From NCBI GenBank assembly GCA_964630975.1, contig CAZVVY010000004.1, positions 37,912 to 101,911 on the forward strand: a DNA stretch of 64,000 nucleotides. Reading direction: 5' to 3'. Under the pieces are notes generated by a model. The model did not search any database. It was not told the DNA's origin and worked only from the letters and a program-made list of their open reading frames with translations. This document shows positions 1 through 64,000 of the stretch, one piece after another. Numbering within the stretch: the stretch's first letter is position 1; the number at the start of each line of letters is the position of its first letter. The DNA comes from Candidatus Micrarchaeota archaeon. GTDB lineage: Archaea > Micrarchaeota > Micrarchaeia > Norongarragalinales > Norongarragalinaceae. The position numbers and the translations under genes are program-made.

Positions 1-353
1 AAAAGGAACACGGCTTGCTTGAAGTCGGAATTCAAGAGCTTGAACAGCAACTCGGAAGACAAGTGATAGGGTAGGTTTCCGAAAACCGCGTCGAAGCCGT
101 TGAAAGACGATTGGCGGGCGTCGGCGCGCACGCAGTCCACGTTACTGAATTTTTCTACGGCCGCCAAAAGCGATGGAAAAAGTTTTTCGTCGACTTCGAT
201 TGCCCGAACGCTTTTCGCGCGCTTCGCCAACTCGGTTGTCAACGCGCCTTTTCCCGCACCTATTTCTAGTACGCGCTTGCCTTTTAGCGGAATGGTTTCG
301 GCTATTGTTTTCGCAACGGTTTTCGCCGCCAAAAAGTTTTGGCTCGGCTTCAT
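1..353 (-). CDS. rsmA: 16S rRNA (adenine-N6,N6)-dimethyltransferase KsgA/Dim1, N-terminal 117 codons (rest runs off the window)
   Basis: Not in the ORF track because it is open at the window edge. Own minus-strand translation from ATG at 353: MKPSQNFLAAKTVAKTIAETIPLKGKRVLEIGAGKGALTTELA...FGNLPYHLSSELLFKLL. It has a QNFL start, SAM motif I (VLEIGAGKG) and the NLPY motif. It lies in the conserved archaeal L21e-RpoF-DUF655-KsgA gene string. Confidence 0.85.
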   Translation of the reverse strand, partial: MKPSQNFLAAKTVAKTIAETIPLKGKRVLEIGAGKGALTTELAKRAKSVRAIEVDEKLFPSLLAAVEKFSNVDCVRADARQSSFNGFDAVFGNLPYHLSSELLFKLLNSDFKQAVFL

Positions 354-357
354 CGCG

Positions 358-939
358 TTAGAAACGCTCCGAACGCATTGGCTTCGTAAACAAGTAGTAT
401 TTTGCGTCGCCCGACAACTCGTGGACTACGCGCTCGCAAACGATTTCCACTACGCCGCCCAAGTGGTGGACGCGGCCGTTGAAGTCCTCGAAAGACTCGA
501 ACGGCTTTTTTTCACGCGCCTCCAAAATAGCTTTCAAGTGTTTTTTGCCTACTCCCGGCAAGTGCTCCAACACGTGTGTTCTCATCGTAATCGAGCCCGC
601 ACGGTTCAGGAAAGAAACTATTTTTTCTTCTTTTCCCGTAACCAGTTTTTTGATTAAGTCGTCGGCTTCCGCCTTCGCCGAATTAGTGAGTTCGGAATAT
701 TTTAAGCGCCCGCGAATCCTGTCGATTTTCTCGCGTTCTTCCTTGCCGACGTAAACCGTTTCGCCGACGTCGAAGGAAGCGCCTTCCTTGGGCACGGCTT
801 CAAGCAAAGTAAAGCTTTCAGTGCCCAAGAGTTGCACTAATGGTTCGCGTTTTGCTTCGCCGGACTTGCCGTAAGGCAGAAAATCCAGTACCAATGCCTG
901 TTCTTCGCGGCCCAACACTTTGAATCCCTCACAACCCAA
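358..939 (-). CDS. DUF655-type archaeal nucleic-acid-binding protein (N-terminal OB-like part plus C-terminal helix-hairpin-helix)
   Basis: 193-aa ORF. LEHLPGVGKKHLKAILEAREKKPFESFEDF is an HhH motif. Conserved position between rpoF and ksgA. Confidence 0.7.
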   Translation of the reverse strand: MGCEGFKVLGREEQALVLDFLPYGKSGEAKREPLVQLLGTESFTLLEAVPKEGASFDVGETVYVGKEEREKIDRIRGRLKYSELTNSAKAEADDLIKKLVTGKEEKIVSFLNRAGSITMRTHVLEHLPGVGKKHLKAILEAREKKPFESFEDFNGRVHHLGGVVEIVCERVVHELSGDAKYYLFTKPMRSERF

Positions 940-1002
940 CTACCGATAACTAAAACACATTAGGCGTTTCAAGCTATTAAAACCGTTGTCACGACAGCCC
1001 CC

Positions 1003-1338
1003 TTACTTCTTGGGTTTGAACTTCTTGACTACGTCCATTACCTGCTTGACTTGGTCGTCCGACAACGGCTCGCCGCCGAAAGCCACTGCAGACTTGACGT
1101 AAGCCTGTTTGATAGGCAACAAGTTCACTAGCGCCTCGACTTGCTTTTCGGAAAGGAAGCCGAGTTTGTCGAGTTCCTTAGCCAAATCCTTTGCTTTCTT
1201 CTTGTCCAAATAAGAGAATTGCTGTGAATACTCGTAAGCGCGCTGTTGCTCGAACGAGAGCTCGCCCGCCTTCTGGCGCTTGTCCAGTATTTCGCGGGCT
1301 TCATCCAAAACAACGGGTTTTTCAGACAACTTCTCCAT
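1003..1338 (-). CDS. rpoF: DNA-directed RNA polymerase subunit F (Rpo4, Rpb4 homologue)
   Basis: 111 aa, helical, K/E-rich. LSFEQQRAYEYSQQFSYL...ELDKLGFLSEKQVEALVNLLP resembles the RpoF HRDC-like fold. It starts 3 nt after the rpl21e stop. Confidence 0.8.
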   Translation of the reverse strand: MEKLSEKPVVLDEAREILDKRQKAGELSFEQQRAYEYSQQFSYLDKKKAKDLAKELDKLGFLSEKQVEALVNLLPIKQAYVKSAVAFGGEPLSDDQVKQVMDVVKKFKPKK

Positions 1339-1341
1339 TCT

Positions 1342-1620
1342 TCAAGCACCAACCAAGTGGGCGTTGCCCACTACCAACTCCTTAACCTTGTCGCCGTCCT
1401 TGATTCCGACTACGTAACTCTTGCCTTGACGGCCCTTTACAATGCCGACCTTGCCGTTAAAGCGCAGGGTGGACGGCCTGCCCGACTTAACGGACGGGTT
1501 CAACTTCAGCCGAACCCTTTCTCCTTCCTTGAACTCCTTGAGCGCCGCGGCGGCGGTCAAGCGACCCAAGCTCTTGAAGTGCCTGCTCCTGCGAACGTTT
1601 TGGCCACGAGAATGCTTCAA
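1342..1620 (-). CDS. rpl21e: 50S ribosomal protein L21e
   Basis: 92 aa. MKHSRGQNVRRSRHFKS...FNGKVGIVKGRQGKSYVVGIKDGDK matches the L21e family pattern. Confidence 0.9.
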   Translation of the reverse strand: MKHSRGQNVRRSRHFKSLGRLTAAAALKEFKEGERVRLKLNPSVKSGRPSTLRFNGKVGIVKGRQGKSYVVGIKDGDKVKELVVGNAHLVGA

Positions 1621-1782
1621 AGTAATCGCCTCAAAAATTTGTCAATACATAGTGCGGTTGCACGTATTAAAAACTATTTGATGGCCTTAAATACGTTTTC
1701 AAACAAAAAAAACGCGCACTTAAATAAGTATTTAAAGGCCAAAACACAACGTTTTTAAAGCAAATCGGGGGCATTAAACAAA

Positions 1783-2109
1783 ATGGTTAAGAAAAAAGCG
1801 AAAAAAACCGTGAAAAAACGCGGTAAAAAAAAGAGGATGAACACCGGCTTCAAAGTCGAAAACATCGTTGCAAGCGCCAACCTCGGCGTGGAACTCGACT
1901 TGTTCAACATCGCCATGGGCCTAGAAAACGTGGAGTACGAGCCCGAACAATTTCCGGGCGCCATAATGCGCCTGAAAAGAATCCGCACCACGCTGTTGCT
2001 CTTCAAGAACGGCAAAGTGATTTGCTCGGGAGCCAAGAGCGAGGCGCAAATCGGGCGCAGCATTAAGACGGCGGCCAAAATACTCAATAAATACGCCAAA
2101 TGGGAGTAA
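1783..2109 (+). CDS. Single-repeat TATA-box-binding-protein-like protein (one TBP fold repeat preceded by a Lys-rich tail)
   Basis: 108 aa. VENIVASANLGVELDLFNIAMGLENVEYEPEQFPGAIMRLKRIRTTLLLFKNGKVICSGAKSEAQ aligns by eye with one TBP repeat (compare Pyrococcus C-repeat ...EYEPEQFPGVIYR...LLFSSGKIVCSGAKSE). Only about 160 nt of non-coding DNA lies upstream and the 5S rRNA lies 40 nt downstream, so there is no room for a second repeat. Confidence 0.8.
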   Translation: MVKKKAKKTVKKRGKKKRMNTGFKVENIVASANLGVELDLFNIAMGLENVEYEPEQFPGAIMRLKRIRTTLLLFKNGKVICSGAKSEAQIGRSIKTAAKILNKYAKWE

Positions 2110-2121
2110 AACAGAAAAGCA

Positions 2122-2127
2122 TTTAAA
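2122..2127 (+). promoter_or_regulatory. TATA-like element (TTTAAA) about 25 nt upstream of the 5S rRNA 5' end
   Basis: The sequence aaagcaTTTAAAgcactcc is spaced as expected for an archaeal TATA box relative to the 5S start near 2150. Confidence 0.35.
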
Positions 2128-2149
2128 GCACTCCTTCCCGAATATTAAT

Positions 2150-2268
2150 GGTCAGCGGCCATAGGAGAGGGGCATACGCCCGTTCCCATCCCGAACACGG
2201 AAGCAAAGCCCTCTTACGACTTCGCGAGTACTGTGCTCCGCACGGAAAACCGGGTTGCTGCTGCCACT
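2150..2268 (+). rRNA. 5S ribosomal RNA (orphan, not linked to 16S/23S in this window)
   Basis: GGTCAGCGGCCATAGGAGAGGGGCATACGCCCGTTCCCATCCCGAACACGGAAGCAAAGCCCTCTTACGACTTCGCGAGTACTG...GCTGCTGCCAC. It contains the universal 5S CCGAAC / GAACACGGAAG / AGTACTG blocks. The ends are approximate (+/-3 nt). Confidence 0.9.
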
Positions 2269-2345
2269 AAAATTAATTGCGGTGAGCCGTCGGCATAACC
2301 GTTTAAAACCACGCAAAGCTAATTATTTGAGTCAAACGGGTTGAA

Positions 2346-2651
2346 ATGGATTTTAACACGGCGGTAATGTACGGCTTCGGCACGCTCGCCATCCTAATGT
2401 CCGCACTATTCATAATGCAGACGTACAACGAGCACACGAGCGCGGTCGAAAAACTGCGCGAAAACAAGCGCCGGCTCGACGAAGCTCGCGACCGGGCCAA
2501 AAAAGTTTTGAAGAAGGCGAAGACGGCGAGCATCAAGCTAAAGAAAAAGGCGGGAGTGCGCGAAGCCGAAAGAATGTTTTCGAAGGCCACCACGAAAATG
2601 CTTACCGCAACAATAAAAGTTAGGAAAAAGAAGAGAGGTAAAAGGAAATGA
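2346..2651 (+). CDS. Hypothetical membrane-anchored protein (one N-terminal TM helix, K/R-rich coiled-coil tail)
   Basis: 101 aa. The hydrophobic stretch FGTLAILMSALFIM is followed by a charged helix. It has an ATGA overlap with the next gene. Confidence 0.55.
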   Translation: MDFNTAVMYGFGTLAILMSALFIMQTYNEHTSAVEKLRENKRRLDEARDRAKKVLKKAKTASIKLKKKAGVREAERMFSKATTKMLTATIKVRKKKRGKRK

Positions 2652-2914
2652 GTGAATCGCTTAGCATCGTGTCAATCGCGCTCATACTCGCGACCGTGAT
2701 AATCTTTATTTTATTGGCGCGCACCACTTATGAATACAAGCGCCAAGTGCGGTTGGCGACCCGGCACTTGGACCGCGAAACCGCGAAGCTGGAAACTCAA
2801 ATCGATTCCCTGGAAAATGATTTCGACCGCCTCGTCAAGGAGGCGAACGGAAAAATCGATAAGAAATACTTGGAAAAAAGAATTCGCGGTTTAAGCGACT
2901 TACTCAACCAGTAA
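2648..2914 (+). CDS. Hypothetical membrane-anchored coiled-coil protein
   Basis: 88 aa. TM helix IVSIALILATVIIFILLA followed by a charged helix. Same architecture as the upstream gene. Confidence 0.55.
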   Translation: MSESLSIVSIALILATVIIFILLARTTYEYKRQVRLATRHLDRETAKLETQIDSLENDFDRLVKEANGKIDKKYLEKRIRGLSDLLNQ

Positions 2915-2921
2915 CGTCACA

Positions 2922-3746
2922 TCAACCGATGACGAAGTCGACAACGAACTGGCTCGTGCGCGGCGCATAAGGCCGCACCATTCGCTCGCCCTCGAAAACC
3001 GCTTTTCGGTTGTGCGCCGCACACTTTTCACTAATCAATTTTTTCGCTTCGGAGTAAAGGTCTCCGGTCGGCCCGAACCCGTAAAAATGAATTTTGCAGC
3101 CCGGTTTCTGGTTCGGAATGACGTCGTCCAAGAAGTCGGCGCCCGTGTGCGGCAACGGCATCAAAACGCGGTCGGCCCAACTCCTTTTCGCCGGCAAAAA
3201 GTCGCGTGCGTCCGCGCAAACCGCTTCGACTCTGCCGCCTACCTTGTTCAAAGAAACGTTTTCCTTCATTGCTTGGGCGGCGTAAGGGTTCAATTCGACT
3301 CCGATGCACTGCACGCTTTTTGCCTTGGAGATTACTATGGGGAACGGCCCGACTCCCGCAAACAAGGCAAGTATTCTTTCGCCTTCTTGGGTCAGGCCGC
3401 GTATGCGGGCGCGCTCGGTCGACAGTCGCGGCGAAAAATAGGTGCGAGCCAAATCGAATTTGAATACGCACCCGTTTTCGCGGTACTCCGCCATCGTGGT
3501 TTTCTCGCCGGCGAGCCACTCGAATTCGCGGACACGGTATTCCCCCTTCATCGCACTCTTTTTTCGCAGGACGGTCTTCAAGTGAGGGTGCAACTCCATC
3601 AACCGCTCCGCCAAAAACTCCTTTTTGTGCTCGAGTTCGGGGCGCACCTCGATCACTGCGGTCGCCCCCAACACGTCGAAGCCGCCCGTGAAGCACGCGA
3701 TTTCTTCTTCCGACAACTCGCCGCGCAACGAATCCTTCCACTTCAT
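2922..3746 (-). CDS. trm5: tRNA (guanine37-N1)-methyltransferase Trm5 / Taw22-type class I SAM methyltransferase
   Basis: 274 aa. DLARTYFSPRLSTERARI (the Trm5 YFSPRL motif), SAM-binding ILALFAGVGPFPI, and the NP motif VELNPYA. Confidence 0.85.
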   Translation of the reverse strand: MKWKDSLRGELSEEEIACFTGGFDVLGATAVIEVRPELEHKKEFLAERLMELHPHLKTVLRKKSAMKGEYRVREFEWLAGEKTTMAEYRENGCVFKFDLARTYFSPRLSTERARIRGLTQEGERILALFAGVGPFPIVISKAKSVQCIGVELNPYAAQAMKENVSLNKVGGRVEAVCADARDFLPAKRSWADRVLMPLPHTGADFLDDVIPNQKPGCKIHFYGFGPTGDLYSEAKKLISEKCAAHNRKAVFEGERMVRPYAPRTSQFVVDFVIG

Positions 3747-3781
3747 AACGATTTAAAGAAAGGCACGCGTTAAAATGGGTT

Positions 3782-4594
3782 ATGGGATTCGTCGAAGAAC
3801 ACTTTTTGAACCCGATGCGCTACCCTGAGTATTACGCTCCCTACAACTGGGTTAACACGCTCGCCTATGCGGCCTCCGCAGTGTTCGCCGCGTACCTGCT
3901 TTACGGCCTCATCAAGCGCAAGGGCTTCAAACTCGACGAAAAATTCGCGGAAGCCGTGCTTCCCTTCGTGGTGTTCGGCAGCGCTCTCCGAGTCGTAACC
4001 GACGCCGGAATACTGCCGAGGACCGTTGTTTTTCACGGTTTCGAGTTGCACCCTTTCATCAGCCCGGGCATTTACTTCGTGACCTTCGCCTCAATGGTTG
4101 CCGGCTTCGCAATCGCGCGCTTGATGGGGGGAAACTGGTTGCGAAACGCGTTCGGGCTCGGGTCCGTGCTCGCAATAATTCCTTTGGCCGCACTCCTTCC
4201 GTACTACGCTTACTGGGGGCACGCAATCGCGATAACGGTCGTGCCCTTGCTTGCGCTGGCCGCCTACGAGTTCGCTTGGAAGAACGGGAAAGGGTTGTTC
4301 GAGCGCCTCACCGTTTTCGGTCAGGGGTTGGACGGCGCCGCCTCTTTCATAGGCATTCAATTCGGGACCCCCACCCAATCATACTTCGAGCAACACGTGG
4401 TCGGCGCCGCAATAATGGATTCGGCTCCCGTCGCCTTCCTCATCGTGAAACTAGTTTTCGCGTTCCTGGTCTTGGCGGCTTTGAGGCACGGAGAAGACGA
4501 TTCACAGGAAAGAAAATTCATTTTGTTGCTCGTCGCAATATTCGGGTTGGCTCCCGGCCTCCGCGACTTGCTCCGCATAATGTGCGGCGTATAA
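3782..4594 (+). CDS. Polytopic membrane protein (DUF63-like, recalled from memory only)
   Basis: 270 aa with about 7-8 hydrophobic helices. It lies between the two wyosine-pathway genes trm5 and taw1. Confidence 0.6.
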   Translation: MGFVEEHFLNPMRYPEYYAPYNWVNTLAYAASAVFAAYLLYGLIKRKGFKLDEKFAEAVLPFVVFGSALRVVTDAGILPRTVVFHGFELHPFISPGIYFVTFASMVAGFAIARLMGGNWLRNAFGLGSVLAIIPLAALLPYYAYWGHAIAITVVPLLALAAYEFAWKNGKGLFERLTVFGQGLDGAASFIGIQFGTPTQSYFEQHVVGAAIMDSAPVAFLIVKLVFAFLVLAALRHGEDDSQERKFILLLVAIFGLAPGLRDLLRIMCGV

Positions 4595-4623
4595 ATATTC
4601 GGATAACACGCAAGATATAACGT

Positions 4624-4773
4624 ATGTTCGCTTTGGGCGTAATCAAGGTGTGTATCGCCGCGTTCCTAATCGCGGAAATGAACAACATGTTCCTCTTATT
4701 CCCGCACTTCGTAAGCGAAGGTGAGCGAGCGGCTTATTGGCTCGTCATAATCGGGTTATTCGCCTTTTTCTAG
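4624..4773 (+). CDS. Possible 49-aa two-helix membrane micro-protein
   Basis: Own translation: MFALGVIKVCIAAFLIAEMNNMFLLFPHFVSEGERAAYWLVIIGLFAFF. Below the track cutoff. Overlaps the taw1 3' end by 29 nt. Confidence 0.3.
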   Translation: MFALGVIKVCIAAFLIAEMNNMFLLFPHFVSEGERAAYWLVIIGLFAFF

Positions 4774-5716
4774 CGGTTTCCCGGTCGCGGCTCAACAACA
4801 CGACTCGCGACTCCTCCTGCTCGTCCGTGAACACGAAACCGGTTTCTTCGGCTATTTCGTCGGCGAACTCACGGATTTCCTCGTGGGACGCCATGTATTC
4901 AGGGCCCAATCGGTCACGCGAGTACCCGACGGCCATGTACGACTTGGCTTCCACCCAGTCGGGGTCCGCCAACTTAACCCATTTAGCGAATTCTTCGGGC
5001 GCCTCCATGTTGAGGCCCTTGGTAAGCGTCAACCGGATTACGCGCCGCGTCTTCAAGGAAGGAAACAATTCAAGGGTTTCCACGAGTTTTTGCCACGCCC
5101 CCGCTATTTCGGGCTGGTTTACCTTGCGGCACGACTCCTCGCCGGTCGCACACAACGAAACGTATAACTGAGTCGGTAACGCTCCACGCTCGTCCAAGGC
5201 GCGCAAGGCATCGGGCCGCGTGCCGTTCGTAACGAGAAAGGTAGTCATTCCCCGAGAGCGCGCTTCGGCAATGAATTCGGCTAGGCGCGGGTAAAGAGTG
5301 GGCTCGCCGGCAAGCGAAATCGCGACTTGTTTCGGGTTCTGTGCTTCCCGCCACTTTTGCTTGTTCGCTTTTTCGTTTCCCTTGAAGCCCGTCAAAAGCT
5401 TTCTCTGCGCTTCAATACACGCGTCCAGTATTTCAGCGGGTGAATCCGTTTCAAAGCCGTCCATTTCCGTGCCCAGGTTCGCCTCAATGCTTCGCCAACA
5501 ATGCAGGCAGCGGAACCCGCACCAGTAAAGCGCGGGAGTCATTTGAAGGCAGCGATGGCACGGAATGCCGTAAAACTTTTGCTTGTAACAATGGCCGTCG
5601 TCCAGCAAAGCGCGCTTGGTCCAACCGCACACTTTGGCCGCCGAATGCTTTTTTTCGCCTACAACCGCGTAATGCTGGCGCTCATACTTTTCAACGAATT
5701 CGCTTGGAACTTTCAT
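4745..5716 (-). CDS. taw1: 4-demethylwyosine synthase Taw1/TYW1 (radical SAM)
   Basis: 323 aa. Cys clusters CYKQKFYGIPCHRCLQMTP and WCGFRCLHCW (CxxxCxxC-like radical-SAM cluster), plus ISLAGEPTLYP and FLVTNGT motifs. Confidence 0.85.
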   Translation of the reverse strand: MKVPSEFVEKYERQHYAVVGEKKHSAAKVCGWTKRALLDDGHCYKQKFYGIPCHRCLQMTPALYWCGFRCLHCWRSIEANLGTEMDGFETDSPAEILDACIEAQRKLLTGFKGNEKANKQKWREAQNPKQVAISLAGEPTLYPRLAEFIAEARSRGMTTFLVTNGTRPDALRALDERGALPTQLYVSLCATGEESCRKVNQPEIAGAWQKLVETLELFPSLKTRRVIRLTLTKGLNMEAPEEFAKWVKLADPDWVEAKSYMAVGYSRDRLGPEYMASHEEIREFADEIAEETGFVFTDEQEESRVVLLSRDRETARKRRITRL

Positions 5717-5751
5717 AACCCAATAAGGAGCGTCGAAGGAAAAGAAAAGGG

Positions 5752-6006
5752 TTATTGTTTTCGTTGTTCCCCGGAGCCCTGGTGGCCAACCGGCATTTCA
5801 ACGAAGCGCACCTTGCCTTGGCCCGCCGTATAAATAACGCGGATTACGCCGGAAATCATTCCCGCGTCCTCCAGCTTCTGGAAGAATTCAAGAGTGGTGT
5901 CCTCTTTTACGCCTACCGCTCCCTCGAACACGGCGTCAACGGGCTCAAAGCCGTCCTCCTTCTTCAAGGCATCCAAAATCTTCAAAACTTCTTCCTTGGT
6001 ATTCAC
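5752..6006 (-). CDS. Hypothetical 84-aa protein
   Basis: Clean ORF with plausible composition. No motif recognised. Confidence 0.45.
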   Translation of the reverse strand: MNTKEEVLKILDALKKEDGFEPVDAVFEGAVGVKEDTTLEFFQKLEDAGMISGVIRVIYTAGQGKVRFVEMPVGHQGSGEQRKQ

Positions 6007-6119
6007 GGCGAAAACACACCTCTGAAACCAATTAACCGCGCTCGCATTAATAAACCCGGCGCACTAAAAACGTATTTAAATCGGTGAACAGTTAATTTCA
6101 AAGAGGGTGAACGTTCAAA

Positions 6120-6407
6120 ATGGTTAAGTACGCTATAGCAAAACAACTCGCAGGAAAGAAGATTATTACTACGGACGGTGAAGAACTCGGCCGGGTAATC
6201 GACTTGTACTTCGATGAGAGAAGCGGCCGCCTCGAAAAAGTAATCATCGAGCCCAACCCCGAATCGTCGCTCGCCGAAAAAGCGGGGCATGAAGCAGGGG
6301 GATACATAACCATCCCGTATTCGGCGGTTCTCGACGTAAAAGACGTGATGGTCGTCGACAGGCGCGCCCTCGCCGGAAACGCCCCTTCACACGTTTTCAA
6401 CGCGTAA
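6120..6407 (+). CDS. PRC-barrel domain protein
   Basis: 95 aa. LAGKKIITTDGEELGRVIDLYFDERSGRLEKVII...IPYSAVLDVKDVMVV is the typical PRC-barrel pattern. Confidence 0.7.
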   Translation: MVKYAIAKQLAGKKIITTDGEELGRVIDLYFDERSGRLEKVIIEPNPESSLAEKAGHEAGGYITIPYSAVLDVKDVMVVDRRALAGNAPSHVFNA

Positions 6408-7385
6408 GAGTGGACCTTCCCGAATTATTTTCGCGCCCAACTTTTTTCGGGCTTCCCCGATTTTTCCTTTTCTAACTAATTCCAGCGCTTGGTCCACTAG
6501 GAACGCGTTGGCCGAAAGCCAATCACCCGCCTCGCGCGCCGCCCCCTCTTTTTCCCGGAAGTCCTTTATCGCCGCCAAGCGCTGTTCACGGACGAAGTCG
6601 CGTTTAGGCTCCGCAGCCGAAGGCGAAACGAAAGAATAGTATTCCTGCAAGGCCGCACTCAACGAATCGAATTCCTTGAATTCCTTGCCCCCCATTTTCT
6701 TCAAGGGAAACGGCGAGAAGGCAACCGGCTTTCCTTCCTCAAAATAAACGACGGGCCTCGCTTCCGAGAACAAGGACAATGCGGCTTCCCGGATTGCCCC
6801 CGCCTTTTCAGCATCCAACTCCTCCTTGAATCCGACTCCGGCGCGCGCGCAGGCTTCCTCCAAGTAAAAAGGGGGCAACTCCAATGATTTGGATAGGGCG
6901 GGTACGGCCTTGCCGGTTGAAGGGAATCCGGCGGTTCGCGGGTCCTCCTTGGGCGAAGGGGGAGGCGAATAAGTTTCGCCCGGCTTCAAGGTGCGCGCCG
7001 AAAACTCTTCGAACTTGAAGGGGCGGATTATCCTTCCTCCCTCCAACAACAAAAGGTTTCCCTTGGAAAACAATTCGAACACCAGCGACTTATCGCCGAA
7101 GCCGACGCGCAACAAGCGATCGAACCCGATTTGGGTTACCGAGGAAACTCGTTTGCCCCTCAAATGTTTTCTCAACAGCATTGCGAACTGTGAAGGGCTT
7201 TTCGGGGCCGGCTTGCGCTCGCCCAAAAAAGCGTGTTCGCCGAGGCGCACTACCAAGTCCTTTTTGCCGAACCTGAAACGAAAATCCTTTTCGCCGCACT
7301 GGTATGCGTTGTCCAAGCGCGCCCCCTCCAAGGAGGCGAGCTCGCGCGACAAAAAGAATACGTCGAGGTTCCCCGTTTCCTGCAT
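6387..7385 (-). CDS. NFACT-N (FbpA/Rqc2/NEMF N-terminal) domain protein; N-terminal half of a split Rqc2 homologue
   Basis: The ORF track gives 6387..7418. I prefer ATG at 7385 (MQETGNLDVFFLSRELASLEGARLDNAYQ...). FELFSKGNLLLL and the following helical region match the NFACT-N plus first coiled-coil helix. The protein ends without an NFACT-R domain. Confidence 0.75.
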   Translation of the reverse strand: MQETGNLDVFFLSRELASLEGARLDNAYQCGEKDFRFRFGKKDLVVRLGEHAFLGERKPAPKSPSQFAMLLRKHLRGKRVSSVTQIGFDRLLRVGFGDKSLVFELFSKGNLLLLEGGRIIRPFKFEEFSARTLKPGETYSPPPSPKEDPRTAGFPSTGKAVPALSKSLELPPFYLEEACARAGVGFKEELDAEKAGAIREAALSLFSEARPVVYFEEGKPVAFSPFPLKKMGGKEFKEFDSLSAALQEYYSFVSPSAAEPKRDFVREQRLAAIKDFREKEGAAREAGDWLSANAFLVDQALELVRKGKIGEARKKLGAKIIREGPLLRVENV

Positions 7386-7447
7386 GGAAGTAGTTGGTCG
7401 AAACGCGAATAATAACATATTTATATCTCTTCCGATATAACTCGTTT

Positions 7448-7936
7448 ATGAAAAAAGGCGGTTCGCGCGACCACGTCACGTTCTTCGTAAAGGGCGTGCT
7501 CGACTTATTCATACTTACCGAGTTGGAGCGCGGGCCGGCTTCGGGCAAGGAATTAATGGAGAAAATTGATTTCGTTACGGGGGAAAACTGGAAGCCCAGT
7601 CCCGGCACGACTTACCCGGTCCTCAGGAAAATGGAGGGGGAGGGGCTCGTGAAAGGCGGACTGTCCAAGGACAAGGGAAGGCGCAAAATCAATTACTCCT
7701 TGACGGCGAAAGGCCGCAAGGAGGCCGGGGAACGCCGGGCAAAAGCGACGTCCTCGGCGGGAACCGTGCTCCAAGTAATGATACCATTAAAGATGCGTAT
7801 GCTGTACGGTTTTAACGACGAGGAAATAAGCGGATTGCACGAAGCAATACGCGAACGCCTCGAAAAGCCGCGTAAAAAAAGCGACCGAAAAAAAGCGGTG
7901 AAAAAACTGGCTTCCGCGTGGAGGAACCTGCGTTGA
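7448..7936 (+). CDS. PadR-family winged-helix transcriptional regulator
   Basis: The track ORF starts at 7394. ATG at 7448 gives MKKGGSRDHVTFFVKGVLDLFILTELERGPASGKELMEKI...PSPGTTYPVLRKMEGEGLV, the PadR signature. Confidence 0.8.
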   Translation: MKKGGSRDHVTFFVKGVLDLFILTELERGPASGKELMEKIDFVTGENWKPSPGTTYPVLRKMEGEGLVKGGLSKDKGRRKINYSLTAKGRKEAGERRAKATSSAGTVLQVMIPLKMRMLYGFNDEEISGLHEAIRERLEKPRKKSDRKKAVKKLASAWRNLR

Positions 7937-8625
7937 AGAAAAAAATAATAGAGTTAAAGAACGTGCGCAAAACCTACCAAATGGGGGAAGTGCAGGTTCA
8001 CGCCTTGCGCGGAGTCGACTCCGAGATTTACGAAGGCGAATTCGTTGCGATAATGGGGCCTTCCGGAAGCGGCAAGAGCACGTTGATGAACATGGTCGGC
8101 TGCCTCGACACTCCCAGTGAAGGTCACGTTTACTTGGAAGGCCGAGACATCGCCGAAATGACGGAAGACGAGTTGGCTCGGGCGCGCGGCAAAAAAATAG
8201 GATTCATCTTCCAAAAATTCAACTTGATTCCTTATGCGACCGCGTGGGAGAACGTGGAACTCCCCGCGATATTCCAATCGGTTTGCTGCGCCGAACGCGA
8301 AAAAGAGGCTAAGAAATATTTGTCAAAAGTGGGGCTCGGCAAGCGCGCAAACCACTTGCCCAGCGAGTTGAGTGGGGGCGAACAACAGCGGGTCGCAATC
8401 GCGCGCTCGCTGATGACCAACCCCGCAGTCATACTGGCGGACGAACCCACGGGCAACCTGGACTCCAAGACCGGAGCGGAAATAATGGATTTGCTCGTGG
8501 AATTGAACGAGGAAGGAAAAACGATCGTGATGGTTACGCACGACGCTAAAACAGCGAAGCGTGCCGGGCGAACAATAAGGATTCTCGATGGAAAAATAGA
8601 TTCTAGAGGTGTACGTGGAAAATGA
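7918..8625 (+). CDS. ABC transporter ATP-binding protein (MacB/LolD-type)
   Basis: Walker A GPSGSGKST, Q-loop, signature LSGGEQQRVAIAR, Walker B ILADEPT, H-loop VTHD. An alternative TTG start at 7933 forms a TTGA overlap with the padR stop. Confidence 0.9.
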   Translation: MEEPALKKKIIELKNVRKTYQMGEVQVHALRGVDSEIYEGEFVAIMGPSGSGKSTLMNMVGCLDTPSEGHVYLEGRDIAEMTEDELARARGKKIGFIFQKFNLIPYATAWENVELPAIFQSVCCAEREKEAKKYLSKVGLGKRANHLPSELSGGEQQRVAIARSLMTNPAVILADEPTGNLDSKTGAEIMDLLVELNEEGKTIVMVTHDAKTAKRAGRTIRILDGKIDSRGVRGK

Positions 8626-9827
8626 GGAAAACAATCGCGTTCTTGCTGCTGGCATTACTGGCGGCACCCGTAATGGCGAAAACGACTACGAGCGGGGGGC
8701 TCATAGAAATGAGGCTGTTGAAACACGAGCCTTCGCCGGCCGAGCCCGGCGCTTACGCCGACGTATGGGTAACCGTAGCCAACCCGCGGGGCGGGGCAAC
8801 CGCGACCAACTTGGAGTGCAGGGTCGAGAACAGGGCGCCGTTCAGCGTGGATTCCGAGGAAAACCGCGAAAAAGACTTAGGCAACCTGCCGCCGGGATAC
8901 GAGTCCAACGTCAAGTGGAGAATCCGCGTTGACGAAGACGCCGTGCCCGGCAACAACTTGTTGGATATCACGTGTCAACACGACGACTATCCCGCCCTCA
9001 CCCTGGAAGCCGACGTTTACGTGCAGCCCACGGAAGCCGTGCTCTCAATAGACCGCGCCGAAGTCCCGTTAATGGTTCCGGGTCAACAGGCAAACCTCAA
9101 CATAAAGCTCAAGAACCTTGCCGCGATAAGCGTGAAAGAAGTATCCGTAAAACTCGACTTCGACGAGTTGTCTTTTGCGCCCGTGGGAAGCACCGGCGAA
9201 AAGCAGCTGAGCATAATAAGTGGTGGGGGAGAAGAAACCGTTTCATTCACCTTGATTACTTACCCCGACGCCCAACCCGGAGTATACAAGATTCCAATAA
9301 CCCTATCGTACTACGACCGGCTAGGAAAGAAATACGAGAAGGAAGACGTGCTCGGAGTCATAGTCGACGCAGAAACCGACTTGCACGTCAACGTCGAGGA
9401 AAGCGAGTTGTACAAGTCGGCTTCTTCGGGCAGAGTAAGCCTTGAAATAGTCAACCGCGGCCTTGAAGACGTGAAATTCCTTTCGGTGAAGGTGCTTGCG
9501 GGAGAAGGTTACGAAGTAACCGGTGCAAGCGAGGTTTACGTAGGTGAACTCAGCTCGGACGACTACTCGGGAGTCGACTTCCAGGTTTACGCCGAAACCG
9601 GCGCAAGCCAACAAATGCCTTTCAAACTCGAGTTGAGTTACACGGACGCCTTCAACCAGCAAAAAATTGAAGAAGTCACCGTGAACGTACCGCTTTACTC
9701 TGACGAAGAGCTGGCGCGCCTCGGCATAACCCCGGTCGCGGGGATGGATATGGTAACCGTTGCCGTTGCCGCAATAATCCTGGTTTACGCGGCGTACTGG
9801 CTGTATAAGAGGTTTAAGAAAAAGTAA
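8622..9827 (+). CDS. Secreted, C-terminally anchored beta-sandwich repeat protein (COG1361 / S-layer-domain-like ABC accessory protein)
   Basis: 401 aa. Signal peptide MRKTIAFLLLALLAAPVMA, repeated beta-rich modules, C-terminal TM helix VTVAVAAIILVYAAYWLY plus KRFKKK. It is sandwiched between the ABC ATPase and the permease. Confidence 0.7.
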   Translation: MRKTIAFLLLALLAAPVMAKTTTSGGLIEMRLLKHEPSPAEPGAYADVWVTVANPRGGATATNLECRVENRAPFSVDSEENREKDLGNLPPGYESNVKWRIRVDEDAVPGNNLLDITCQHDDYPALTLEADVYVQPTEAVLSIDRAEVPLMVPGQQANLNIKLKNLAAISVKEVSVKLDFDELSFAPVGSTGEKQLSIISGGGEETVSFTLITYPDAQPGVYKIPITLSYYDRLGKKYEKEDVLGVIVDAETDLHVNVEESELYKSASSGRVSLEIVNRGLEDVKFLSVKVLAGEGYEVTGASEVYVGELSSDDYSGVDFQVYAETGASQQMPFKLELSYTDAFNQQKIEEVTVNVPLYSDEELARLGITPVAGMDMVTVAVAAIILVYAAYWLYKRFKKK

Positions 9828-11056
9828 TGGCGCAGATAACGGATTACTTCCGCATAGCAATAGGCAACTTGTCGCACCGCCGCACGCGGTCCTTGTTGAC
9901 GATGATAGGCATCATCATCGGGATAGCCGCGGTAGTCGGCTTGATGAGCATAGGCGACGGCCTGCAAAGGGCGGTCGTCGGCGAATTCGAGAAGATGGGA
10001 AGCGACAAGATAACCGTGATGAGCGTCAGCGCTTCCGGCATAACCTCGCCGTTCGCCGGCGAGTTGGGAAGCACCCCATTAACCGAGAGGGACGTGAAAA
10101 ACCTTGAGAAAGTGCGCGGCGTGAAGCTCGTGGGGGGAATGCTTTACAAGAGCGGGTTCGTAGAATTCAATTCGAAGACGCAAGGCGCGTTCATCATCGG
10201 CATGCCTACGGGCAGCACCCAGGAAATCTTCGAAGATATGCAGCAAGTCGAACTCGCGTCGGGTAGGAAACTCGACGAAGGCGACGAATCAAAGGCGATG
10301 ATAGGAAGCCATTTCGCGGAGGACTTGTTCGACAAGAAGATAAACACGGGAAACCGCTTAACCATCGAGGGAAAAGACTACAGGGTGGTTGGGATATTGA
10401 AAAGCATGGGCAACAAGCAGGACGACTCCGCACTCTACATAACCCTGAATTCCGCAAGAGACCTCTTCGGCGACGACGACACCGTTTCAATGATTTACGC
10501 GCAAGTGACCCCGGGCTCCGAGCCCGCCGAAGTAGCCGAAAGAATGGAGGAAAAGCTTCGCAAGACGCGTCACGAGGAAGAAGACGAGGAAACGTTTTCC
10601 GTGCTCACCTCCGAACAACTCATCGACACCTTCAACTCGTTGCTGGCAGTCGTACAGGCAATGCTCGTCGGAATAGCCGCCATCTCCCTCCTCGTCGGGG
10701 GCATAGGCATAATGAACACGATGTACACTTCCGTGTTGGAGCGCACCAAGCAAATAGGCATAATGAAGGCCATCGGCGCCAGCAACCGGGACATCCTCTC
10801 GATATTCCTCATCGAGTCCGGCCTCCTCGGAGTAATAGGAGGAATAATAGGTGTTTTGCTCGGCATGGGCATGGGAAAAATAACGGAAATAATAGCGGAA
10901 GAAGCGCTTGGAACCGGTTTGTTGAAGGCTTACTTCGGGCTCGACCTGGTCGCCGGCGCACTATTGTTCTCCTTCATAATAGGAAGCATTTCCGGGGTTC
11001 TGCCTGCAAAACAAGCGGCTTCAATGAAGCCCGTAGACGCACTCAGGTACGAATGA
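9827..11056 (+). CDS. ABC transporter permease, FtsX/MacB family
   Basis: 409 aa. N-terminal TM helix, a roughly 230-aa extracytoplasmic domain, then three C-terminal TM helices with the FtsX-like ERTKQIGIMKAIGA motif. Confidence 0.9.
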   Translation: MAQITDYFRIAIGNLSHRRTRSLLTMIGIIIGIAAVVGLMSIGDGLQRAVVGEFEKMGSDKITVMSVSASGITSPFAGELGSTPLTERDVKNLEKVRGVKLVGGMLYKSGFVEFNSKTQGAFIIGMPTGSTQEIFEDMQQVELASGRKLDEGDESKAMIGSHFAEDLFDKKINTGNRLTIEGKDYRVVGILKSMGNKQDDSALYITLNSARDLFGDDDTVSMIYAQVTPGSEPAEVAERMEEKLRKTRHEEEDEETFSVLTSEQLIDTFNSLLAVVQAMLVGIAAISLLVGGIGIMNTMYTSVLERTKQIGIMKAIGASNRDILSIFLIESGLLGVIGGIIGVLLGMGMGKITEIIAEEALGTGLLKAYFGLDLVAGALLFSFIIGSISGVLPAKQAASMKPVDALRYE

Positions 11057-11057
11057 G

Positions 11058-11234
11058 TTAGGTTCGCGCGACTTGTAACGGAATGACGTTCTTATCGAAT
11101 TCTTCCTTAGCCAACTTAACGGGGTCTATTACTCCTTCAGCCAAATCAATCAACGGCGGGGCACCCATCGCCAACTGCAGGGCGCGCGCACCGATTATCC
11201 TGGCCGTTTCATACTTAGTCAAATCCTTGCTCAC
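11058..11234 (-). CDS. rpoK: DNA-directed RNA polymerase subunit K (Rpo6, Rpb6 homologue)
   Basis: Below the track cutoff. Own translation from GTG at 11234: VSKDLTKYETARIIGARALQLAMGAPPLIDLAEGVIDPVKLAKEEFDKNVIPLQVART (58 aa). LTKYExARIIGARALQ is the RpoK/Rpb6 signature. The GTG overlaps the upstream TGA (GTGA). Confidence 0.85.
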   Translation of the reverse strand: MSKDLTKYETARIIGARALQLAMGAPPLIDLAEGVIDPVKLAKEEFDKNVIPLQVART

Positions 11235-12412
11235 ATTAACACCTTCAACACCTTCAACAACGAAGGCCTCTTCAAAACTATTCTCGCAGCCAACCCCTTG
11301 AACTTGCCGTTCAACACGTTGTCCAAATCCTCGGGCTTGGTTTCGTCGAATATGTGGTTCAAGTCGTCGTCCGACAACTTTTCCAACACGTACCTCAACT
11401 TCAATCTTTTGGCGAGTTTGGCTTCCTCAACCTCGCGCCACTCTTTCTCATAACCCGAAAGCAACGCATCCGAATAATCCCCGGATTCAAATGCCTTCAA
11501 GGCGTATTTTGCGGCGATGTTTCCGGCTTCTATTGCCAACCCGATGCCGCCGCCGTGAATCGGGTCCACTTGGTGGGCCGCGGTCCCCACGACCATGAAG
11601 CCGTCAGAAGTCATTTTTTTTATTGGCGCCCCCACGCTGATGACGCCGCCTTTTACTTCCATTATTGAGGCGTCGCCGAACCTTTCGGGGCGCGCTTCAA
11701 TGAATTCATCAAGCAAGTCCTTGGGGTTCGCTTCGGAATCCCCGCCGATTCCTATGCCGACGTTCGCGTAATCATCGCCCTTTGGAAATATCCAAACGTA
11801 GCCGCGCGGCGCAACCGAGTCTCCGAACCACAATTCAATCAAAGGGTCGCACTTTACGCCCACCATCTCGTATTCAACGCACTTGTCCACGTCGTAAGGG
11901 TCGTACTTGCAGTCGAAGCCGGCTTCACGCGCGATTTTTGCTTCCATTCCCTCGGCGGAAACGATGAGAGGCGCCTTGAAAACCATTTCCTCGCCCTGGA
12001 AAAGGGCGCGGACCCCGATAACCTTTTCGCCTTCTTTCTCAAGACCGAGAACAAGACTCTTGGGCAGCAAAACGGCGCCCGCGCGGCCCGCCTCCAAAGC
12101 AAGCCGCTTGTCGAAAAGCTTTCTCTCCAAGACGTACCCCGTGGTGTGGTCGCCTTCAAGAACAATTTTTTTTCCTTTAGGGGAGTAAACCGCGGCACCC
12201 TTCATTCGCGCACCCAAATCGGCGTCCGAAACCTTCAATGAAAGGAGCTGGTTCCACCTCTCACTCAGTCCCTCGCCGCACCTCACGGGCGTGCCGAAAT
12301 CCTTCTTTTTTTCCAATACGAGGGCGGACATTCCGCCTTCGGCCGCGTTTTTAGCGAAAACGGTTCCCGCGGGCCCCCCGCCCACCACTATAACGTCGAA
12401 CTCTTTCTTCAC
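11231..12412 (-). CDS. Geranylgeranyl reductase family flavoprotein (digeranylgeranylglycerophospholipid reductase-like)
   Basis: The track ORF extends to 12562. GTG at 12412 gives VKKEFDVIVVGGGPAGTVFAKNAAEGG (FAD GxGxxG). It also has RCGEGL and the family-typical GDSVAPRGYVWIFPKG. The GTG overlaps the ferredoxin TGA. Confidence 0.85.
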   Translation of the reverse strand: MKKEFDVIVVGGGPAGTVFAKNAAEGGMSALVLEKKKDFGTPVRCGEGLSERWNQLLSLKVSDADLGARMKGAAVYSPKGKKIVLEGDHTTGYVLERKLFDKRLALEAGRAGAVLLPKSLVLGLEKEGEKVIGVRALFQGEEMVFKAPLIVSAEGMEAKIAREAGFDCKYDPYDVDKCVEYEMVGVKCDPLIELWFGDSVAPRGYVWIFPKGDDYANVGIGIGGDSEANPKDLLDEFIEARPERFGDASIMEVKGGVISVGAPIKKMTSDGFMVVGTAAHQVDPIHGGGIGLAIEAGNIAAKYALKAFESGDYSDALLSGYEKEWREVEEAKLAKRLKLRYVLEKLSDDDLNHIFDETKPEDLDNVLNGKFKGLAARIVLKRPSLLKVLKVLM

Positions 12413-12597
12413 TTTTTTCCACCACTCAACGCCTTGAACGGACAAACCTTTACGCACAAGCCGCATCCAATGCACTTGCCCTCGTCGCAAACCAGCTTGT
12501 TTCCTTCGAGAGTTAAAGCACTCACCGGGCAAACCCCGACACAACCCGCGCAACCGATACACTTCGAATGATTAACTTTCACCATAAGGTAGAACAC
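12409..12597 (-). CDS. 2x[4Fe-4S] ferredoxin
   Basis: 62 aa with two CxxCxxCxxxCP motifs (CIGCAGCVGVCP, CIGCGLCVKVCP). Confidence 0.9.
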   Translation of the reverse strand: MFYLMVKVNHSKCIGCAGCVGVCPVSALTLEGNKLVCDEGKCIGCGLCVKVCPFKALSGGKK

Positions 12598-12639
12598 CCT
12601 TCAAACGAGAAATAATTAGCTTCAACGAATTATAAAACC

Positions 12640-13353
12640 TTACTGGAAAGAAGAATACGACTCGGAATTAAATTCATACAAACTCTTCAAAACCTTTTTA
12701 CCGCCCACCAAAACCTGCGACAAAACATCTTCAACCGAAGGCCCCGACCAGGAAGACGAAACCGAAGCGTCCAAAACGTAAGCCGTGCCCGAATGCTCGA
12801 AACAAACCAGCGCGTGCTTCACTCCGTCCTCCAACTCGACTACGCGAACCGACGCCGTTGAACTGCCGCGGGCCGACAACAAGGAACACAACAAAAGCGC
12901 CTTGTCCATCGAGTCCCCCGCACCCAACTCCAACACTTCCGAGGGCTTCAACCAAAACGAGAATTTGAGGCCCGACGAAAGCAGTTCGACTCCCTTCAAG
13001 AAATCAAGGCAGTTGAGCGCGTAAGACGGAAATTCTTCGACGACTCCCTCGCCCCCCGAAATCTTCTTGGATTCTTCAACCACCTCCGGCGAAGGCTCTA
13101 CCAGTTTCTTGAGCTCGACCACGCTCTTCTCTTCCCCGAAAGAAATTTTTTCCTCGTAACGCTCGATTACCTTGCGGTAAAACGCCGCCAAAAGGCGGTC
13201 TTCGGCACAAGCGTTTTTCCCGTTATTGCAAGCCTTGCAAGTCGGGCCCGCGCATTCCCCCATAAAATAAGAGAAGCCGGCAACCAATAAAAAACCGCTT
13301 AATAGGGCCGGGAAGCATCCATCTTCTTCTTGGCGGCCCTGGAAAGCTTCCAC
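12640..13353 (-). CDS. Hypothetical protein with transglutaminase-like core in which the nucleophile position is Ser
   Basis: 237 aa. GAGDSMDKALLLCSLLSARGSSTASVRVV...KHALVCFEHSGTAYVLDAS parallels the GxCxxFAxLxxALLRAxGIPAR...HAWxE...D layout. The start is uncertain (ATG 13353 or 13263). Confidence 0.4.
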   Translation of the reverse strand: MEAFQGRQEEDGCFPALLSGFLLVAGFSYFMGECAGPTCKACNNGKNACAEDRLLAAFYRKVIERYEEKISFGEEKSVVELKKLVEPSPEVVEESKKISGGEGVVEEFPSYALNCLDFLKGVELLSSGLKFSFWLKPSEVLELGAGDSMDKALLLCSLLSARGSSTASVRVVELEDGVKHALVCFEHSGTAYVLDASVSSSWSGPSVEDVLSQVLVGGKKVLKSLYEFNSESYSSFQ

Positions 13354-13559
13354 TTAATCCACCGCTCGTACCCCTTTTCAACTCTTAAAACCAGCTTGCG
13401 CTTCTCCAAGAATTCGAGTACGCTCTTCACGAACTCGTTGTCGCGCGCCAACTCCCCCGCTACCGCGCGCGTAGTCAAGGGCACGGGGTAATGCGAGTAA
13501 AGCACTGAAACCGCGTCCGAAGCGATTTTCTCGAAGTTCTTACGGGATATTCGGGACAT
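13299..13559 (-). CDS. Small winged-helix DNA-binding protein (hypothetical)
   Basis: The track ORF starts at 13583. ATG at 13559 gives MSRISRKNFEKIASDAVSVLYSHYPVPLTTRAVAGELARDNEFVKSVLEFLEKRKLV, a wHTH-like pattern. Confidence 0.5.
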   Translation of the reverse strand: MSRISRKNFEKIASDAVSVLYSHYPVPLTTRAVAGELARDNEFVKSVLEFLEKRKLVLRVEKGYERWIKWKLSRAAKKKMDASRPY

Positions 13560-13612
13560 TTCCAACAATAACAATGCAAACAATAATTTAATTCAAACGC
13601 CGATTAAGGTTC

Positions 13613-14836
13613 ATGGGGTTCCTGGAAAAGTGCAAGCAAACCGGTGAAGAGATACTCGAATTCGGCGACGTTCTCGTAGTCCACCATTACGATTGCGACG
13701 GCCTCGCCGCGGCAGCAATAATTTGCAGTGCGGCGGACACCCGAAAAACGGTTTCCGCCAAGAAAATCGATGGCGGGCTCGTGAAAAAAATAAATTCAAT
13801 TGAAAAGGATTGCACGGTTTTCGCCGACATCGGTTCAAGCCAACGCATCCTCCTCGAAGAAAAAGCCGAAGGTGACTTGTTCTTCATAGACCACCACCCG
13901 CCGAAAAAAAAAGGGGGAAACCAAGCCAACGTGCACGACTACGGCTTCGACGGGTCGACCGACGCCTGCGGCGCGTCCACCGCCTACCACTGCTTCAAGC
14001 ACACGGGCAAGGACTTGGGTCGGCTCGGCATAACCGGCGCGGTAGGAGACATGCAAGCCCCGTTCACCGGCTTCAACAAGGTAATGCTCAACGAATGCGT
14101 TGCTCGCGGCGAAGTCCTGGTAGTGCCCGGGCTCGTAGTCCCGGGAAGAATAACCAAGCCAATGGGGAAACTCCTTGAAAGCGTTCCCGAAGGCTTCGAC
14201 TCTTCAAAACACTATTACGACTTGAACGCAAAGAATAGAATGCGGCTCGACGCCGAATTAAGGAAAACAATGAGCGAAAAAAGTTTCGGGGACGCCTACG
14301 TCTTCCCGAACCAGCCCGGCCGCGAGGAAACCAGGGACGCCCACGAGCTATCCGCCCTGTTGAACGCCTGCGGAAGAAGCGGCCACTCAAAAAAAGGGAT
14401 TGAAGCCGCGATAAGCGGCGGCGAACGACTGGCCGAAGCAAGGCGGCTAACCAGCGAACACGAAGAGCGGCTCGACGAACTGACTCGAAACGCGCAAAAA
14501 GTGGATTTGGGCGCCTTCGATTACTACGACGGACGCGGAAAAGCGGGGGCAACCGAGGTAGGCGTAATAACTTCGCGGCTCGTCGGCTCAAAACCCGTCA
14601 TAGGTTTTGCCCGAGAAGAAAACGGAGTGAAGGTTTCGGCGCGCGGCACGCCCGAACTAGTTGAAAAAGGGTTGGACCTCGGCGAAACAATGCGAAAAGC
14701 CGCGGAAGCGGCGGGAGGAACCGGCGGCGGCCACAACGTCGCGGCCGGCGCCGGCTTCCCGAAAGGAGGAGAGGCGCGTTTCCTGAAAAAAGCAAGAGAA
14801 GTAATAGAAATCCAGCTAGAGCTACGCAAAGTCTGA
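13613..14836 (+). CDS. DHH/DHHA1 phosphoesterase, archaeal RecJ/GAN (Cdc45-like) family
   Basis: 407 aa. Motif I VVHHYDCDG, motif III DHH in FFIDHHPP, DHHA1 motif GGGHNVAAGAGF. Confidence 0.8.
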   Translation: MGFLEKCKQTGEEILEFGDVLVVHHYDCDGLAAAAIICSAADTRKTVSAKKIDGGLVKKINSIEKDCTVFADIGSSQRILLEEKAEGDLFFIDHHPPKKKGGNQANVHDYGFDGSTDACGASTAYHCFKHTGKDLGRLGITGAVGDMQAPFTGFNKVMLNECVARGEVLVVPGLVVPGRITKPMGKLLESVPEGFDSSKHYYDLNAKNRMRLDAELRKTMSEKSFGDAYVFPNQPGREETRDAHELSALLNACGRSGHSKKGIEAAISGGERLAEARRLTSEHEERLDELTRNAQKVDLGAFDYYDGRGKAGATEVGVITSRLVGSKPVIGFAREENGVKVSARGTPELVEKGLDLGETMRKAAEAAGGTGGGHNVAAGAGFPKGGEARFLKKAREVIEIQLELRKV

Positions 14837-15034
14837 AGCCGCAAGCAACACGTCTTCCCGCGTCAACTCGCGCCGGCCCGCGTGCCGCGCGTAAATCTTG
14901 GCCCTGAACACCAAGTCCTCGGCCGAATCCTGCAACAACTCTGCCAGCTTCTCGCTTGCCGACTCGGCCACGCGCTGGGCCCCGGTCTCCCTGAAAAAAG
15001 AGTCCACGTCGAACAAGTCAAACGCTTTTTTCAC
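14822..15034 (-). CDS. Archaeal histone (histone-fold protein)
   Basis: The track ORF begins at ATG 15100. GTG at 15034 gives a 70-aa protein: KKAFDLFDVDSFFRETGAQRVAESASEKLAELLQDSAEDLVFRAKIYARHAGRRELTREDVLLA. It matches the GAERVS...A.HAGRKT..EDI.LA histone-fold pattern. Confidence 0.8.
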   Translation of the reverse strand: MKKAFDLFDVDSFFRETGAQRVAESASEKLAELLQDSAEDLVFRAKIYARHAGRRELTREDVLLAASDFA

Positions 15035-15159
15035 GCGCGACCCTCCACCAGCGCCTGACTCACCGAATCCGTGCTGACTAAGACTCGTTCTCCCACGCAC
15101 GAAACCTTGTAAGCCGTGCGCGAACCCTCCAATTCCTCAATCAATTCCCTTACCGTCAT
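15031..15159 (-). CDS. Possible 42-aa micro-ORF between the AAA+ gene and the histone gene
   Basis: Own translation: MTVRELIEELEGSRTAYKVSCVGERVLVSTDSVSQALVEGRA. The ATG lies 12 nt after the upstream stop, and its TGA overlaps the histone GTG (GTGA). Confidence 0.3.
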   Translation of the reverse strand: MTVRELIEELEGSRTAYKVSCVGERVLVSTDSVSQALVEGRA

Positions 15160-15170
15160 TCAAACCACCT

Positions 15171-16301
15171 CTAATGCATCGTGAAAAGGTTCCTAACCTT
15201 CTTGTTCAAAGAATACTCGTTGCGTTTCCTGCCGCCGACTTTTTTCGCCTTCACCGAAACCAACGGAAAAGGCACTTCGGGCTTCCTCTTTTTTTCCGCG
15301 GAGTCGCTGCCCCTCAACTGGTACAGTGCGTTGAACGCGGTATTTTGTGAAAGGCCGGTTGCCTTCCGGATTTCCTTCAGCGTCAAGGAATCGGCGCCCA
15401 ACAAGCACTCCATAACGTTTTGTTGGGACGGGCTCAACTGGTTCCACCACGAAACGTTGCCCTTCGTAATCCTGTCGCGCCGAATAACGCTTTGGACTAT
15501 CGGGTTGTCGGCGTATTCGGACGCCGCCTTCCAATCACTCTTCCCCATTGCAAGCGATGCAAGGAAAGAGTTAAGCTCGTCGAAAACGTAACGCGGAGAC
15601 AACAGGTTTTGCTCGGTCAACACCTCTTCAAGAAAAACGTCGGGAAAAGGGTTCAATCCCTTTCCTCCAACCGCGCTTATCCTATGAGAAATTATTTTCA
15701 ACATTTCTTCCTTCGAAAACTTTTTGCGCGTGAAAATGTTAGGCTCCCCTATCAAGTGCACCAACGAATCCGGGAAGTCGTCGCGGCCAAGCGCGGAAAC
15801 GACGAGGCGCAAGTTGGGGACGTCGTCCAACAAATACTTGAACTCCATGTACATCCCGCGGTTCTCTTCGAGGTGGGCTTCATCTACGAACAAGGCAACC
15901 TTCTTCTTTTTCGCCCTCAACTTCTTGACGAGGTTTTCACGGGAAACCTTTTTCGCGGGCCTTCCGAGCAACGAGTCGAGGAATCCGCGTTCCTCTCCGA
16001 ACAGCCGGTTGTGCAAGCCGTCCAAGGTCTGCGGCGGCTCCTTGAAAACGTGGGACTCGAATTCCGAGGGAAGGGAATACTTAACGAAATAAAGGGCGGA
16101 AGTCTTACCCACGCCCTTCGGGCCGACGAGCAAACACGCTTTTGCATCAAAGGCAAGGCGCTCAAGAATTTTCTCGCCCTCCAACGGCAAATAATACTTC
16201 AAGAAGGATTCCTTGTCACTCACCCTCAAATCCTTTACAAACGGGTTTTCCCTCCAACCCAACTCCGATAAGAGACGCTGTCGTGCTTCAAAGACCTGCA
16301 T
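15171..16301 (-). CDS. AAA+ ATPase of the ORC/Cdc6-ExeA (AAA_22-like) type with C-terminal winged helix
   Basis: 376 aa. N-terminal LGWRENPF (ExeA-like), Walker A GPKGVGKTS, Walker B ALFVDEAH. The C-terminal LTLKEIRKATGLSQNTAFNALYQL is wHTH-like. Confidence 0.6.
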   Translation of the reverse strand: MQVFEARQRLLSELGWRENPFVKDLRVSDKESFLKYYLPLEGEKILERLAFDAKACLLVGPKGVGKTSALYFVKYSLPSEFESHVFKEPPQTLDGLHNRLFGEERGFLDSLLGRPAKKVSRENLVKKLRAKKKKVALFVDEAHLEENRGMYMEFKYLLDDVPNLRLVVSALGRDDFPDSLVHLIGEPNIFTRKKFSKEEMLKIISHRISAVGGKGLNPFPDVFLEEVLTEQNLLSPRYVFDELNSFLASLAMGKSDWKAASEYADNPIVQSVIRRDRITKGNVSWWNQLSPSQQNVMECLLGADSLTLKEIRKATGLSQNTAFNALYQLRGSDSAEKKRKPEVPFPLVSVKAKKVGGRKRNEYSLNKKVRNLFTMH

Positions 16302-16376
16302 GATAGTTCAACCCACGCGAAATACAACGAAGCAAACCTATAAAAGACTTATGCAATACTGGAAGCGCGCCATACA

Positions 16377-16435
16377 AGATAAATAAAAGACAAGTTCAAG
16401 ACCATAAATCACGTGTGAGAGATAAATAAAAGACA
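16377..16435. repeat. Two exact 16-bp direct repeats AGATAAATAAAAGACA (16377-16392 and 16420-16435) plus a related TATAAAAGAC at 16339-16348
   Basis: Read directly from the 189-bp A/T-rich divergent intergenic region between the AAA+ gene and nreA. Spacing is about 43 bp. Confidence 0.8.
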
Positions 16436-16490
16436 TATAAGATACTTATGAGGGACTAAGAGTTTAATTTTTGGTTGCACAACACAATTT

Positions 16491-17651
16491 ATGGTTTCCT
16501 GTAACGAGTGCAAGGGCCGGTTGCTGTGCGGGCTCAAAAAATGCCCTTTGTTGGAGCGCCTGAACGCAAAACGCGAAAACAAGCCCAGAAAAGAAGTCGT
16601 AGGCGAAAGCCCCCCAAACGTGTTCGTCGGGTGGAGAGGATACCCCTTCGTCAACGTCGGGCCCAGCGTCAGTATGGAGGGCGCGGCAACCGACGCCTCG
16701 CAATGGTACGGCTTGCCTCTCGAAGAAATAGTTTCACGTGCTTCCGGAATGGCACGGGGCTTCAAGAAGCACGGCGTGAAAAAGAGGTTGGCCCGGGAAT
16801 TGTTGGAAGCCGGCCTCAGCGCTAAAGGAGTAGACATGGCGGTAACGTTCGAGAAAACGCCGAGGCAAGACGTGCGCTTCTTCGACGTGAGCCAGCCGGG
16901 AGGCCCTTCAGGAAAAGCGAAGGCAATAGAAGTACAAGGCAACGCGCGCATACCTTGCCTGGTGGATGAAGCGGTCGACGACGGGTGGACGGCGAAGGAA
17001 GCATTAGCAGAATTAATGCACAAGGATTACGACTATTATTACTTGCAAAAAGTGTTGACTTCCGGCGCCCTCGGCCAACACTCCAAGAAGCGTCTCGTCC
17101 CAACCCGGTGGGCTATTACGGCGACGGACACCATTCTCGCCGACGAACACTTGAAGCGAGTACGCCAAAGCGAAACCATTGCCTGCTACCAGGTTTACTC
17201 GAACGAATACTTGTCAAACCGCTTCGAAATAATTTTGTTGCCCGGAAACTGGGAATACGAACAATTCGAGGCGTGGTCACCCCGCAGCTTTTGGGGCCGA
17301 GGCGAAGCAAACGTTTCCCAGGAATTCGAGCCCTACCGGGGGAGAAAGGATTACGCGAAAAGCCAGGGCGGCGGTTATTACGCGGCGCGCTTCGCGGTAG
17401 CCGAAGCAATGGCGAAAAGAAACGTGCAGGCCCGCGCCCTGGTAATACGCGAGATTTACGACGGCTACCGCGTTCCGGTAGGAGTGTGGCAAGTGCGCGA
17501 AAACGCGCGCGCCGCCTTGTCTTCAAAACCCAATGAGTTCAACTCCCTTGAAGAAGCGGTTGGCGACGCGTCCTCTCGCCTTAAAAACCGTTGGGGGGCG
17601 TATTGCTCGCGAAGCACGCTGCTCCGCCAAAAAAAGTTGTGGGACTACTAG
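16491..17651 (+). CDS. nreA: Archaeal Nre-family DNA repair protein
   Basis: 386 aa. N-terminal Cys motif CNECKGRLLCGLKKCP, then LVPTRWAITATD, GGGYYAARFAV and RVPVGVWQVRE blocks as remembered for the Nre family (DUF650/DUF651). Confidence 0.75.
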   Translation: MVSCNECKGRLLCGLKKCPLLERLNAKRENKPRKEVVGESPPNVFVGWRGYPFVNVGPSVSMEGAATDASQWYGLPLEEIVSRASGMARGFKKHGVKKRLARELLEAGLSAKGVDMAVTFEKTPRQDVRFFDVSQPGGPSGKAKAIEVQGNARIPCLVDEAVDDGWTAKEALAELMHKDYDYYYLQKVLTSGALGQHSKKRLVPTRWAITATDTILADEHLKRVRQSETIACYQVYSNEYLSNRFEIILLPGNWEYEQFEAWSPRSFWGRGEANVSQEFEPYRGRKDYAKSQGGGYYAARFAVAEAMAKRNVQARALVIREIYDGYRVPVGVWQVRENARAALSSKPNEFNSLEEAVGDASSRLKNRWGAYCSRSTLLRQKKLWDY

Positions 17652-18421
17652 ATTTTTTCGTATTCCGTTCCCGCTTCCTCCAACAACGAGAGAAGGCGGG
17701 TCTTTTCGCCGCCGCACCCTTTCTTGTCTACGAAGGCTTTTTTGACGGGTGCTCCCGCTTTTTGGGTTGCCTGCTTCAAGGTTTTCCCGCTCAAGAATCG
17801 CAGCGCATACTTCGGACAAATGTGCGAGAAAAGGACGTTCTTTTCGAGTTCGGAGAACTTCGGGCAATAATGACCTCCGCCGAATCCGAGAACGCATTCT
17901 TTTGCCTTCGATGCCTCGCACGCCTTCAAACACGCGCGGGCAACCGCTTGACACGCCGCGTCATCACCCCATTGCTCCGGGGAGCTGCCGACTTCCACGA
18001 ACAAGACGGGGCAACTCAAGGAAGTGGGGCCGTGGTGCGTCGCCTCCAAGAAAACCGGGAAGCCCGGCGCGGGCTCGGACAAAAGAAAGTCGTAAGCCGC
18101 CTTCAACGCGCCCGGCGCCGCGAACGACAACTCTTTTTCCGATCCGCCGTGTTGGCCGGGCCCCCAGTTGCCCGTGAAGTGCGCGGTCAAGCACGGTTTT
18201 TCGGAGGCGCTGGAATGCTTGGAAGCGAACACGAGCAAGTCGGTTTCGAGCCGCGTCGAAAAATCAATTGTTTCCTCCCCCGTTTCAACCAGAAATACCC
18301 CACCGCGCTTCCAACAAGGCAAGCCGGCCAACGGCTCGCGCTCATTGAAGCCGTTTTCCTTGAACCATTCGGCCATCCGCGTTCCCGCGGGGTCGCGGGC
18401 CGAGTAAGCAATCGTCGGCAT
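17648..18421 (-). CDS. dtdA: D-aminoacyl-tRNA deacylase, archaeal type (DtdA)
   Basis: The track ORF starts at 18445. ATG at 18421 gives MPTIAYSARDPAG.... LVFASKHSS, LTAHFTGNW, EATHHGP and FVEVGSS are typical DtdA blocks. Confidence 0.8.
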   Translation of the reverse strand: MPTIAYSARDPAGTRMAEWFKENGFNEREPLAGLPCWKRGGVFLVETGEETIDFSTRLETDLLVFASKHSSASEKPCLTAHFTGNWGPGQHGGSEKELSFAAPGALKAAYDFLLSEPAPGFPVFLEATHHGPTSLSCPVLFVEVGSSPEQWGDDAACQAVARACLKACEASKAKECVLGFGGGHYCPKFSELEKNVLFSHICPKYALRFLSGKTLKQATQKAGAPVKKAFVDKKGCGGEKTRLLSLLEEAGTEYEKI

Positions 18422-18456
18422 AACGCAAATTAACGCGTTCGGCATTAAACTGCATT

Positions 18457-19203
18457 ATGCGAATCGACGAAGACCGCTTCGACCGCCAAAAACGCATCAG
18501 TGGCTGGAACCAAAACGAGGTATCCAAGTCGAAGTGCCTGATAGTCGGCGCGGGCGCCCTCGGAAACGAAGTCATAAAGCTGCTCGTGCAAATGGGCGTG
18601 CGCGACTTGACGCTGGTGGACTACGACTCCATAATAGAAGCCAACCTCAACCGATGCGTTTTCTTCAACTCTTCGGACGTCGGAAAATTGAAGGCCGAAG
18701 TGCTCGCCGAAAAAGTCAAGGTAATGGATGAAAACGCGCGCGTCAACACCGCGATAAAACGCCTTGAATTCTTGGACGAAACTTTTTACGACCGGTTCGA
18801 CTACGCTTTTTCGTGCCTCGACAACCAGGCGGCGCGCCTCCACTTGAACGCGTATTGTTACGGCCGGTTGCCCTTGGTCGATGGGGGAACCGCGGGCTTC
18901 AACGGAAAAGTACAAGTCGTGCGCTCGCCGTCGGCGTGCCTGGAATGCGCGATGAGCAAGGCGGATTACAAGAGAATGTGGAAGAAGTATTCGTGCGTGG
19001 GCGACGTCCTCGACTTTTTGGACCCGAAAATGCCGGCGCTCGCCACCACCACTTCAATCGTCGCGGCCATGCAAGCCAACGAATTCGTGAAAATGGTTCA
19101 CGGCCGCGGCTGCCTCGCCGGAAAATACGTTTTCTTCGACGGATTGAAGCAGGAAACCACTGTTTACGAAATCAAAAAGAGAAACAATTGCCCGGTGCAC
19201 TAA
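18457..19203 (+). CDS. Minimal E1-like ubiquitin-activating enzyme (ThiF/MoeB/UBA adenylation domain)
   Basis: 248 aa. RFDRQKRISGW, nucleotide loop LIVGAGALGNEVIKLLVQMGVRDLTLVDYDSIIEANLNRC, CxxC pairs (CLEC, and a C-terminal NCPV region), Cys-containing crossover region KKYSCVGD. Confidence 0.85.
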   Translation: MRIDEDRFDRQKRISGWNQNEVSKSKCLIVGAGALGNEVIKLLVQMGVRDLTLVDYDSIIEANLNRCVFFNSSDVGKLKAEVLAEKVKVMDENARVNTAIKRLEFLDETFYDRFDYAFSCLDNQAARLHLNAYCYGRLPLVDGGTAGFNGKVQVVRSPSACLECAMSKADYKRMWKKYSCVGDVLDFLDPKMPALATTTSIVAAMQANEFVKMVHGRGCLAGKYVFFDGLKQETTVYEIKKRNNCPVH

Positions 19204-19922
19204 TCGAAGGCGTCGCGGATGGAGCGCACCGCGGCCTCGCTCTCCTTGTCCAAGTACAACTCGAGCTTGCGGCCGCAACGCACGCAACGCTTGTCGCCCG
19301 CCATAATCGCCTCGTAACAATCCTTGTGGTAGGCCGCCCCGCAAAAGCAGTGGCCGTACTTCGCGCCCGCCTTGTTGGAAACGGATAAAGAAAACGGGCC
19401 CTTACACAACTCGCATTTTTCCTTTGGCTCCGGTTCGTCGGCTTGCTTCGGGGGCCAAGGCGCTTTCTCGATTTTCGTTTCTTGTTTTTGCTCCTTCATT
19501 CGGCGGCTCGCGTTCTTCAATATTTCCGCCAAATCGATTGCATTCGAAGGTGGTGATTCGTCCCGCTTTTCGGCGGGGGCGGGAGACGGCTTTTCGCGTG
19601 CGGGCTCCGGCTCTTTTTCTTCGGGTTGGCGCGCGGATTCAAGGAGTTTCCCCGCTTGTTCCTTCAGCGTCTTGGCTTCGCGGCGCTTCGCCGCTTCCTC
19701 CAGCTTCTTCACCTTGTTGTAGCCTTGGACGCCCAGCGCGAGTTGTTCGCCTTCGAACACCACGTAATTCTTGGCTTTAAGCTTCTTGGCGCGCTTTTCG
19801 AACTCGCTTTCCGCGATTCGCGTCTTCGCCAACAACTCTTTCTTGGTGGCGGGCCCGTCCGACAAATAGAACAACACGTCCTTGTCGAACTTCGTCAATC
19901 GAAAACGCTTTTTCTTGGTCAC
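19200..19922 (-). CDS. RING/PHD-like (C4HC3) zinc-finger protein, candidate E3 ligase, with N-terminal wHTH-like domain and acidic disordered linker
   Basis: C-terminal CELC-x18-CFC-x4-H-x2-C-x10-CVRC (eight ligands, cross-brace spacing). The GTG start at 19922 overlaps the JAMM gene TGA (GTGA); the track start is 19955. N-terminal FDKDVLFYLSDGPATKKELLAKTRIAESEFEKRAKKLKAKNYV resembles a winged helix. Confidence 0.75.
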   Translation of the reverse strand: MTKKKRFRLTKFDKDVLFYLSDGPATKKELLAKTRIAESEFEKRAKKLKAKNYVVFEGEQLALGVQGYNKVKKLEEAAKRREAKTLKEQAGKLLESARQPEEKEPEPAREKPSPAPAEKRDESPPSNAIDLAEILKNASRRMKEQKQETKIEKAPWPPKQADEPEPKEKCELCKGPFSLSVSNKAGAKYGHCFCGAAYHKDCYEAIMAGDKRCVRCGRKLELYLDKESEAAVRSIRDAFD

Positions 19923-20359
19923 TTCTTTTTCACCAACGCGAAAGGCACGGAACAATACTTTTCTCCTTCCACCTTAAACAGTTTTTCTTCGCCGCGCAAC
20001 GGGTCGATTACCAGCGCCAAGTGGTATGTCTCGTCGAAAAAAGAGTTGTGGGCCGCCAAGTCTTGCGAAGACATGAAAGAGCCGTAACCGGGGTGGGAGT
20101 GCGCCCAAACCACGAACGGCTTACCCGAATACTTTTCCGCTATTTCCTTGAAAGCCTCGCGGGCAAAGCGCGTGTGTAAAGCGGAAGAATCGTTTTCAGC
20201 GGTTACGTATTCTTCGGCAACCAAGTACTCCTTGCCCTGAAAAGAGTAAACCCTTCCGGCGAACAATCCTATTGCTTCCACTCCGCGCTCGGCGGCCTCC
20301 TTGAAGTGCTCCCGCGCCCCCTCAAAAGCTTCCGAAAAAAAGTATGCTGCGTAAAACAT
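19919..20359 (-). CDS. JAMM/MPN+ metalloprotease (Rpn11/JAB1-like deubiquitinase)
   Basis: 146 aa. Complete JAMM motif: E (VEAIGLF) ... HSHPGYGSFMSSQD (HxHx7Sx2D). ATG at 20359, one codon inside the track start. Confidence 0.9.
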   Translation of the reverse strand: MFYAAYFFSEAFEGAREHFKEAAERGVEAIGLFAGRVYSFQGKEYLVAEEYVTAENDSSALHTRFAREAFKEIAEKYSGKPFVVWAHSHPGYGSFMSSQDLAAHNSFFDETYHLALVIDPLRGEEKLFKVEGEKYCSVPFALVKKK

Positions 20360-20362
20360 CAA

Positions 20363-21232
20363 TTAATTGAAGCCGAGCTTCTTTTTTATGGGTTCCAAAA
20401 GCTTGGAGAAAAAGCCGGGCTTCGTATTTTTTTGCTGGTGTAGCGCTATTGCGCGCTGCACTTGTTCGTCCTTGGACAACTGCCTTGGCGCGGGTTTGTT
20501 TTCAACCGGAGTAACATCTTTTTTCGCCTGGTCGGGGCCGCCCGGAAAACTTCGTTCGCGGGCCCTTGAATGAAACTGCATATAACGCGGCGTCGACTCG
20601 TCGAAATCCTTTTTTTCGTCGGAAATCAGTTCTTGTGCTTCCTTGTCCGACTCCTGCAACTCCTTCAAGTCCTCGGGGGGCTTGACTTCCGTCATTCCAT
20701 CCGATTCCTGCACGGGAGCTGTTGACTTCGGTTCGGTTTCCGCGGGGGGCTCTTGAACTGGCGCGGCCGGCTGCACTTCCCGCACCGGCTCGATTGGCGC
20801 GGGTCGTTCGACTTGTTCTTCGACCGGTTGTTCGGGTCGAGGTGCCGGTTCAACGGCTTGTTCGGTTGGTTGAGCCCGCTCCGATTCGATTGCGGGCCGA
20901 ACCTTTTCCGCCTCCTCTTCCGGCAACTGCTCTTGCGGAGGCGCTTGTTCTTCCCGGGCCTTCGGCTCAACGTGTTGCGGCGGCGCGGGTAAATCCTCGT
21001 GCTCGTTTTTGACGCCTTCAACGTTTATTCCCGGCAAATCCGAGAAGTCCTCGACCGACGGTTCTTGCGCGGGCCCGGGTTTTTCGGCAGTCCGCTGTTT
21101 TTCTTCGGCCGGTGCTTCGGAAGGCCCGCCGTCTCCCTCGCTTTCCGGGGGATTGAGAGCCTGTATGCCGTCGCCTTCGACTACGTTCGTGCCGACGGGC
21201 GGCTTCGGCTCTTTTTCATCGTCTTCAGCCAT
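20363..21232 (-). CDS. Acidic Pro/Glu/Gln-rich intrinsically disordered protein with C-terminal amphipathic helix; first gene of the JAMM-RING operon
   Basis: ATG at 21232 (MAEDDEKEPKPP...) is preferred over the track start 21304. 289 aa of low-complexity EP/PQ/PA repeats. Only the C-terminus is ordered-looking (QRAIALHQQKNTKPGFFSKLLEPIKKKLGFN). Confidence 0.6.
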   Translation of the reverse strand: MAEDDEKEPKPPVGTNVVEGDGIQALNPPESEGDGGPSEAPAEEKQRTAEKPGPAQEPSVEDFSDLPGINVEGVKNEHEDLPAPPQHVEPKAREEQAPPQEQLPEEEAEKVRPAIESERAQPTEQAVEPAPRPEQPVEEQVERPAPIEPVREVQPAAPVQEPPAETEPKSTAPVQESDGMTEVKPPEDLKELQESDKEAQELISDEKKDFDESTPRYMQFHSRARERSFPGGPDQAKKDVTPVENKPAPRQLSKDEQVQRAIALHQQKNTKPGFFSKLLEPIKKKLGFN

Positions 21233-21269
21233 GACAAGGAATATTAATCGTTCAAACGTATAAAAACGT
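21233..21269. promoter_or_regulatory. 37-bp bidirectional promoter region with two opposed TATA-like boxes
   Basis: gacaaggAATATTAAtcgttcaaacgTATAAAAAcgt. AATATTAA is centred about 27 nt before the Ubl ATG (21270). TTTTTATA (minus strand) is centred about 30 nt before the minus-strand ATG (21232). This implies leaderless mRNAs on both sides. Confidence 0.5.
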
Positions 21270-21512
21270 ATGAGTGAATTCAACATCAAGGTAACCCAGA
21301 CCACGTCAGGAAAGGAAATAGTTTTGGCGGTGGAAGAGGATTACACGGTTTCCTCGGTGCTCGAAGTTCTCGCTGAAAACCTTCACTTGAAGGACCGCTT
21401 CGTACTCGCAACCAAAGACAACAAGATTCTCGACCCCGACGTAACGCTCGGCGAAGCAGAAATAAAGGAGAACACCGAGTTGCTCCTCATCCCCGACCCC
21501 ACGGGTGGCTGA
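21270..21512 (+). CDS. Ubiquitin-like beta-grasp protein ending in Gly-Gly
   Basis: 80 aa: MSEFNIKVTQTTSGKEIVLAVEEDYTVSSVLEVLAENLHLKDRFVLATKDNKILDPDVTLGEAEIKENTELLLIPDPTGG-stop. The alternating beta/alpha pattern and ubiquitin-like length fit, and the free C-terminal GG is encoded directly before the stop. The E2 ATG follows immediately. Confidence 0.8.
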   Translation: MSEFNIKVTQTTSGKEIVLAVEEDYTVSSVLEVLAENLHLKDRFVLATKDNKILDPDVTLGEAEIKENTELLLIPDPTGG

Positions 21513-21962
21513 ATGCTTCCCCCGAAGATTTGGAAGCGCCGCCTCGAAAACGAGTACAGGCAGTTAAAGGAAACCCCCCTCAAATTCGAGGTCAACACGG
21601 ATTACACCGAATACGTCTTGAGCTTGAACGGCCCGGGCCTCTACCGCGAAGGCGAACGCGTAATTGAAAGAAACAAGCACGCCGTCAAAATAGAGTTGAA
21701 CCGCAACTACCCTTACCCCGGCGGAATAGAAATCACGTGGCTCACCCCCATATTCCACCCAAACATACGCGAAGACGGCAAGGTATGCATCCAACTCGTC
21801 AACGACTGGGCCGAAAACCAAACGGTTTCCAACGTTGTCAGCGCACTACACTACTTACTCGAAAACCCCAACCCCTCCGACCCCTTGAACAAGGAAGCCG
21901 CCGCGTACTTCGAAGGGAAAACGCAAGCGCCGAAAAAGCCGCGCATAGTTGAAGGATTATGA
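21513..21962 (+). CDS. E2 ubiquitin-conjugating enzyme (UBC fold)
   Basis: 149 aa. N-terminal helix KRRLENEYRQLKE, then ITWLTPIFHPNIREDGKVCIQLVNDW (HPN triad, catalytic Cys, downstream Trp), and NPNPSDPLNKEAA (UBC C-terminal helices). Confidence 0.9.
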   Translation: MLPPKIWKRRLENEYRQLKETPLKFEVNTDYTEYVLSLNGPGLYREGERVIERNKHAVKIELNRNYPYPGGIEITWLTPIFHPNIREDGKVCIQLVNDWAENQTVSNVVSALHYLLENPNPSDPLNKEAAAYFEGKTQAPKKPRIVEGL

Positions 21963-22084
21963 AGCGCCCGCGAATCGTATCCATAACCGAGCCGGCAAGG
22001 GAAGAGCGCGCGCCGCCATCCGAACAAGAATTCGAGTTCGTGGAAAAGCACGAAGTCAAATCCGCCAAAACTTCCTCGTCTTAA
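21959..22084 (+). CDS. Possible 41-aa micro-ORF translationally coupled (ATGA) to the E2 gene
   Basis: Own translation: MKRPRIVSITEPAREERAPPSEQEFEFVEKHEVKSAKTSSS. Its ATG overlaps the E2 TGA. It overlaps the lhr 3' end by 29 nt. Confidence 0.25.
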   Translation: MKRPRIVSITEPAREERAPPSEQEFEFVEKHEVKSAKTSSS

Positions 22085-24683
22085 TGAACGTCTTCTGAGC
22101 ATCCAATAAGTCGAAGAAAAAATCTTCCTCATTAGAATGCATTCTACCCAGCACCCGCGCCGCCGTGTCCGGGCCAACGCCGTAAGTTGCCAAAGCCAGT
22201 AAGGCGCGCGACCCGTACTCGCTAACCAAGTTGGCTACTAGCTCCGCCTGCTCCACTTCCTTCCGCGGCTTCCCCTTCTCCCACGCCTCCCCGAATTTCT
22301 TCAACGTCAAGCGCTTTGACTTACAAAAAGGGCAACGCGGCTCGTCCGGCGCTTCATACAAAGAAACGGCGTGCGTCTTCCCGCAAAACGTGCAATACAC
22401 TCCCTGCTTCTTCTCAAACAACTTGTGCTTGAACGACTCCAACACTTCGGGGCCCGCCGTAGGCGCGACCAGTTCGCCGAAAGCGCCGAACCCGAAAAAC
22501 TTTTTGGACAACGGCGATTGCTTGCCCGAATAAACGCGGACCCGCGAAGAATCCAACAAGTTGATTGCGCGACCCGCGTCCAGGAAGCCGTGCTTTATTT
22601 CATTCAAAGTTTCGACTCCGGCAGGCGAATCCCTCAACGCGGCCGCCAGCCGCTTGACCGAAAAATGCGAGAGCTCCGCCTTCTTTGAAATGATGCCGAA
22701 CGCCTTGGCAACGCCGATGAACCTCTTGCGGTAAAGCGCCGTGTTCACGAGGGCCGCATTCAATACTCGCTCGGCAGAAGACGCATTCAAGGCGCGAAGC
22801 GATTCGGCTACTTTTTCGGCACATATTTTCCGCGCTTCAACCAAAACACCGTAAGCCCGCGGCTTCAACCTCATCCCGCCGCGCACGTCGACTACCGCGC
22901 CTATCACGCGGGCCAGCGCCTCGTTCGCCTTCAAACCCCAGAACGAGTGAACGACCACCCAATCCCCGCCTTGTTCAACGACCAACCCGCCGGGCTTGAA
23001 ACACGCCAACTGCTTTTTCACAAACGAGTCCCGCGACTCGGAAGAAAACTCTTCTTCAACCGCGGAAGCGACTTCAAAAGACACGGGCAGCTCTTCACCC
23101 ACCCACTCCGGAATGGCGGCGGTCAAGTCGCTTGCCGGCTCCACCACGACCTCTTCCTCGTTAACGCTCAACACGCGCCACGCCTTGCCCCGCGTAACGA
23201 AAGTCGCGCCCTCCCCCAAATACTCGAAAACGAAGGACTCGTCAAGAAGGCCTACCGCGCGCCTTGTCGCGGCGTTCCTCACCCACAACTTCTTGAGGTC
23301 GCGAATCGTACTCAAATTTTCGTAATAATACAGTTTGGTGCGCGCCCGCTTCGAAACCGTTTTCCCGTCGAAGTCAACGCATTTCGCCGAAGCGGACTGC
23401 TCTGCAACGCCCCGCAACTCTTCAAGCGACAAGTCGAAAACCGAACACGAATTCAAGACCTTCAACGCGACCCCCAAATCGATTCTGTCGAAGTCCAGTG
23501 CCAGGCCCGCGAGCTGGTGAGCCGCAACGTCCAACGGGTTCGAGCGCAAGAACAACGGCTCCAAATCGTTCTTCAACGCCTTCTTTTTGATTACGCGCGC
23601 CTCCAAAAAATCGAGTTCGTCATTGCAAACCACGACCCCTTTAGGAACCAAGTCGCGCCTGTGCCCGCTGCGGCCCACGCGCTGCAGCAAGCGCGCCACC
23701 CGCCTCGGAGAACCGAACTGAATCACCAAGTCAATCGCGCCAATGTCTATGCCGAGCTCGAGCGACGAAGTGCACACGACCGCCTTCAACCCGGAGGCAT
23801 CCTTCTTGAACTCCTTCTCGGTTTCCACCCGCGCGTCCCGTGAAAGCGAGGAATGGTGTACCGCAACCTTTTTTCCAACGCGCGTCTGCGACAACAAAGA
23901 TCCCAACGATTCGGCGAGGTAACGCGTGTTAACGAACACCAACGACCTCTTATGCGACTCAATTAAATCCGTTATGACGGACAAGCGCGCCCTCGACTCC
24001 TCGCCCAAGCCAACACCCTTCAACGCTTTGCCGCCCTTCCTCGGAAAAACCACGTTTACTTCCGGCTTCCTCGAAAAGGATTGCTCGACAACGCGGCACG
24101 AAGGAGACAAGAATTCCGCGACTTCACTGCGGTTCCCCACGGTTGCACTAAGCCCCACCACCTGAAAGCGCGGCGACTTCAACCGCAGGCGTGCGAGCCC
24201 TGCCGCCAGCTGCAGGCCGCGCTTGCTTTCAACCAGCTCGTGCACTTCGTCCACGCACACGAAGCGAACGTTTGAAAGAGAATCCTTCAACTTTGGGGCA
24301 ATCAACACGGCCTGCAAGGTCTCCGGAGTCGTAACCAATACATTCGGGGGAAAGTCGCGCTGTCGCGTCCTCTCGGACGAAGGCGTATCCCCGTGGCGCA
24401 CTCCCACGCGCAACCCAAGCAAACGGCACCAGAAAGAAAGGCGGTCAAGCATGTCGCGATTCAATGCAGTCAACGGCGTAATATACAAGAGTTGAATTCC
24501 TTCTTTCTCACCCTCCTCATGCAACTCGAGCAAGCGCGACAAAATCGGGAGCACCGCGGCCTCGGTCTTGCCGAACCCCGTAGGAGCAATCAACAAGACG
24601 TCGCGCCCCTCTAAAATCAAGGGAAACGCCTTCTGCTGAATAGACGTGAATTCATTGAAGCCCTTGGCTTTCACGAGGTCCAT
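22056..24683 (-). CDS. lhr: Lhr-type ATP-dependent DEAD/DEAH-box helicase with C-terminal zinc ribbon
   Basis: The track ORF reaches 24872, but its first 63 codons run through poly-A/T DNA (FFLFFF). ATG at 24683 gives MDLVKAKGFNEFTSIQQKAFPLILEGRDVLLIAPTGFGKTEAA (Q motif, Walker A). It also has DEVHEL, SAT and HHSSLS motifs and CTFC...CPFC near the C-terminus. Confidence 0.85.
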   Translation of the reverse strand: MDLVKAKGFNEFTSIQQKAFPLILEGRDVLLIAPTGFGKTEAAVLPILSRLLELHEEGEKEGIQLLYITPLTALNRDMLDRLSFWCRLLGLRVGVRHGDTPSSERTRQRDFPPNVLVTTPETLQAVLIAPKLKDSLSNVRFVCVDEVHELVESKRGLQLAAGLARLRLKSPRFQVVGLSATVGNRSEVAEFLSPSCRVVEQSFSRKPEVNVVFPRKGGKALKGVGLGEESRARLSVITDLIESHKRSLVFVNTRYLAESLGSLLSQTRVGKKVAVHHSSLSRDARVETEKEFKKDASGLKAVVCTSSLELGIDIGAIDLVIQFGSPRRVARLLQRVGRSGHRRDLVPKGVVVCNDELDFLEARVIKKKALKNDLEPLFLRSNPLDVAAHQLAGLALDFDRIDLGVALKVLNSCSVFDLSLEELRGVAEQSASAKCVDFDGKTVSKRARTKLYYYENLSTIRDLKKLWVRNAATRRAVGLLDESFVFEYLGEGATFVTRGKAWRVLSVNEEEVVVEPASDLTAAIPEWVGEELPVSFEVASAVEEEFSSESRDSFVKKQLACFKPGGLVVEQGGDWVVVHSFWGLKANEALARVIGAVVDVRGGMRLKPRAYGVLVEARKICAEKVAESLRALNASSAERVLNAALVNTALYRKRFIGVAKAFGIISKKAELSHFSVKRLAAALRDSPAGVETLNEIKHGFLDAGRAINLLDSSRVRVYSGKQSPLSKKFFGFGAFGELVAPTAGPEVLESFKHKLFEKKQGVYCTFCGKTHAVSLYEAPDEPRCPFCKSKRLTLKKFGEAWEKGKPRKEVEQAELVANLVSEYGSRALLALATYGVGPDTAARVLGRMHSNEEDFFFDLLDAQKTFIKTRKFWRI

Positions 24684-25066
24684 TAATTCGCGTCTCAACA
24701 CGCGAAGTATTGCACGCCCCCTAAATTTAACGATACCACTAGCGGTATACCGCCAAAAGCGCGTCCCAAGAAAAGTAAAGAAAAAAAGAAAGAAAACACG
24801 AAAACAAAAAACGACGTAAAAGCGCGGTTTAAACCTCGAATTCGGCGTTTTCGAGTTTTCGGAGGCGAGCAACCCTTTTTAAACCTTTTTATTCTTTACC
24901 GGGTAGAAAAAACACTAACCACGTAAAAACAAGGGACAAATTTGCAAAAACAGGCAGTTTTTTCACTAAAACGAAATTTTATCAAATTTTTCTTTCATAA
25001 ATCCACGACACCTCCGGTTTTCAGGAATTTTTCGAATGAAACACCGAGAATCCGAAGAAAAACGCT

Positions 25067-25308
25067 ATTTTTTCACGAAAAATAAGGAGACCGGACAGTT
25101 TTTTCGTTTAACTTGGTTTTTAGCGGGAAAAAAAACGCAAAGCAGAGTGATTTTTTCAAGAAAAATAACGACAACAGGCAGTTTTCGCGCTGAAAACGCG
25201 TTTTACACTGTTTTCATTCAAAAAAAGCGCGTTTTTGATGCTAGGCGAGCACATTTTAAGAAATTAAGGATTTTTCAACAAAAAACAAGGACGAAAGGCA
25301 GGGGTTTT
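25067..25308 (+). repeat. Three copies of a degenerate ~40-bp unit: dyad TTTTTC-NN-GAAAAA followed about 12 bp later by GG(A)CAG plus a T/G run
   Basis: 25067 attttttcacgaaaaataaggagaccggacagttttttcg; 25150 attttttcaagaaaaataacgacaacaggcagttttcgcg; 25270 atttttcaacaaaaaacaaggacgaaaggcaggggttttagcg. Further GGCAG(T)n copies at 24953 and 25329, one GGCAGGGG at 25839 and one inverted copy at 26097-26108. Confidence 0.75.
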
Positions 25309-25452
25309 AGCGGAATTCGCCGAGAATAGGCAGTTTTTGGGAAAAAACGGGTTTTTCAGAGAAAATTCGAGTGGAAACCCGCGGTTCCGGTAAAATACGG
25401 GAACAAAAAGCATTAAATTCATGTTTTTAGTAAGTTTCTAGGTGAAAATAAG

Positions 25453-25719
25453 TTGCCTGAAGAACAAATAAAAGAACACATAAAAGCGGTTAAGCCCGTG
25501 ATAAACGACCGTTTAGGGCACTTGCCGGAAGGCCAACAACGAGCCTACGCAGGATTATTGGTCAGTATAGCCGCTCGGGCCCGTTTTGAAGGTAATTTAA
25601 ACAAAGAAACAATCCAAAACCCCGAAGAAATGAGAAAACAGCTGATAAACCACTTAACTAAATTATCGAGCCATAGCGGCATCCCAAACCACAAACTAAT
25701 CAAAGCATTAGAACAATAA
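25453..25719 (+). CDS. Hypothetical 88-aa helical protein inside the A/T-rich island (non-ATG start)
   Basis: Track ORF with plausible helical composition (PEEQIKEHIKAVKPVINDRLGHLPEGQQRAYAGLLVSIAARARFEG...). TTG start. No motif recognised. Confidence 0.4.
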   Translation: MPEEQIKEHIKAVKPVINDRLGHLPEGQQRAYAGLLVSIAARARFEGNLNKETIQNPEEMRKQLINHLTKLSSHSGIPNHKLIKALEQ

Positions 25720-25720
25720 A

Positions 25721-25867
25721 ATGAAGAAACGTAAAAACAATTACACCACAATAATGACAACGTCGCGGGTAAAGGGTCGCGGGCAAACCAAGAAACGTTA
25801 CGCCAAAATAGTATTCATCAAGAAAAAGGGGCGGCGAAGGCAGGGGCAAACACCTAAAATAGCCTAA
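25721..25867 (+). CDS. Possible 48-aa highly basic micro-protein
   Basis: Own translation: MKKRKNNYTTIMTTSRVKGRGQTKKRYAKIVFIKKKGRRRQGQTPKIA. It starts 2 nt after the previous stop. The A-rich context could create this ORF by chance. Confidence 0.2.
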   Translation: MKKRKNNYTTIMTTSRVKGRGQTKKRYAKIVFIKKKGRRRQGQTPKIA

Positions 25868-26447
25868 AATAATTAAAAACGACGATAAAACAAGCAACAG
25901 TTACATCGTTTTGACGTGCTTCCACTACTAATTACCATAAAATAAAACCCCATAATGTTGTTTTCAAGGTTTCCGAGAAACATCATAAAACTCCTTGAAA
26001 AAGGCACCAAAACACGACACAAAAGCACACCATAACATTGTTTAATAGAATCGCGGAATTCCGCTCAAAAAAAATTCCGAAAAAAAACGAATAGACAAAA
26101 AAACTGCCTACTCTTTTCGATAAAAGCGAAAAAAAGCCGGCAACAAAATGATTGATTGGTAAAAAAGAACCCATAAAACCGCTTAAAGGAATTAAGAGCC
26201 AAAAAAACGAAGCAATAAAGCGAAAAAAGCCGTTAGTGCCCCCCCAAAAAAAAGAAAAAACGGGCCTTAAAACAAACGAATGCACGCCACGACCACAAAA
26301 TATGGTGGATTGAACAAAAAAACAACACAAAAAACGCGTTCATTGAAGAAAACTCGTTGGTTCGGCGTTAAACCGCCAAAAACATTTTGGAAGTAGTGGA
26401 AGCGTTCCCTCATAACGCTATTAAAGCGGTTCGCGTTTCGTTTCTAG

Positions 26448-26921
26448 ATGGTTAAGACAAAAGGAGAAGGACCTGCGTCGCGAGGTATTCCGAGCCGTCG
26501 GGCATTACTCTTGAATTACAACAAGCCGCCGATGCCTTGGAGCGCGCGTTGGGAGAAGGAAGACGTGTTGAAACTTGTTTTTCCGCCGGAGTTACAGGAG
26601 GCACAATACGAAATAGCGTTGAAACTGGTTTCCTTCCTGAGTTCGAGGGAGTCCGCTAACGGCGACGAGTTGGCGGGTTGGGCACAAGAGAACGGCGTGC
26701 CCAATTCAACGCTTCGTAATCTGGTAATCCCAAAGATGATTCGAGTGGGCTTGCTGGCGCGCGAGCGCGTGAATCCGACCGGGCAAGGCGAAAAGGACAA
26801 GAGGCACCGGATGGTGTTGAAGTTGAGTAAGAGATTCGGCGAGGCAATGCAGCACGTGGGCCGCGAATGGAATTCGTTGGTGGAGACTTGGCGCGTCAAG
26901 CGCAAGAAATTAAAGGGGTGA
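26448..26921 (+). CDS. Hypothetical protein with probable winged-helix domain
   Basis: 157 aa. GDELAGWAQENGVPNSTLRNLVIPKMIRVGLLARERV resembles an HTH plus wing. It borders the A/T-rich island. Confidence 0.5.
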   Translation: MVKTKGEGPASRGIPSRRALLLNYNKPPMPWSARWEKEDVLKLVFPPELQEAQYEIALKLVSFLSSRESANGDELAGWAQENGVPNSTLRNLVIPKMIRVGLLARERVNPTGQGEKDKRHRMVLKLSKRFGEAMQHVGREWNSLVETWRVKRKKLKG

Positions 26922-26933
26922 AGCGCCTTTTGA

Positions 26934-27200
26934 TTGTTTATGGGTTACGGCCACGCGATTTACAACGGCGCAAAAAAGGTTTTCTCGTTTTTGTTGGGGA
27001 AGGCGTTTAGCGCCCTACTCTTTTTCTTCGTACTCGGAATGCTTTACGCGTATTACTTGATTGAAGTCGGAGCCACGCCGATGTGGATTTTCGGTTTTGC
27101 GTTGGGCGTCCCGGTAATGTGGCACGACTTGGATGACGGAGTCGCATTCTTCTTGTTGGTCGTTGCGGCGTCGATAATACTACCTACCCCGGTGTTATAG
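26934..27200 (+). CDS. Small membrane protein (3 predicted TM helices)
   Basis: 88 aa, strongly hydrophobic (FSALLFFFVLGMLYAYYLI, WIFGFALGVPVMW, FFLLVVAASIILP). Confidence 0.55.
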   Translation: MFMGYGHAIYNGAKKVFSFLLGKAFSALLFFFVLGMLYAYYLIEVGATPMWIFGFALGVPVMWHDLDDGVAFFLLVVAASIILPTPVL

Positions 27201-27202
27201 AA

Positions 27203-27889
27203 ATGGAGTTGCTCTCCATAATCGACGGGGACGGAAACACGGTGGGTTGGTGTAAAAAGGGGGAGGCGCACTTGAAGGGTTACCGGCACAGGTGCGCCGC
27301 ATCCTTATTATTCAAGAACGGGCGCGTGCTCCTGCAAGAAAGGGGGGCTCAACAACCTACTTGGCCGGGTTACTGGGGTTGCACTTCCAGCGGCCACGTG
27401 AAAAAAGGGGAGCGCGTTGAAAAGGCCGCGGCCCGCGAGTTAAGGGAAGAAGCGGGAGTAAAAGAAAAAATCGAGCCGCTCGCCCGTTTTAGGGTGAAGG
27501 AGAATTACGGCAAATACAAGGAAAACGAGGACGCTTTCGTGTTTATGGGTACCGCTCAAAAAGATTTGAAGCCCAACGGAGAGGTGGCGCGCTTCAAGTC
27601 TTTTACCCCGAAACAATTCGGGAAACTCGAAAAAGTCACTCCCTTACTGGAAAAAGCGCGGATCTTCCTCCTGAAAAGCGTTGGAGCAAGCGGCGAACAA
27701 AATCCTTTTGCTCTTTCGAAGAGCGTAAAACGACGAGGCCTTCGCCGGGTTGGCCGTAAACCACGAGGGCACCCAAAGGCGCCAGCAAAACGCAAGGCAA
27801 AACCAACAAGTCTTCCTCGCCAACGACGCGCACGCGCGAAGGCGAGTGGTGGAAAGCGCGCTTCAAGACGTCCCAGGATTCGGAAGTAA
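27203..27889 (+). CDS. NUDIX hydrolase with an unusual basic C-terminal tail
   Basis: Nudix box GHVKKGERVEKAAARELREEAGV (Gx5Ex7REUxEExGU). The fold appears complete by about residue 150. The last ~80 codons (R/K/P/A-rich) run antisense through the convergent DPCK gene. Confidence 0.8.
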   Translation: MELLSIIDGDGNTVGWCKKGEAHLKGYRHRCAASLLFKNGRVLLQERGAQQPTWPGYWGCTSSGHVKKGERVEKAAARELREEAGVKEKIEPLARFRVKENYGKYKENEDAFVFMGTAQKDLKPNGEVARFKSFTPKQFGKLEKVTPLLEKARIFLLKSVGASGEQNPFALSKSVKRRGLRRVGRKPRGHPKAPAKRKAKPTSLPRQRRARAKASGGKRASRRPRIRK

Positions 27890-28157
27890 TGCGGCCGGGG
27901 GGGTTGTCGCAAACGTATTCGGTTGCGGCGGAATACGGCAGGGGCTCGGCTTGAACGCGTTTGGTTTTGCCGTCGAACACTTGGATTTCGGGTTCCAAGC
28001 CGGCGTTCAAAAACGCGCGGCACGACTCGTCGCCCACGCAAACCAGGAAGGCGCCGTTGAAGGATTCGTCGGGCGCCTCGACGAGCCGGCCCATCGGCTT
28101 CCTTAATTCTTCACGCATTTTTTCTGGCAAAGCCAGGTCGGGGTAAGCGGTTGACAC
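27636..28157 (-). CDS. GTP-dependent dephospho-CoA kinase, archaeal type (DUF359/COG1909)
   Basis: The track ORF begins at 28268. GTG at 28157 (or ATG at 28118) gives ...LALPEKMREELRKPMGRLV...VCVGDESC...PEIQVFDGKTKR...DNPPGRITSESW...VGEEDLLVLPCVLLAPLGALVVYGQPGEGLVV, the family pattern as I recall it. Confidence 0.7.
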   Translation of the reverse strand: MSTAYPDLALPEKMREELRKPMGRLVEAPDESFNGAFLVCVGDESCRAFLNAGLEPEIQVFDGKTKRVQAEPLPYSAATEYVCDNPPGRITSESWDVLKRAFHHSPSRVRVVGEEDLLVLPCVLLAPLGALVVYGQPGEGLVVLRSSKEQKDFVRRLLQRFSGGRSALFPVRE

Positions 28158-28166
28158 GCAAACGAT

Positions 28167-28826
28167 TTGAACGCGAAAGGCGTTAAATGTTTCGTGTACT
28201 ACCCCGGAACCCTCATCCCGAAGAGCAAGCCGCACCACTACGCTTGGGAAAAAGAGTACCGGAGGCAAGGCGGCTTGTGGGCGGGCTCTTCAGAGCGCCT
28301 TGAATTGTGGGGCCGTGTCTTGGAGTTGGGTTGTGGAAACGGCAAGGGGCTGAAAAGCATTTTCGCCGGGGAATTGCACGCCATCGACGTCTCGGAAACC
28401 GCTTGCGGGCTCGCACGAAAAGAATGCCCGGGCGCGAAAGTGGTTTGCGGCGACTTTTGTCTTCTTCCGTTTCCCGACGGCTTCTTCGACTTCGTTGTTG
28501 CAAGGCACGCCTTCGGCCACTTGTCGAAAAAGGAGAGGAAGCAAGCGGCCGCGGAATGCTTGCGGGCGTTGAAGGCAGGAGGAAAACTGTTTTTCAAGGA
28601 TTTCGCGGTTGGGGACATGCGTTACGGCAAGGGAGAAGAAGTCGAGGAGAACACGTTTCGGCGCGGAAACAACGCGTGGTACCATTATTTTTCGTTGGGC
28701 GAGGCGACCGAATTGTTTAAAGATTTTCGCGAAGAATACTTGGAGTTAAGGGAATCCACTAAAAAGTTTGGTGTAAGAAAATGGGTGAAAGCGGTTTATT
28801 TCAAAGGGAACGGGAAGAAGAAGTAA
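28167..28826 (+). CDS. Class I SAM-dependent methyltransferase
   Basis: Motif I VLELGCGNGKGL, motif II-like VCGDFCLLPF, and post-I acidic residue. Non-ATG start (TTG 28167 or GTG 28194). Confidence 0.8.
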   Translation: MNAKGVKCFVYYPGTLIPKSKPHHYAWEKEYRRQGGLWAGSSERLELWGRVLELGCGNGKGLKSIFAGELHAIDVSETACGLARKECPGAKVVCGDFCLLPFPDGFFDFVVARHAFGHLSKKERKQAAAECLRALKAGGKLFFKDFAVGDMRYGKGEEVEENTFRRGNNAWYHYFSLGEATELFKDFREEYLELRESTKKFGVRKWVKAVYFKGNGKKK

Positions 28827-29272
28827 GGGAGCGCGAGCAGAGGGCGTGGGAACGCGAATTGTTGGATGAGCTGGCCGAAGAAGAAAGATTGTATGAATCC
28901 GGCGGGTTTGAAATGATGCGCGAGAAAAGGTTGAAGGGCGCGGCCGAAGCGGCGGCGCGCGAAGGAAACGTCGAAGTTCTTTTGGAAGAAGAGAACCGTT
29001 TGCGGAGGATAAGGGACTTCTTGGACGCGCGCGGGGAACGCGAGTTAATGGGAGTAATAACGAAGAAATCGGTTGAAGAACACTTGAACCAATTCGTGGA
29101 CGGAAAACGAAAGTACCGAGAATTCTTAGGGGCGTTGGGAAAAGAACGCAGCATTCCTTACAGGAGAGAAGAAAACAAAGTCATACTTGAAAACCCGCAG
29201 TTTTACGAGCGTTTGCAAAACAGGTGGCGCATACTCAACACCGTAAAAGAAGAATACTCGAAAGCCGCGTAA
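28781..29272 (+). CDS. Hypothetical charged coiled-coil protein
   Basis: 163 aa, E/R/K-rich helices. No motif. Its 5' end overlaps the methyltransferase by 46 nt, so the start is uncertain. Confidence 0.45.
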   Translation: MGESGLFQREREEEVREREQRAWERELLDELAEEERLYESGGFEMMREKRLKGAAEAAAREGNVEVLLEEENRLRRIRDFLDARGERELMGVITKKSVEEHLNQFVDGKRKYREFLGALGKERSIPYRREENKVILENPQFYERLQNRWRILNTVKEEYSKAA

Positions 29273-29378
29273 GGGGCGTTTGTGGGATGGCGGGAAAATC
29301 GCACGACGAAGTTATGGACGAGGCAATGCGCAAGATAATCTTCTTATTCCTCGCCGCAATGCTCTTGCTGATGTTGAG

Positions 29379-29915
29379 ATGAAAGAAAAAGAGATTGCAA
29401 GGTTTTTGTCGGAACTCGGGGCGCTCAAAAACTGTCGCCGCGCGGGCTGGTGGCTTGCCGGAATAAAGGACCCGGAAAGCATAGCCGAACACTCTTGGCG
29501 CGCCGCCGCAATCGCGTTTTTTTTGGCGAAACAAGAAGGCTTAAACGCGGAACGCGTGTGTACCCGCGCGGTTTTTCACGATTCGGCCGAGACACGCATC
29601 GGCGACTTTCACAAGGTCGCCGCTAACTACGTTAAGGAAAAAAAGGAAGCGGAAAAAAAGGCGGAGGAAGGCCAGTGGGCGCCGCTGCCGTTCGGCTTAC
29701 CCGGGTTAACGGAAAAAGAAAAAACGGTTTTGAAGGACGCCGACTGTTTGGAGTGCGCGCTGCAGGCAATGGAATACGAGGCAACGGGTTATCCCCTTGC
29801 CCGCGAATGGCACGAAAATACGGGGAAAGCGTTGAAATTGGAGTCCTCGAAGAAATTATTGAAGGAGTTCGGGGCCGGCCGCCGATGGTGGGCGGGCCTC
29901 AAGGAAAAAGTATGA
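29379..29915 (+). CDS. HD-domain phosphohydrolase (YfbR/HDDC2-like 5'-deoxynucleotidase family)
   Basis: The track ORF starts at 29280. ATG at 29379 gives MKEKEIARFLSELGALKNCRRAGWWLAGIKDPESIAEHSWRAAAIAFFL...VFHDSAETRIGD (H...HD...D motif set). Confidence 0.8.
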   Translation: MKEKEIARFLSELGALKNCRRAGWWLAGIKDPESIAEHSWRAAAIAFFLAKQEGLNAERVCTRAVFHDSAETRIGDFHKVAANYVKEKKEAEKKAEEGQWAPLPFGLPGLTEKEKTVLKDADCLECALQAMEYEATGYPLAREWHENTGKALKLESSKKLLKEFGAGRRWWAGLKEKV

Positions 29916-30066
29916 ACAGACACAGTATTATGAATCCCGCGTAAACTTGGTACTCGAATGCGATGGCCAGGTCGAGGCCGCCGAACAACATCATTATTCC
30001 ACTCCCGATTACCGTTGTGAGAAACGCCCAAAACGCGTACAAGAAGTCGTGTATTTGCCGAATCAT
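29899..30066 (-). CDS. Possible 55-aa two-TM micro-protein downstream of the zinc-ribbon gene
   Basis: Own translation: MIRQIHDFLYAFWAFLTTVIGSGIMMLFGGLDLAIAFEYQVYAGFIILCLFILFP. ATG lies 8 nt after the upstream stop. Below the track cutoff. Confidence 0.4.
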   Translation of the reverse strand: MIRQIHDFLYAFWAFLTTVIGSGIMMLFGGLDLAIAFEYQVYAGFIILCLFILFP

Positions 30067-30074
30067 TTAAGTCA

Positions 30075-30368
30075 CTAATTCCGGGGCAGCGAAAGAATCG
30101 TGCCGCACTTCTTGCACACCCTCTCCTTGTGCTTGTAGTCGCGCGTGAAATCCGTACCTCCGCAATTGGGGCACGCCGAAGCCGCGCCCGTTGAATGAAA
30201 CTGCTTCCAGTTCTGTTTGGTGGTCTTCGAAACCTCTTTTTTCAAGGGGGCCGCTTCCTCGACTTTTCCCTCGGTCCGCTTTACCTTGTGGGAATGGCAG
30301 TTCGGACACGGCTGCAACGGGTCCTTACTGTTAAACTCATAGAAACAAGATTGGCAAACACACTTCAT
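30075..30368 (-). CDS. Double zinc-ribbon protein (97 aa)
   Basis: The track ORF (to 30752) is an R-rich 5' over-extension. ATG at 30368 gives MKCVCQSCFYEF...CPNCHSHK...CPNCGG...CKKCGT, two CxxC...CxxC ribbons. Confidence 0.7.
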   Translation of the reverse strand: MKCVCQSCFYEFNSKDPLQPCPNCHSHKVKRTEGKVEEAAPLKKEVSKTTKQNWKQFHSTGAASACPNCGGTDFTRDYKHKERVCKKCGTILSLPRN

Positions 30369-30433
30369 AAAGTGTTTTGGAAATGCATCATATAAATAAC
30401 CGAGCAACGTAATGAGTGCCGGTGGGAAGCTGA

Positions 30434-31633
30434 ATGAAGAAGATTCTTTACTGCTTGCTCGACGGCTACGGCGAAAAGGAAAAATACCGCGAACTCGGCA
30501 ACAAGACGCCTTTGGAATACGCGCAAACTCCTTTCCTGGATTCGTTGATGGCTCGCGGGGAGTGCGGGTTCTTGAAGCCGGTGGGCCTGGGCTCGGACGT
30601 CCCGATAAGCGACGCCTCCGCAATGACTTTTTCATTTCTCGGGTACGACGTACGCAAGTTCGCGCACGGCCGCGGAATGATTGAGGCAGTAGGCGAAAAA
30701 ATGAAGTTGAAGAACGGCGATTTGACGATGCGCTGCAACTTCGCCACTGCAAACGACAAGGGAAAAATAGTGGACCGGCGCGCGGGGCGCATACGCGACA
30801 CCAAGCCCTTGGAAAAAGCGATCAACAAAATGAAGTTCGAGGTGCCCTTCGAATTCAAGAGCACTACCGGCCACCGCGGCCTCCTCGTATTCAAGCGCGG
30901 AAGGTATTACCCCGACGTAACCAGCCCGGACCCAAAGAAGAACGGCGCAAAACTGTTGGAGTGCAAGGCGAAAAAGCCGAAGGCAAAGCGCACGGCGCGC
31001 TTAGTCAACGAATTCATTCAAAAAAGCCGCGAGGTTTTGTCGGAAAACGAGTTCAACAAGGAGCGCGTAAGGAAAAAGAAGAAGCCGGCAAACATTTTAC
31101 TTCCCCGCGGCTTCGGAAACAAAATTCCTAAACTGAAGCCTTTCTCCAAAAAATTCCGGGTTCGACCAATCGCCGTAACAGGGATAGCCGTCAACTCGGG
31201 GGCCTGCCGCTTACTCAAAATACCTATTGAATTCGTGCCCGAAGACATTGGTGACCCGTTTAAGGAAGTAATGTTGAAGGTGCGGCCCGTAAAGCGCGCA
31301 TTAAAGAAGAAGAGCTTTGTTTTCGTGCATTTCAAGACCACGGACTTGCCGGGCCACGACGGCGACGTGCAAGCCAAAGTGCGTGAAATCGAGCGTTTCG
31401 ACGCTTTCCTGGAAGGCCTCGGCCTAGGCAAAAACGTGATGGTCGTCGTGGGCGCGGACCACTGCACTTCTTGCAGGAAAAAATCACACACCAACGACCC
31501 TATACCTTACTTGTTGTACGACGGTAAGGAGAGAAAGCCGGTTGGAAAAACCTTTGGCGAGAGGGCTTGCGCAAAAGGCCCTAAAATCAACCAATTCGAC
31601 TTATTGCCGCGCGCACTTTCTAGGAGGAAGTGA
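30434..31633 (+). CDS. apgM: Cofactor-independent phosphoglycerate mutase, archaeal type
   Basis: 399 aa. LLDGYGE...TPLEYAQTPFLDSLMARGECG...SDASAMTFSFLGYD...GRGMIEAVG...LTMRCNFAT, and C-terminal TDLPGHDGD and ADHCT blocks (alkaline-phosphatase superfamily metal ligands). Confidence 0.85.
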   Translation: MKKILYCLLDGYGEKEKYRELGNKTPLEYAQTPFLDSLMARGECGFLKPVGLGSDVPISDASAMTFSFLGYDVRKFAHGRGMIEAVGEKMKLKNGDLTMRCNFATANDKGKIVDRRAGRIRDTKPLEKAINKMKFEVPFEFKSTTGHRGLLVFKRGRYYPDVTSPDPKKNGAKLLECKAKKPKAKRTARLVNEFIQKSREVLSENEFNKERVRKKKKPANILLPRGFGNKIPKLKPFSKKFRVRPIAVTGIAVNSGACRLLKIPIEFVPEDIGDPFKEVMLKVRPVKRALKKKSFVFVHFKTTDLPGHDGDVQAKVREIERFDAFLEGLGLGKNVMVVVGADHCTSCRKKSHTNDPIPYLLYDGKERKPVGKTFGERACAKGPKINQFDLLPRALSRRK

Positions 31634-32837
31634 TTTTTTCCTCCAAGCGAATCAACTGGTTGTATTTCGAGGTTCGGTCGCTTCGCGCCGGCGCACCTAT
31701 TTTCACGTATTCGCTGCCTATTCCAACGGCGAAGTCGGCGAGGAAAGCGTCCTCGGTTTCACCGGAGCGATGCGAAACCATGGTCTTCCAACCGGCCGAG
31801 CGCGCGGCTTCGACCGCTTTGACCGCCTCGGTAACCGAACCGATTTGGTTGAGTTTTACGAGGAGGCAGTTGCACGCCTTTTTTCGTATCGCGGTTTGAA
31901 TTCGCCCGGGGTTCGTGACCAGCAAGTCGTCGCCGACCACGGTGAAACCTGCTTTCGAAGTCAGCGAGGCAAAGGAATCAAAGTCTTCTTCGGCGAACGG
32001 GTCTTCCATCAGCTTGAAGGTATACTGCTCCGCCAAATCCAAGTAATAATCCACTAGTTCGGCGCCCGAATACTCCTTGTCGAGAACGTATTTTCCGTTC
32101 TCATAAAAATTGGAGGCGGCTGCATCCAAGCCGAAAAACATTTTTTCTTCAAACCCTAACTCGCTTACGGCTTTTGAAATGAGTTCGAAGGGTTCGCGGT
32201 CATCAGATAATTGGGGCGCAAACCCTCCTTCGTCTCCCACGTTTATGGCTCCGCGGCCGTAATTGTCCTTCAAAATTTTTTTGAGCTCGTGGTAAACCTC
32301 AGAAACCATTCTCGTGCCTTCAGTGAAGGACGGCGCGCCTTCGGGTACGACCATGTATTCTTGGATGTTCAATTCGTTTCCGGCGTGCGCGCCCCCGTTG
32401 ACCACGTTCGAGCTGGGCACGGGTAGGGAAGGTGTGCGACCCGACAAAGAAGCGAAGTGCTCGAATAATTCGACTTCTTTTTCGGCGGCGGCCGCGCGGG
32501 CGAGCGCCATGCTCACCGAAAGGATTGCGTTGGCTCCCAGCAAACCCTTATTAGGGGTGTTGTCAGCCTCCAACAATTTTTCATCTAATCCTTGTGAAGG
32601 GGTTTCGCCTTCAATTAAGGGGGCAAGCACGCGATTAACGTTTTCAACCGCTTTTTTCACGCCTTTTCCGTGAAAACGCGTTCCGCCATCCCTCAATTCA
32701 AGGGCTTCGTGGACGCCGGTAGACGCGCCGCTGGGAACCATGGCGCGAAAAACGCCTTTACCAGTTTTCATTTCGCATTCTACTGTCGGATTGCCGCGCG
32801 AATCCAGAACTTCCCTTGCAAAAACTTTTTCAATCAT
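31620..32837 (-). CDS. eno: Enolase (phosphopyruvate hydratase)
   Basis: 405 aa. FAREVLDSRGNPTVECE, SGASTGVHEALELRDGG, VGDDLLVTNP, LVKLNQIGSVTEA, SHRSGETED. Confidence 0.97.
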   Translation of the reverse strand: MIEKVFAREVLDSRGNPTVECEMKTGKGVFRAMVPSGASTGVHEALELRDGGTRFHGKGVKKAVENVNRVLAPLIEGETPSQGLDEKLLEADNTPNKGLLGANAILSVSMALARAAAAEKEVELFEHFASLSGRTPSLPVPSSNVVNGGAHAGNELNIQEYMVVPEGAPSFTEGTRMVSEVYHELKKILKDNYGRGAINVGDEGGFAPQLSDDREPFELISKAVSELGFEEKMFFGLDAAASNFYENGKYVLDKEYSGAELVDYYLDLAEQYTFKLMEDPFAEEDFDSFASLTSKAGFTVVGDDLLVTNPGRIQTAIRKKACNCLLVKLNQIGSVTEAVKAVEAARSAGWKTMVSHRSGETEDAFLADFAVGIGSEYVKIGAPARSDRTSKYNQLIRLEEKITSS

Positions 32838-32916
32838 TTGGAGACACCCCCCGCGCTTCCGGTATTCAAATGTTATGAATGCACAGCATAATAAAAAAAG
32901 GAAGTATTAACGAGTT

Positions 32917-33435
32917 ATGATTCTTTCACGGCCCGCCCTCTTAAACGCGATAAGGGAAAAAAGCATTGAAATAACTCCTTTTGATGAATGCTTGGTAGGC
33001 GCCTGTTCAATCGACTTTCGTTTGGGAAAAAAATTCAAGGTTTATAGGGAGGATAAGAAGAAGACTCGGTTGGACGACGAATTCAGTTATTCTTCGGAAT
33101 ACTACGAAACCAAGGAGTTAAGCAAAGGAGAAACACTCCTAATCAACCCAGGCCAATTGGTGTTGGGAGTAACCCTTGAAAGATTGAAGTTGAATGATTC
33201 GATTTGCGCTTTCATTGAAGGAAGAAGCAGGTTTGCAAGAAGCGGGTTGTTCGTTCACGTCAGTTCGGGCCTCGTTCAAGCAGGCTCAGACAATCACCAA
33301 GTACTCGAAATATTTAATGCTTCCCCGAATGAATTGGAGTTGGTTCCCGGAACCCGAATTTGCCAACTCGTGTTTTTCGAGGCCACCGGTGGAGCGGGTT
33401 ACGGGGGCGCCTTCCAGAACCAGGAAAAGCCGTGA
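32917..33435 (+). CDS. dcd: dCTP deaminase / dUTPase-superfamily protein
   Basis: 172 aa. MILSRPALLNAI...IEITPF....ACSIDFRLG...GRSRFARSGLFVH...ICQLVFFE. Confidence 0.85.
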   Translation: MILSRPALLNAIREKSIEITPFDECLVGACSIDFRLGKKFKVYREDKKKTRLDDEFSYSSEYYETKELSKGETLLINPGQLVLGVTLERLKLNDSICAFIEGRSRFARSGLFVHVSSGLVQAGSDNHQVLEIFNASPNELELVPGTRICQLVFFEATGGAGYGGAFQNQEKP

Positions 33436-33496
33436 ATAGTGGAAGTGAGGGGGGTCTGCCTTTTTGCAACCGTTTTTATTCGGTAACCGCTAATTT

Positions 33497-33904
33497 TTGG
33501 TTATGGCTTTATTCGATTTATTCGGCAAGAAAGCGGCTTTGGAAGGCGGCAATTATTCCATTGATTATTCCTTGCATCCTCTCAGCTTGAAGCCCCGTAA
33601 AAACGATTACGCCTTGTTATCCGTTTACTTGAAAAACAATTATTCGCAGCCAATGCTGACGTCCCTCGTCGCTTCAACAACCCGAAAACTGGGTTTTGAA
33701 GCCAACATTTTATCCAACCAAAAAGAAGTTCGCCTGGGCGTCATCGAGCCGGGTGAAGGGCGCACAATACACTTGAAAGTTTGGTCTTCACCCCGCACGA
33801 CCGCGGGCGACCACCCGCTCGTGTTGACCGCGATATCCCATTACCGCGACTACGGCCACGTGTTGAACGAGTCGAGGAAGCGCTTGGTCATCCGCGTTGC
33901 ATAA
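33497..33904 (+). CDS. Hypothetical beta-rich protein
   Basis: 135 aa with beta-strand-like alternation. No motif recognised. Confidence 0.5.
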   Translation: MVMALFDLFGKKAALEGGNYSIDYSLHPLSLKPRKNDYALLSVYLKNNYSQPMLTSLVASTTRKLGFEANILSNQKEVRLGVIEPGEGRTIHLKVWSSPRTTAGDHPLVLTAISHYRDYGHVLNESRKRLVIRVA

Positions 33905-33939
33905 AGTATTTAATTGAGGATTCAATGGATTAATGGAGG

Positions 33940-34275
33940 TTGATTGCTTTGTTGAAGGTTTCACAACTCATTGGAATGGATATTTACACGGATTCGGCGA
34001 ACCAGTTGGGTAAGGTTTACGACGTAATACTCGACTTGCAAAAAGGGGAAGTAGTCCGCTTGACGCTTGAACCCATCAAGGCGACCAGCAAGGACGAGGC
34101 GCGCAAGATTTTCCGCGAAAAAACAATTTTATACAAGAGCGTTAAAGCCGCGGAAAAAATCATTCTCGTTTCCGGAAGCAACCCGGTCGAAGAAAACGTT
34201 GAGGCGCCCGAACCCGAAAAGCCCAAGCACGGTTACTACCGTTACAAGCAGCGCGGCAAGAGTCCCTACAAATAA
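33940..34275 (+). CDS. PRC-barrel domain protein with basic tail
   Basis: 111 aa. VSQLIGMDIYTDSANQLGKVYDVILDLQKGEVVRLTL is the PRC-barrel pattern. Second paralogue in the window. Confidence 0.65.
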   Translation: MIALLKVSQLIGMDIYTDSANQLGKVYDVILDLQKGEVVRLTLEPIKATSKDEARKIFREKTILYKSVKAAEKIILVSGSNPVEENVEAPEPEKPKHGYYRYKQRGKSPYK

Positions 34276-34301
34276 ATTTTTTTTTAATGGATTATTATTA
34301 A

Positions 34302-34376
34302 TAGCGGGGAGAGGATTTGAACCTCCGATCTCCGGGTTATGAGCCCAGCGGGCACTCCTGACTACCCTACCCCGCT
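34302..34376 (-). tRNA. Initiator tRNA-Met (CAU)
   Basis: Reverse complement: AGCGGGGTAGGGTAGTCAGGAGTGCCCGCTGGGCTCATAACCCGGAGATCGGAGGTTCAAATCCTCTCCCCGCTA. It forms a cloverleaf, has an A1:U72 pair and three G:C pairs closing the anticodon stem (GGG/CCC), both initiator hallmarks. No encoded CCA. Confidence 0.9.
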
Positions 34377-34410
34377 AAAAACAGCGAACATATTCTAGGT
34401 TACCGGTCGT

Positions 34411-34956
34411 TTATAACGGGTTCGACGTTTCTTCCAACCCGGAAAAAGAACCCAACACGCTTTGAATCGACTCTATTCGTTGAGTCAACTCATCCAAACG
34501 CTTTTTCTTGTGATTCTTTTTTTCGGGCTTCAGCTTGCACCCGCATTCACCGCACTTGAACCCGTTGTCGAAAGCTTCCTCGAAACCGTGCGGCCTGCAT
34601 TTCTTGCTGCAAGCATAATACTCCTTGGTTTCCTCTTCGGCCAGCCGCGCCTTCAAATCCGTTAACTCGCCTTGTTTGGCCCGCAACAAGTTTCGCGTGG
34701 TGCGGTCCATATCAAAATACCAAGTGTAAGTGAACCAACCCGTCTGCATGTTTTTTTCCCGGGTATAATTGACTATCCCGTTCTCGTGCAACACGTTCAA
34801 CAAGTGGCGAATCTCCGAAACCTTGAATTCGGTTTTCTCCTCGATTACGTCGTCGGTCGCACCTTCACCTATTGCCTTAACGACCTTCAAAGCATCCTTT
34901 CCGGCATATTCCCTAACAAAAGAATACAGTCCCCTCAACGACTTGCTCCCCGCCAT
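34411..34956 (-). CDS. tfe: Transcription factor E (TFE-alpha, TFIIE-alpha homologue)
   Basis: ATG at 34956 (track start 35016). Winged helix (KVSEIRHLLNVLHENGIVNYTREKNMQTGWFTYTW) followed by a zinc ribbon (CSKKC...CGECGC). Confidence 0.85.
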   Translation of the reverse strand: MAGSKSLRGLYSFVREYAGKDALKVVKAIGEGATDDVIEEKTEFKVSEIRHLLNVLHENGIVNYTREKNMQTGWFTYTWYFDMDRTTRNLLRAKQGELTDLKARLAEEETKEYYACSKKCRPHGFEEAFDNGFKCGECGCKLKPEKKNHKKKRLDELTQRIESIQSVLGSFSGLEETSNPL

Positions 34957-34978
34957 AAACAGTATTCTGGTCGAATAA

Positions 34979-35494
34979 CTATTTATATTTAGCCGTGAAC
35001 TCCTTGTCGCGCGCACTCGGCTTCAAGGACAACCGCGCACCCGAAAACCGCGGCCTCAAACCCAGCCCGCTCAAGAAAACGGCGAGCGCCCCCGCCTCCG
35101 AATGCGGTTGGCCCGTAATCGCGCAATTATAGTCGGCTTCCCCGTAAACCCCGCGCGGCACTTTTTCCGAGCCGATTACGACGAGCATTCTCTTTCCCTT
35201 GACCGCCGGCAGGACGCGCTTGAACGGCAAGCCATACATCGTCAAGTGAATTATTTTCGCGCCCTTCTTTTTCTCCGAAGAAAAAAGTTTTTTCCAAGAC
35301 GAGCCGTGCTCGATCGAGAAGCGGCCGCCCCAGTTTTTCACGACGCCGCGAACGCTTTCCTCCAACTTTTCGTCTTCTTCCCCGAAGTAAACCAGTTTGG
35401 AGGCGCCGAACGCCCTCGCAATCAACGCGCAATGCGTACTCAGCCTCTTGTCCCGTTCGGGCCTGTGACCCAAGCGCGCCACCGTAACAACCAT
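34979..35494 (-). CDS. tRNA (cytidine56-2'-O)-methyltransferase aTrm56 (SPOUT)
   Basis: 171 aa. VARLGHRPERDKRLSTHCALIARAFGA...IIHLTMYG...VVIGSEKVP...DYNCAITGQPHSEAGALAVFL matches the aTrm56 family as remembered. Confidence 0.8.
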   Translation of the reverse strand: MVVTVARLGHRPERDKRLSTHCALIARAFGASKLVYFGEEDEKLEESVRGVVKNWGGRFSIEHGSSWKKLFSSEKKKGAKIIHLTMYGLPFKRVLPAVKGKRMLVVIGSEKVPRGVYGEADYNCAITGQPHSEAGALAVFLSGLGLRPRFSGARLSLKPSARDKEFTAKYK

Positions 35495-35538
35495 AACTAT
35501 CTTAAACCAGTCGCGTCCAAAAACCTTTTCACTTTAAC

Positions 35539-35692
35539 GGGCCCATAGCTCAGTTTGGCCAGAGCACTCGGCTCTTAACCGAGGCGTCGAGGGTTCGAAC
35601 GAACCCTTTTCTTTGTAAAGAAAAGTGTTTCATCCCAAAAGAAACTCTTTTCAACGAAAAAGAGAAGGGTTGTGAAAATCCCTCTGGGCCCG
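35539..35692 (+). tRNA. tRNA-Lys (CUU) interrupted by a ~79-nt intron inside the T-loop (about position 59/60; intron about 35600-35678)
   Basis: Exon 1: GGGCCCATAGCTCAGTTTGGCCAGAGCACTCGGCTCTTAACCGAGGCGTCGAGGGTTCGAA. Exon 2: TCCCTCTGGGCCCG. Joined, they give a perfect 75-nt cloverleaf (acceptor GGGCCCA/TGGGCCC, T arm GAGGG-TTCGAAT-CCCTC, anticodon loop CTCTTAA). The junction is ambiguous by 1-2 A residues. Confidence 0.85.
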
Positions 35693-35879
35693 CCTCTTTT
35701 TAAACGCGCTACTCGGCAAGGGTAGTGCGCAACGCTTTTATTTAGTGTTTACAACTTCTTAATGCGTATTCTGCATAGGTGGGTTGAAATGGTCGCCTTG
35801 CTGGCTCCCAAAGGGCCGGCCTAATTTTCTATTAGGTTTCCAGCAACCGCTTTAAACCGTTGCCCCTTTACTTTTTCTT

Positions 35880-36656
35880 ATGCGCTTTCCTTGGGCAACC
35901 CTCTTGTTGACCGTTGCAATATTAGCGCCGTACTTCGCGCAATCCCAGGGAACCCTTTACTTACCCGACGAAGCGATCGCCGGGAACGCGTTCGCATTCG
36001 AACAAGCGCACGCCCTCTTAACCCACATGTTTTACCACGTTGGGGTTTACCACTTAATTGGCAACCTGTTGCCCCTCGTGCTATTCGTTTTCCTCCTCGA
36101 ACAAATCCTTTCCCCGCTGGATTCCCTCGCAATATTCTTTTTTTCGGGGGCTTTCGCCAGCATAATATTTTCCCTCGCAAACCCGTCCTCTTTTCTTGTC
36201 GGCGCCAGTGCGGGATTGAGCGGCGTAATGGCTGCGGCGACAATGCTCAACCCTTCCCGCGCCGTTCCCTTACTGCTTTTGGCGCCCTTACTCGCTTACC
36301 TGATTTTCTTTCCCGCGGTAACCCATTTGAACCGCTTACAGGCCGATGCCTTGCAATCGCAAGCCGCCGAACTCGTAGAGCAAGCAGAGGCCCTGGAAGA
36401 ACAAGGTTTGGCGGGGGAAGCAGCCGAAAAAAGAATGGAACTTGAGGCCATCCAACAAAAAGCGGGGGTGGTCGAGCAAGGGCAGGTGCGCGAGCACTCC
36501 ACGCAAACCGACTTGTTCGTCCACGCTTACGGGGCGCTGTTCGCGGCGGCTTACCTCCTCTTATTCAAGAAAGACGCGGTTTACCGCGGCCTCTTGGAAT
36601 TCGATTCGTTGCGCTCACGCATTCGTTCTCTCTTTCAAAAGGGGCAATCGTATTAA
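35880..36656 (+). CDS. Rhomboid-family intramembrane serine protease with C-terminal coiled-coil extension
   Basis: 258 aa. HMFYHVGVYHLIGN (HxxxxHxxxN) and VGASAGLSGV (GxSxG catalytic Ser) in TM helices. Confidence 0.85.
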   Translation: MRFPWATLLLTVAILAPYFAQSQGTLYLPDEAIAGNAFAFEQAHALLTHMFYHVGVYHLIGNLLPLVLFVFLLEQILSPLDSLAIFFFSGAFASIIFSLANPSSFLVGASAGLSGVMAAATMLNPSRAVPLLLLAPLLAYLIFFPAVTHLNRLQADALQSQAAELVEQAEALEEQGLAGEAAEKRMELEAIQQKAGVVEQGQVREHSTQTDLFVHAYGALFAAAYLLLFKKDAVYRGLLEFDSLRSRIRSLFQKGQSY

Positions 36657-36682
36657 AGAAGCGCGACCCAAGAATTTGGCGT

Positions 36683-36753
36683 GCAGGGCTGACAGAGCGG
36701 CTATGTGCCCGCCTGCAGAGCGGGTCAGGGGGGTTCGACTCCCTCGCCCTGCT
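36683..36753 (+). tRNA. tRNA-Cys (GCA)
   Basis: GCAGGGCTGACAGAGCGGCTATGTGCCCGCCTGCAGAGCGGGTCAGGGGGGTTCGACTCCCTCGCCCTGCT. Acceptor GCAGGGC/GCCCTGC, anticodon stem CCCGC/GCGGG, loop CTGCAGA, T loop TTCGACT, U73 discriminator typical of tRNA-Cys. The D stem is short (3 bp). Confidence 0.85.
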
Positions 36754-36796
36754 TGAAAACCAAACCGTTAAATAGCGGACTTATCGCTTTACCTAT

Positions 36797-37129
36797 ATGT
36801 CGGTTTCAAGACACGTCAATTTGGGGTTGCTTCAGCTCCAAATACTGTGGTTTTTGTCAAGGGAAGAGTCGTGCGGCTACTCCTTGATGCGCAAGCTCAA
36901 CGAAGTCAAGAGGACTAATGTTTCAGCGGGAGTTCTTTACCCCGCGCTCTCCCGGCTTTCCTCGCAAGGATTCATCAAAGTATCGAAAACGGGGGCGCGC
37001 GGAAAAAAGTTTTACGCCTTGACCGCCAAAGGCAGGCGCGAACTCAAGCACAACTGCGAGGAATTCCTGAAGACGTTCGCGGGCCTGATAAACGAATACA
37101 AGTGTTCGTGTTGTGGTGCCCGAAAATGA
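36797..37129 (+). CDS. PadR-like winged-helix regulator with C-terminal Cys cluster (CSCCG)
   Basis: 110 aa. LQILWFLSREESCGYSLMRKLN...GVLYPALSRLSSQGFI (PadR pattern). Ends ...NEYKCSCCGARK. Its TGA overlaps the ATG of the cysteine desulfurase (ATGA). Confidence 0.7.
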   Translation: MSVSRHVNLGLLQLQILWFLSREESCGYSLMRKLNEVKRTNVSAGVLYPALSRLSSQGFIKVSKTGARGKKFYALTAKGRRELKHNCEEFLKTFAGLINEYKCSCCGARK

Positions 37130-38301
37130 AGGTTTACTTGGATAACGCGGCTACGACGGCTGTCGACCCCCGCGCCGTCAAGAAAATGTTGCCTTTTTTC
37201 TCGAAGAAGTACGGCAACCCTTCCTCGCTCCACAAGTGGGGCCGCGAAGCCGAGGAAGCCGTGGACGCCGCGCGAAGCGGTTTAGCCGCGTCGTTGAACG
37301 CTTCCCCCGGCGAAATAATTTTTACTTCGGGCGGAACCGAAGCGGACAACCTCGCCTTGCGGGGCGCTCTTTCCGCGTCCAAGAAAAAAGAGTTGGTTGT
37401 AAGCGAAATAGAGCATCCCGCGGTTTTGCGCACGGCCGAAAGCCTGGAAAGAGATGGCTTCACGGTCAAGCGCGTCAAAGTCGATTCGGATGGCATCGTT
37501 TTATTGTCCGACCTTGAAAAAAAAGTTTCGCGGCGCACCGCACTCGTTTCGGTGATGCACGCCAACAACGAAGTGGGTGCAATCCAACCCATACAAAAAA
37601 TTCGCGCCGTTTGCAAGGACAACGGCGCGCTGTTCCACACCGATGCCGTGCAGTCGTATGGAAAAATTCCCTTGTCCTCGAAAAACGCCGACTTGATATC
37701 CCTTTCATCACACAAGATTCACGGCCCGAAAGGAGTGGGCGCGCTGTTCGTGCGCGAAGGAACCCCCGTTTTTCCGAGGGCTACGGGGGGAAGCCACGAG
37801 CGCGGCAAGCGCGCCGGAACGGAAAACGTGCCCGGGATAGTAGGGTTCGCCGAAGCGGCGCGCCTCGCCTTCAAGTACTTCAAGCAAAACGCCCGTAAAA
37901 CGGCGCGCCTACGCGACAAGCTCGTCAGGCGCGCCCTTGAACTAGACGGGTCCCGGCTGGACGGCCCGAAACCGGGCGCCAAGCGGCTTCCGAACAACGC
38001 GCACTTGGGCTTCGACTTCGTGGAAGGGGAAGCGCTGCTTCTCCGTTTGGATGCCCGCGGAATAGCGGCGTCTACGGGAAGCGCGTGTTCGAGCCGCTCC
38101 CTGGAAGCCTCGCACGTGTTGCTGGCAATGGGTTTGAGCCGCGTGAAGGCGCACGGCTCCCTGCGCTTCACTCTCAGCAAGTTTTCAACCGAGAAGGAAA
38201 TCGATTTCGTTGCCGGCGCCCTCCCCCGCGAAGTGGAGCGCCTCAGGAAAATCAGCGCGCTCAACCGGGCAAACGCGGGAGGATTCGAGGTGAAGAAATG
38301 A
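37126..38301 (+). CDS. iscS: Cysteine desulfurase (NifS/IscS class, PLP-dependent)
   Basis: ATG at 37126 (track 37102). MKVYLDNAATT, FTSGGTEADN, SSHKIHGPKGVGALF (PLP Lys), SAC... GSACSS active-site Cys loop. Confidence 0.9.
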   Translation: MKVYLDNAATTAVDPRAVKKMLPFFSKKYGNPSSLHKWGREAEEAVDAARSGLAASLNASPGEIIFTSGGTEADNLALRGALSASKKKELVVSEIEHPAVLRTAESLERDGFTVKRVKVDSDGIVLLSDLEKKVSRRTALVSVMHANNEVGAIQPIQKIRAVCKDNGALFHTDAVQSYGKIPLSSKNADLISLSSHKIHGPKGVGALFVREGTPVFPRATGGSHERGKRAGTENVPGIVGFAEAARLAFKYFKQNARKTARLRDKLVRRALELDGSRLDGPKPGAKRLPNNAHLGFDFVEGEALLLRLDARGIAASTGSACSSRSLEASHVLLAMGLSRVKAHGSLRFTLSKFSTEKEIDFVAGALPREVERLRKISALNRANAGGFEVKK

Positions 38302-38798
38302 GTTTAAAGTATTCGAGGAAGATGATGGAACACTTCGAGAACCCCGAGTTCGCCGGAGAGTTGGAGGATGCGGACGGCGCGGGCACGGTAGGAAACCCTG
38401 TTTGCGGCGACTTGATGACGGTTTACATAAAAGTAGAGGGCGGCAGGATAAGCGACTTGCGGTTCAAGACCTTCGGGTGCGCTTCGGCGATTGCCACCAC
38501 CGACATGGTTTGTGGGCTTGCTAAAGGGATGACTCTCGAAGAAGCCAAAAACATAACCAAGGAACGAATTGCGGAGGCGTTGGACGGCTTGCCCCCAATA
38601 AAAATGCATTGCTCGAATTTGGCGGACCGCGCCCTCATAGCCGCAATAAACGATTACGAATCTAAAAATCGAAGTCCGCGCGCTGAACGGAGAAGCCCGA
38701 AGAAGTTATCCGGCAGCGGTGCTTGTGAGTGCTGTGAGCGGAACCGCGGGCCTTCAAAACCCGCAGGTAAGGCGTCGGTTCGCTCCCCAAAAAAATGA
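38298..38798 (+). CDS. iscU: Fe-S cluster scaffold IscU/NifU-like, with a ~40-aa basic C-terminal extension
   Basis: ATG at 38298 (ATGA overlap with iscS). HFENPEFAG...GNPVCGDLM...FKTFGCASAIA...MHCSNLA gives the three scaffold Cys. The tail SKNRSPRAERRSPKKLSGSGACECCERNRGPSKPAGKASVRSPKK runs antisense into the next gene. Confidence 0.85.
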   Translation: MSLKYSRKMMEHFENPEFAGELEDADGAGTVGNPVCGDLMTVYIKVEGGRISDLRFKTFGCASAIATTDMVCGLAKGMTLEEAKNITKERIAEALDGLPPIKMHCSNLADRALIAAINDYESKNRSPRAERRSPKKLSGSGACECCERNRGPSKPAGKASVRSPKK

Positions 38799-39318
38799 CG
38801 TTGTCCGCCTCGTAAGTGGGCGCGCACTCCGACTCTCCAACCACTAAAACGGTGAGTCCCGCGGATTTCACGCGCCTCGAAAAACGGTGGAATTCCCGGC
38901 GGGCTTCGCCCCCGCACAACGGCGTGAACGAATCGACCACCAAGCGCCTTGCGTTGAACGCGGTGCACTCCCTTATTATTGCTCCCGCGGCTTCCTCGTG
39001 CGGCTTCAAACCCTTTCCGTCAGGGTAGGTCCCGGCCCGAGCGGCGGAACAATCAAAGAATAACAGCTTGCCTTTTTTTTCGAGGGGCGCCGGGTTCAAG
39101 CCCATTGACGCGGCGGCTTCCCTCAACTCGGGAGCCGACTCGTTGAAGCCCGCGAAAACCGTTTTTTCCCCGTGGAACGCGCCCTCGAAAGCGAATTGGG
39201 TGGCGAAAACCGTTTTTCCGGTTCCGGTGCCGCCGAACAACAAAGTAACGCTTTTTTCCGCAAGGCCGCCGCCGATTAATTCGTCGAGGCCGAGTACGCC
39301 GGTTGGAACGCGCTTCAT
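38662..39318 (-). CDS. KaiC/RadA-like RecA-superfamily ATPase (single domain)
   Basis: 218 aa. VPTGVLGLDELIGGGLAEKSVTLLFGGTGTGKTVFATQF (Walker A), RLVVDSF (Walker B). Confidence 0.8.
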   Translation of the reverse strand: MKRVPTGVLGLDELIGGGLAEKSVTLLFGGTGTGKTVFATQFAFEGAFHGEKTVFAGFNESAPELREAAASMGLNPAPLEKKGKLLFFDCSAARAGTYPDGKGLKPHEEAAGAIIRECTAFNARRLVVDSFTPLCGGEARREFHRFSRRVKSAGLTVLVVGESECAPTYEADNVIFLGSEPTPYLRVLKARGSAHSTHKHRCRITSSGFSVQRADFDF

Positions 39319-39371
39319 AAAACGAATTCGCTTGGAGAAGTTTTATATGCTTGCCTGCTTTCTCTTGAACC

Positions 39372-41417
39372 GTGACAATCCTGGTCGTTTGTGAAAAGCC
39401 GAGTGTTGCCGCGAAAACCGCGGCCGCAATATCGAAACAAACCGGTAAGAAGTCCAATGCGGCGGGCCGCCAGGTCAAACACTTTGAAGTCGGCGAATAC
39501 TTGGTCGCCCCCGCGGTCGGCCACTTGTACGGTTTGAAGCAAACGAAGAAGGGTTCGGGTTACCCTGTTTACGACATCGAGTGGGTTCCTTCCTACGAAG
39601 TCAACGATTCCTCGGCGTTCACCAAGAAATATTTGAAGCAACTCGAAAAACTCGCGAAAAAATCGGACTCCGTCGTAATCGCCTGCGACTACGACGTGGA
39701 AGGCTCGCTCATCGGCTGGAACATAGCGCGCTTCCTCGCCCCGAAAAAGCCCGTGAAGCGAATGAAGTTTTCCCTGTTGACCCCCTCCGAACTCGGCAAG
39801 GCCTTCCAAGAAAAAGGGGAAATGGATTTGAACAACGCACTGGCCGGCGAAGCGCGCCACCGCCTGGACTGGCTTTACGGCATCAACTTGTCGCGCGCGC
39901 TGATGGGAGCGGTTCGCGCGGCGGGCGCGTTCAAGGTGATGAGTGTCGGCCGCGTTCAAGGCCCGGCGCTCAGCATTCTAGCCAAGAGAGAGGAATCCGT
40001 TCGCGCGTTCAAGCCCGACCCGTTCTGGCAACTCTTTGCCCGGGACGGAGAAACCGAGTTCTCCCACGAAAAAGATAAATTCTTTTCGCAAAAAGAGGCG
40101 GACCAAGCACTTGAAAACAGTTCTTCAAAAGGAGTTGTAGCCCAAGTAAAGCGGCGTAAGGCAAGGCAAACGCCGCCGTACCCCTACGACTTGACCACGC
40201 TTCAAACAGACGCCCACCGCTGTTTCGGGTTTTCACCGGCGCGCACCCTGAAACTCGCCCAAAACCTTTACGAAGCCGCCCTAATATCTTACCCCCGAAC
40301 TTCTTCCCAAAAACTACCCGAAAAGTTGGGGCTCAAAAGCGTTTTGGAGAAGCTCGCCAAGAACCCCGCGTATTCCGTGCTCGCAGAAAAAATAATCGGG
40401 GCAGGAAAATTCAAGCCCGCCCAAGGAAAAAAAGAAGACCCCGCGCATCCCGCGATTTTCCCGACGGGTGAAAAGCCGTCCAAGCCCGGGGCGCCCCAGG
40501 CAAAACTCTACGATTTAATCGTGAAGCGCTTTTTGGCGTGCTTCGCCGAACCGCTCGTAAAGGAATCGCTTTCGGTTACGCTGCGCCTCGGCGAAGAAAA
40601 TTATTGCGCCAAGGGTTCGACGGTGCTCGAACAAGGGTGGCTCGAGTTCTTCGGCAAGTACGCGTCCATAAAAGAAAACTTTTTACCGGATTACCGCGAA
40701 GGCGAAGAAGTGAGCGTGAAGGGGCCCGAAAAAGTCGAGAAGGAAACCAAGCCGCCCAAGCGCTTTACTTCGGCGTCCATAGTGCGAGAACTCGAGAAGG
40801 AGGGTTTGGGGACCAAGGCGACTCGAAGCCAGGTCGTGGAAACCTTGTTCAACCGCGGCTACTTGGAAGGCAAGAAAAACATTCAGGTAACCGAACTAGG
40901 GTTAAGCGTTTACCGCACCCTCGACGAGTATTGCGACGAGATTACCAGCGTTAAGCTGACCAAGGAAATAGAAGACGAAGTCCGGCGCATTCAAGACGGG
41001 AGTGCCGACCCCGAAAAAGTGGTGGGTCGCGGCAAAACGGATTTGGACGGCATACTCAAGAAGTTCAAGGAACACGAAGGCAAGGTAGGCAAAAAATTGT
41101 TGTCGGCCTTGAGGGAAACGCGACGAGAACAAAGCCGCCTCGGGCCCTGCAAGTGCGGTGGCGAACTAGTGTTGCGCAAGTCGCGCTTCGGCTTGTTCGT
41201 GGGCTGCAACAAGTACCCCGAATGCAAGCAAACTTATCCCCTGCCCAAAAACGCCTTGATAAAGCCGGAAGGACGGGTCTGCGAAAAGTGCGGCACTCCC
41301 GTTGTCCGCGTCATCCGAAAAGGCAAGAGGCCGTTCACGATGTGCGTAGACCCGAATTGCCCCACGAAAGCGAATTGGGGAAAGAAAAAAGAACGCCCGA
41401 AAACAAATAATACGTAA
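39372..41417 (+). CDS. topA: Type IA DNA topoisomerase (archaeal TopA/Topo III-like) with C-terminal zinc ribbons
   Basis: 681 aa. TOPRIM VVCEKPS and ACDYDVEG, catalytic Tyr region ALISYPRTSSQKLP. C-terminal CKCGG...CNKYPEC and CEKCG...C motifs. Confidence 0.92.
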   Translation: MTILVVCEKPSVAAKTAAAISKQTGKKSNAAGRQVKHFEVGEYLVAPAVGHLYGLKQTKKGSGYPVYDIEWVPSYEVNDSSAFTKKYLKQLEKLAKKSDSVVIACDYDVEGSLIGWNIARFLAPKKPVKRMKFSLLTPSELGKAFQEKGEMDLNNALAGEARHRLDWLYGINLSRALMGAVRAAGAFKVMSVGRVQGPALSILAKREESVRAFKPDPFWQLFARDGETEFSHEKDKFFSQKEADQALENSSSKGVVAQVKRRKARQTPPYPYDLTTLQTDAHRCFGFSPARTLKLAQNLYEAALISYPRTSSQKLPEKLGLKSVLEKLAKNPAYSVLAEKIIGAGKFKPAQGKKEDPAHPAIFPTGEKPSKPGAPQAKLYDLIVKRFLACFAEPLVKESLSVTLRLGEENYCAKGSTVLEQGWLEFFGKYASIKENFLPDYREGEEVSVKGPEKVEKETKPPKRFTSASIVRELEKEGLGTKATRSQVVETLFNRGYLEGKKNIQVTELGLSVYRTLDEYCDEITSVKLTKEIEDEVRRIQDGSADPEKVVGRGKTDLDGILKKFKEHEGKVGKKLLSALRETRREQSRLGPCKCGGELVLRKSRFGLFVGCNKYPECKQTYPLPKNALIKPEGRVCEKCGTPVVRVIRKGKRPFTMCVDPNCPTKANWGKKKERPKTNNT

Positions 41418-42136
41418 TGGGCTTATTGATTGACCCCCGAAAAACGGCGCTGCAAAACGCGGCCGGCTACTACGAAAAAGCCAAGAAATTCGCCAAGAAA
41501 GCGGAGGGCGCCAGGAAATCCCTCGGAAAAAAAACCGCCAAAAAAACGCCGAAAAAGAAAAAGGCAAGGGAAAAAAGCAAGTGGTTCCACGAATTCCATT
41601 GGTTTACTTCCACCAACGGATTCTTGTGCGTAGCCGGCAAGAACGCCAAGCAAAACGAGTTCCTCGTCGCAAAACACCTGGACTCCGCCGACCTGTTTTT
41701 TCACGCGGACGTCAACGGCGCGCCCGCCACCATCCTGAAAAAAGGGTCGGGTGCCGAAGAACAAGACTTGTTGGAGGCCGCGCAATGGGCGTGCGCGTAC
41801 AGCCGGGCGTGGAAAGGCGGTTCCCTGGTTGCGGACGCTTACGCAGTTGAAAAAAAGCAGGTCAGCAAGTATTCTCACGGCGAATTCGTTGGCAAAGGAG
41901 CCTTCATGATTTACGGTGAAAGAAAGTGGTTCCGCAACCTGCCCATCCGCATAAAACTGTTGAAGGAGGAGAATCGAGTGCGTGCGGTGCCTGCCGCCCA
42001 CCCCGGCAACGGACGCGAACTACAGCCGGGACCGCTTTCAAAGCACGAAGCCGCCGCAAAAATCCACGAGGAATGGGAAGGCGTATCCCTCTCCTCGATT
42101 GAAAGCGTTTTGCCGGGAAATGCACAACTGGTTTAA
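41417..42136 (+). CDS. NFACT-R (DUF814) domain protein; C-terminal half of a split Rqc2/NEMF homologue
   Basis: 239 aa. Coiled-coil helix NAAGYYEKAKKFAKKAEGARK, K-rich linker, then WFHEFHWFTSTNGFLCVAGKNAKQNEFLV...ADLFFHADVNGAPATILK...AAQWACAYSRAW (NFACT-R core). The ATG overlaps the topA TAA (TAATG). Confidence 0.8.
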   Translation: MGLLIDPRKTALQNAAGYYEKAKKFAKKAEGARKSLGKKTAKKTPKKKKAREKSKWFHEFHWFTSTNGFLCVAGKNAKQNEFLVAKHLDSADLFFHADVNGAPATILKKGSGAEEQDLLEAAQWACAYSRAWKGGSLVADAYAVEKKQVSKYSHGEFVGKGAFMIYGERKWFRNLPIRIKLLKEENRVRAVPAAHPGNGRELQPGPLSKHEAAAKIHEEWEGVSLSSIESVLPGNAQLV

Positions 42137-42185
42137 CTTTAATTAATGTTGAACGAGACAATTATGGTGTTGGAGGGACTTTTTT

Positions 42186-44306
42186 ATGGCTAAGGAACTG
42201 ACTTTGAAGGCAGCCGAGGCAATGCAAAGCGATTACGGCAAGCGCATCGTCAGGCTCGACTCCAATGCGCGCTCGCTGTTAGGCGTTTCAACGGGCGACA
42301 TAGTCGAGATAACCGGCAAGAAGCCGGCGGCGGCAATAGTGTTGCCCGCCCACCCGCAGGACGAAGGACTCAACATAGCGCGAATCGACGGCGTTTTGAG
42401 GCAGAACACCGGTGTTGGCTTGGGCGACCGCATCGCCATCAAGAAAGCGAAGATTCGCCGCGCCAAAAAAGTGGTTTTGGCGCCCAACCAGCCGTCGCGT
42501 TACGCTCCCGGCTTCCCCGAATACGTGAAGAAGACGCTTATCGGAAAGCCATTGAACAAGGCGGACTTCCTTCGAGTCAACGTCTTCGGCACTTCCTTCC
42601 CGTTCGCGGTAGCACAAACCGTTCCCCAAGGCCTCGTAGTAGTAACCCCGGAAACCGAGCTCGTCTTGAAGGAAGAGCCGATGAAGGAGTTAGGCAAGAT
42701 TGCAACGCTTTCCTACGAAGACATCGGCGGGTTAAAGGAAGAAGTGCAAAAAGTGCGCGAAATGGTGGAGTTGCCGATGCGCCACCCCGAACTTTTCGAG
42801 CGCCTCGGAATAGAGCCGCCCAAAGGAGTCCTAATTTACGGGCCGCCCGGCACGGGCAAGACCTTGCTGGCGCGCGCGGTTGCAAACGAGAGCGACGCCC
42901 ACTTCATCACGCTGTCGGGCCCCGAAATAGTTTCCAAATACGTGGGCGAAGCCGAAGAAAAACTGCGCAACATCTTCAAGGAGGCGGAAGAAAACTCGCC
43001 GACCATAATATTCATCGACGAATTGGATGCAATCGCGCCCAAGCGCGAGGAAGTAGTCGGGGAAGTTGAGAAGCGCATCGTCTCCCAACTCCTCGTGTTA
43101 ATGGATGGCTTGAAGAGTCGCGGTCAAGTAGTAGTCATCGCGGCCACCAACCGCCCCAACGCAATAGACCCCGCGCTCCGCAGGCCCGGCAGGTTCGACC
43201 GAGAAATAGAAATCGGCGTGCCCGACAAGACGGGCCGAAAGGAAATACTCGAGATTCACACGCGCGGAATGCCGATGGATAACGTAAGCGTTGACTCGCT
43301 TGCCGCGCGCACTCACGGCTTCGTGGGCGCCGACCTCCAATCGCTTTCCAAGGAAGCGGCAATGCGCGCTTTGCGCAGGTTACTGCCAAAAATCAATTTG
43401 GAGGACGACGAAATCCCGAAGCACATATTGGAAGACCTCAAAGTGCGCAAAGAGGATTTCGAAGAGGCGCTGAAGGGAATCCAGCCGTCGGCCCTCCGTG
43501 AAGTGTTCGTGGAAGTGCCCAACGTGAAGTGGAGCGAGGTCGGCGGGCTTGAAGATGCCAAGCGCGAGATAACCGAGGCCGTGGAATTACCCCTCAAAAA
43601 CCCGGAGTCCTTTTCGCGGCTCGGCATCAGGCCCGTGCGCGGCATTTTGTTGTACGGCCCGCCCGGCACGGGTAAAACGTTGCTCGCAAAGGCGGCGGCA
43701 ACAGAAAGCGAAGCCAACTTCATCGCGGTGCGCGGCCCCGAACTGTTAAACAAGTGGGTTGGCGAAAGCGAGAAGAGCGTGCGCGAAGTTTTCCGCAAGG
43801 CGCGAATGGCTTCGCCCAGCATAATTTTCTTCGACGAAATAGATGCGCTCGCGCCGGCGCGCGGAGCGAATGCGTCAAGCCACGTGACCGAGCGCGTAGT
43901 CAACGCGTTGCTTGCAGAAATGGATGGACTCAGCAACTTGAAGGACGTAGTCGTAATCGCGGCCACGAATCGCGTGGACATACTCGACCCCGCGCTGTTG
44001 AGGCCCGGCCGATTCGACAAACTCGTCGAAATACCGGTGCCCGACGAAAAAGCGCGCCTCGAAATATTGAAGGTGCACACCGGCAAGATGCCTTTGGGTA
44101 AGGGAGTCGACTTGAAGGAGTTGGTGAAGAAGACGGAGGGTTACAGCGGCGCCGACGTTTCCGCGTTGTGCCGTGAGGCGGGGCTCAACGCTTTGCGTGA
44201 AAGCGCGTCCGCAAAAACGGTTTCTGCCAAGCACTTCAAGGAAGCGTTCGACTCCATTAAGCTCCTCATCAAGCAGCAAAAGAAAGTGGAGAGGGGATAC
44301 GGTTGA
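42186..44306 (+). CDS. cdc48: CDC48/VCP/p97 AAA+ ATPase (double-psi barrel N-domain plus D1 and D2)
   Basis: 706 aa. N-domain [21 protein letters not shown]. Two Walker A ([11 protein letters not shown] twice), two Walker B ([16 protein letters not shown]), two SRH regions. Confidence 0.95.
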
Positions 44307-44746
44307 ACTTAAAGCTTACCGCGAAACTGTTGATGGCTTCGGTTACGCTGGCACTCCTGCTTTACGGCTTGTCTTCCGCGATAAACCCGTTGTTGGGGGT
44401 GGAGCAATCCATACTAAACGAGGCGTGGCAGTTGGTGGCGCTCGCAATAGCGTTTTCGCTTGTCGCGGGGTATGCCTACCCCAAACTTCGAGGCATTCGG
44501 AAAGGGGATTCGCTGGTGGCTTTCACCAGGCGCGCCAGGCAGGTCGGTGCCCGCAAAATCGTTACCAACGGCGTGACTTTCGTGCGCGCCCAGCAAGACG
44601 GCAAGCAAGGCGAAAAAATCAACGTGAAGTTCGCGAACGGGTTGAGCGGCGAAGGGGTAATAGAATCCTACGGGGGATTCCTTATCCCTGCGCGAATACG
44701 CATAACGCACGCGGAAAAGCCGGAGGGGGACGTTCGCTTTGACTAA
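44303..44746 (+). CDS. Hypothetical membrane protein (2 N-terminal TM helices plus soluble beta-rich domain)
   Basis: 147 aa. Its TTG start overlaps the cdc48 TGA (TTGA). Confidence 0.55.
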
Positions 44747-45314
44747 CTGGTTTCGCATCAGCGGCAACGAGGCAATGCATATTCTGGTGTCGGTTGCAAC
44801 CATCTCACTCGCTTTTTCGCTCTTCAAGTCCAACAACGTTTTCAACCCCTCTTACTTCGTAATAATATTGTTGAGCGTGGGAAGCGCGTTCATACTGCAC
44901 GAGCTCGGCCACAAATACGCCGCCTTACATTTCGGGGTACACGCCGAATACCGTGCCTGGACCACCGGCCTCTTCCTCGCCGTGTTAATGGCGTTCCTCA
45001 CCCGCGGCGCCTTCGTTTTCGCGGCGCCCGGAGCGGTCTACATATTCGGCCGCGTCACCAACGAACAAAACGGCAAGATTGCCTTGGCCGGCCCGATGAT
45101 GAACTTCCTTCTCGCATTGTTCTTCCTCGCCCTCTACTTTTCGGGGGGAGCCCTCGAATTCGCTGCCACCGGTGCTTACGTCAACCTATTGCTCGGAGGA
45201 TTCAACATGATTCCAATGCACCCGTTCGACGGAGCAAAAATAGCGGCGTGGAACCAAACCGTTTGGCTCGGTCTCTTCGGCGCGTTCTTTCTCGGCTTCC
45301 TCCTCCTATTTTAA
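44739..45314 (+). CDS. Site-2-protease-family (M50) membrane metalloprotease
   Basis: 191 aa, polytopic. HExxH as ILHELGHKYAA. Second motif region NLLLGGFNMIPMHPFDG (NxxPxxxxDG). Confidence 0.85.
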   Translation: MTNWFRISGNEAMHILVSVATISLAFSLFKSNNVFNPSYFVIILLSVGSAFILHELGHKYAALHFGVHAEYRAWTTGLFLAVLMAFLTRGAFVFAAPGAVYIFGRVTNEQNGKIALAGPMMNFLLALFFLALYFSGGALEFAATGAYVNLLLGGFNMIPMHPFDGAKIAAWNQTVWLGLFGAFFLGFLLLF

Positions 45315-45351
45315 TGGCTTTTGAGTATTCTTTTTCGGGGGTAATCATCCG

Positions 45352-45531
45352 ATGGGTTTTTGGTCCGACGAAAAAGCACAGGTAAGCATTGAAATGATTA
45401 TAGTTGCCGCGGCCCTCATCGCCGTAGCCGTCGTATTCATCAGCCAACTCCAAAACACCGCATCCAAAGGCAAGAAAGCTCTCGACAAGTCAACGGACAA
45501 GGCGTTCGACGAAATAGCGGACATAAAATAA
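45352..45531 (+). CDS. Small archaeal type IV pilin-like protein (class III signal peptide)
   Basis: Below the track cutoff. Own translation: MGFWSDEKAQVSIEMIIVAAALIAVAVVFISQLQNTASKGKKALDKSTDKAFDEIADIK. It has the KA|QxSxE processing motif plus a hydrophobic helix. Confidence 0.7.
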   Translation: MGFWSDEKAQVSIEMIIVAAALIAVAVVFISQLQNTASKGKKALDKSTDKAFDEIADIK

Positions 45532-45920
45532 TGTTTTCGCGCCGCAGCGCCCAAACAAGCATTGAAGCATTACTCGTAGCCGCCGCGCTCCTCGCTTTCT
45601 TCGCCGCCCTCGCCCCTTATTACTCCCGCTTGTCGGACGCATCACTCGAAGCATCCTCGGCGGTGCGCCAGCGCGCGTTCTGCGACTTGATTGCCTCGAA
45701 AGCCGCCGACGCCCGCCTGCTACCCGGCTCTTCCTTTTCATTCAACGCTTCCGCGCCCGAACCCGTTTTACTGTACTTCAACAACGGCCTGCAATGCAAT
45801 TTTTCCGGGGGAAAAAACTTTTCGCGGTCCGTCCAACAAAGCGTTGAGCCCGCCCGCGGAAAAACGTTTGTTGTATCCGTCAACGGAGAAAGAATTTCAT
45901 TCGTTCCAACAAGCGAATGA
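45531..45920 (+). CDS. Pilin-like protein with class III signal peptide
   Basis: MFSRRSAQTSIEALLVAAALLAFFAALAP... has the same QxSxE plus hydrophobic-helix pattern. TAATG junction with the previous gene. Confidence 0.7.
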   Translation: MFSRRSAQTSIEALLVAAALLAFFAALAPYYSRLSDASLEASSAVRQRAFCDLIASKAADARLLPGSSFSFNASAPEPVLLYFNNGLQCNFSGGKNFSRSVQQSVEPARGKTFVVSVNGERISFVPTSE

Positions 45921-46178
45921 ATCCTCGTCCCCGAACGACTCCCCGTCAAAAACGGTTTTCGAAGCCTTCACGCAGTTTTGCGCGCACGGCTCTCCCGCCA
46001 AACAATAACCGCCGATTTGAGCGGGCGCAAACCCCGAGTAAGCCGCGTCAACGGCCAGCGAAAACGCCGCGTTCTTGTAAAAAGGGTTTTCGGCTTGCGG
46101 CAGGATTATTCCCGCGCAACAAAGCAACACGCTTATTGCGAGCGCCGCCTCCAACCCCCACACTATTCCCTTCCGCAA
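45897..46178 (-). CDS. Pilin-like protein with class III signal peptide
   Basis: MRKGIVWGLEAALAISVLLCCAGIIL... (RKG|IVWxLE). Paralogue of the 46163..46432 gene. Confidence 0.65.
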   Translation of the reverse strand: MRKGIVWGLEAALAISVLLCCAGIILPQAENPFYKNAAFSLAVDAAYSGFAPAQIGGYCLAGEPCAQNCVKASKTVFDGESFGDEDSFACWNE

Positions 46179-46432
46179 AACGTTTCCTCCCCCCCGTTTT
46201 TCAACCGCGTAACGCAGTGCTCTCCGCCGCCGTCCACGCCGTTCTCCGAGTAAGCAATCGCTTCGGCGGCCCCGCCCGCCGCCTCCAACCCAAAATCAAT
46301 GGCTGCTTGTTGCGTTGCATTAAAAGAATGCGCGGAAAGCAACAAAAACAACAACAATACGGCCGCCATCGCCGCGTCCAACGAATAAACGATTCCCTTC
46401 TTAGCCACTTGAAACCACCAAACCGTCTTCAA
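46163..46432 (-). CDS. Pilin-like protein with class III signal peptide
   Basis: ...VAKKGIVYSLDAAMAAVLLLFLLL... (KKG|IVYSLD). The true start may lie downstream of the track ATG. Confidence 0.65.
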   Translation of the reverse strand: MKTVWWFQVAKKGIVYSLDAAMAAVLLLFLLLSAHSFNATQQAAIDFGLEAAGGAAEAIAYSENGVDGGGEHCVTRLKNGGEETFCGRE

Positions 46433-46682
46433 CTGCTACGGGATGCAGGCATTCCCTGCTTTCGCTTCCAAGGTAGAGGCCGCCGTTACTCGCCGTAAAA
46501 TCGTTTTCCGGCAACTCGAATTCCACGTTGCCATTCATTGCCGCCGCGTAATCGAGGACGGCGCACGCTAACCCGAGTTCGGCTTGCGCGTTTCCCGCGG
46601 TTTCCAGCCCCGCTGCAAAAGCGACCGCTGCAACGAACGCGAGGTAGGCGCTAAAGGCAATCAAGGCTTCAACCGAATTCAT
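46401..46682 (-). CDS. Pilin-like protein (N-terminal hydrophobic helix, weak class III signal)
   Basis: MNSVEALIAFSAYLAFVAAVAFAAGL.... It overlaps both neighbours by 14-32 nt in an operon of pilin-like genes. Confidence 0.55.
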   Translation of the reverse strand: MNSVEALIAFSAYLAFVAAVAFAAGLETAGNAQAELGLACAVLDYAAAMNGNVEFELPENDFTASNGGLYLGSESRECLHPVAVEDGLVVSSG

Positions 46683-47196
46683 TCAAATCAAACCGGTATT
46701 CGGCGCTTCCCGCGCGCGCAAAACCCTTGAAGCAAGGCGAAGCAATCAAGGGCGCGCCCTTCACGAAAGATCGGCCCTTCGCCGACAAAAAACCGCTTTC
46801 ACCCGGGTAAAGCGCCGACGCCGAGAGCGGCACGGCTTCGCCTTCCCACGACTCTCCTTCAACCGAAAAGTCTTCGAAAGCGCGAGAGCCGCACTCCCCG
46901 AAGCCCAATTCCAACCCGTTCCCCGCATACTTTTCTTCCAGGTGTGCTTCCGCCAAAACCAGTTTTCGGGCTACGTCGAATGCCTTCTCCTTTGCGGTCT
47001 CCCCGTTCGCGCTTTGAATTACCTGCCGAAAAGTGTTTGAAACGTCTTTTTCAACGGACTTCAATTGTTGGAGGGAAGCCATAACCCGCGAGTATTCGCG
47101 CGTTTTTTCCCGGGTTTCCCTTGCCTTTGCGGTGCCGGCAACCAGGCCCGCCAACAGCAACGCGGCAATAGACAAGGCCGCGAAACCCTTCGCCAT
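46669..47196 (-). CDS. Pilin-like protein with class III signal peptide (largest of the set)
   Basis: MAKGFAALSIAALLLAGLVAGTA... (KG|F plus hydrophobic helix). 175 aa. First gene of the minus-strand pilin operon. Confidence 0.6.
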   Translation of the reverse strand: MAKGFAALSIAALLLAGLVAGTAKARETREKTREYSRVMASLQQLKSVEKDVSNTFRQVIQSANGETAKEKAFDVARKLVLAEAHLEEKYAGNGLELGFGECGSRAFEDFSVEGESWEGEAVPLSASALYPGESGFLSAKGRSFVKGAPLIASPCFKGFARAGSAEYRFDLNEFG

Positions 47197-47231
47197 AATA
47201 TGGTTATAAACCGCCTCAGAGTAATAAACGC

Positions 47232-47942
47232 ATGAGGACCTGGGTTTTCTTTTTGTTGGCCGCCTTGTTCGCTTCGGCGTACACGGACCAATCCTTTTCC
47301 GCGGTTGTCAGGGTTACCGCGGACGGCGACGCACACGTAACCGAGAAAAGCGTTTTTTACTTGGATTCGGAAGAAGAAAGCAAGGCTTTCAACTACTTGT
47401 TGTCCCAAGGAGAAACCACTCTTGCCGACTGGCAGAAATTCAGCGGTAACGTGCGCTACCACTTCCTAGGCCCATTGAACAACCTCAACATAATCGCGGC
47501 CCGCGAATACTCGGTGGGTTCCAACGCGGCATCAATTTCAATCGAATACGACGCCCAACAACTCTTCTTGTCCCGCCAACTCGGAGTCCGCACGACCCGC
47601 TACGAGCTCGACCGAAGCCGCCTCGACTTGGCGGCCGGAAAACCCGGGGAATTCTCGCTCGGCAACTCGATGCAACTCGAAATGATTATGCCTGACGACG
47701 CAATAAACGTGGAAGTCAACCCCGAACCGGGAGTCGTGCGCGAGGAATACAACCGGCTTTCCTGGTCCGGCCCCATAACCGGCAAGTGGGATGTTTCATT
47801 TGAGCGCGAAATTCCTTTGAGCCAGGAAGTAACCGAATTCTTTTCACGGCTCTACTCGGACTTGACCGAATCCTACGCCGCATGGCTGATACTCCTGTTC
47901 TTGGCGCTAGTGCTCTTCAAGCTAGCCAAACTCCGCGAGTAA
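47232..47942 (+). CDS. Secreted protein with signal peptide and C-terminal membrane anchor
   Basis: 236 aa. MRTWVFFLLAALFASAYT signal, C-terminal AAWLILLFLALVLFKLAKLRE anchor. Divergent from the pilin operon. Confidence 0.6.
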   Translation: MRTWVFFLLAALFASAYTDQSFSAVVRVTADGDAHVTEKSVFYLDSEEESKAFNYLLSQGETTLADWQKFSGNVRYHFLGPLNNLNIIAAREYSVGSNAASISIEYDAQQLFLSRQLGVRTTRYELDRSRLDLAAGKPGEFSLGNSMQLEMIMPDDAINVEVNPEPGVVREEYNRLSWSGPITGKWDVSFEREIPLSQEVTEFFSRLYSDLTESYAAWLILLFLALVLFKLAKLRE

Positions 47943-49034
47943 CTTTTTTTCGTCCGCGTCCAACCCGAAGTATTCGGGTGCGCCCTCGAAACCCGCGAAA
48001 GCCCAAAAACATTTCCTCGCGCGCGCACCCGAACAACGAATTTTTTCGCCGACTTTTGCCGACAACGACTTTAACACGGCGCGCTTTTTCTTTGAAGCCG
48101 AAAGCTTTTTGAGTATTGAAGGAAAAGCGTAGCGCGGCATCTTACGGTACTTCCTTTTTTTTGCGAGGGCGACCCCGCCGAGCCCGACCGAACGCACGTA
48201 CTTCAACAACTTCCAATTCTGACGCCGCCGAATCCTTCCCCGGTAAACGTCGGCGCGCGACAACGCGTCGAACGCTTTCGCGACTTCGGCCGCGTCCTCA
48301 TACTCGCGGTGAATGTTTTCCTCCACCCACAACAAGAAGTAATCCAGGTTTTCGTCCACGGCGTCCGCGCTCTCCACGGCTTCACCGAACGACTCGGTCT
48401 TAAACAATTTTATGACTCCTGAAAACACGTTCTTGTTTTGCAGCCGGCCGCCCCCGGCCCCCGAAGACAAGTCGTTATAGGCAGCGCGAACATCCCCGCC
48501 GCACGCCCTCGCGATTCCTTCAACGTCCGCATCGATTCCTTCGGCTTCCGCTATATCCACCAGGCGCTTGCGGATGCTCATCCAGTTAACGAACTTGAAC
48601 GAAACCTTTTTGGTTGCGGGCTTCAAAGCGGCCAGCCCCCGCGTCCACGACTTGCGGCTTACGAATATAACGGGTTGGCCGGCGTCCGCGACCGCGTCCG
48701 CCATCTTCTTGAGTTTGGAAGGAGTGAATTCTTCGTCGACCGCGTCCACGAGAACCAGCGTTTTGCCGCCGAATAAATTGGTGGTAGACTGCACGATTCC
48801 ATTGAAGTCCTCGAAGTTGTCGCGCGTTACTTCGGCCAGAGCCCACGAAAACTCGTTTGCAACCGCTTTCGCGGCCGCGGTCTTCCCGACCCCGCTCGAC
48901 CCCACGAACAACAAGGGCTTCGGTTTTTTTCCTCGCTCCCACTCCAAGGCCCATTTCCGCACTTCTTCCACCGCCGAAGAATTGCCTATTATTTCCGCCA
49001 GCGTTTTCGGTGCGTACTTCGAAGCCAAGTCCAT
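47922..49034 (-). CDS. rfcL: Replication factor C large subunit (short form, 370 aa)
   Basis: The track ORF (to 49451) is a 5' over-extension antisense to ychF. ATG at 49034 gives MDLASKYAPKTLAEIIGNSSAVEEVRKWALEW...LLFVGSSGVGKTAAAKAVANEF (Walker A), LVLVDAVDE (Walker B-like). Confidence 0.8.
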   Translation of the reverse strand: MDLASKYAPKTLAEIIGNSSAVEEVRKWALEWERGKKPKPLLFVGSSGVGKTAAAKAVANEFSWALAEVTRDNFEDFNGIVQSTTNLFGGKTLVLVDAVDEEFTPSKLKKMADAVADAGQPVIFVSRKSWTRGLAALKPATKKVSFKFVNWMSIRKRLVDIAEAEGIDADVEGIARACGGDVRAAYNDLSSGAGGGRLQNKNVFSGVIKLFKTESFGEAVESADAVDENLDYFLLWVEENIHREYEDAAEVAKAFDALSRADVYRGRIRRRQNWKLLKYVRSVGLGGVALAKKRKYRKMPRYAFPSILKKLSASKKKRAVLKSLSAKVGEKIRCSGARARKCFWAFAGFEGAPEYFGLDADEKKLLAEFG

Positions 49035-49070
49035 AACCGCTATTAACGCGCTCAAGCAATAAATGTTGTT

Positions 49071-50243
49071 ATGCTCATCGGTTTGGTCGGCAAGCCCAGC
49101 GCCGGAAAAAGCACGCTCTTCAACGCCTTGACGCACGGCGCCGCCGAAGTCGCCAACTACCCTTTCACAACCATAAACCCGAACGAGGGAGTAGCCTTCG
49201 TAAAAGCGGATTGTGCGTGTAAGGTTCTCGGCGTGAAGTGCGAGCCGCGCGCCGGCGCTTGCGTTAACGGCAGGCGCGGCGTGCCCGTCAACGTTGCCGA
49301 CGTTGCGGGCCTGGTGGAAGGCGCGCACGAGGGTCGGGGCCGAGGAAACCAGTTTTTGAACGACTTGAACGCCGCGGACGCCCTGATATGCGTTGCCGAC
49401 GCTTCCGGTGCCACCGACTCCGAAGGCAACCCCCGCCCGCCCGGTTCCCACAACGCGGCGGAAGACGTTTCAACGGTTTTAAACGAGTTGGATTACTGGT
49501 TTGCCGGCGCACTCGAAAAAAATTGTTCCGCGGCGCGCGGCAAAACATTTCAAGAATTCGCGCAAGGCCTGACCGGCCTCCGCATAACCAAGCAAATGCT
49601 CGACGAAGCCCTCGATGAATTAGATTATTGGCCGAAGCCATTGGAGTGGTCGGCCGAACAACGCCTTGAAATAGCGCGAAAACTCAGGCAAAAAGCCAAG
49701 CCATTCGTTATAGCCGCAAACAAATGCGATTCCCGCCACGCACCGCAAAACCTGGAGCGCCTGCGGGAAGCCTACCCTGAAAAACGCGTCGTGCCGTGTT
49801 CCGCCGACTCGGAATTGGCCCTTCAGCGTGCCAAGGAAAAAGGGCTCGTCGAATACTCGGGTGAAGGCGGCTTCAAGGTTGCGGGAGAAGCACCCGAAAA
49901 ACTGGGGGTCGCCCTCGAAAAAATCCGTGAACGCGTTATAACGCCGTACGGCTCGACCGGAACCGCGGAACTGTTGGGCGCCGCCGTATTCGGCTTGTTC
50001 AACAAGATAACCGTTTTCCCGGTTGAAGACGAAACGCATTACTCGGACAACTTCGGCCGAGTGCTCCCCGACGCCGTGCTTCTCGATGAAGGAGCCACGG
50101 CGCTCAACCTCGCAGCAAAAGTACACACCGACCTAGCCAAAGGATTCCTTTACGGCGTGGACTGCAAGACGCGAATGAGGCTCGGCAAGGAACACGCCCT
50201 CAAAAACGGGGATGTGGTGCGCGTAGTGGCGGTGAAAAAATGA
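49071..50243 (+). CDS. ychF: Obg-like ATPase/GTPase of the YchF/Ygr210 family with C-terminal TGS domain
   Basis: 390 aa. G1 GLVGKPSAGKST, NYPFTTINPNEG, G3 DVAGLVEGA, G4-like ANKCD. C-terminal KNGDVVRVV (TGS). Confidence 0.85.
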   Translation: MLIGLVGKPSAGKSTLFNALTHGAAEVANYPFTTINPNEGVAFVKADCACKVLGVKCEPRAGACVNGRRGVPVNVADVAGLVEGAHEGRGRGNQFLNDLNAADALICVADASGATDSEGNPRPPGSHNAAEDVSTVLNELDYWFAGALEKNCSAARGKTFQEFAQGLTGLRITKQMLDEALDELDYWPKPLEWSAEQRLEIARKLRQKAKPFVIAANKCDSRHAPQNLERLREAYPEKRVVPCSADSELALQRAKEKGLVEYSGEGGFKVAGEAPEKLGVALEKIRERVITPYGSTGTAELLGAAVFGLFNKITVFPVEDETHYSDNFGRVLPDAVLLDEGATALNLAAKVHTDLAKGFLYGVDCKTRMRLGKEHALKNGDVVRVVAVKK

Positions 50244-51058
50244 TTTTCGGGACCGCCGGAATCCCCCGGCAATGCAAGGGAGACTCCGTTAAAGGCGTGC
50301 AATGCGTTCACGAACTCGGTCTCGGCGCGATGGAACTGGAATTCGTCCACTCCGTCAACCTGAAGCCCGAAAAAGCGCGCCTCGTAGGTGAAGCCGCCAA
50401 AAAAAGCGGCGTAAAACTGTCGTGCCACGCCCCTTATTACGTGAACTTGTTGTCCGCCGAAAAAAAGAAGAGGGAAGCCAGCAAGCAAAGAATCCTGAAG
50501 GCCTGCGAGTCCCTGCAAGCCGCGGGCGGCGGGTGCTGCGTTTTCCACCCCGCTTTTTACGGAGGCCGCGACTCGAGGCAAGCGCTCGAAGAATGCTCCG
50601 AAGAGCTCGCCGACTTGTCGTCGCGAGCAAAAAAGTTCGGCAACGTCCTGCTTGCCCCCGAAACAACGGGAAAAAAGTCGCAGTTCGGCTCTCTCGACGA
50701 GTTGTTGGAAGGCGTGGGTGGAAACACGTGGTTTTGCGTCGACTTCGCGCACTTGCACGCGCGCGAAAACGGGGCGTTGAAAGAAAAAAAGGATTTTGAC
50801 GCGGTACTGCAAAAAATAGCGGGCGCCCTCGGCAAAAAAGCGTTGAAAAAATTACACTGCCATTTTTCGGGAATAGAGTTTACCGAGAAAGGCGAGCGCC
50901 GCCACTTACCTGTTTCATCCGAGAGCCCTGATTTTTCCCTGCTCGCCGAGTCCTTGAACGAATTCGGCGCGGGAGGCACCGTTATTTGTGAATCGCCTCT
51001 CGTCGAAAAAGACGCCTTGAAACTCAAAAAAGAGTGGGAAAAAGTCCGAAGCCTTTAA
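50240..51058 (+). CDS. nfo: AP endonuclease family 2 / endonuclease IV-like TIM-barrel protein
   Basis: 272 aa. SCHAPYYVNL, VFHPAFYGG, LAPETTGKKSQFGSLDEL, CVDFAHLHA, HCHFSGIEF (metal-ligand His/Glu/Asp blocks). Confidence 0.7.
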   Translation: MIFGTAGIPRQCKGDSVKGVQCVHELGLGAMELEFVHSVNLKPEKARLVGEAAKKSGVKLSCHAPYYVNLLSAEKKKREASKQRILKACESLQAAGGGCCVFHPAFYGGRDSRQALEECSEELADLSSRAKKFGNVLLAPETTGKKSQFGSLDELLEGVGGNTWFCVDFAHLHARENGALKEKKDFDAVLQKIAGALGKKALKKLHCHFSGIEFTEKGERRHLPVSSESPDFSLLAESLNEFGAGGTVICESPLVEKDALKLKKEWEKVRSL

Positions 51059-51110
51059 AAATAACGCGCGCACTCTTGTTACTATTCTATTAACAAGGTG
51101 GTTATCGGTT

Positions 51111-52118
51111 ATGTCGGGACACAAAAATGAAGATTGGAAGAAATTTCTGCCTCATTTCGCTTTCATAGCCCTCATTTTCCTCGGCGTCGGCGCACTCGCG
51201 GGCTCCGCAATGGTCGGTCCCTTGCCTTCTGCCACGGCGACCCCGACGCCTTCAAATCCGTCTCCTTCGGCGGCCAACGTAGAAGAGTTGAAGGGCAGCG
51301 TTCAAGACTACATTAACGCGGTTCTTCTCGCCGGAACGGGAGCCGAAGGAGTGGTAACCGAGACGGTCGAGGGCGACAGCGCCTACGAGTTCACTCTCGA
51401 CATAGTGCAGGGCGGTTCAGTAGTTGACAGCGTAACCGTTTACGCTTCATTCGACGGGTCAACTCTTTACACTGCCGCATTCGACTTGACCCAGCCCCTG
51501 CCTTCGCCGCAGCCAACTCAAGAGCCGGTAGAACTCGAGAAGTCCGAGACGCCTTCCGTTGAATTGTTCGTGATGAGTTACTGCCTTTACGGCACTCAAT
51601 TACAGAAGGCGATGCTGCCCGTTTGGGAGTTGTTGAGTGAAGATGCGGATTTCCAACTCAAATTCGTGGATTACACGATGCACGGCGCAAAAGAAGCCGA
51701 AGAAAACACGCGCCAGTACTGCGTTGGCGAGGAGTTCGGCGAGGAAACCCAAATCGAGTACTTGTACTGCTTCCTTGAAGACGGTAATCACCCGCGTTGC
51801 GTCGAAGAGTTGTCTCTTGACGCAGACGCCCTCGACGAATGCATTAACGCGACCCACGCCGAGTTCGGCGTCGACCCCGAACAAACCCCTTACCCGATTT
51901 TCTCCGAGGAAAACAATCTTTACGGGGTTACCGGCTCGCCCACGTTCGTTTTGAACGGAGTGGTTTTGCCTGTCGGCCGCAGCCCTGAAGCAGTCAAGCA
52001 AGCCGTTTGCGAAGCGTTCATCGAGCCGCCCGAAGCGTGCAGCGAGGAATTATCGGAAACCCCGGCGTCCACGATGTTCGGCTTTGAAGGCGGCTCCGAT
52101 TCGGTAGGACAATGTTGA
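51111..52118 (+). CDS. Membrane-anchored extracytoplasmic thioredoxin/DsbA-like protein with Pro/Thr/Ser linkers
   Basis: 335 aa. N-terminal TM helix FAFIALIFLGVGALAGSAMV, PT-rich linkers, then ELFVMSYCLYGTQ (single-Cys CxxG variant at the usual CPYC position) and a GSPTFVLNG (cis-Pro region). Confidence 0.5.
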   Translation: MSGHKNEDWKKFLPHFAFIALIFLGVGALAGSAMVGPLPSATATPTPSNPSPSAANVEELKGSVQDYINAVLLAGTGAEGVVTETVEGDSAYEFTLDIVQGGSVVDSVTVYASFDGSTLYTAAFDLTQPLPSPQPTQEPVELEKSETPSVELFVMSYCLYGTQLQKAMLPVWELLSEDADFQLKFVDYTMHGAKEAEENTRQYCVGEEFGEETQIEYLYCFLEDGNHPRCVEELSLDADALDECINATHAEFGVDPEQTPYPIFSEENNLYGVTGSPTFVLNGVVLPVGRSPEAVKQAVCEAFIEPPEACSEELSETPASTMFGFEGGSDSVGQC

Positions 52119-53395
52119 AAACGCCGTTCTCCTCGGTTCACGCTTTTTGCGCCTTCAACTCCAACGTTGACTACGTAACGCGCTTGACCGGAGAACGGCT
52201 CTCGCTTTTAGGGCCCGAAGCCGACCCAATAAGCAGGCCGCCCGGAGAAGTTTCATCCTTGGCGGAAATAAGGCAATGCGTTGAATGGAGCACGCGAACC
52301 GGCGAAGCAGTTTACGTTGGCGTAAAGCCGGCGGCGTTCAAGGAATTGGAGGGGGCGTTGGGCGAACCCGACGAAAAATTGTTGGGCGGCCAAGCCGGCA
52401 TAATGGCGAACAACCTCGTTGAATTGGGTGCCGCCGTAACCGCTTACCCCGTATTATTGTCGGAAGAACAGGCGGCACTGTTCGACGAACGCGTTTACGG
52501 CCTTCGAAAATGGGGTAAGCGACTCGTCAAACGCTCGATTCAAAGCGTTGCAAAAGGCAATAAGACGAAAATAAATTGGATTCTCGAGTTTTCCGAAGGG
52601 TTCAACGGCGCTCCACGCGCCAACCGCGTAATCCTTTCCAGCCACTTGCACGAGGAAATGCTGTTTCCGCGCAAGTGGCCCCTCAAGGAGTTGGAGAGGT
52701 TCGGTGAAACGATTGACGTTGCCTTCGTTGCGGGTTTGCAGTCGTTGAAGACTAGTTACGGCCCGCACTCTTTCAGCAACTCGCTTCAAACCCTTTGCCG
52801 CCAGCTCGCGGCCCTGCGAAAAAACAATGATTCCTTACTCCTTCACTTGGAGTACGTGCCCTTCAAGAACAAGTCGCTGGAATTACTCGCCCTCAAAAAG
52901 GTTTTCAGGCACGCGAACAGCTTGGGCATAAACGAAATAGAGGTTCAATTATTGTGCTCGCGGCTCGGCTTCCCGGAACTCGACGCTTCAAAGCCACAAG
53001 ACGTGGTCCGGTCGGCGTTACGCGTGTTCGAGGCGTTCGAGTTGACGCGCTTGCACGTGCACTCCCTGGGCTACCACGTCTTCGTTTTGGAGGCGGGCGT
53101 TCACGACCCCGAAAAAAGCTTTGAAGCCGCGCAATTCGCTTCCCGAGTCGCCTCGAAAAAAGCGGGCGGCAAGCCCAAGAACCCTCCGAAAAAGAGTTTC
53201 GACTTGGTTGAGGAAGCGGCCTCGGTTCTAACGCCTTCGCAGGCCAAACAAGTATTGTCTCAAGGTTTCGCCCGCGTGAACGGCCACTGGCTCGTAATCG
53301 TTCCGACCGCCTTCGTTAAAAAGCCGAAGCGCACGGTCGGCCTAGGCGACGTGGTTTCGTCGACTACCCTGGCGTTCGAGCGCGCCACCCCTTAA
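52112..53395 (+). CDS. ADP-dependent sugar kinase (ADP-glucokinase/phosphofructokinase family)
   Basis: 427 aa. FNSNVD, LGGQAGIMAN, LHLEYVPF, NEIE, and C-terminal TVGLGDVVSS (catalytic GxGD). Confidence 0.75.
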   Translation: MLKTPFSSVHAFCAFNSNVDYVTRLTGERLSLLGPEADPISRPPGEVSSLAEIRQCVEWSTRTGEAVYVGVKPAAFKELEGALGEPDEKLLGGQAGIMANNLVELGAAVTAYPVLLSEEQAALFDERVYGLRKWGKRLVKRSIQSVAKGNKTKINWILEFSEGFNGAPRANRVILSSHLHEEMLFPRKWPLKELERFGETIDVAFVAGLQSLKTSYGPHSFSNSLQTLCRQLAALRKNNDSLLLHLEYVPFKNKSLELLALKKVFRHANSLGINEIEVQLLCSRLGFPELDASKPQDVVRSALRVFEAFELTRLHVHSLGYHVFVLEAGVHDPEKSFEAAQFASRVASKKAGGKPKNPPKKSFDLVEEAASVLTPSQAKQVLSQGFARVNGHWLVIVPTAFVKKPKRTVGLGDVVSSTTLAFERATP

Positions 53396-53412
53396 ATATT
53401 TTCTCGTACGTA

Positions 53413-54813
53413 ATGCTTGCAATGCTTAAGTTGTATAACACGCTGTCGCGTGAAAAACAGGTTTTCGAGCCACTCGGCGAAAAAGTGTTGATGTACGGGT
53501 GCGGTCCCACGGTCTATAATTACGCGCATATCGGCAACTGGCGCTCCTTCGTCTTCTACGACTTGTTGCGCCGCTACCTCGAATACAAGGGTTGGCCCGT
53601 GAAACTCGTTTCCAACCTTACAGACGTGGACGACAAGACTATTCGCGGCTCCCGCGAACAAGGCGTTCCATTGAAGGAGTTCACGCGAAAATTCGAGAAA
53701 ACATTCATTGAGGACTCCGAAAAGCTGGGTATCCTGCCGCCAGCCGAAAGGCCGCGCGCAACAGAGCACGTCAACGACATGGTTCGACTCATAGTGAAGT
53801 TGAAGTCCAAGGGCCTCGCCTACCAAGCCGAAGACGGCTCGACTTATTTCGACGTAAGCGGGTTTCCGGGCTACGGCAAGCTATCCCACCTCGACTTGAA
53901 TGCGTTAAAGGAAGGGGCCAGCGGGAGAGTGGATTCGGACGAGTACGCCAAGGAGGAAGCGCGCGACTTCGTGTTGTGGAAGGCGTGGGCGCCTGAAGAC
54001 GGCGACGTTTACTGGGAAACCGTTCTCGGCAAAGGCCGTCCGGGTTGGCATGTGGAGTGCTCCGCGATGAGCCAGAAATACTTGGGCGAAACCATAGACT
54101 TACACACGGGCGGCGTGGACTTGATTTTTCCGCACCACGAAAACGAGGTGGCGCAAAGCGAGGGCGCAACCGGCAAGCAATTCGTGCGTTACTGGGTTCA
54201 CTGCGAGCACTTGATAGTGGACGGCAAGAAAATGAGCAAGTCCCTCGGCAACTTTTATACCTTGCACGACCTCGAACAAAAAGGATTCAAGCCCGTGGCC
54301 CTCCGCTACTTATACCTTTCAACCCATTACCGAAGCCAGTTGAACTTCACTTTGGAGTCGCTGGGGCAAGCCCAGCGCACCGTTGAAAAATTAAACGGCT
54401 TCGTTTCCCGAGTGCGCTCCGCGGCAAGCGGGGAAAACGGTGCGGTAACCAAAAAATTGTCCGAGTGCCTTGCCGGGTTCGTTGAAGCAATGGACGACGA
54501 TTTGGACTCCTCGAACGCCTTGCCTCACTTGTTTGAAGCAGTGCGCTTCGTCAACTCGGAAATCGAGTCGGGCAGGCCCGTGCCTGCCGCAGACGTGCTC
54601 GACTTCCTTATGCGTATCAACTCGGTTCTCGGCGTAATCAACTTCCAACAAGAACAAGTGCCTGAAGACGTGTTGCACTTGGTTGAAGAACGCGAGGAAG
54701 CCCGCAAGCAAAAGGATTTCGCGCGCTCCGACGAGTTGCGCGAATTGATACGGCAAAAAGGCTTCTTGGTCGAGGACTCATCTAACGGCCCAAAGGTGAA
54801 ACTCCTGCAATGA
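53413..54813 (+). CDS. cysS: Cysteine--tRNA ligase
   Basis: 466 aa. CGPTVYNYAHIGN (HIGH region), WHVECSAM, IFPHHENE, KMSKSLGN. Confidence 0.97.
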   Translation: MLAMLKLYNTLSREKQVFEPLGEKVLMYGCGPTVYNYAHIGNWRSFVFYDLLRRYLEYKGWPVKLVSNLTDVDDKTIRGSREQGVPLKEFTRKFEKTFIEDSEKLGILPPAERPRATEHVNDMVRLIVKLKSKGLAYQAEDGSTYFDVSGFPGYGKLSHLDLNALKEGASGRVDSDEYAKEEARDFVLWKAWAPEDGDVYWETVLGKGRPGWHVECSAMSQKYLGETIDLHTGGVDLIFPHHENEVAQSEGATGKQFVRYWVHCEHLIVDGKKMSKSLGNFYTLHDLEQKGFKPVALRYLYLSTHYRSQLNFTLESLGQAQRTVEKLNGFVSRVRSAASGENGAVTKKLSECLAGFVEAMDDDLDSSNALPHLFEAVRFVNSEIESGRPVPAADVLDFLMRINSVLGVINFQQEQVPEDVLHLVEEREEARKQKDFARSDELRELIRQKGFLVEDSSNGPKVKLLQ

Positions 54814-55343
54814 TTTACGGCTTGGTAGGCTACCCCGCCGCCGGAAAGGGCACGGCCGCTCAAATGATTTCGAGGCGCAACGGCGCGCCCATCCATTGTT
54901 TCAGCGACATTTTGAGGGTTGAACTCGCCAAACAGGGCAAGCAAGCCACGCGGGAAAACCTTCAACAACTCGCGGTTTCGCTTCGAAAAGAGAAAGGCAA
55001 CGGTTTTATCGCTGAAAAACTCGTTGAAAAAATCGGGCGTTCTGCCGCCGTCGTGGACGGTTTCCGCTCGCCCGCCGAAGTGAGCGCCTTTCGCAACGCG
55101 TTCGGCGGCTCCTTCAAATTGGTTTTCGTTGACGCACCCGTCAAAACTCGTTTTGACCGCGCCGTGAAGCGCGGCCGCGCCGGCGGCCCCGGCTCGTTCG
55201 AGGAATTCAAGGAGGCCGAGGAACGCGAGGCAACCGGGAAAAGTTTCGGCATAAATGAATGCATTTCAATGGCTGACGAGCACGTCGACAATTCGGGTTC
55301 CCTAGAAGAACTTGAAGCGGCGTTATTCGCGCTAGTCAATTGA
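54810..55343 (+). CDS. P-loop nucleotide/nucleoside kinase-like protein
   Basis: 177 aa. Walker A GYPAAGKGT, VVDGFRSPAEV, lid-like R-rich segment. ATGA overlap with cysS. Confidence 0.6.
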   Translation: MIYGLVGYPAAGKGTAAQMISRRNGAPIHCFSDILRVELAKQGKQATRENLQQLAVSLRKEKGNGFIAEKLVEKIGRSAAVVDGFRSPAEVSAFRNAFGGSFKLVFVDAPVKTRFDRAVKRGRAGGPGSFEEFKEAEEREATGKSFGINECISMADEHVDNSGSLEELEAALFALVN

Positions 55344-56166
55344 CTTCCAGCAACTGCTTGCACGACAACCCTTTGTCGGCCCGCCGAGCCAAGAAAACAA
55401 TTGTTTTTCCCTTTATGTAGCGTCGCTTCAAGTCAAGGATTGTTTCAACCGGCAGGTCGCAGTCCGCGTCCAAAAGGCGCGCCGCGTCCGCGCCGAAAAA
55501 AGCGGTGCGTTCGCCGTCCACCGCGCCGATCAACGCGAGGACCCCGCTTCGCGCCTTTTTTGCCTCGTACAAGGCAGTTATTTTTCCCCCGCAAACGCCT
55601 TCCCTCGTTATTTCCGATGGGTTCGGCGCGGAGCCCGCGCAAGGGTAAACAAGGCAGTCCCAGCCGGCGTTTCCTTCGCCTTCGCTCCACCTCACGCCTT
55701 CGAAACAAATGCGTTCCCCTAATTCGAGGCGCCCGGCCAGCTCCGCATTCGAATCCCACAACGTGATTCGCGCCTTTTCCTTTCCCGCCACCTCCAAGTG
55801 CGGGCCGTCAATCGACACCGCGAAGGCGGCAAACGATTCGGGTTCACCTTTGAGTAAAGGGAGCGTCTCGGCTTCCTTTAACACGCTTACTTGCAGTTTT
55901 TTGGTTGAGTGAAGTTCGCCGTTCTTCTCATAAAAATTTTTTAGGCCGACCACGGCGCCTGCGCGCAAGGATTTGCCCGCGAACCGCGTTTCCTTGTTCC
56001 ACAAAACCAACGTTTTTTTGTCGAGTTGCACGCGTTGCAATACCCCTCTCGAAAACTTTTTGGGCGCAAAAACCTTCTTCACTTCGAATTTTTCGCCGAA
56101 AGCCAGTTTTTCGGCCTGCTCCTCGCTTATGAGGCCCGCATACCTCTTCCGCGTCTCCTTAATCAT
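55336..56166 (-). CDS. Hypothetical beta-rich protein (possibly OB-fold repeats)
   Basis: 276 aa. No motif recognised. ATGA overlap with the upstream epimerase gene. Confidence 0.5.
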   Translation of the reverse strand: MIKETRKRYAGLISEEQAEKLAFGEKFEVKKVFAPKKFSRGVLQRVQLDKKTLVLWNKETRFAGKSLRAGAVVGLKNFYEKNGELHSTKKLQVSVLKEAETLPLLKGEPESFAAFAVSIDGPHLEVAGKEKARITLWDSNAELAGRLELGERICFEGVRWSEGEGNAGWDCLVYPCAGSAPNPSEITREGVCGGKITALYEAKKARSGVLALIGAVDGERTAFFGADAARLLDADCDLPVETILDLKRRYIKGKTIVFLARRADKGLSCKQLLEVN

Positions 56167-57062
56167 TTTTTTTCACATTCGCGGATTACTTTCGGCAGCT
56201 CGCGAGCCAGCTTTTTGCGCGGCTTGAAACCCAAGGCGCGCGCCCGCGAACAATCGAATACGCGGTCCTGAGCCAGCGTGTTCACTTCTTCGGCCAGCAA
56301 CAACGGCTTTTTGTGGAATGCTTTTGCGTAAAAGGTTGAAGCGCGAGCCAAGGCGTAAGCCAGCCATTTCGGCACTTGGTTGTGCGGCGTTTTCACGCCC
56401 AATTCCCTGCAAGCCAGGGAATACAATTCTTTTTGCGAGTATTGTTCGCCCGAGTCAACTATGAATTCTCCTTTTTCCTTTAATGCCAGTAGTAGCGCGG
56501 AAACCAAGTCGTCCACGTGAATGAACGCGATTCGGTTCTTTCCGTTGCCTATTAACGGAAGTTTTCCCTTGTGCAAGAGTTTGAACACCTTACAGAAACC
56601 GGTTTTGAAGCCCGGGCCGTAAACCATTGGCGCGCGCACAATGCAGTGCGTCAACCCGCTGTTTTTCACTAATTGTTCTGCGGCCAGCTTGCTTCTCCCG
56701 TACGCGTTCACGGGAGTCGGCTCTTGTTCCTCGTTGATTGGCAGTGAAGGCGGCGCGTGATACAAGGAAGTGGAAGACATGAACACGAATCTTGCTTTTG
56801 CCTTCTTGGCGGCCGCCAATGCCTTGCGCGTCAACTCCACGTTCGCCTCGAACAACTCTTCTTCGGGCGCCAAATAATCGATTGAAGCCGCCAAATGGAT
56901 TACCGCGCGGCAACCCGAAGCATTCAACTCTCCCGTCGTTTCCACTCCGACTTCTTTTTCGGGTTTCCTCGTGAACACGCGCACCTCAAAACCCTTTTTT
57001 TGCAGGGCTCGAACCAGTTGCCGGCCGATCCTGCCGGTTCCGCCCGTAACCAGTATCCTCAT
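56163..57062 (-). CDS. NAD(P)-dependent epimerase/dehydratase (extended SDR)
   Basis: 299 aa. MRILVTGGTGRIGRQLV (Rossmann TGxxGxxG), YGRSK (YxxxK). Confidence 0.85.
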   Translation of the reverse strand: MRILVTGGTGRIGRQLVRALQKKGFEVRVFTRKPEKEVGVETTGELNASGCRAVIHLAASIDYLAPEEELFEANVELTRKALAAAKKAKARFVFMSSTSLYHAPPSLPINEEQEPTPVNAYGRSKLAAEQLVKNSGLTHCIVRAPMVYGPGFKTGFCKVFKLLHKGKLPLIGNGKNRIAFIHVDDLVSALLLALKEKGEFIVDSGEQYSQKELYSLACRELGVKTPHNQVPKWLAYALARASTFYAKAFHKKPLLLAEEVNTLAQDRVFDCSRARALGFKPRKKLARELPKVIRECEKK

Positions 57063-57106
57063 TGTTTTAAACCACGAAGAACGAATACTAATGGCTTTGC
57101 TTAGAG

Positions 57107-57889
57107 GTGTTGTTTTTGTTCAAGAAAGGCGTTGAAAAGTATTACCGCGAAAAACTCGGCGAACAAGGGGCTCTGTTGTTCTCCTTGGTCGACCCCGACA
57201 AGCTATCCGGAGAAAAAGGCGCGAAAGTAGCGCGCGACTCCTACGAAAACGGGGCGGACGCCATACTGGTCGGCGGAAGTATAGGCGCGCAGGGAACCGT
57301 TCTCGACGAAACGGTTAAGGGAATAAAAGAAGCCGTTAACTCGGACATACCCGTCGTCCTCTATCCCGGCAGCCCCGGCGGCGTAACCAAGTACGCGGAC
57401 GCAGTGTATTTCATGCAAATGCTTAACTCGCGAGACGTTTACTGGCTGAGCACCGCCCAAGTACAAGGAGCGCCCATAGTCGCCCGCGCAGGAATAGAAG
57501 CCATCCCGACCACTTACGTAATCATCGAGCCCGGCAGGGCCGTGGGATGGATAGGAAATGCCAACCTCTTGCCCCGTGAACGGGGGGATTTGGCTGCGGC
57601 GTGCGCCCTCGCGGCAAAATACCTGGGAAGCCACGTGTTCATCACGGATTCGGGCAGTGGCGCGCCGGAGCCCGCGCCGAAACAAATGATTTCCGCGATT
57701 TCCAAGGTCTGCGGAAACGAGTTGCTCTACTTTTACGGCGGCGGCGTGAAAAACGCGGAACAAGCCGCGGGATGCGTTGAGGCGGGCGCGCACGGCGTTC
57801 AAGTCGGGAACGCGTTCGAAGCCGAAGACCCCGCCAAAATCAAGAAGATGGCTGAGGCAGTCAAAAAAGCGGGTAAACAACGGGTTTGA
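57107..57889 (+). CDS. Geranylgeranylglyceryl phosphate synthase (PcrB/GGGPS family)
   Basis: 260 aa. DAILVGGS, PVVLYPGSPG, ITDSGSG, FYGGGVKNAEQA...VQVGNAFE. Confidence 0.85.
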   Translation: MLFLFKKGVEKYYREKLGEQGALLFSLVDPDKLSGEKGAKVARDSYENGADAILVGGSIGAQGTVLDETVKGIKEAVNSDIPVVLYPGSPGGVTKYADAVYFMQMLNSRDVYWLSTAQVQGAPIVARAGIEAIPTTYVIIEPGRAVGWIGNANLLPRERGDLAAACALAAKYLGSHVFITDSGSGAPEPAPKQMISAISKVCGNELLYFYGGGVKNAEQAAGCVEAGAHGVQVGNAFEAEDPAKIKKMAEAVKKAGKQRV

Positions 57890-57955
57890 AGCGCTCAAGA
57901 TAACGCTTTTATACTCGAAACCCTCCTTGTTTAACTACTTTAAGGTGGTATTTGA

Positions 57956-60199
57956 ATGAAGCGCTTGTTGTTTGCATTATTGTTCGCCGTTTTCACGGCG
58001 ACCGCGGTTAGTGCCGGGTCGGTAATAACCCTTTACCCTGACGTTATCGAAGTGGAGGCCTGCATTTGTGATGCCCAGCCGGTCACGTTTACGGCGAGCG
58101 TCACCGAGCCCGGCGATTACTCGTTCGTAAAGACGGGGGACGATTACGGCTCTATTACTGTGCCCATTGCCCCTCCCGAATGGGGTTTTCCGGACAGTGA
58201 AAAGGATTTTTCTTCGTTTGTCACGCCGAGCTGCTTCATGTCGGTGGGCGACTACGACTTGAAGGTTACTGCCGAAGGCCCGTCAACCGATTACTTCGAT
58301 TTGGTGGTCCACGTATCCCCCTGCGTTTCAATGGAGGACTTGAACCCCAGTAAGAGCATGTGCTTCGGCCAAACCAAGACGTACCAGATACGCCTGAAGA
58401 ACGACTCGCGCACCGCCGATAAGAATTACACGTTGTTCTTTTCTGGCGCCGCGTCCAAGGCGGTTGACGCGCCCACCCAGGTTTTCGTTCCCTCCGAAGG
58501 CGAGGCAATAACCGAGTTTTCGGTGGATTCAACGCTTTTGGAGGTAGGCGAGCACGATCTCGAAATAAGGGCGGTCGCCATTTACTCTCTTACGGGCCAG
58601 CCCACCGAGGACGCGGCCTCGCTCGAAATGGCTTTCGACGTGAACGACTGCCAAAGTGTTTCAATAGGCGTCGAAGAAATCGACAAGTGTTTCGAGGACC
58701 CGAAAACGGTTCCCGTTACGTTTACCAACAACGGGCCAATAATCGAAGAGTTGTCGTTGGACACGGATTCGGTGCACGCTTCCTTCACTCGATCTTCCCT
58801 TGAATTGTTGCCCGGCGTTTCCAAGACCGTGCAACTCACGCTTTCACAGGAATTCGACGCGAAATCCGTTGAATTGATTGCGGACTCGGCAATCGGCTCG
58901 CGAATGGCCCGCGAAGTGTCGGTTCACTCCGAAGACTGTTACTCGATTTTAATCGACGGCCCGGCCAACGAGTCGTCTTGCTCGGATTGGAGAAGCACTT
59001 TCGAATTCGTTGTTACCAACGACGGGGACGCCGATACGTTTACCGTGGAATCGGATATGGCTTTCTCCAGCGTTTCACCTTCTTCTTTTGAGTTGGCGCA
59101 CGGCGAAAGCCGGGCAGTCAATTTGATTGTAGCGCCCGGACTCGAAGACGGCGCTTATGACGCCAAGCTAACCGTTTCCTCTTCCAAGGCAGAAGCCGAA
59201 CACGAGGCGAACCTCAACTTCGAGAGGTGTTACCGCGTGCGCCTCGCCGCCGAGCCGTACTTCGTCTGCCAGTGCGAGGACAAGGCATTCCCCGTGGACA
59301 TCCTCAACGTGGGATCCCACCCCGACGAGTACGTGGTAGGCTTAACCGACGGCCAGGAATGGTTGTTGTTCGACAACAAAACGGTCCGCGTCTCCGGGAA
59401 CTCGCGCGTAACCGTGAACCCTCGCGCGTTCACTTGCGATGCAGCCGAGCCCGGCGAGTACAGCGCAATACTCAACGTTATTTCGACCACCCAAAACAAT
59501 TCGGAGCGCTCGAGCAAGGTTTGCATAAATTACACGATGCTGTCCAAAGCAGAGTGTTACACCGCAGTCATAGAGGCAAGTGACGGCGAGTACGTGGAAT
59601 GCAATTCGTCCCTCGTGCCCTTCAACGTAACCAATTCGGGACCGGTCAAAAACGCGTTCTCCTTGAAGGTGGAAGGCCCCAAGTGGGTGAACGTCAACCC
59701 TGAAATACTGACGCTCAAGCCGCACGAGCGCGGCCAATCTTACTTAGTCATCTCGCCCCCCCTCAACACCGTGGGACAGGAATTCGACGTCAAGATTCGC
59801 GCCATTTCAAAGGGAGTGGCAACCGAGAAAACGGTTAAACTCAAAATCGGCGCGGTAACCGAGCCCCAAGACGTGGAATGGTACGCGCAAATGAGTCATT
59901 ACAACAACACGCTCAACGTAAGCGCCCCCACGGGCGCGATTGCGTCCGTGCTCGACCCGGCAGGCAACGTTACGCGTTACCAACTCGAACAAGGATTCGT
60001 GTTATTGGGTGCGGAAGACGGCGAATGGCTTGTCAGCGTCGAATACGGCGGCGAAACCCAGACGCTGTCCTACGTAGTCGGCGAAGAGCCCGGAGCGCAA
60101 ACCGGGTTTTTCACGGCTTCCAACGGCGCGCTGTACGCGGGCGCACTCGTGTTGCTCGCCGTGCTCCTGGTAGCCGCCTACTCCAAAACCCGCGGGTAG
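57956..60199 (+). CDS. Large secreted cell-surface protein, C-terminally membrane-anchored (S-layer/CARDB-like beta-sandwich repeats, Cys-rich)
   Basis: 747 aa. Signal MKRLLFALLFAVFTATAVSA, repeated ~100-aa beta modules each carrying C...C pairs, C-terminal ALYAGALVLLAVLLVAAY plus SKTRG. Confidence 0.7.
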   Translation: MKRLLFALLFAVFTATAVSAGSVITLYPDVIEVEACICDAQPVTFTASVTEPGDYSFVKTGDDYGSITVPIAPPEWGFPDSEKDFSSFVTPSCFMSVGDYDLKVTAEGPSTDYFDLVVHVSPCVSMEDLNPSKSMCFGQTKTYQIRLKNDSRTADKNYTLFFSGAASKAVDAPTQVFVPSEGEAITEFSVDSTLLEVGEHDLEIRAVAIYSLTGQPTEDAASLEMAFDVNDCQSVSIGVEEIDKCFEDPKTVPVTFTNNGPIIEELSLDTDSVHASFTRSSLELLPGVSKTVQLTLSQEFDAKSVELIADSAIGSRMAREVSVHSEDCYSILIDGPANESSCSDWRSTFEFVVTNDGDADTFTVESDMAFSSVSPSSFELAHGESRAVNLIVAPGLEDGAYDAKLTVSSSKAEAEHEANLNFERCYRVRLAAEPYFVCQCEDKAFPVDILNVGSHPDEYVVGLTDGQEWLLFDNKTVRVSGNSRVTVNPRAFTCDAAEPGEYSAILNVISTTQNNSERSSKVCINYTMLSKAECYTAVIEASDGEYVECNSSLVPFNVTNSGPVKNAFSLKVEGPKWVNVNPEILTLKPHERGQSYLVISPPLNTVGQEFDVKIRAISKGVATEKTVKLKIGAVTEPQDVEWYAQMSHYNNTLNVSAPTGAIASVLDPAGNVTRYQLEQGFVLLGAEDGEWLVSVEYGGETQTLSYVVGEEPGAQTGFFTASNGALYAGALVLLAVLLVAAYSKTRG

Positions 60200-60237
60200 G
60201 CGACAACGCTTTTAATTCTTTTTCCCTTTCCTTTAAC

Positions 60238-60630
60238 GTGAAGAACAAGACGATTACCGTGATAACGCGCGACCGCGCAGGCTTGTTATCGGAAGTCGCC
60301 GGAATCCTCGCCGAAAAAGGAGTCAACCTCGAATCGATTTCATTGAACACCAAGGCGCGCAAAGCCGTAATACACATCACGACTTCTTCCCTGCAACGCG
60401 CCAAGAAGGCGTTGCGCTCTAAAGGGTTCGAGCCGCTCGACGCCAACTTACTCGTGTTGACGCTTAAGGACAAGGCGGGCGAGCTCGCGCGCGCGGCAGC
60501 CTTACTCCAAGAAAAAGGAGTGCGCGTCAAGCGCCTCCACCTCGTTTCCAAGGGAAACGGCCGCGCAGTAACCGCTTTTGAAACCTCGGATAATCCGAGG
60601 GCGCGCCGAATCCTGCGGTCCTTCAACTAA
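60238..60630 (+). CDS. Tandem ACT-domain protein
   Basis: The track ORF (from 59878) is an R-rich over-extension antisense to nothing coding. GTG at 60238 gives VKNKTITVITRDRAGLLSEVAGILAEKGVNLESISL... and a second LTLKDKAGELARAAALLQEKGVRV unit. Confidence 0.75.
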   Translation: MKNKTITVITRDRAGLLSEVAGILAEKGVNLESISLNTKARKAVIHITTSSLQRAKKALRSKGFEPLDANLLVLTLKDKAGELARAAALLQEKGVRVKRLHLVSKGNGRAVTAFETSDNPRARRILRSFN

Positions 60631-60667
60631 ACTCTTTTTAGTCCGCCGGTTCAACAACCTTGTGAAT

Positions 60668-61981
60668 ATGGATTTAGGCAAAGGCATACGCTCCGCGCTC
60701 TCCAAGATAACGGGTGCGAAGCTCGTGGACGAAAAGGCGGTGGACGCCTTGTGCAAGGACTTACAGCGCGCGCTCATAACCAACGACGTGAACGTACGCC
60801 TGGTCTTCGAGTTATCCAAGAGAATCAAGGAGCGCGCCCTCGAAGAAAAACGATTGCCCGGGTTGTCGTTGCGCGAACACGTTGTCCGCGTGGTCTACGA
60901 CGAACTCGAAAAAGTGATGGGTTCCGAGGCCTTCGAGCCGCGCCTCGGAAAACAGCGCATATTGTTGTGCGGCTTGTTCGGCCAAGGCAAGACCACCACG
61001 GTCGGCAAGCTCGCAAAATATTATTCGGGTAAAGGGTTGTCCGCGGGAGTGATAGCCGGAGACGTCCACAGGCCCGCCGCCCTCGAACAATTGAGGCAGG
61101 TCGCAGAAAAATCGGGAGCCAAGTTTTACGGCGAGCCCGGCAAGAAAGACGTTAACGGAATAATCGCGAACGGGTTGAAGGAGTTGGACACCGACGTCGT
61201 AATCCTGGACTCGGCGGGCCGAAGCGCGTTCGACGAAGAGCTCGTCGAAGAATTGAAGGGCGCCGTGAAATCCTTTGAACCCGACGAGTCGTTCCTCGTA
61301 GTCAGCGCGGACATGGGTCAAGTCGCCGGAAAACAGGCGCAGGCCTTCAAGCAGGCAGTGCCGTTGACCGGAGTAATAATCTCGAAAATGGACGGCTCAG
61401 GAAAAGGCGGCGGCGCCTTGTCGAGCGTCGCGGTTTCGGGCGCGCGAATCGCGTTCATAGGAACCGGCGAAAAAACGGGGGACTTGGAGGCATTCGACCC
61501 CGAGTCCTTCGTGGGCTCGCTCGTCGGCTACGCCGACTTGAAGTCGCTGCTCGAAAAGGCGCGCGAAGTATCCGACGAAGAGGAATTGCAGAAGGCAATG
61601 GAGTCCGGCAAGCTGGATTACTCTTCTTTTCTCGCCCAAATGCGTGCCATGAAGAAGATGGGGCCGATGAAGCAAATCCTTCAAATGATCGGCGTGTACG
61701 ACGTACCCGAGGAAGTCGTGGGACAAAGCGAGGAAAAATTGAAGCAATTTGAAGCCGCCGTTTTGTCCATGACGCCCGGAGAAAGAAGCGCGCCGCCCTT
61801 GATGAAGCAGTCGTCGCGCCAAGAGCGGGTCGCCGCGGGCTCGGGTCTCAAAAAAGAGGAAGTAAAGGAGTTGGTGAAGAACTTCGAGCGCACCAGCAAG
61901 ATGATGAAGAAGTTCGGCAAGAACCGCGGGTTGATGAAACGTTTAGGCAAGAATTTTCCGGGCCTCTCGGGGTTGAAGTGA
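60668..61981 (+). CDS. srp54: Signal recognition particle protein SRP54
   Basis: ATG at 60668. N domain, G domain GLFGQGKTTT, DSAGR, SKMDG, and Met-rich M domain (MRAMKKMGPMKQILQMI). Confidence 0.95.
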   Translation: MDLGKGIRSALSKITGAKLVDEKAVDALCKDLQRALITNDVNVRLVFELSKRIKERALEEKRLPGLSLREHVVRVVYDELEKVMGSEAFEPRLGKQRILLCGLFGQGKTTTVGKLAKYYSGKGLSAGVIAGDVHRPAALEQLRQVAEKSGAKFYGEPGKKDVNGIIANGLKELDTDVVILDSAGRSAFDEELVEELKGAVKSFEPDESFLVVSADMGQVAGKQAQAFKQAVPLTGVIISKMDGSGKGGGALSSVAVSGARIAFIGTGEKTGDLEAFDPESFVGSLVGYADLKSLLEKAREVSDEEELQKAMESGKLDYSSFLAQMRAMKKMGPMKQILQMIGVYDVPEEVVGQSEEKLKQFEAAVLSMTPGERSAPPLMKQSSRQERVAAGSGLKKEEVKELVKNFERTSKMMKKFGKNRGLMKRLGKNFPGLSGLK

Positions 61982-62943
61982 GGGTGGGCGTAGAACTAAT
62001 CGACTTGGAAGAGGTTTACGGGGAAAATCGCGAAAACCCTTTGCGGTTCGTTCCCAGAATGCATTTCACCGAGGAACGCTTTTTCCGTGCTTTGATGGCT
62101 GCCGGTTTCTCTTTCCGCGCTTCAATCAAAGACGTAATCGAGAAGGGAGGGTTCACTTTACCGTTTACCGTAAGCGAAAAATCCGGGAAGAAGTTGGATG
62201 TCGACTCCGACCAATTGTTGAATTATTCGTATGGAACCACGAAAGTCAGGACTAAAAAAAATTATCCCCCCGACGCGATACTCCTACGCGAGAAAGGGGT
62301 TAAGGGGATAGAAATAAAGAAGAAGTCCCCGCAGTCGGCCGGGCCCTACCGCGCGTTGCGCGGGCTTTTCCCGGTTGGCCGCGTTTTGGGCCGCTTGAGC
62401 CACCGCGAAGTCCAAAAACACTTGGAGAATGCTTTGAGTCACCAGTACGACGTGCGCGCGGGGCCCCCCCAAGGTTTGGATAAACGCTTGAAAGAAGGCA
62501 AGTCGCTGGAGCCGCGGGACTGGAGTTACTTGTTTAACCTCGCTTACCAAACCGAAACCAGGGAAACCGAAAACGTGAAACGCTTCGTTGAAGATGCAGT
62601 TAACATACGGCGAAAAATGGTCGAACCCTACAAGTTTACGCTTTTCTCGCTGGCACCCCTCACCCACGAATGGCACTTGCTGAAGAATGTCAACAGAAAA
62701 GCGAAACAAAAAGGGACCCCGAAAATAAACGGCGTAAACCAAAAATGGGGCAAGTTAATTCTTTTTGAAAGAAACGTTGCGGAAAAGCTTGCGCACGGCG
62801 TAGTGGAACCTTCAAAACCGGCGGTACACTGGGCGAAATGGTACCTCCAAAACGTGGAAAATTACGAGGGCGGCCGGGAAAAATTCCCCTTGTATGACCC
62901 CCGCACAATAAAACACTTGAAGACCTTTTTATCGCGGGAGTGA
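61978..62943 (+). CDS. Hypothetical protein, weak PD-(D/E)xK nuclease-like motif set in the N-terminal part
   Basis: 321 aa. The GTG start overlaps the srp54 TGA. TEERFFRALMAAGFSF ... PPDAILLREKGVKGIEIKKK resembles the E...PD...ExK layout of Hjc-like nucleases (by eye only). Confidence 0.45.
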   Translation: MRVGVELIDLEEVYGENRENPLRFVPRMHFTEERFFRALMAAGFSFRASIKDVIEKGGFTLPFTVSEKSGKKLDVDSDQLLNYSYGTTKVRTKKNYPPDAILLREKGVKGIEIKKKSPQSAGPYRALRGLFPVGRVLGRLSHREVQKHLENALSHQYDVRAGPPQGLDKRLKEGKSLEPRDWSYLFNLAYQTETRETENVKRFVEDAVNIRRKMVEPYKFTLFSLAPLTHEWHLLKNVNRKAKQKGTPKINGVNQKWGKLILFERNVAEKLAHGVVEPSKPAVHWAKWYLQNVENYEGGREKFPLYDPRTIKHLKTFLSRE

Positions 62944-62947
62944 AAAA

Positions 62948-63754
62948 ATGAACTTCGAATTGTTGAGGGTTGCAATCGCCGTCGTGGGCACGGGCGCTTT
63001 GGCGTGGGAGGATTGGCGCACGAGTTTTATGGATGACCGCGTCTTGTATGCAATGATTTTTGCGGGCGCAATACTGGATTTGGCTACGCTCGACGCTTCC
63101 TTCGTTTTCTCCGCGTTTGCGCCGTTTACGTTAATCCTTTTCGGCGGCTACTTCTTGTGGCGCGCCGGCCAGTTCGGTGCGGGAGACGTTTACTTGTTTG
63201 CGGGCCTGCAATTATTGTTGCCTTTCGCGCCGTTCGGCGGACAACAACTCGTGCCGTTCGCGTTAAGCGTTTTTCTTGCCGCGTCCTTGTTCGCCGTAAT
63301 CGGGACTGCGGCGGGTTATGCCGTGATGCTTCGCGGCAAGTTGCGGGGCGTTAAAGCATTCGTTTTGGCGGCGTTGTTGTTTGCCGGCCTCGGCGTATTC
63401 GCTTTTTACGGGGCTTCTCTTGTCGTAGCCGTGTTGTACTTGTTGTTTGCCTCGTCCTTTTTCTACTTGTTGTACCGAAACGAAATAATCGAGGCCAACG
63501 TGGAAATGGTTCCATTGAGGAAAGTAGACGAGGAGGACGTGCTTGCGTTGGACCGCTTGCCGAAGTCGAAAGTGAAAGAGTTCGGCCTCGAAAAAGTGGC
63601 TACAAGAAAGCAGTTGAAACGCCTCAAAAAAACGGGCCTCAAAAAATTCCCGGTATACAAGCACTTGCCCCGGTTCGGCCCCTTCGTCTTGGCCGGCTTG
63701 CTCGCTTGCCTGGCTTTGGGCGACGTTTACTTGTTCCTAAGCGGTTTTAATTAA
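62948..63754 (+). CDS. Type IV prepilin/preflagellin peptidase (A24 family, PibD/FlaK-like)
   Basis: 268 aa, polytopic. First catalytic Asp region WEDWRTSFMDD, second GAGDVYLFAG (GxGD). Confidence 0.8.
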   Translation: MNFELLRVAIAVVGTGALAWEDWRTSFMDDRVLYAMIFAGAILDLATLDASFVFSAFAPFTLILFGGYFLWRAGQFGAGDVYLFAGLQLLLPFAPFGGQQLVPFALSVFLAASLFAVIGTAAGYAVMLRGKLRGVKAFVLAALLFAGLGVFAFYGASLVVAVLYLLFASSFFYLLYRNEIIEANVEMVPLRKVDEEDVLALDRLPKSKVKEFGLEKVATRKQLKRLKKTGLKKFPVYKHLPRFGPFVLAGLLACLALGDVYLFLSGFN

Positions 63755-63779
63755 TGAACGACTTTCATTCATTCGGCAT

Positions 63780-64000
63780 ATGCCCCCAAAAATAGAGAAG
63801 TTGTTGAAGCTGGTCGACAAGCGAATCCGCCCGAGTTCATCGGAAGCGAAAAATCAGAAGGCGTTCGCTTTGCGAGCGTGCGCCCGCCTCGAAAAAGAAT
63901 TGTCCGGTTACGGAGTTAAAACGCATTTCGTGGGTTCGGCGGCCCGCGACACGGGTCTTCGCGGAGACAACGACGTGGACTTGTTCGTTTCTTTTCCCTT
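63780..64000 (+). CDS. cca: CCA-adding enzyme, archaeal class I tRNA nucleotidyltransferase (N-terminal 73 codons, runs off the window)
   Basis: Own translation: MPPKIEKLLKLVDKRIRPSSSEAKNQKAFALRACARLEKELSGYGVKTHFVGSAARDTGLRGDNDVDLFVSFP. GSxARxTxLxGxxDxDxF is the class I signature. All three tRNA genes here lack an encoded CCA. Confidence 0.8.
   Translation, partial: MPPKIEKLLKLVDKRIRPSSSEAKNQKAFALRACARLEKELSGYGVKTHFVGSAARDTGLRGDNDVDLFVSFP

What the first reader, a model, noticed from the sequence alone, without database searches (positions are those of the whole stretch)
1783..2109. Half-size TBP: a single TBP repeat with a Lys-rich N-terminal tail
Seen: the 108-aa ORF contains exactly one TBP-fold repeat, highly similar to the C-terminal repeat of canonical archaeal TBP (EYEPEQFPG ... 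LLF.NGK.ICSGAKSE). It is preceded by MVKKKAKKTVKKRGKKKR. Flanking DNA (about 160 nt of promoter-like A/T-rich sequence upstream, the 5S rRNA 40 nt downstream) cannot encode a second repeat, and no frameshifted remnant is visible.

Established: canonical TBP is a pseudo-symmetric two-repeat saddle thought to derive from duplication of a single-domain ancestor.

Inference: this protein could work as a homodimer that recreates the saddle, with the basic tail adding DNA affinity. It could instead be a TBP-domain paralogue with another role while a canonical TBP is encoded elsewhere.
Basis: partly seen in the sequence, partly recalled or inferred. Interest (0 to 1): 0.7.

Follow-up and report, generated by a model that had tools for sequence, protein, structure and literature searches.

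The report
Single-lobe TATA-binding protein of Micrarchaeota
This archaeon's gene for the TATA-binding protein, a core transcription factor, encodes only one of the usual two lobes plus a short basic tail; the same form sits in the normal tbp gene position in dozens of related species, so it probably works as a symmetric pair, like the presumed ancestor of this factor.

Summary
ORF 1783-2109 (+) encodes 108 aa: one complete TBP lobe (Pfam PF00352, E 1.3e-28) after a disordered Lys/Arg-rich tail. There is no second lobe or remnant beside it or elsewhere in the 64-kb window.

It is not an artefact. The same protein occurs on more than 25 independent contigs. Single-lobe orthologues are found in about 70 species-level Micrarchaeota genomes, 60 of them a tight clade that includes Norongarragalinales.

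The gene occupies the conserved tbp slot, divergent from L21e-Rpo4/F-DUF655. All 12 two-lobe TBPs of related Micrarchaeota that I examined sit in that same slot. Its core is 79% identical across the 60 genomes, against 40-53% for the neighbouring genes. The DNA-kinking Phe residues and the TFB-binding stirrup motif are intact.

In the two-lobe relatives the two lobes are up to 85-90% identical, also at codon level. Some genomes carry duplicated single-lobe genes, so lobe number changes easily in this phylum.

Best reading (about 0.6): this is the lineage's main TBP and acts as a homodimeric saddle, with TFB and its recognition element (BRE) setting direction. The main gap is that I could not search a whole genome for another TBP. 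Single-lobe archaeal TBPs are already known, but only as accessory or divergent paralogues, so this is a new variant of a known kind.

The parts
1783..2109 (+). Complete coding sequence of the single-lobe TBP (108 aa plus stop)
   Evidence: ORF list and sequence. Single PF00352 hit. The identical protein is found on 7 independent contigs, and the 91%-identical orthologue on 20.
1783..1839 (+). Lys/Arg-rich N-terminal tail (aa 1-19, MVKKKAKKTVKKRGKKKRM; 12 K/R), predicted disordered
   Evidence: pLDDT 45-56 for aa 1-20. A basic tail of the MAKK... type, 5-27 aa long, is present in nearly all single-lobe orthologues. The upstream frame is open for at least 12 codons in 71 of 72 loci, against 30 and 23 for the other two frames. 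In 41 of 72 loci there is no alternative Met near strand S1.
1849..2094 (+). TBP lobe (aa 23-104): S1-H1-S2-S3-S4-S5-H2, with Phe57 and Phe74 and the stirrup motif EYEPEQFPG
   Evidence: Pfam. PDB alignments show EYEPEQFPG and the LLLFKNGK Phe aligned to both lobes of solved archaeal TBPs. AF2 model plus Foldseek give rmsd 0.8-0.9 A to one TBP lobe. Columns N27, V29, E51-G59 and L72-K78 are invariant in a 71-sequence alignment.
1752..1759 (+). TATA-like box TTTTTAAA, ending 24 nt before the ATG; probable promoter of the gene (leaderless or short-leader mRNA)
   Evidence: Sequence. TTTAAA at 1754-1759. Many genes of the window have an A/T hexamer about 27-32 nt before the start codon. Its function as a promoter is inferred.
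2151..2266 (+). 5S rRNA gene 41 nt downstream, with its own TTTAAA box at 2122-2127
   Evidence: Rfam RF00001, 65.1 bits. TTTAAA at 2122. A 5S gene lies within 400 nt downstream on the same strand in 12 of 75 single-lobe genes in the GTDB loci.
1342..1620 (-). Ribosomal protein L21e gene, divergent neighbour; anchor of the conserved tbp slot
   Evidence: PF01157 on the identical neighbour in L009 and L012. Found upstream and divergent in 53 of 60 group-A loci; the other 7 loci show no L21e match.
1003..1338 (-). RNA polymerase subunit Rpo4/F (Rpb4 family) gene, part of the slot
   Evidence: PF03874 on the called product. Conserved next to L21e in the related loci.
358..939 (-). DUF655 gene, part of the slot
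   Evidence: PF04919 on the called product. Conserved upstream of both single-lobe and two-lobe TBP genes.

Best explanation
This gene is the lineage's orthologue of the general transcription factor TBP, reduced to one lobe.

Proposed mechanism (inferred):
- Two copies of the 108-aa protein pair through the central edge of their beta-sheets and form the ten-stranded saddle that canonical TBP builds from two covalently linked lobes.
- The symmetric dimer bends the short TTTAAA-type TATA boxes of this genome, using Phe57 and Phe74 of each subunit.
- Either of the two identical EYEPEQFPG stirrups can take TFB. Promoter direction is set by TFB reading the BRE, as is established for archaea (recalled knowledge).
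- The disordered Lys/Arg tail of each subunit adds non-specific affinity for the DNA backbone.

Proposed origin (inferred): recombination or slippage between the near-identical lobes of a two-lobe ancestor removed exactly one repeat unit. The reverse step, duplication then fusion, also seems to occur in this phylum.

Shown: anatomy, fold, conserved motifs, positional orthology, strong purifying selection, wide distribution.
Inferred: dimerisation, TATA binding, TFB recruitment, role of the tail, and that it is the only TBP.
For: 1. One complete TBP lobe with intact DNA-kinking Phe residues and stirrup motif.

2. Positional orthology. In the window and in 53 of 60 group-A genomes the gene lies divergent from L21e-Rpo4/F-DUF655. 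All 12 two-lobe TBPs examined in related Micrarchaeota occupy that same slot: P0001, P0013, P0003, P0043, P0050, P0084, and L085, L087, L091, L092, L094, L097. Group-B single-lobe genes L081, L086, L093 and L095 do too.

3. Constraint. The core averages 79% identity over 60 species-level genomes, against 45% for L21e, 40% for Rpo4/F and 53% for DUF655 in the same loci. The two copies binned in MAG JAZDKC01 are 96% identical in protein with synonymous sites near saturation (46% identical codons).

4. A symmetric saddle is viable. Two-lobe relatives have lobes 70-90% identical to each other. Both stirrups of M. jannaschii TBP already read EYEPEQFPG.

5. Lobe number changes easily. The lobes of the two-lobe relatives share identical codons at 61-89% of identical residues in 6 of the 7 genes examined (45% in L091), against a baseline of about 47%. 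There is a tandem pair of single-lobe genes in L083 (a 300-nt direct repeat, 97% identical). The complete genome CP058998 has two copies 98% identical at the nucleotide level. For P0005, L094 and L091 each lobe's nearest relative is the partner lobe, followed by single-lobe proteins.

6. It is not an artefact: more than 25 independent contigs from ENA, JGI, NCBI and Logan and 72 of 80 GTDB loci with a single-lobe ORF.

7. The tail is translated and conserved as a feature.
Against: - No complete genome could be searched, so a second TBP, either two-lobe or a divergent single lobe, elsewhere in these genomes is not excluded.
- The genome scan used exact 8-residue words from this protein and kept only the best 80 loci. 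By my estimate it would have caught only about 7% of typical two-lobe relatives, so its silence means little.
- All previously described archaeal single-lobe TBPs coexist with full TBPs (PMC3597702).
- Dimerisation, DNA binding and TFB binding are untested. The structure tool models single chains only.
- The Fermentimicrarchaeum-type single-lobe genes (L082, L083, L088, L098, L099) are not in the L21e slot, and what occupies the slot there is unknown.
- No TFB gene was seen among the 10 window proteins I scanned, so the partner was not examined.
Confidence: 0.6

Rival explanations
1. Accessory paralogue. The genome also encodes a canonical two-lobe TBP somewhere outside the window. The single-lobe protein would then be a regulator or alternative factor, for example competing for TFB or for TATA boxes, like halobacterial TbpA or the Thermococcales monopartite TBP-domain proteins.
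For: Every single-lobe archaeal TBP described so far coexists with full TBPs (PMC3597702). I could not scan whole genomes, and the one genome scan had low sensitivity for two-lobe TBPs.
Against: The gene occupies the ancestral tbp slot, and all 12 examined two-lobe TBPs of relatives are in that slot. A canonical copy would therefore have to be a second, so far unseen, lineage. The gene is far more conserved than the adjacent ribosomal and polymerase genes, unlike the dispensable TbpA or the highly diverged Thermococcales proteins. No genome among the 80 loci shows both a single-lobe and a two-lobe gene.
Confidence: 0.2
2. Split TBP that works as a heterodimer. A second, more divergent single-lobe gene elsewhere in the genome supplies the other half of the saddle, as with other split genes of DPANN archaea.
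For: Some Micrarchaeota genomes do carry two single-lobe genes: L083 in tandem, CP058998 at 442 kb and 888 kb, and MAG JAZDKC01.
Against: Where two copies exist they are 93-98% identical in protein, so they are not an N-like and a C-like pair. Only one locus per genome was found for 59 of the 60 group-A species. There is no further TBP-like ORF in the 64-kb window or in the 12-kb loci. The scan would, however, miss a divergent partner.
Confidence: 0.12
3. Artefact or pseudogene: a normal tbp gene truncated by misassembly, frameshift or recent decay.
For: One related short contig does look chimeric. In P0055/L100 the GC3 value jumps from 0.20-0.26 to 0.59 exactly at the conserved EYEPEQFPG motif, which shows that such artefacts occur in TBP genes.
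Against: The identical 108-aa ORF is present on 7 contigs and the 91% orthologue on 20 contigs from independent assemblies. Single-lobe ORFs occur in 72 of 80 GTDB loci. Purifying selection is strong. There is no remnant of a second lobe in the flanks.
Confidence: 0.02

Closest known systems
Canonical archaeal TBP (two-lobe; e.g. M. jannaschii 2Z8U, P. woesei 1PCZ/1AIS, S. acidocaldarius 1MP9)
   Same: Same fold per lobe (rmsd 0.8-0.9 A). Same Pfam family. 42-47% identity to the solved archaeal lobes in the structural alignments. Same Phe pair and EYEPEQFPG stirrup. Same genomic slot as the two-lobe TBPs of related Micrarchaeota.
   Different: One lobe instead of two in the polypeptide. It carries a basic N-terminal tail. 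It is below every NCBIfam TBP cut-off and is annotated 'hypothetical protein' in NCBI MAGs. It must oligomerise to form a saddle.
Near-symmetric two-lobe TBPs of other Micrarchaeota (P0001/L013, P0005, P0013/L016, P0003/L018)
   Same: Closest sequences: about 57-62% identity per lobe across these proteins (P0013 is not in that call's listing). Same slot next to L21e-Rpo4/F-DUF655. The linker between their lobes is basic, and some have basic N-tails (L085, L092).
   Different: They keep two covalently joined lobes. These are 70-90% identical to each other, also at codon level, which points to recent duplication or gene conversion.
Halobacterial TbpA (single TBP domain; Brindefalk et al. 2013, PMC3597702)
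   Same: A single lobe that clusters with genuine TBP lobes rather than with distant TBP-fold families.
   Different: According to the paper, TbpA is very similar to the full-length TBPs of the same species, coexists with them, and is not essential. Here the gene sits in the chromosomal tbp slot, is conserved across about 60 species, and no co-resident full TBP has been seen.
Thermococcales monopartite TBP-domain proteins (about 82-136 aa; PMC3597702, Table 3)
   Same: Small stand-alone proteins made of one TBP-fold domain in Archaea.
   Different: Those are strongly diverged from TBP (only weak local similarity), form their own sequence cluster, and coexist with 174-192-aa TBPs. The protein here scores 99 bits on the Pfam TBP model and is 55-70% identical to TBP lobes.

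Membership tests
TBP (Pfam PF00352; archaeal/eukaryotic TATA-binding protein) | TBP-lobe fold S1-H1-S2-S3-S4-S5-H2 | tested here: met
   PF00352 E 1.3e-28 over the whole model. AF2 secondary-structure order matches. Foldseek rmsd 0.8-0.9 A to TBP lobes, and all 44 significant hits are TBP.
TBP (Pfam PF00352; archaeal/eukaryotic TATA-binding protein) | Two tandem lobes in one polypeptide forming the pseudo-symmetric saddle | tested here: not met
   One Pfam hit in 108 aa. One domain by local HMM. No remnant in the flanks. NCBIfam TBP models score 66-89.5 bits against cut-offs of 181-347.
TBP (Pfam PF00352; archaeal/eukaryotic TATA-binding protein) | Pair of DNA-intercalating Phe residues per lobe, and minor-groove contacts in S1 (N-x-V) | tested here: met
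   F57 (EQFPG), F74 (LLLFKNG) and N27/V29 align with the corresponding residues of solved TBPs and are invariant in 71 sequences. That these residues intercalate is recalled from the yeast and archaeal co-crystal literature.
TBP (Pfam PF00352; archaeal/eukaryotic TATA-binding protein) | TFB/TFIIB-contact stirrup (acidic E-P-E motif before the first Phe) | tested here: met
   EYEPEQFPG is identical to the stirrup in both lobes of M. jannaschii TBP and the C lobe of P. woesei TBP. The contact role is recalled knowledge. Binding itself was not tested.
TBP (Pfam PF00352; archaeal/eukaryotic TATA-binding protein) | Orthologous genomic position of tbp in the phylum | tested here: met
   Slot DUF655-Rpo4/F-L21e, then TBP divergent: 53 of 60 group-A loci and 12 of 12 two-lobe relatives.
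TBP (Pfam PF00352; archaeal/eukaryotic TATA-binding protein) | Binds and bends TATA DNA and nucleates TFB and RNA polymerase | not testable with these tools
   Needs EMSA, footprinting and in vitro transcription.
Accessory single-lobe TBP paralogues (halobacterial TbpA type) | Coexists with one or more full-length TBPs in the same genome | tested here: inconclusive
   None was seen in the window, in the 12-kb loci or among the 80 GTDB loci.
Thermococcales-type monopartite TBP-domain proteins | Sequence strongly diverged from TBP lobes, forming a separate cluster | tested here: not met
   The protein is 55-70% identical to lobes of genuine TBPs and scores 99 bits on PF00352. The paper reports only weak local similarity for that class. 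No direct sequence comparison was made.

The most novel reading that the evidence does not exclude
Whole clades of Micrarchaeota (the order Norongarragalinales, plus Burarchaeum-like and other lineages) have no two-lobe TBP at all. They initiate all transcription with a homodimer of a single TBP lobe. In this phylum the factor has also switched repeatedly between one-lobe and two-lobe forms, by recombination between near-identical lobes and by duplication followed by fusion. That would be a living equivalent of the hypothetical ancestor of TBP before its duplication, and a natural replay of the duplication-fusion step.
Probability: 0.5. Interest if true: 0.85.

Novelty: new variant of a known kind. 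Interest (0 to 1): 0.72.

Why it matters
TBP is used at every promoter in archaea and eukaryotes. Its two-lobe saddle is the textbook example of a protein thought to have arisen from a homodimer by duplication and fusion. That ancestral state has only been inferred. The single-lobe TBP-domain proteins known so far are accessory or highly diverged and coexist with full TBPs.

A single-lobe protein in the tbp locus, under very strong constraint, across an order-level clade would make the homodimer state directly testable: structure, DNA bending, and how direction is set by TFB and the BRE alone on a perfectly symmetric factor. The mix of single, duplicated, freshly fused and diverged two-lobe forms in one phylum also offers a rare series for studying how internal repeats are gained, homogenised and lost.

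There is a practical point too. These proteins fall below the annotation cut-offs and are labelled 'hypothetical', so genome surveys may score these lineages as lacking TBP.

Tried and rejected
1. Second TBP in the window. A tblastn at E up to 100 and a local lobe HMM on all ORFs of at least 50 aa found only the known gene. The weak hit at 28458-28673 is antisense to a methyltransferase ORF.

2. Looking for a co-resident canonical TBP in the same genomes. I estimate only about 7% sensitivity for typical two-lobe relatives, so its silence is not evidence. Matching contig lengths of the two-lobe hits against the contigs carrying single-lobe genes showed no shared contig, which is very weak evidence.

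3. P0055 as the 'sister' two-lobe TBP whose C lobe groups with the single-lobe clade (NJ bootstrap 60). Rejected. It is a singleton on a 965-bp contig, and its GC3 jumps from 0.20-0.26 to 0.59 exactly after EYEPEQFPG of lobe 2, so it is probably a chimeric assembly.

4. 'Derived from the C-terminal repeat'. Not resolvable, because the nearest two-lobe relatives have nearly identical lobes. Deletion by recombination between lobes would in any case give a hybrid.

5. A palindromic TATA box as a signature of a symmetric TBP. TTTAAA boxes are common about 30 nt before start codons here, but the flanks are not symmetric (WTTTAAAG), and from memory TTTAAA-type boxes are ordinary in archaea. I kept this only as a passing note.

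6. Internal Met19 as the true start, giving a protein without a tail. Unlikely as the only start, because 41 of 72 orthologues have no Met there and the upstream frame is selectively open. An additional tail-less isoform in this species is not excluded.

7. Literature searches for a described Micrarchaeota or DPANN single-lobe TBP found nothing beyond Brindefalk 2013 and one sentence in Ravarani 2020. The library lacks most subscription journals.

8. A Pfam scan of 10 window proteins for TFB found none.

9. The small ORF between L21e and TBP in the two-lobe relatives is a weakly conserved hydrophobic, probably membrane, protein. It is absent here and irrelevant.

Full report
**What is there**

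The ORF at 1783-2109 (+) is real and encodes 108 aa. Pfam finds exactly one TBP domain, PF00352, covering aa 23-104 and the full 85-position model at E 1.3e-28. NCBIfam TBP models align only over their second half and score 66-89.5 bits against cut-offs of 181-347. That explains why NCBI MAG annotations call the orthologues 'hypothetical protein'.

Against solved structures the protein matches both lobes of archaeal TBPs about equally. For M. jannaschii 2Z8U the scores are 68.4 and 67.9 bits.

An AlphaFold2 model built on a 71-sequence alignment gives the lobe topology S1-H1-S2-S3-S4-S5-H2, with pLDDT above 90 for aa 28-104 and a low-confidence tail at aa 1-20. Foldseek against the PDB returns 44 hits with E <= 0.001. 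All are TBP, with rmsd 0.8-0.9 A over about 81-86 residues and a TM-score normalised to the target of about 0.45, i.e. one lobe of two.

The flanks cannot hold another lobe. Upstream there are 162 nt to the divergent L21e gene. Downstream there are 41 nt to a 5S rRNA gene at 2151-2266. A permissive tblastn finds no remnant and no second TBP anywhere in the 64 kb.

**It is not an artefact**

The identical protein is encoded on 7 contigs, and a 91%-identical orthologue on 20 contigs. These come from independent ENA, JGI, NCBI and Logan assemblies of groundwater and microbial-mat samples. All have the same length and the same neighbours.

**Distribution**

A scan of one genome per GTDB species returned 80 loci, almost all from Micrarchaeota MAGs. 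With a lobe HMM I built locally, 72 of these loci carry a single-lobe ORF (93-150 codons between stop codons) and 8 carry a two-lobe gene.

Sixty species form a tight group A, at least 72% identical to the window's lobe. Group A is monophyletic in a neighbour-joining tree of 313 lobes, with bootstrap support of 63. By record titles it includes Ca. Norongarragalinales, among them the type MAG LFW-144_1. PMC8561730 describes this order (GTDB o__UBA8480) as sister to the other Micrarchaeia.

A looser group B is 52-61% identical to the window's lobe. It includes Burarchaeum and the complete genome of Ca. Fermentimicrarchaeum limneticum. The scan was seeded with 8-residue words from this protein, so the distribution outside Micrarchaeota is not known.

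**Positional orthology**

In the window and in 53 of 60 group-A loci the gene lies divergent from L21e, followed by Rpo4/F and DUF655. The other 7 loci show no L21e match.

Every two-lobe TBP of related Micrarchaeota that I examined sits in the same slot:
- six looked up by exact protein: P0001, P0013, P0003, P0043, P0050, P0084;
- six from the GTDB scan: L085, L087, L091, L092, L094, L097.

Group-B single-lobe genes L081, L086, L093 and L095 do as well. So the single-lobe gene replaces the two-lobe gene at the phylum's tbp locus rather than being added elsewhere. The exception is the Fermentimicrarchaeum-type subgroup (L082, L083, L088, L098, L099), which lies elsewhere and is duplicated.

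**Constraint**

Across the 60 group-A genomes the lobe averages 79% identity to the window's. In the same loci L21e averages 45%, Rpo4/F 40% and DUF655 53%. Orthologues at 76-80% protein identity share identical codons at only about 47-51% of identical residues, so synonymous sites are near saturation. The two copies binned in MAG JAZDKC01 are 96% identical in protein but 78% in DNA. This is the pattern expected of an essential protein with many interaction partners.

The residues that matter for TBP function are invariant in the 71-sequence alignment and align with solved TBPs:
- N27 and V29 in strand S1;
- the stirrup E51-Y-E-P-E-Q-F57-P-G;
- L72-L-F74-K-N-G-K.

That the two Phe residues per lobe kink the DNA, and that the acidic stirrup contacts TFB/TFIIB, is recalled from the co-crystal literature. 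I did not test either point.

**The tail**

Nearly all single-lobe orthologues begin with a short basic segment of the MAKK... type, 5-27 aa long. The window's tail (18-19 aa, 12 K/R) is among the longest.

The tail is translated. The in-frame region upstream of S1 is open for at least 12 codons in 71 of 72 loci, against 30 and 23 loci for the other two frames. In 41 of 72 loci there is no alternative Met near S1.

In this species Met19 aligns with the start Met of the two-lobe relatives. The tail therefore looks like an N-terminal extension, and a tail-less isoform cannot be excluded. Some two-lobe relatives also have basic N-tails: L085 has 38 aa with 24 K/R. Their inter-lobe linkers are basic too.

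**Lobe number changes easily in this phylum**

- Among 117 close two-lobe TBPs, the identity between the two lobes of one protein ranges up to 85-90% (P0001, P0005).
- In 6 of the 7 two-lobe genes examined, the two lobes share identical codons at 61-89% of identical residues, against a baseline of about 47%; L091 is at 45%. The similarity is therefore recent at the DNA level: duplication or gene conversion.
- For P0005, L094 and L091 the nearest relative of each lobe is its partner lobe, and the next nearest are single-lobe proteins.
- L083 carries two single-lobe genes as a 300-nt direct repeat, 97% identical and 1269 nt apart.
- The complete genome CP058998 carries two copies 98% identical in DNA, at 442 kb and 888 kb.

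Together these look like a series: single, duplicated, fused, diverged. Recombination between near-identical lobes can run it backwards by deleting exactly one unit. Which direction dominated needs a species tree.

**Mechanism (inferred)**

Two subunits pair to rebuild the saddle. Near-symmetric two-lobe relatives show that a self-complementary lobe interface works. M. jannaschii TBP already has identical stirrups on both lobes.

The dimer would bind the short TTTAAA-type boxes found about 27-32 nt before many start codons here. These include the gene's own box at 1752-1759 and the 5S box at 2122-2127. Direction would come from TFB reading the BRE, as is established for archaeal promoters (recalled knowledge). 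The tails would add non-specific DNA affinity.

**What remains open**

I could not search a whole genome. The genome scan would have caught only about 7% of typical two-lobe relatives. A co-resident canonical TBP, or a divergent second half, is therefore not excluded. I give the homodimeric main-TBP reading about 0.6, an accessory paralogue 0.2, a split heterodimer about 0.12, and an artefact 0.02.

**Comparison with what is known**

Single-lobe TBP-domain proteins in Archaea are already on record. Brindefalk et al. 2013 (PMC3597702) describe two kinds: halobacterial TbpA, which is close to the full TBPs of the same species and non-essential, and strongly diverged Thermococcales proteins of about 82-136 aa. 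All coexist with full TBPs. Ravarani et al. [quoted passage not shown]

I found no description of a single-lobe TBP in the tbp locus of Micrarchaeota or other DPANN archaea. The searchable library lacks most subscription journals.

It is a TBP by fold, motifs and locus. It fails the family's two-lobe architecture. It differs from both known single-lobe classes in location, conservation and closeness to genuine TBP. I therefore file it as a new variant of a known kind.

**Verdict**

The homodimer interpretation is favoured but unproven. Interest is high for transcription evolution (0.72). The decisive test is simple: a whole-genome TBP census in closed genomes, followed by dimerisation and DNA-binding assays.

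Noticed in passing
L013:3577-4125 (P0001); also P0005, L016:6001-6549, L018:6001-6543: Two-lobe TBPs of related Micrarchaeota have lobes 70-90% identical to each other. They share identical codons at 69-89% of identical residues, against a baseline of about 47%. This points to recent internal duplication or ongoing gene conversion between the lobes.
   Followed up: partly
L083:4709-5008 and 5978-6277; L088 and L098 (CP058998.1 at about 442 kb and 888 kb): Some genomes carry two almost identical single-lobe TBP genes. One pair is in tandem (a 300-nt direct repeat, 97% identical, 1269 nt apart). One pair is dispersed in a complete 1.18-Mb genome (98% nucleotide identity). Neither pair lies next to L21e.
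   Followed up: partly
L100:359-901 (P0055, 965-bp JGI contig): This two-lobe TBP has a compositional break. GC3 is 0.20-0.26 through lobe 1 and the first half of lobe 2, then 0.59 from the EYEPEQFPG motif onwards, and that last part resembles the single-lobe clade. It is probably a chimeric assembly joined at the conserved motif. It misleadingly appears as sister of the single-lobe clade in the tree.
   Followed up: yes
window, whole; e.g. 1754, 2122, 2302, 3752, 35851, 49478, 57066: The hexamer TTTAAA occurs only 16 times, against 46 +/- 6 expected from dinucleotide-preserving shuffles. By my reading of the listed positions, most occurrences lie in intergenic DNA, often about 27-32 nt before a start codon. 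This suggests avoidance inside genes and use as the TATA box of mostly leaderless or short-leader genes.
   Followed up: partly
window 3746-3782: A divergent gene pair (Trm5/Tyw2-like on the minus strand, AliA/AliB-family on the plus strand) has start codons only about 35 nt apart. Each gene's TATA-like box (TTTAAA at 3752, TTTTAA on the other strand at about 3771) lies close to the other gene's start codon.
   Followed up: no
window 35545-35609 and 36683-36753: The two tRNA callers disagree. Rfam reports a weak partial tRNA hit at 35545-35609 (33 bits, model positions 7-64) that ARAGORN does not call. ARAGORN calls a tRNA-Cys at 36683-36753 that Rfam did not list at gathering threshold. Both agree on tRNA-Met at 34301-34377 (minus strand).
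   Followed up: no
L084 (DATJMH010000022.1, 6-kb contig): A single-lobe TBP gene with DUF655 and Rpo4/F nearby sits in a MAG labelled Candidatus Saccharimonadales bacterium. This is almost certainly an archaeal contig that was mis-binned. L076 is labelled Marsarchaeota but carries a group-A gene.
   Followed up: no
L069 and L075 (both MAG JAZDKC01): Two group-A single-lobe genes in one MAG are 96% identical in protein (86 of 90 lobe residues) but only 78% identical in DNA. Either this is a mixed bin of two species, or they are old paralogues under very strong purifying selection.
   Followed up: partly
window 2151-2266 and L020-L099: A stand-alone 5S rRNA gene lies directly downstream of the TBP gene here. 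It lies within 400 nt downstream on the same strand in 12 of 75 single-lobe genes in the GTDB loci, and elsewhere in the locus in 12 more, so the link is partly conserved.
   Followed up: partly
L013:3151-3465, L017:5601-5882, L018:5650-5922: In the two-lobe relatives a small, weakly conserved hydrophobic ORF (90-104 aa, probably a membrane protein, no Pfam hit) sits between L21e and TBP. It is absent from the window and from group-A loci.
   Followed up: partly

What the first reader, a model, noticed from the sequence alone, without database searches (positions are those of the whole stretch)
6387..7385. Rqc2/NEMF (NFACT) homologue split into two genes 34 kb apart
Seen: the 6387..7385 gene encodes NFACT-N plus a helical stretch and stops. 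The 41417..42136 gene starts with the complementary coiled-coil helix (NAAGYYEKAKKFAKK), a K-rich linker and the NFACT-R/DUF814 core (WFHEFHWFTSTNGFLCVAGKNAKQNEFLV ... FHADVNGAPATILK).

Established: archaeal and bacterial Rqc2/RqcH homologues are single polypeptides in which the two coiled-coil helices form a hairpin that connects NFACT-N to NFACT-R.

Inference: the split falls inside the coiled-coil hairpin, so the halves could reassemble non-covalently, as reported for other split genes in reduced archaeal genomes.
Basis: partly seen in the sequence, partly recalled or inferred. Interest (0 to 1): 0.6.

Follow-up and report, generated by a model that had tools for sequence, protein, structure and literature searches.

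The report
Ribosome-rescue protein RqcH split in two
The archaeal ribosome-rescue protein RqcH (Rqc2/NEMF family) is encoded here as two intact, selected genes 34 kb apart, cut at the tip of its coiled-coil hairpin, and the same cut is found in many small-genome (DPANN) archaea.

Summary
Gene 6387..7385 (-) encodes positions 2-336 of NCBIfam's 645-position archaeal RqcH profile: NFACT-N, HhH and the first coiled-coil helix. Gene 41417..42136 (+) encodes positions 381-638: the second helix, NFACT-R and the C-terminal tail. There is no overlap and no other NFACT gene in the window.

The break lies in the beta-turn of the small middle (M) domain at the far tip of the hairpin, not inside a helix. 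This is neither decay nor an assembly error:
- dN/dS is about 0.125 for both halves.
- Independent assemblies agree.
- A relative carries both halves about 42 kb apart on one 533-kb contig, with the same neighbours.

The same breakpoint recurs in 56 of 80 archaeal species loci: 41 Micrarchaeota, plus Iainarchaeota, Altiarchaeota and Woesearchaeota. It also recurs in hundreds of protein clusters. Thermococci, Methanoperedens, Bathyarchaeia and Nanohaloarchaea keep one gene.

The most likely mechanism is a non-covalent heterodimer that rebuilds the hairpin and M domain on the 50S subunit. This is inferred, not shown.

I found no paper describing the split. I rate it a new variant of a known kind. 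Whether it arose once or several times is unresolved.

The parts
6387..7385 (-). N-half gene of split RqcH (332 aa plus stop): NFACT-N, HhH, coiled-coil helix 1 and two strands of the M domain
   Evidence: ORF. Pfam NFACT_N 2.8e-34. RqcH_arch profile 2-336/645. dN/dS 0.126.
6627..7385 (-). NFACT-N plus HhH globular part (residues 1-253). It contains the conserved D89-R90 and E104/N110 motif positions.
   Evidence: Pfam match to residues 13-251. R90, E104 and N110 are invariant in alignments A3 and A8. AF2 pLDDT is about 95 for this part.
6471..6602 (-). Coiled-coil helix 1 (CC1, residues 262-305)
   Evidence: AF2 helices 262-292 and 294-305 in the fused model and 264-305 in the N-half alone. 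Aligns with CC1 of full-length archaeal RqcH.
6390..6461 (-). N-terminal part of the M (middle) domain: short helix (residues 309-316) and beta-hairpin (319-323, 326-330). The gene stops two residues after strand 2.
   Evidence: AF2 secondary structure. N-halves of many lineages end at this same point.
7417..7426 (-). TATA-like box (ATATAAATAT) about 36 nt upstream of the ATG at 7385. It is a candidate promoter of the N-half's own, in the 63-bp gap to the divergent PadR gene.
   Evidence: Read directly from the sequence. This is inference only; there are no expression data.
41417..42136 (+). C-half gene of split RqcH (239 aa plus stop): third M-domain strand, coiled-coil helix 2, K-rich linker, NFACT-R and C-terminal tail
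   Evidence: ORF. Pfam NFACT-R_1 2e-28. RqcH_arch profile 381-638/645. dN/dS 0.125.
41420..41434 (+). Residues 2-6 (GLLID): the third strand of the M domain, supplied by the C-half
   Evidence: DSSP strand at fused residues 335-337. Aligns with 'VRLYL'/'VSLDV' of full-length proteins. About 80 representative clusters start 'M-x-I-x-L-D'.
41447..41536 (+). Coiled-coil helix 2 (CC2, residues 11-40), starting with the conserved NA..YYEKAKK motif
   Evidence: AF2 helix 343-372 of the fused model, pLDDT about 90. Aligns to B. subtilis RqcH 363-383.
41537..41590 (+). Lysine-rich flexible linker between CC2 and NFACT-R
   Evidence: pLDDT below 50 at fused residues 372-383. The equivalent linker was unresolved in B. 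subtilis RqcH.
41594..41917 (+). NFACT-R domain (residues 60-167) with D92-x-F94-x-H96, which aligns with the DWH motif of B. subtilis RqcH
   Evidence: Pfam PF05670. Alignment to 7aqc_R residues 433-531.
41918..42133 (+). C-terminal tail (residues 168-239), matching the archaeal RqcH profile to position 638 of 645
   Evidence: Structured in the AF2 model with pLDDT about 90.
39372..41417 (+). Topoisomerase IA gene. Its TAA stop overlaps the C-half ATG by one base (TAATG), which suggests co-transcription and translational coupling.
   Evidence: Pfam Toprim, Topoisom_bac and Zn ribbon. Junction sequence. The same topA/C-half order is seen in relatives.
42186..44306 (+). CDC48/VCP-type AAA ATPase gene, 49 nt downstream of the C-half
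   Evidence: Pfam CDC48_N, CDC48_2 and two AAA domains. Adjacency recurs in about 14 species-level loci, including Iainarchaeota.

Best explanation
The two genes together encode one functional archaeal RqcH, the Rqc2/NEMF-family factor that binds 50S subunits carrying peptidyl-tRNA and drives C-terminal tailing. It is made as two polypeptides.

The gene was cut in the beta-turn of the small M domain at the distal tip of the coiled-coil hairpin.
- The N-half carries NFACT-N and HhH (tRNA side), helix CC1 and two M-domain strands.
- The C-half carries the third M-domain strand, helix CC2, the flexible linker, NFACT-R (A-site-finger side) and the C-terminal tail.

I infer the following.
- After separate translation the halves pair through the antiparallel CC1/CC2 coiled coil and complete the M-domain sheet. 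This recreates the full-length architecture.
- The heterodimer then works on the 50S subunit like single-chain RqcH.
- The N-half has its own promoter.
- The C-half is co-transcribed and translationally coupled with topA, and is followed by CDC48.

What is shown: complementary domain content, the exact break position, purifying selection on both halves, conservation of the split and its synteny, and wide taxonomic spread. What is inferred: physical association, ribosome binding and tailing activity.
For: - Complementary, non-overlapping profile coverage: 2-336 and 381-638 of 645. The summed score is 424 bits against a 400-bit cut-off.
- In full-length proteins the cut maps to '...kaVTIEL-[EGKK]-VRLYLnKSl.ENA..YYEKAKK'.
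- An AF2 model of the direct fusion has mean pLDDT 85. It shows CC1 (262-305), a helix (309-316), strands 319-323 and 326-330, the junction at 332/333, a strand at 335-337, then CC2 (343-372).
- That model matches full-length NEMF, Rqc2 and RqcH chains over 560-739 columns, with E from 1e-24 to 1e-31.
- Functional residues are kept: D89-R90, E104 and N110 in the N-half, and D92/H96 of the DWH-type motif in NFACT-R (roles).
- dN/dS is 0.126 and 0.125 against relatives at 86-88% identity.
- Both halves sit on one 533,585-bp contig of a relative (39% and 53% identity), about 42 kb apart, on opposite strands, with the same neighbours as here.
- All close homologues of either half are half-length.
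- 56 of 80 species-representative loci have a C-only ORF with no NFACT-N within 10 kb.
- 85 of the 150 best representative clusters are short and start at the same strand.
- Woesearchaeota N-only proteins end at the same strand.
- In B. subtilis the only direct 50S contacts are NFACT-R and the distal CC-M, and both are needed. The N-half alone would therefore lack a complete ribosome anchor.
- Independent assemblies confirm the locus.
Against: - There is no direct evidence that the halves bind each other. I could only model a covalent fusion whose alignment contained full-length homologues, so the hairpin prediction is close to homology modelling.
- Linker and permuted constructs could not be run.
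- The N-half alone folds with nearly the same confidence in CC1 and the M hairpin: 82-88 against 88-91. The model therefore does not demand a partner.
- The genes lie in different transcription units 34 kb apart, so stoichiometry is not enforced.
- Solo NFACT-R proteins (CCDC25/Jlp2) show that this domain can work without NFACT-N.
- No RNA or protein evidence of expression was obtained for the C-half.
- RqcH activity has not been tested in these organisms.
Confidence: 0.8

Rival explanations
1. Subfunctionalisation. After the fission the two products act independently. For example, the C-half would be a stand-alone NFACT-R RNA/ribosome-binding factor working with CDC48 or topA, and the N-half a separate tRNA-binding factor. 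No heterodimer would form.
For: - The genes are in separate transcription units; the C-half is coupled to topA and lies next to CDC48.
- That neighbourhood recurs in Micrarchaeota and Iainarchaeota.
- Solo NFACT-R proteins with a coiled coil exist in eukaryotes.
- The N-half alone is predicted to fold confidently.
- Norongarragalina-type N-halves end earlier and seem to lack the M hairpin.
Against: - Both halves keep a long amphipathic helix whose only known role is to pair with the other.
- The break is at the same residue-level position everywhere.
- Both halves have the same low dN/dS.
- Both are present wherever a long contig allows a check (window).
- The C-half's best family match is archaeal RqcH, not CCDC25.
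- The N-half alone would lack the two ribosome contacts that B. subtilis RqcH needs.
Confidence: 0.13
2. Artefact or decay: a mis-assembly, a frameshift or a pseudogenised RqcH.
For: The window is a metagenome-derived sequence. One Bathyarchaeota locus (L070) does show two adjacent overlapping ORFs that look like a frameshift.
Against: - A 12.5-kb contig from one run is identical over 39372-44306.
- A second run's contig spans the topA/C-half junction.
- A 30-kb contig from another study is about 95% identical without indels.
- Both ORFs are intact with proper starts and stops.
- dN/dS is about 0.125.
- The same split occurs in dozens of species and hundreds of clusters.
Confidence: 0.02
3. 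The halves are joined into one polypeptide after synthesis, by a split intein or by RNA-level joining.
For: Split tRNA genes are known in reduced archaea of the Nanoarchaeum equitans type (cited).
Against: - The two proteins are fully accounted for by RqcH profile positions, and the sum of their lengths is below that of a full-length protein.
- There is no extra 100-aa or 35-aa intein fragment and no C/S/T nucleophile at the junction: it reads ...RVENV* / MGLLID.
- Pfam finds no intein or Hint domain.
- No complementary flanking sequences were noted at the two loci.
Confidence: 0.02

Closest known systems
Single-chain RqcH / Rqc2 / NEMF (NFACT family; NCBIfam NF041120 archaeal RqcH; B. subtilis RqcH PDB 7AQC/7AS8; yeast Rqc2 8AAF; human NEMF 9GY4)
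   Same: - The domain order is the same: NFACT-N, HhH, CC1, M, CC2, linker, NFACT-R, C-terminal tail.
- The conserved DR, E..N and D-x-aromatic-x-H positions are kept.
- The fused model matches these chains over 560-739 columns.
   Different: - It is encoded by two genes 34 kb apart on opposite strands, cut in the M-domain beta-turn.
- Each half scores below the family cut-off on its own.
- Both coiled-coil arms and the M domain are somewhat shorter than in most full-length archaeal proteins.
Split protein-coding genes of reduced (DPANN) archaea, for example reverse gyrase, alanyl-tRNA synthetase and topoisomerase I in Nanoarchaeum equitans, Dph1/2 in several DPANN, and pheT in Altiarchaeales
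   Same: - An informational or translation-related protein is encoded in two distant ORFs.
- The break falls at a domain boundary or loop.
- Both pieces are conserved and are presumed to assemble after translation.
- It is used or usable as a rare-event phylogenetic character.
   Different: - This protein was not on any list of split genes that I could find.
- The spread is much wider than a single genus or order: Micrarchaeota, Iainarchaeota, Altiarchaeota and Woesearchaeota.
- The assembly module would be a coiled-coil hairpin rather than a globular interface.
Solo NFACT-R proteins (eukaryotic CCDC25 / yeast Jlp2)
   Same: They are also an NFACT-R domain attached to a coiled coil and lacking NFACT-N. 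There is a weak fold match over 126 columns, E about 5e-5.
   Different: - In CCDC25 the coiled coil is C-terminal. Here it is N-terminal and is recognisably CC2 of RqcH.
- The C-half matches archaeal RqcH positions 381-638 end to end.
- The same genome has the matching N-half.

Membership tests
RqcH / Rqc2 / NEMF (NFACT family) | NFACT-N domain followed by HhH motifs | tested here: met
   Pfam NFACT_N E=2.8e-34, residues 13-251. PDB sequence hits to Rqc2, NEMF and RqcH N-terminal parts. AF2 pLDDT about 95.
RqcH / Rqc2 / NEMF (NFACT family) | Conserved tRNA-side motifs (D-R, and E-h-h...N) in NFACT-N | tested here: met
   D89-R90, E104 and N110 are present. R90, E104 and N110 are invariant in A3 and A8. 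The functional role is taken from the literature, not tested here.
RqcH / Rqc2 / NEMF (NFACT family) | Two long helices forming a coiled-coil hairpin with a small middle (M) domain at the tip | tested here: inconclusive
   Both helices and all three M-domain strands are present and align to full-length proteins. They lie on two polypeptides, and pairing was modelled only for a covalent fusion.
RqcH / Rqc2 / NEMF (NFACT family) | NFACT-R domain with the D-W-H-type motif, C-terminal to the coiled coil | tested here: met
   Pfam NFACT-R_1 E=2e-28. D92, F94 and H96 align with D482, W484 and H486 of B. subtilis RqcH. W is replaced by F.
RqcH / Rqc2 / NEMF (NFACT family) | All domains on a single polypeptide (the architecture described as resistant to change) | tested here: not met
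   There are two ORFs 34 kb apart. Each is below the 400-bit equivalog cut-off, at 189 and 235 bits.
RqcH / Rqc2 / NEMF (NFACT family) | Binds 50S-peptidyl-tRNA and drives C-terminal tailing | not testable with these tools
   This needs biochemistry or cryo-EM.
Archaeal NFACT neighbourhood (Mut7-C PIN RNase plus AMMECR1) | NFACT gene adjacent to Mut7-C and AMMECR1 genes | tested here: not met
   Neighbours are PadR/ABC, PRC barrel and Taw1 for the N-half, and KaiC-like, topA and CDC48 for the C-half. No such families were found among the about 50 window ORFs scanned. The neighbourhood itself is described.
Functional split genes of reduced archaea | Two ORFs with complementary, non-overlapping coverage of the ancestral protein | tested here: met
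Functional split genes of reduced archaea | Both pieces under purifying selection and conserved as pieces in relatives | tested here: met
   dN/dS about 0.125 for both halves. Half-length homologues only. Conserved synteny and co-occurrence on one contig.
Functional split genes of reduced archaea | Pieces assemble into an active protein | not testable with these tools
Solo NFACT-R proteins (CCDC25/Jlp2) | NFACT-R with a C-terminal coiled coil and no cognate NFACT-N partner | tested here: not met
   The coiled coil is N-terminal and homologous to RqcH CC2. The cognate N-half is in the same window.

The most novel reading that the evidence does not exclude
The cut in the M-domain turn happened once, in a common ancestor of Micrarchaeota, Iainarchaeota, Altiarchaeota and Woesearchaeota/Nanoarchaeota. 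If so, split RqcH is a rare-genomic-change marker that unites these DPANN lineages.

It would also set apart the Nanohaloarchaea, which keep a single gene. They would then lie outside that clade, have re-fused the gene, or have re-acquired it.

A weaker corollary follows. The conserved C-half/CDC48 adjacency would reflect a functional link between archaeal RQC and the CDC48 unfoldase, echoing the eukaryotic RQC complex.
Probability: 0.2. Interest if true: 0.7.

Novelty: new variant of a known kind. Interest (0 to 1): 0.55.

Why it matters
[quoted passage not shown] Its multi-domain architecture has been described as unusually resistant to change.

A natural, widely conserved two-chain version would matter in four ways:
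1. It shows the protein tolerates a cut at the exact point that contacts the uL11 stalk base. That gives a ready-made system to test how the coiled-coil/M module assembles and docks.
2. It explains why annotation pipelines fail to call RqcH in many DPANN genomes, since each half is below the family cut-off. This can make these organisms look as if they lack RQC.
3. It adds a translation-quality-control factor to the short list of split informational genes in reduced archaea.
4. It offers a discrete character for the disputed phylogeny of DPANN, including the position of Nanohaloarchaea.

If the halves turned out to act separately, this would be a case of a universal factor being taken apart into independent modules.

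Tried and rejected
- **Split intein or trans-splicing.** Rejected. There is no extra sequence, nucleophile or Hint domain at the junction.
- **Assembly artefact or pseudogene.** Rejected.
- **Second NFACT copy in the window.** None found.
- **Heterodimer-like AF2 runs.**
  - Unpaired-row alignments for C+linker+N and N+linker+C were misaligned by MAFFT, which placed CC1 of the N-halves on CC2.
  - The N+linker+C alignment with full-length rows misaligned the M domain against the linker.
  - None of these was submitted.
- **AF2 of the N-half alone.** It gave almost the same secondary structure and only slightly lower confidence in CC1 and M, so it does not discriminate.
- **Coiled-coil arm-length covariation.** The motif-based proxy is noisy and I had too few true pairs. 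It only shows that both arms here are at the short end of the range.
- **Single versus multiple origin.** Two neighbour-joining trees of the C-half region gave 12 parsimony changes. They placed the Woesearchaeota, Altiarchaeota and 'Methanosarcinales'-labelled split forms among full-length clades. The trees are too weak to decide.
- **Broad 40-sequence alignment for the genome scan.** It had no usable conserved stretch, so a 12-sequence one was used.
- **Expression evidence.** The only RNA-type run held fragments on topA and CDC48 and nothing on the C-half.
- **Literature.** Seven searches and several full-text or supplement look-ups found no description of a split NFACT/RqcH.
Full report
**1. 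Observation**

The window has an intact ORF at 6387..7418 (-) and one at 41417..42136 (+).

The start at 7385, which gives 332 aa, is the likely one for the first ORF.
- Homologues begin 'M-Q/R-E-x-G-N-L-D'.
- A TATA-like ATATAAATAT (7417-7426) overlaps the upstream ATG and lies about 36 nt before 7385.

Family matches:

| Half | Pfam match | NCBIfam RqcH_arch (NF041120) |
|---|---|---|
| N-half | NFACT_N, E=2.8e-34 | 189 bits, profile 2-336 of 645 |
| C-half | NFACT-R_1, E=2e-28 | 235 bits, profile 381-638 of 645 |

Coverage is complementary and does not overlap. Each half is below the 400-bit cut-off, and the sum is 424 bits. HMMs built from N-halves and from C-halves each hit exactly one ORF in the window.

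**2. Where the cut is**

Full-length archaeal RqcH reads '...VKGIDAKEKAVTIEL-EGKK-VRLYLNKSLGENAELYYEKAKKF...' (Thermococcus). The N-half ends '...AKIIREGPLLRVENV*'. The C-half starts 'MGLLIDPRKTALQNAAGYYEKAKKF'.

In a 10-sequence alignment, and again in a 14-sequence one, the junction falls on the 2-4-residue turn between two strands.

I ran an AF2 model of the direct fusion (mean pLDDT 85.1, pTM 0.46). Its elements in order are:
- CC1 helix, 262-305
- a short helix, 309-316
- strands 319-323 and 326-330
- the junction at 332/333
- a strand at 335-337
- CC2 helix, 343-372
- a low-confidence K-rich linker
- NFACT-R

The break is therefore in the beta-turn of the small M domain at the far tip of the hairpin. 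It is not within a helix.

The fused model matches the following chains:
- NEMF, 9gy4_Z, E=1.7e-31
- Rqc2, 8aaf_a
- B. subtilis RqcH, 8s1u_H and 7aqc_R, E about 1e-24, over 560-739 columns

High rmsd values reflect different domain orientations in these elongated proteins.

**3. Real, and under selection**

Against relatives at 86-88% protein identity, dN/dS is 0.125 for the C-half and 0.126 for the N-half.

The locus is reproduced in independent assemblies:
- A 12.5-kb contig from one run of a microbial-mat metagenome is identical over 39372-44306.
- Another run's contig spans the topA/C-half junction.
- A 30-kb contig from a different study is about 95% identical with no indels.

The residues needed for function in B. 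subtilis align with conserved residues here (roles from Crowe-McAuliffe et al., bioRxiv 10.1101/2020.09.03.281279):
- D89-R90, E104 and N110 in the N-half
- D92, F94 and H96 in NFACT-R

**4. Not a one-off**

Every close homologue of the C-half is 238-277 aa, across 48 clusters labelled Micrarchaeota, Norongarragalinales or Anstonellaceae. Every close homologue of the N-half is 326-377 aa.

A relative carries both halves on one 533,585-bp contig, with 53% (C) and 39% (N) identity to the window's halves.
- They lie about 42 kb apart on opposite strands.
- The neighbours are the same as here: KaiC-like, topA, C-half and CDC48 on one side; PadR/ABC, N-half, PRC barrel and the wyosine radical-SAM enzyme on the other.

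An exhaustive profile-free search found 2,500 relatives of the C-half. Among the best 150 representatives, 85 are short. Nearly all of these start 'M-x-I-x-L-D-x-x-K-s-x-x-eNA..Y[YF]e.aKK'.

In 80 species-representative genome loci:

| State | Loci | Lineage labels |
|---|---|---|
| C-only ORF, no NFACT-N within 10 kb | 56 | 41 Micrarchaeota, 2 Iainarchaeota, 2 Altiarchaeota, 1 Woesearchaeota, 6 unnamed archaea, 3 'Methanosarcinales', 1 'Chloroflexi' (probably mis-binned) |
| One full-length ORF | 23 | Thermococci, Methanoperedens, Methanosarcinales, Methanophagales, Bathyarchaeia, Caldivirga, two Nanohaloarchaea |
| Frameshift-like pair at another position | 1 | Bathyarchaeota |

N-only proteins of about 370 aa from Woesearchaeota and 'Nanoarchaeota' form 646 clusters. 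They end one to three residues after the same strand. Cluster names add Diapherotrites and Altiarchaeales.

**5. Mechanism**

In B. subtilis the only direct contacts of RqcH with the 50S subunit are two. NFACT-R contacts the A-site finger, and the distal CC-M contacts the uL11/H44 stalk base. Both are required.

In the split form, NFACT-R and CC2 are on one chain. The tRNA-binding NFACT-N/HhH and CC1 are on the other. The stalk-base-contacting M domain is built from both. The simplest reading is an obligate heterodimer, held by the antiparallel coiled coil and by completion of the M-domain sheet.

This is inference. I could only model a fusion. The N-half alone is predicted with almost the same local confidence, which neither supports nor refutes pairing. 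Both arms are at the short end of the range seen in full-length proteins. That is consistent with matched arms but is weak evidence.

On expression, the topA stop (TAA) overlaps the C-half ATG by one base (TAATG), and CDC48 follows after 49 nt. The C-half is therefore probably co-transcribed with them. The N-half sits in a divergent arrangement with PadR and has its own TATA-like box.

The topA/C-half/CDC48 cluster recurs in about a quarter of split loci, including Iainarchaeota. It is not found next to full-length genes. I treat the CDC48 link as synteny, not as evidence of function.

**6. Rivals**

- Independent functions of the halves cannot be excluded (about 0.13).
- Artefact or decay is refuted in practice.
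- A split intein or RNA joining is very unlikely: there is no extra sequence, nucleophile or Hint domain.

**7. Comparison and novelty**

By content this is archaeal RqcH, but it fails the family's single-polypeptide architecture. It is not a CCDC25-type solo NFACT-R. It behaves like the known split informational genes of reduced archaea.

I found no paper that lists or describes it, including a 2024 archaea-wide fusion/fission survey and its supplements. Public annotation already names the pieces 'NFACT family protein' and 'NFACT RNA binding domain-containing protein'. The data are therefore public, but the interpretation appears not to be.

Whether the fission happened once or repeatedly is open. 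Two rough neighbour-joining trees group most Micrarchaeota forms together. They place the Woesearchaeota, Altiarchaeota and 'Methanosarcinales'-labelled split forms among full-length clades. One of the 'Methanosarcinales'-labelled contigs encodes a glyoxylate shunt, so the split may extend beyond typical DPANN. The turn at the hairpin tip may simply be the one permissive site.

**8. Verdict**

- Novelty: new variant of a known kind.
- Interest: 0.55.
- Confidence in a real, functional two-gene RqcH that reassembles: 0.8.

Noticed in passing
window 39372-44306; loci L001, L009, L011, L013, L037, L038, L061, L071, L079: The order topoisomerase IA, C-half, CDC48 AAA ATPase is conserved in about a quarter of split loci, across Micrarchaeota and Iainarchaeota. 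Here the topA stop overlaps the C-half start (TAATG). Cdc48 is part of the eukaryotic RQC complex, so the adjacency may or may not be meaningful.
   Followed up: partly
window 17648-20362: A D-aminoacyl-tRNA deacylase (17648-18445, -), a ThiF/E1-like protein (18457-19203, +) and a JAB-domain protein (19919-20362, -) lie together. This could be an archaeal ubiquitin-like (SAMP-type) modification set.
   Followed up: no
window 24873-26447: This is an AT-rich stretch (GC 0.45 against about 0.54) with few ORFs. It has four direct copies, spaced 110-152 nt, and inverted copies of a motif around 'ACAGGCAGTTTTT'. It could be a replication origin or a regulatory region.
   Followed up: partly
window 35545-35609 and 36683-36753: Rfam calls a weak tRNA (33 bits) at 35545-35609 that ARAGORN does not report. 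ARAGORN calls tRNA-Cys at 36683-36753, which Rfam does not list at gathering score. These may be atypical or interrupted tRNA genes.
   Followed up: no
window 2151-2266: A 5S rRNA gene stands alone, with no 16S or 23S rRNA gene in the 64-kb window.
   Followed up: no
window 57956-60199: A 747-aa ORF has no Pfam match at E<=0.001. Several other ORFs of 170-310 aa also have none (1246-1758, 19200-19955, 20363-21304, 45917-47942).
   Followed up: no
L043, L048, L086 (MAGs labelled uncultured Methanosarcinales): These carry a split-type C-half. Contig L043 also encodes malate synthase, isocitrate lyase, MTHFR and an SMC-head-only ORF of 208 aa (L043:1388-2014). The taxonomic label is doubtful, or the split extends beyond DPANN.
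   Followed up: partly
L070:8801-10819 (Bathyarchaeota MAG): RqcH appears as two adjacent, overlapping ORFs broken at a different position (about profile position 264 of the N-half). This looks like a frameshift or sequencing error rather than the conserved split.
   Followed up: no
P0055-P0057 (Norongarragalina-type N-halves, 326-327 aa): These N-halves end about 20 residues earlier ('...RKRELEF') and seem to lack the M-domain hairpin. The tip of the hairpin is further reduced in that lineage.
   Followed up: partly
L089 (contig end), protein P0050: The 14-residue tail 'IGRASCRERVCHRV' at the contig end looks like translated sequencing adapter, not part of the N-half. I removed it before the dN/dS and length comparisons.
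   Followed up: yes
L072, L081 (Nanohaloarchaea MAGs): RqcH is a single ORF of about 631 aa, unlike in the other DPANN-labelled lineages sampled.
   Followed up: partly
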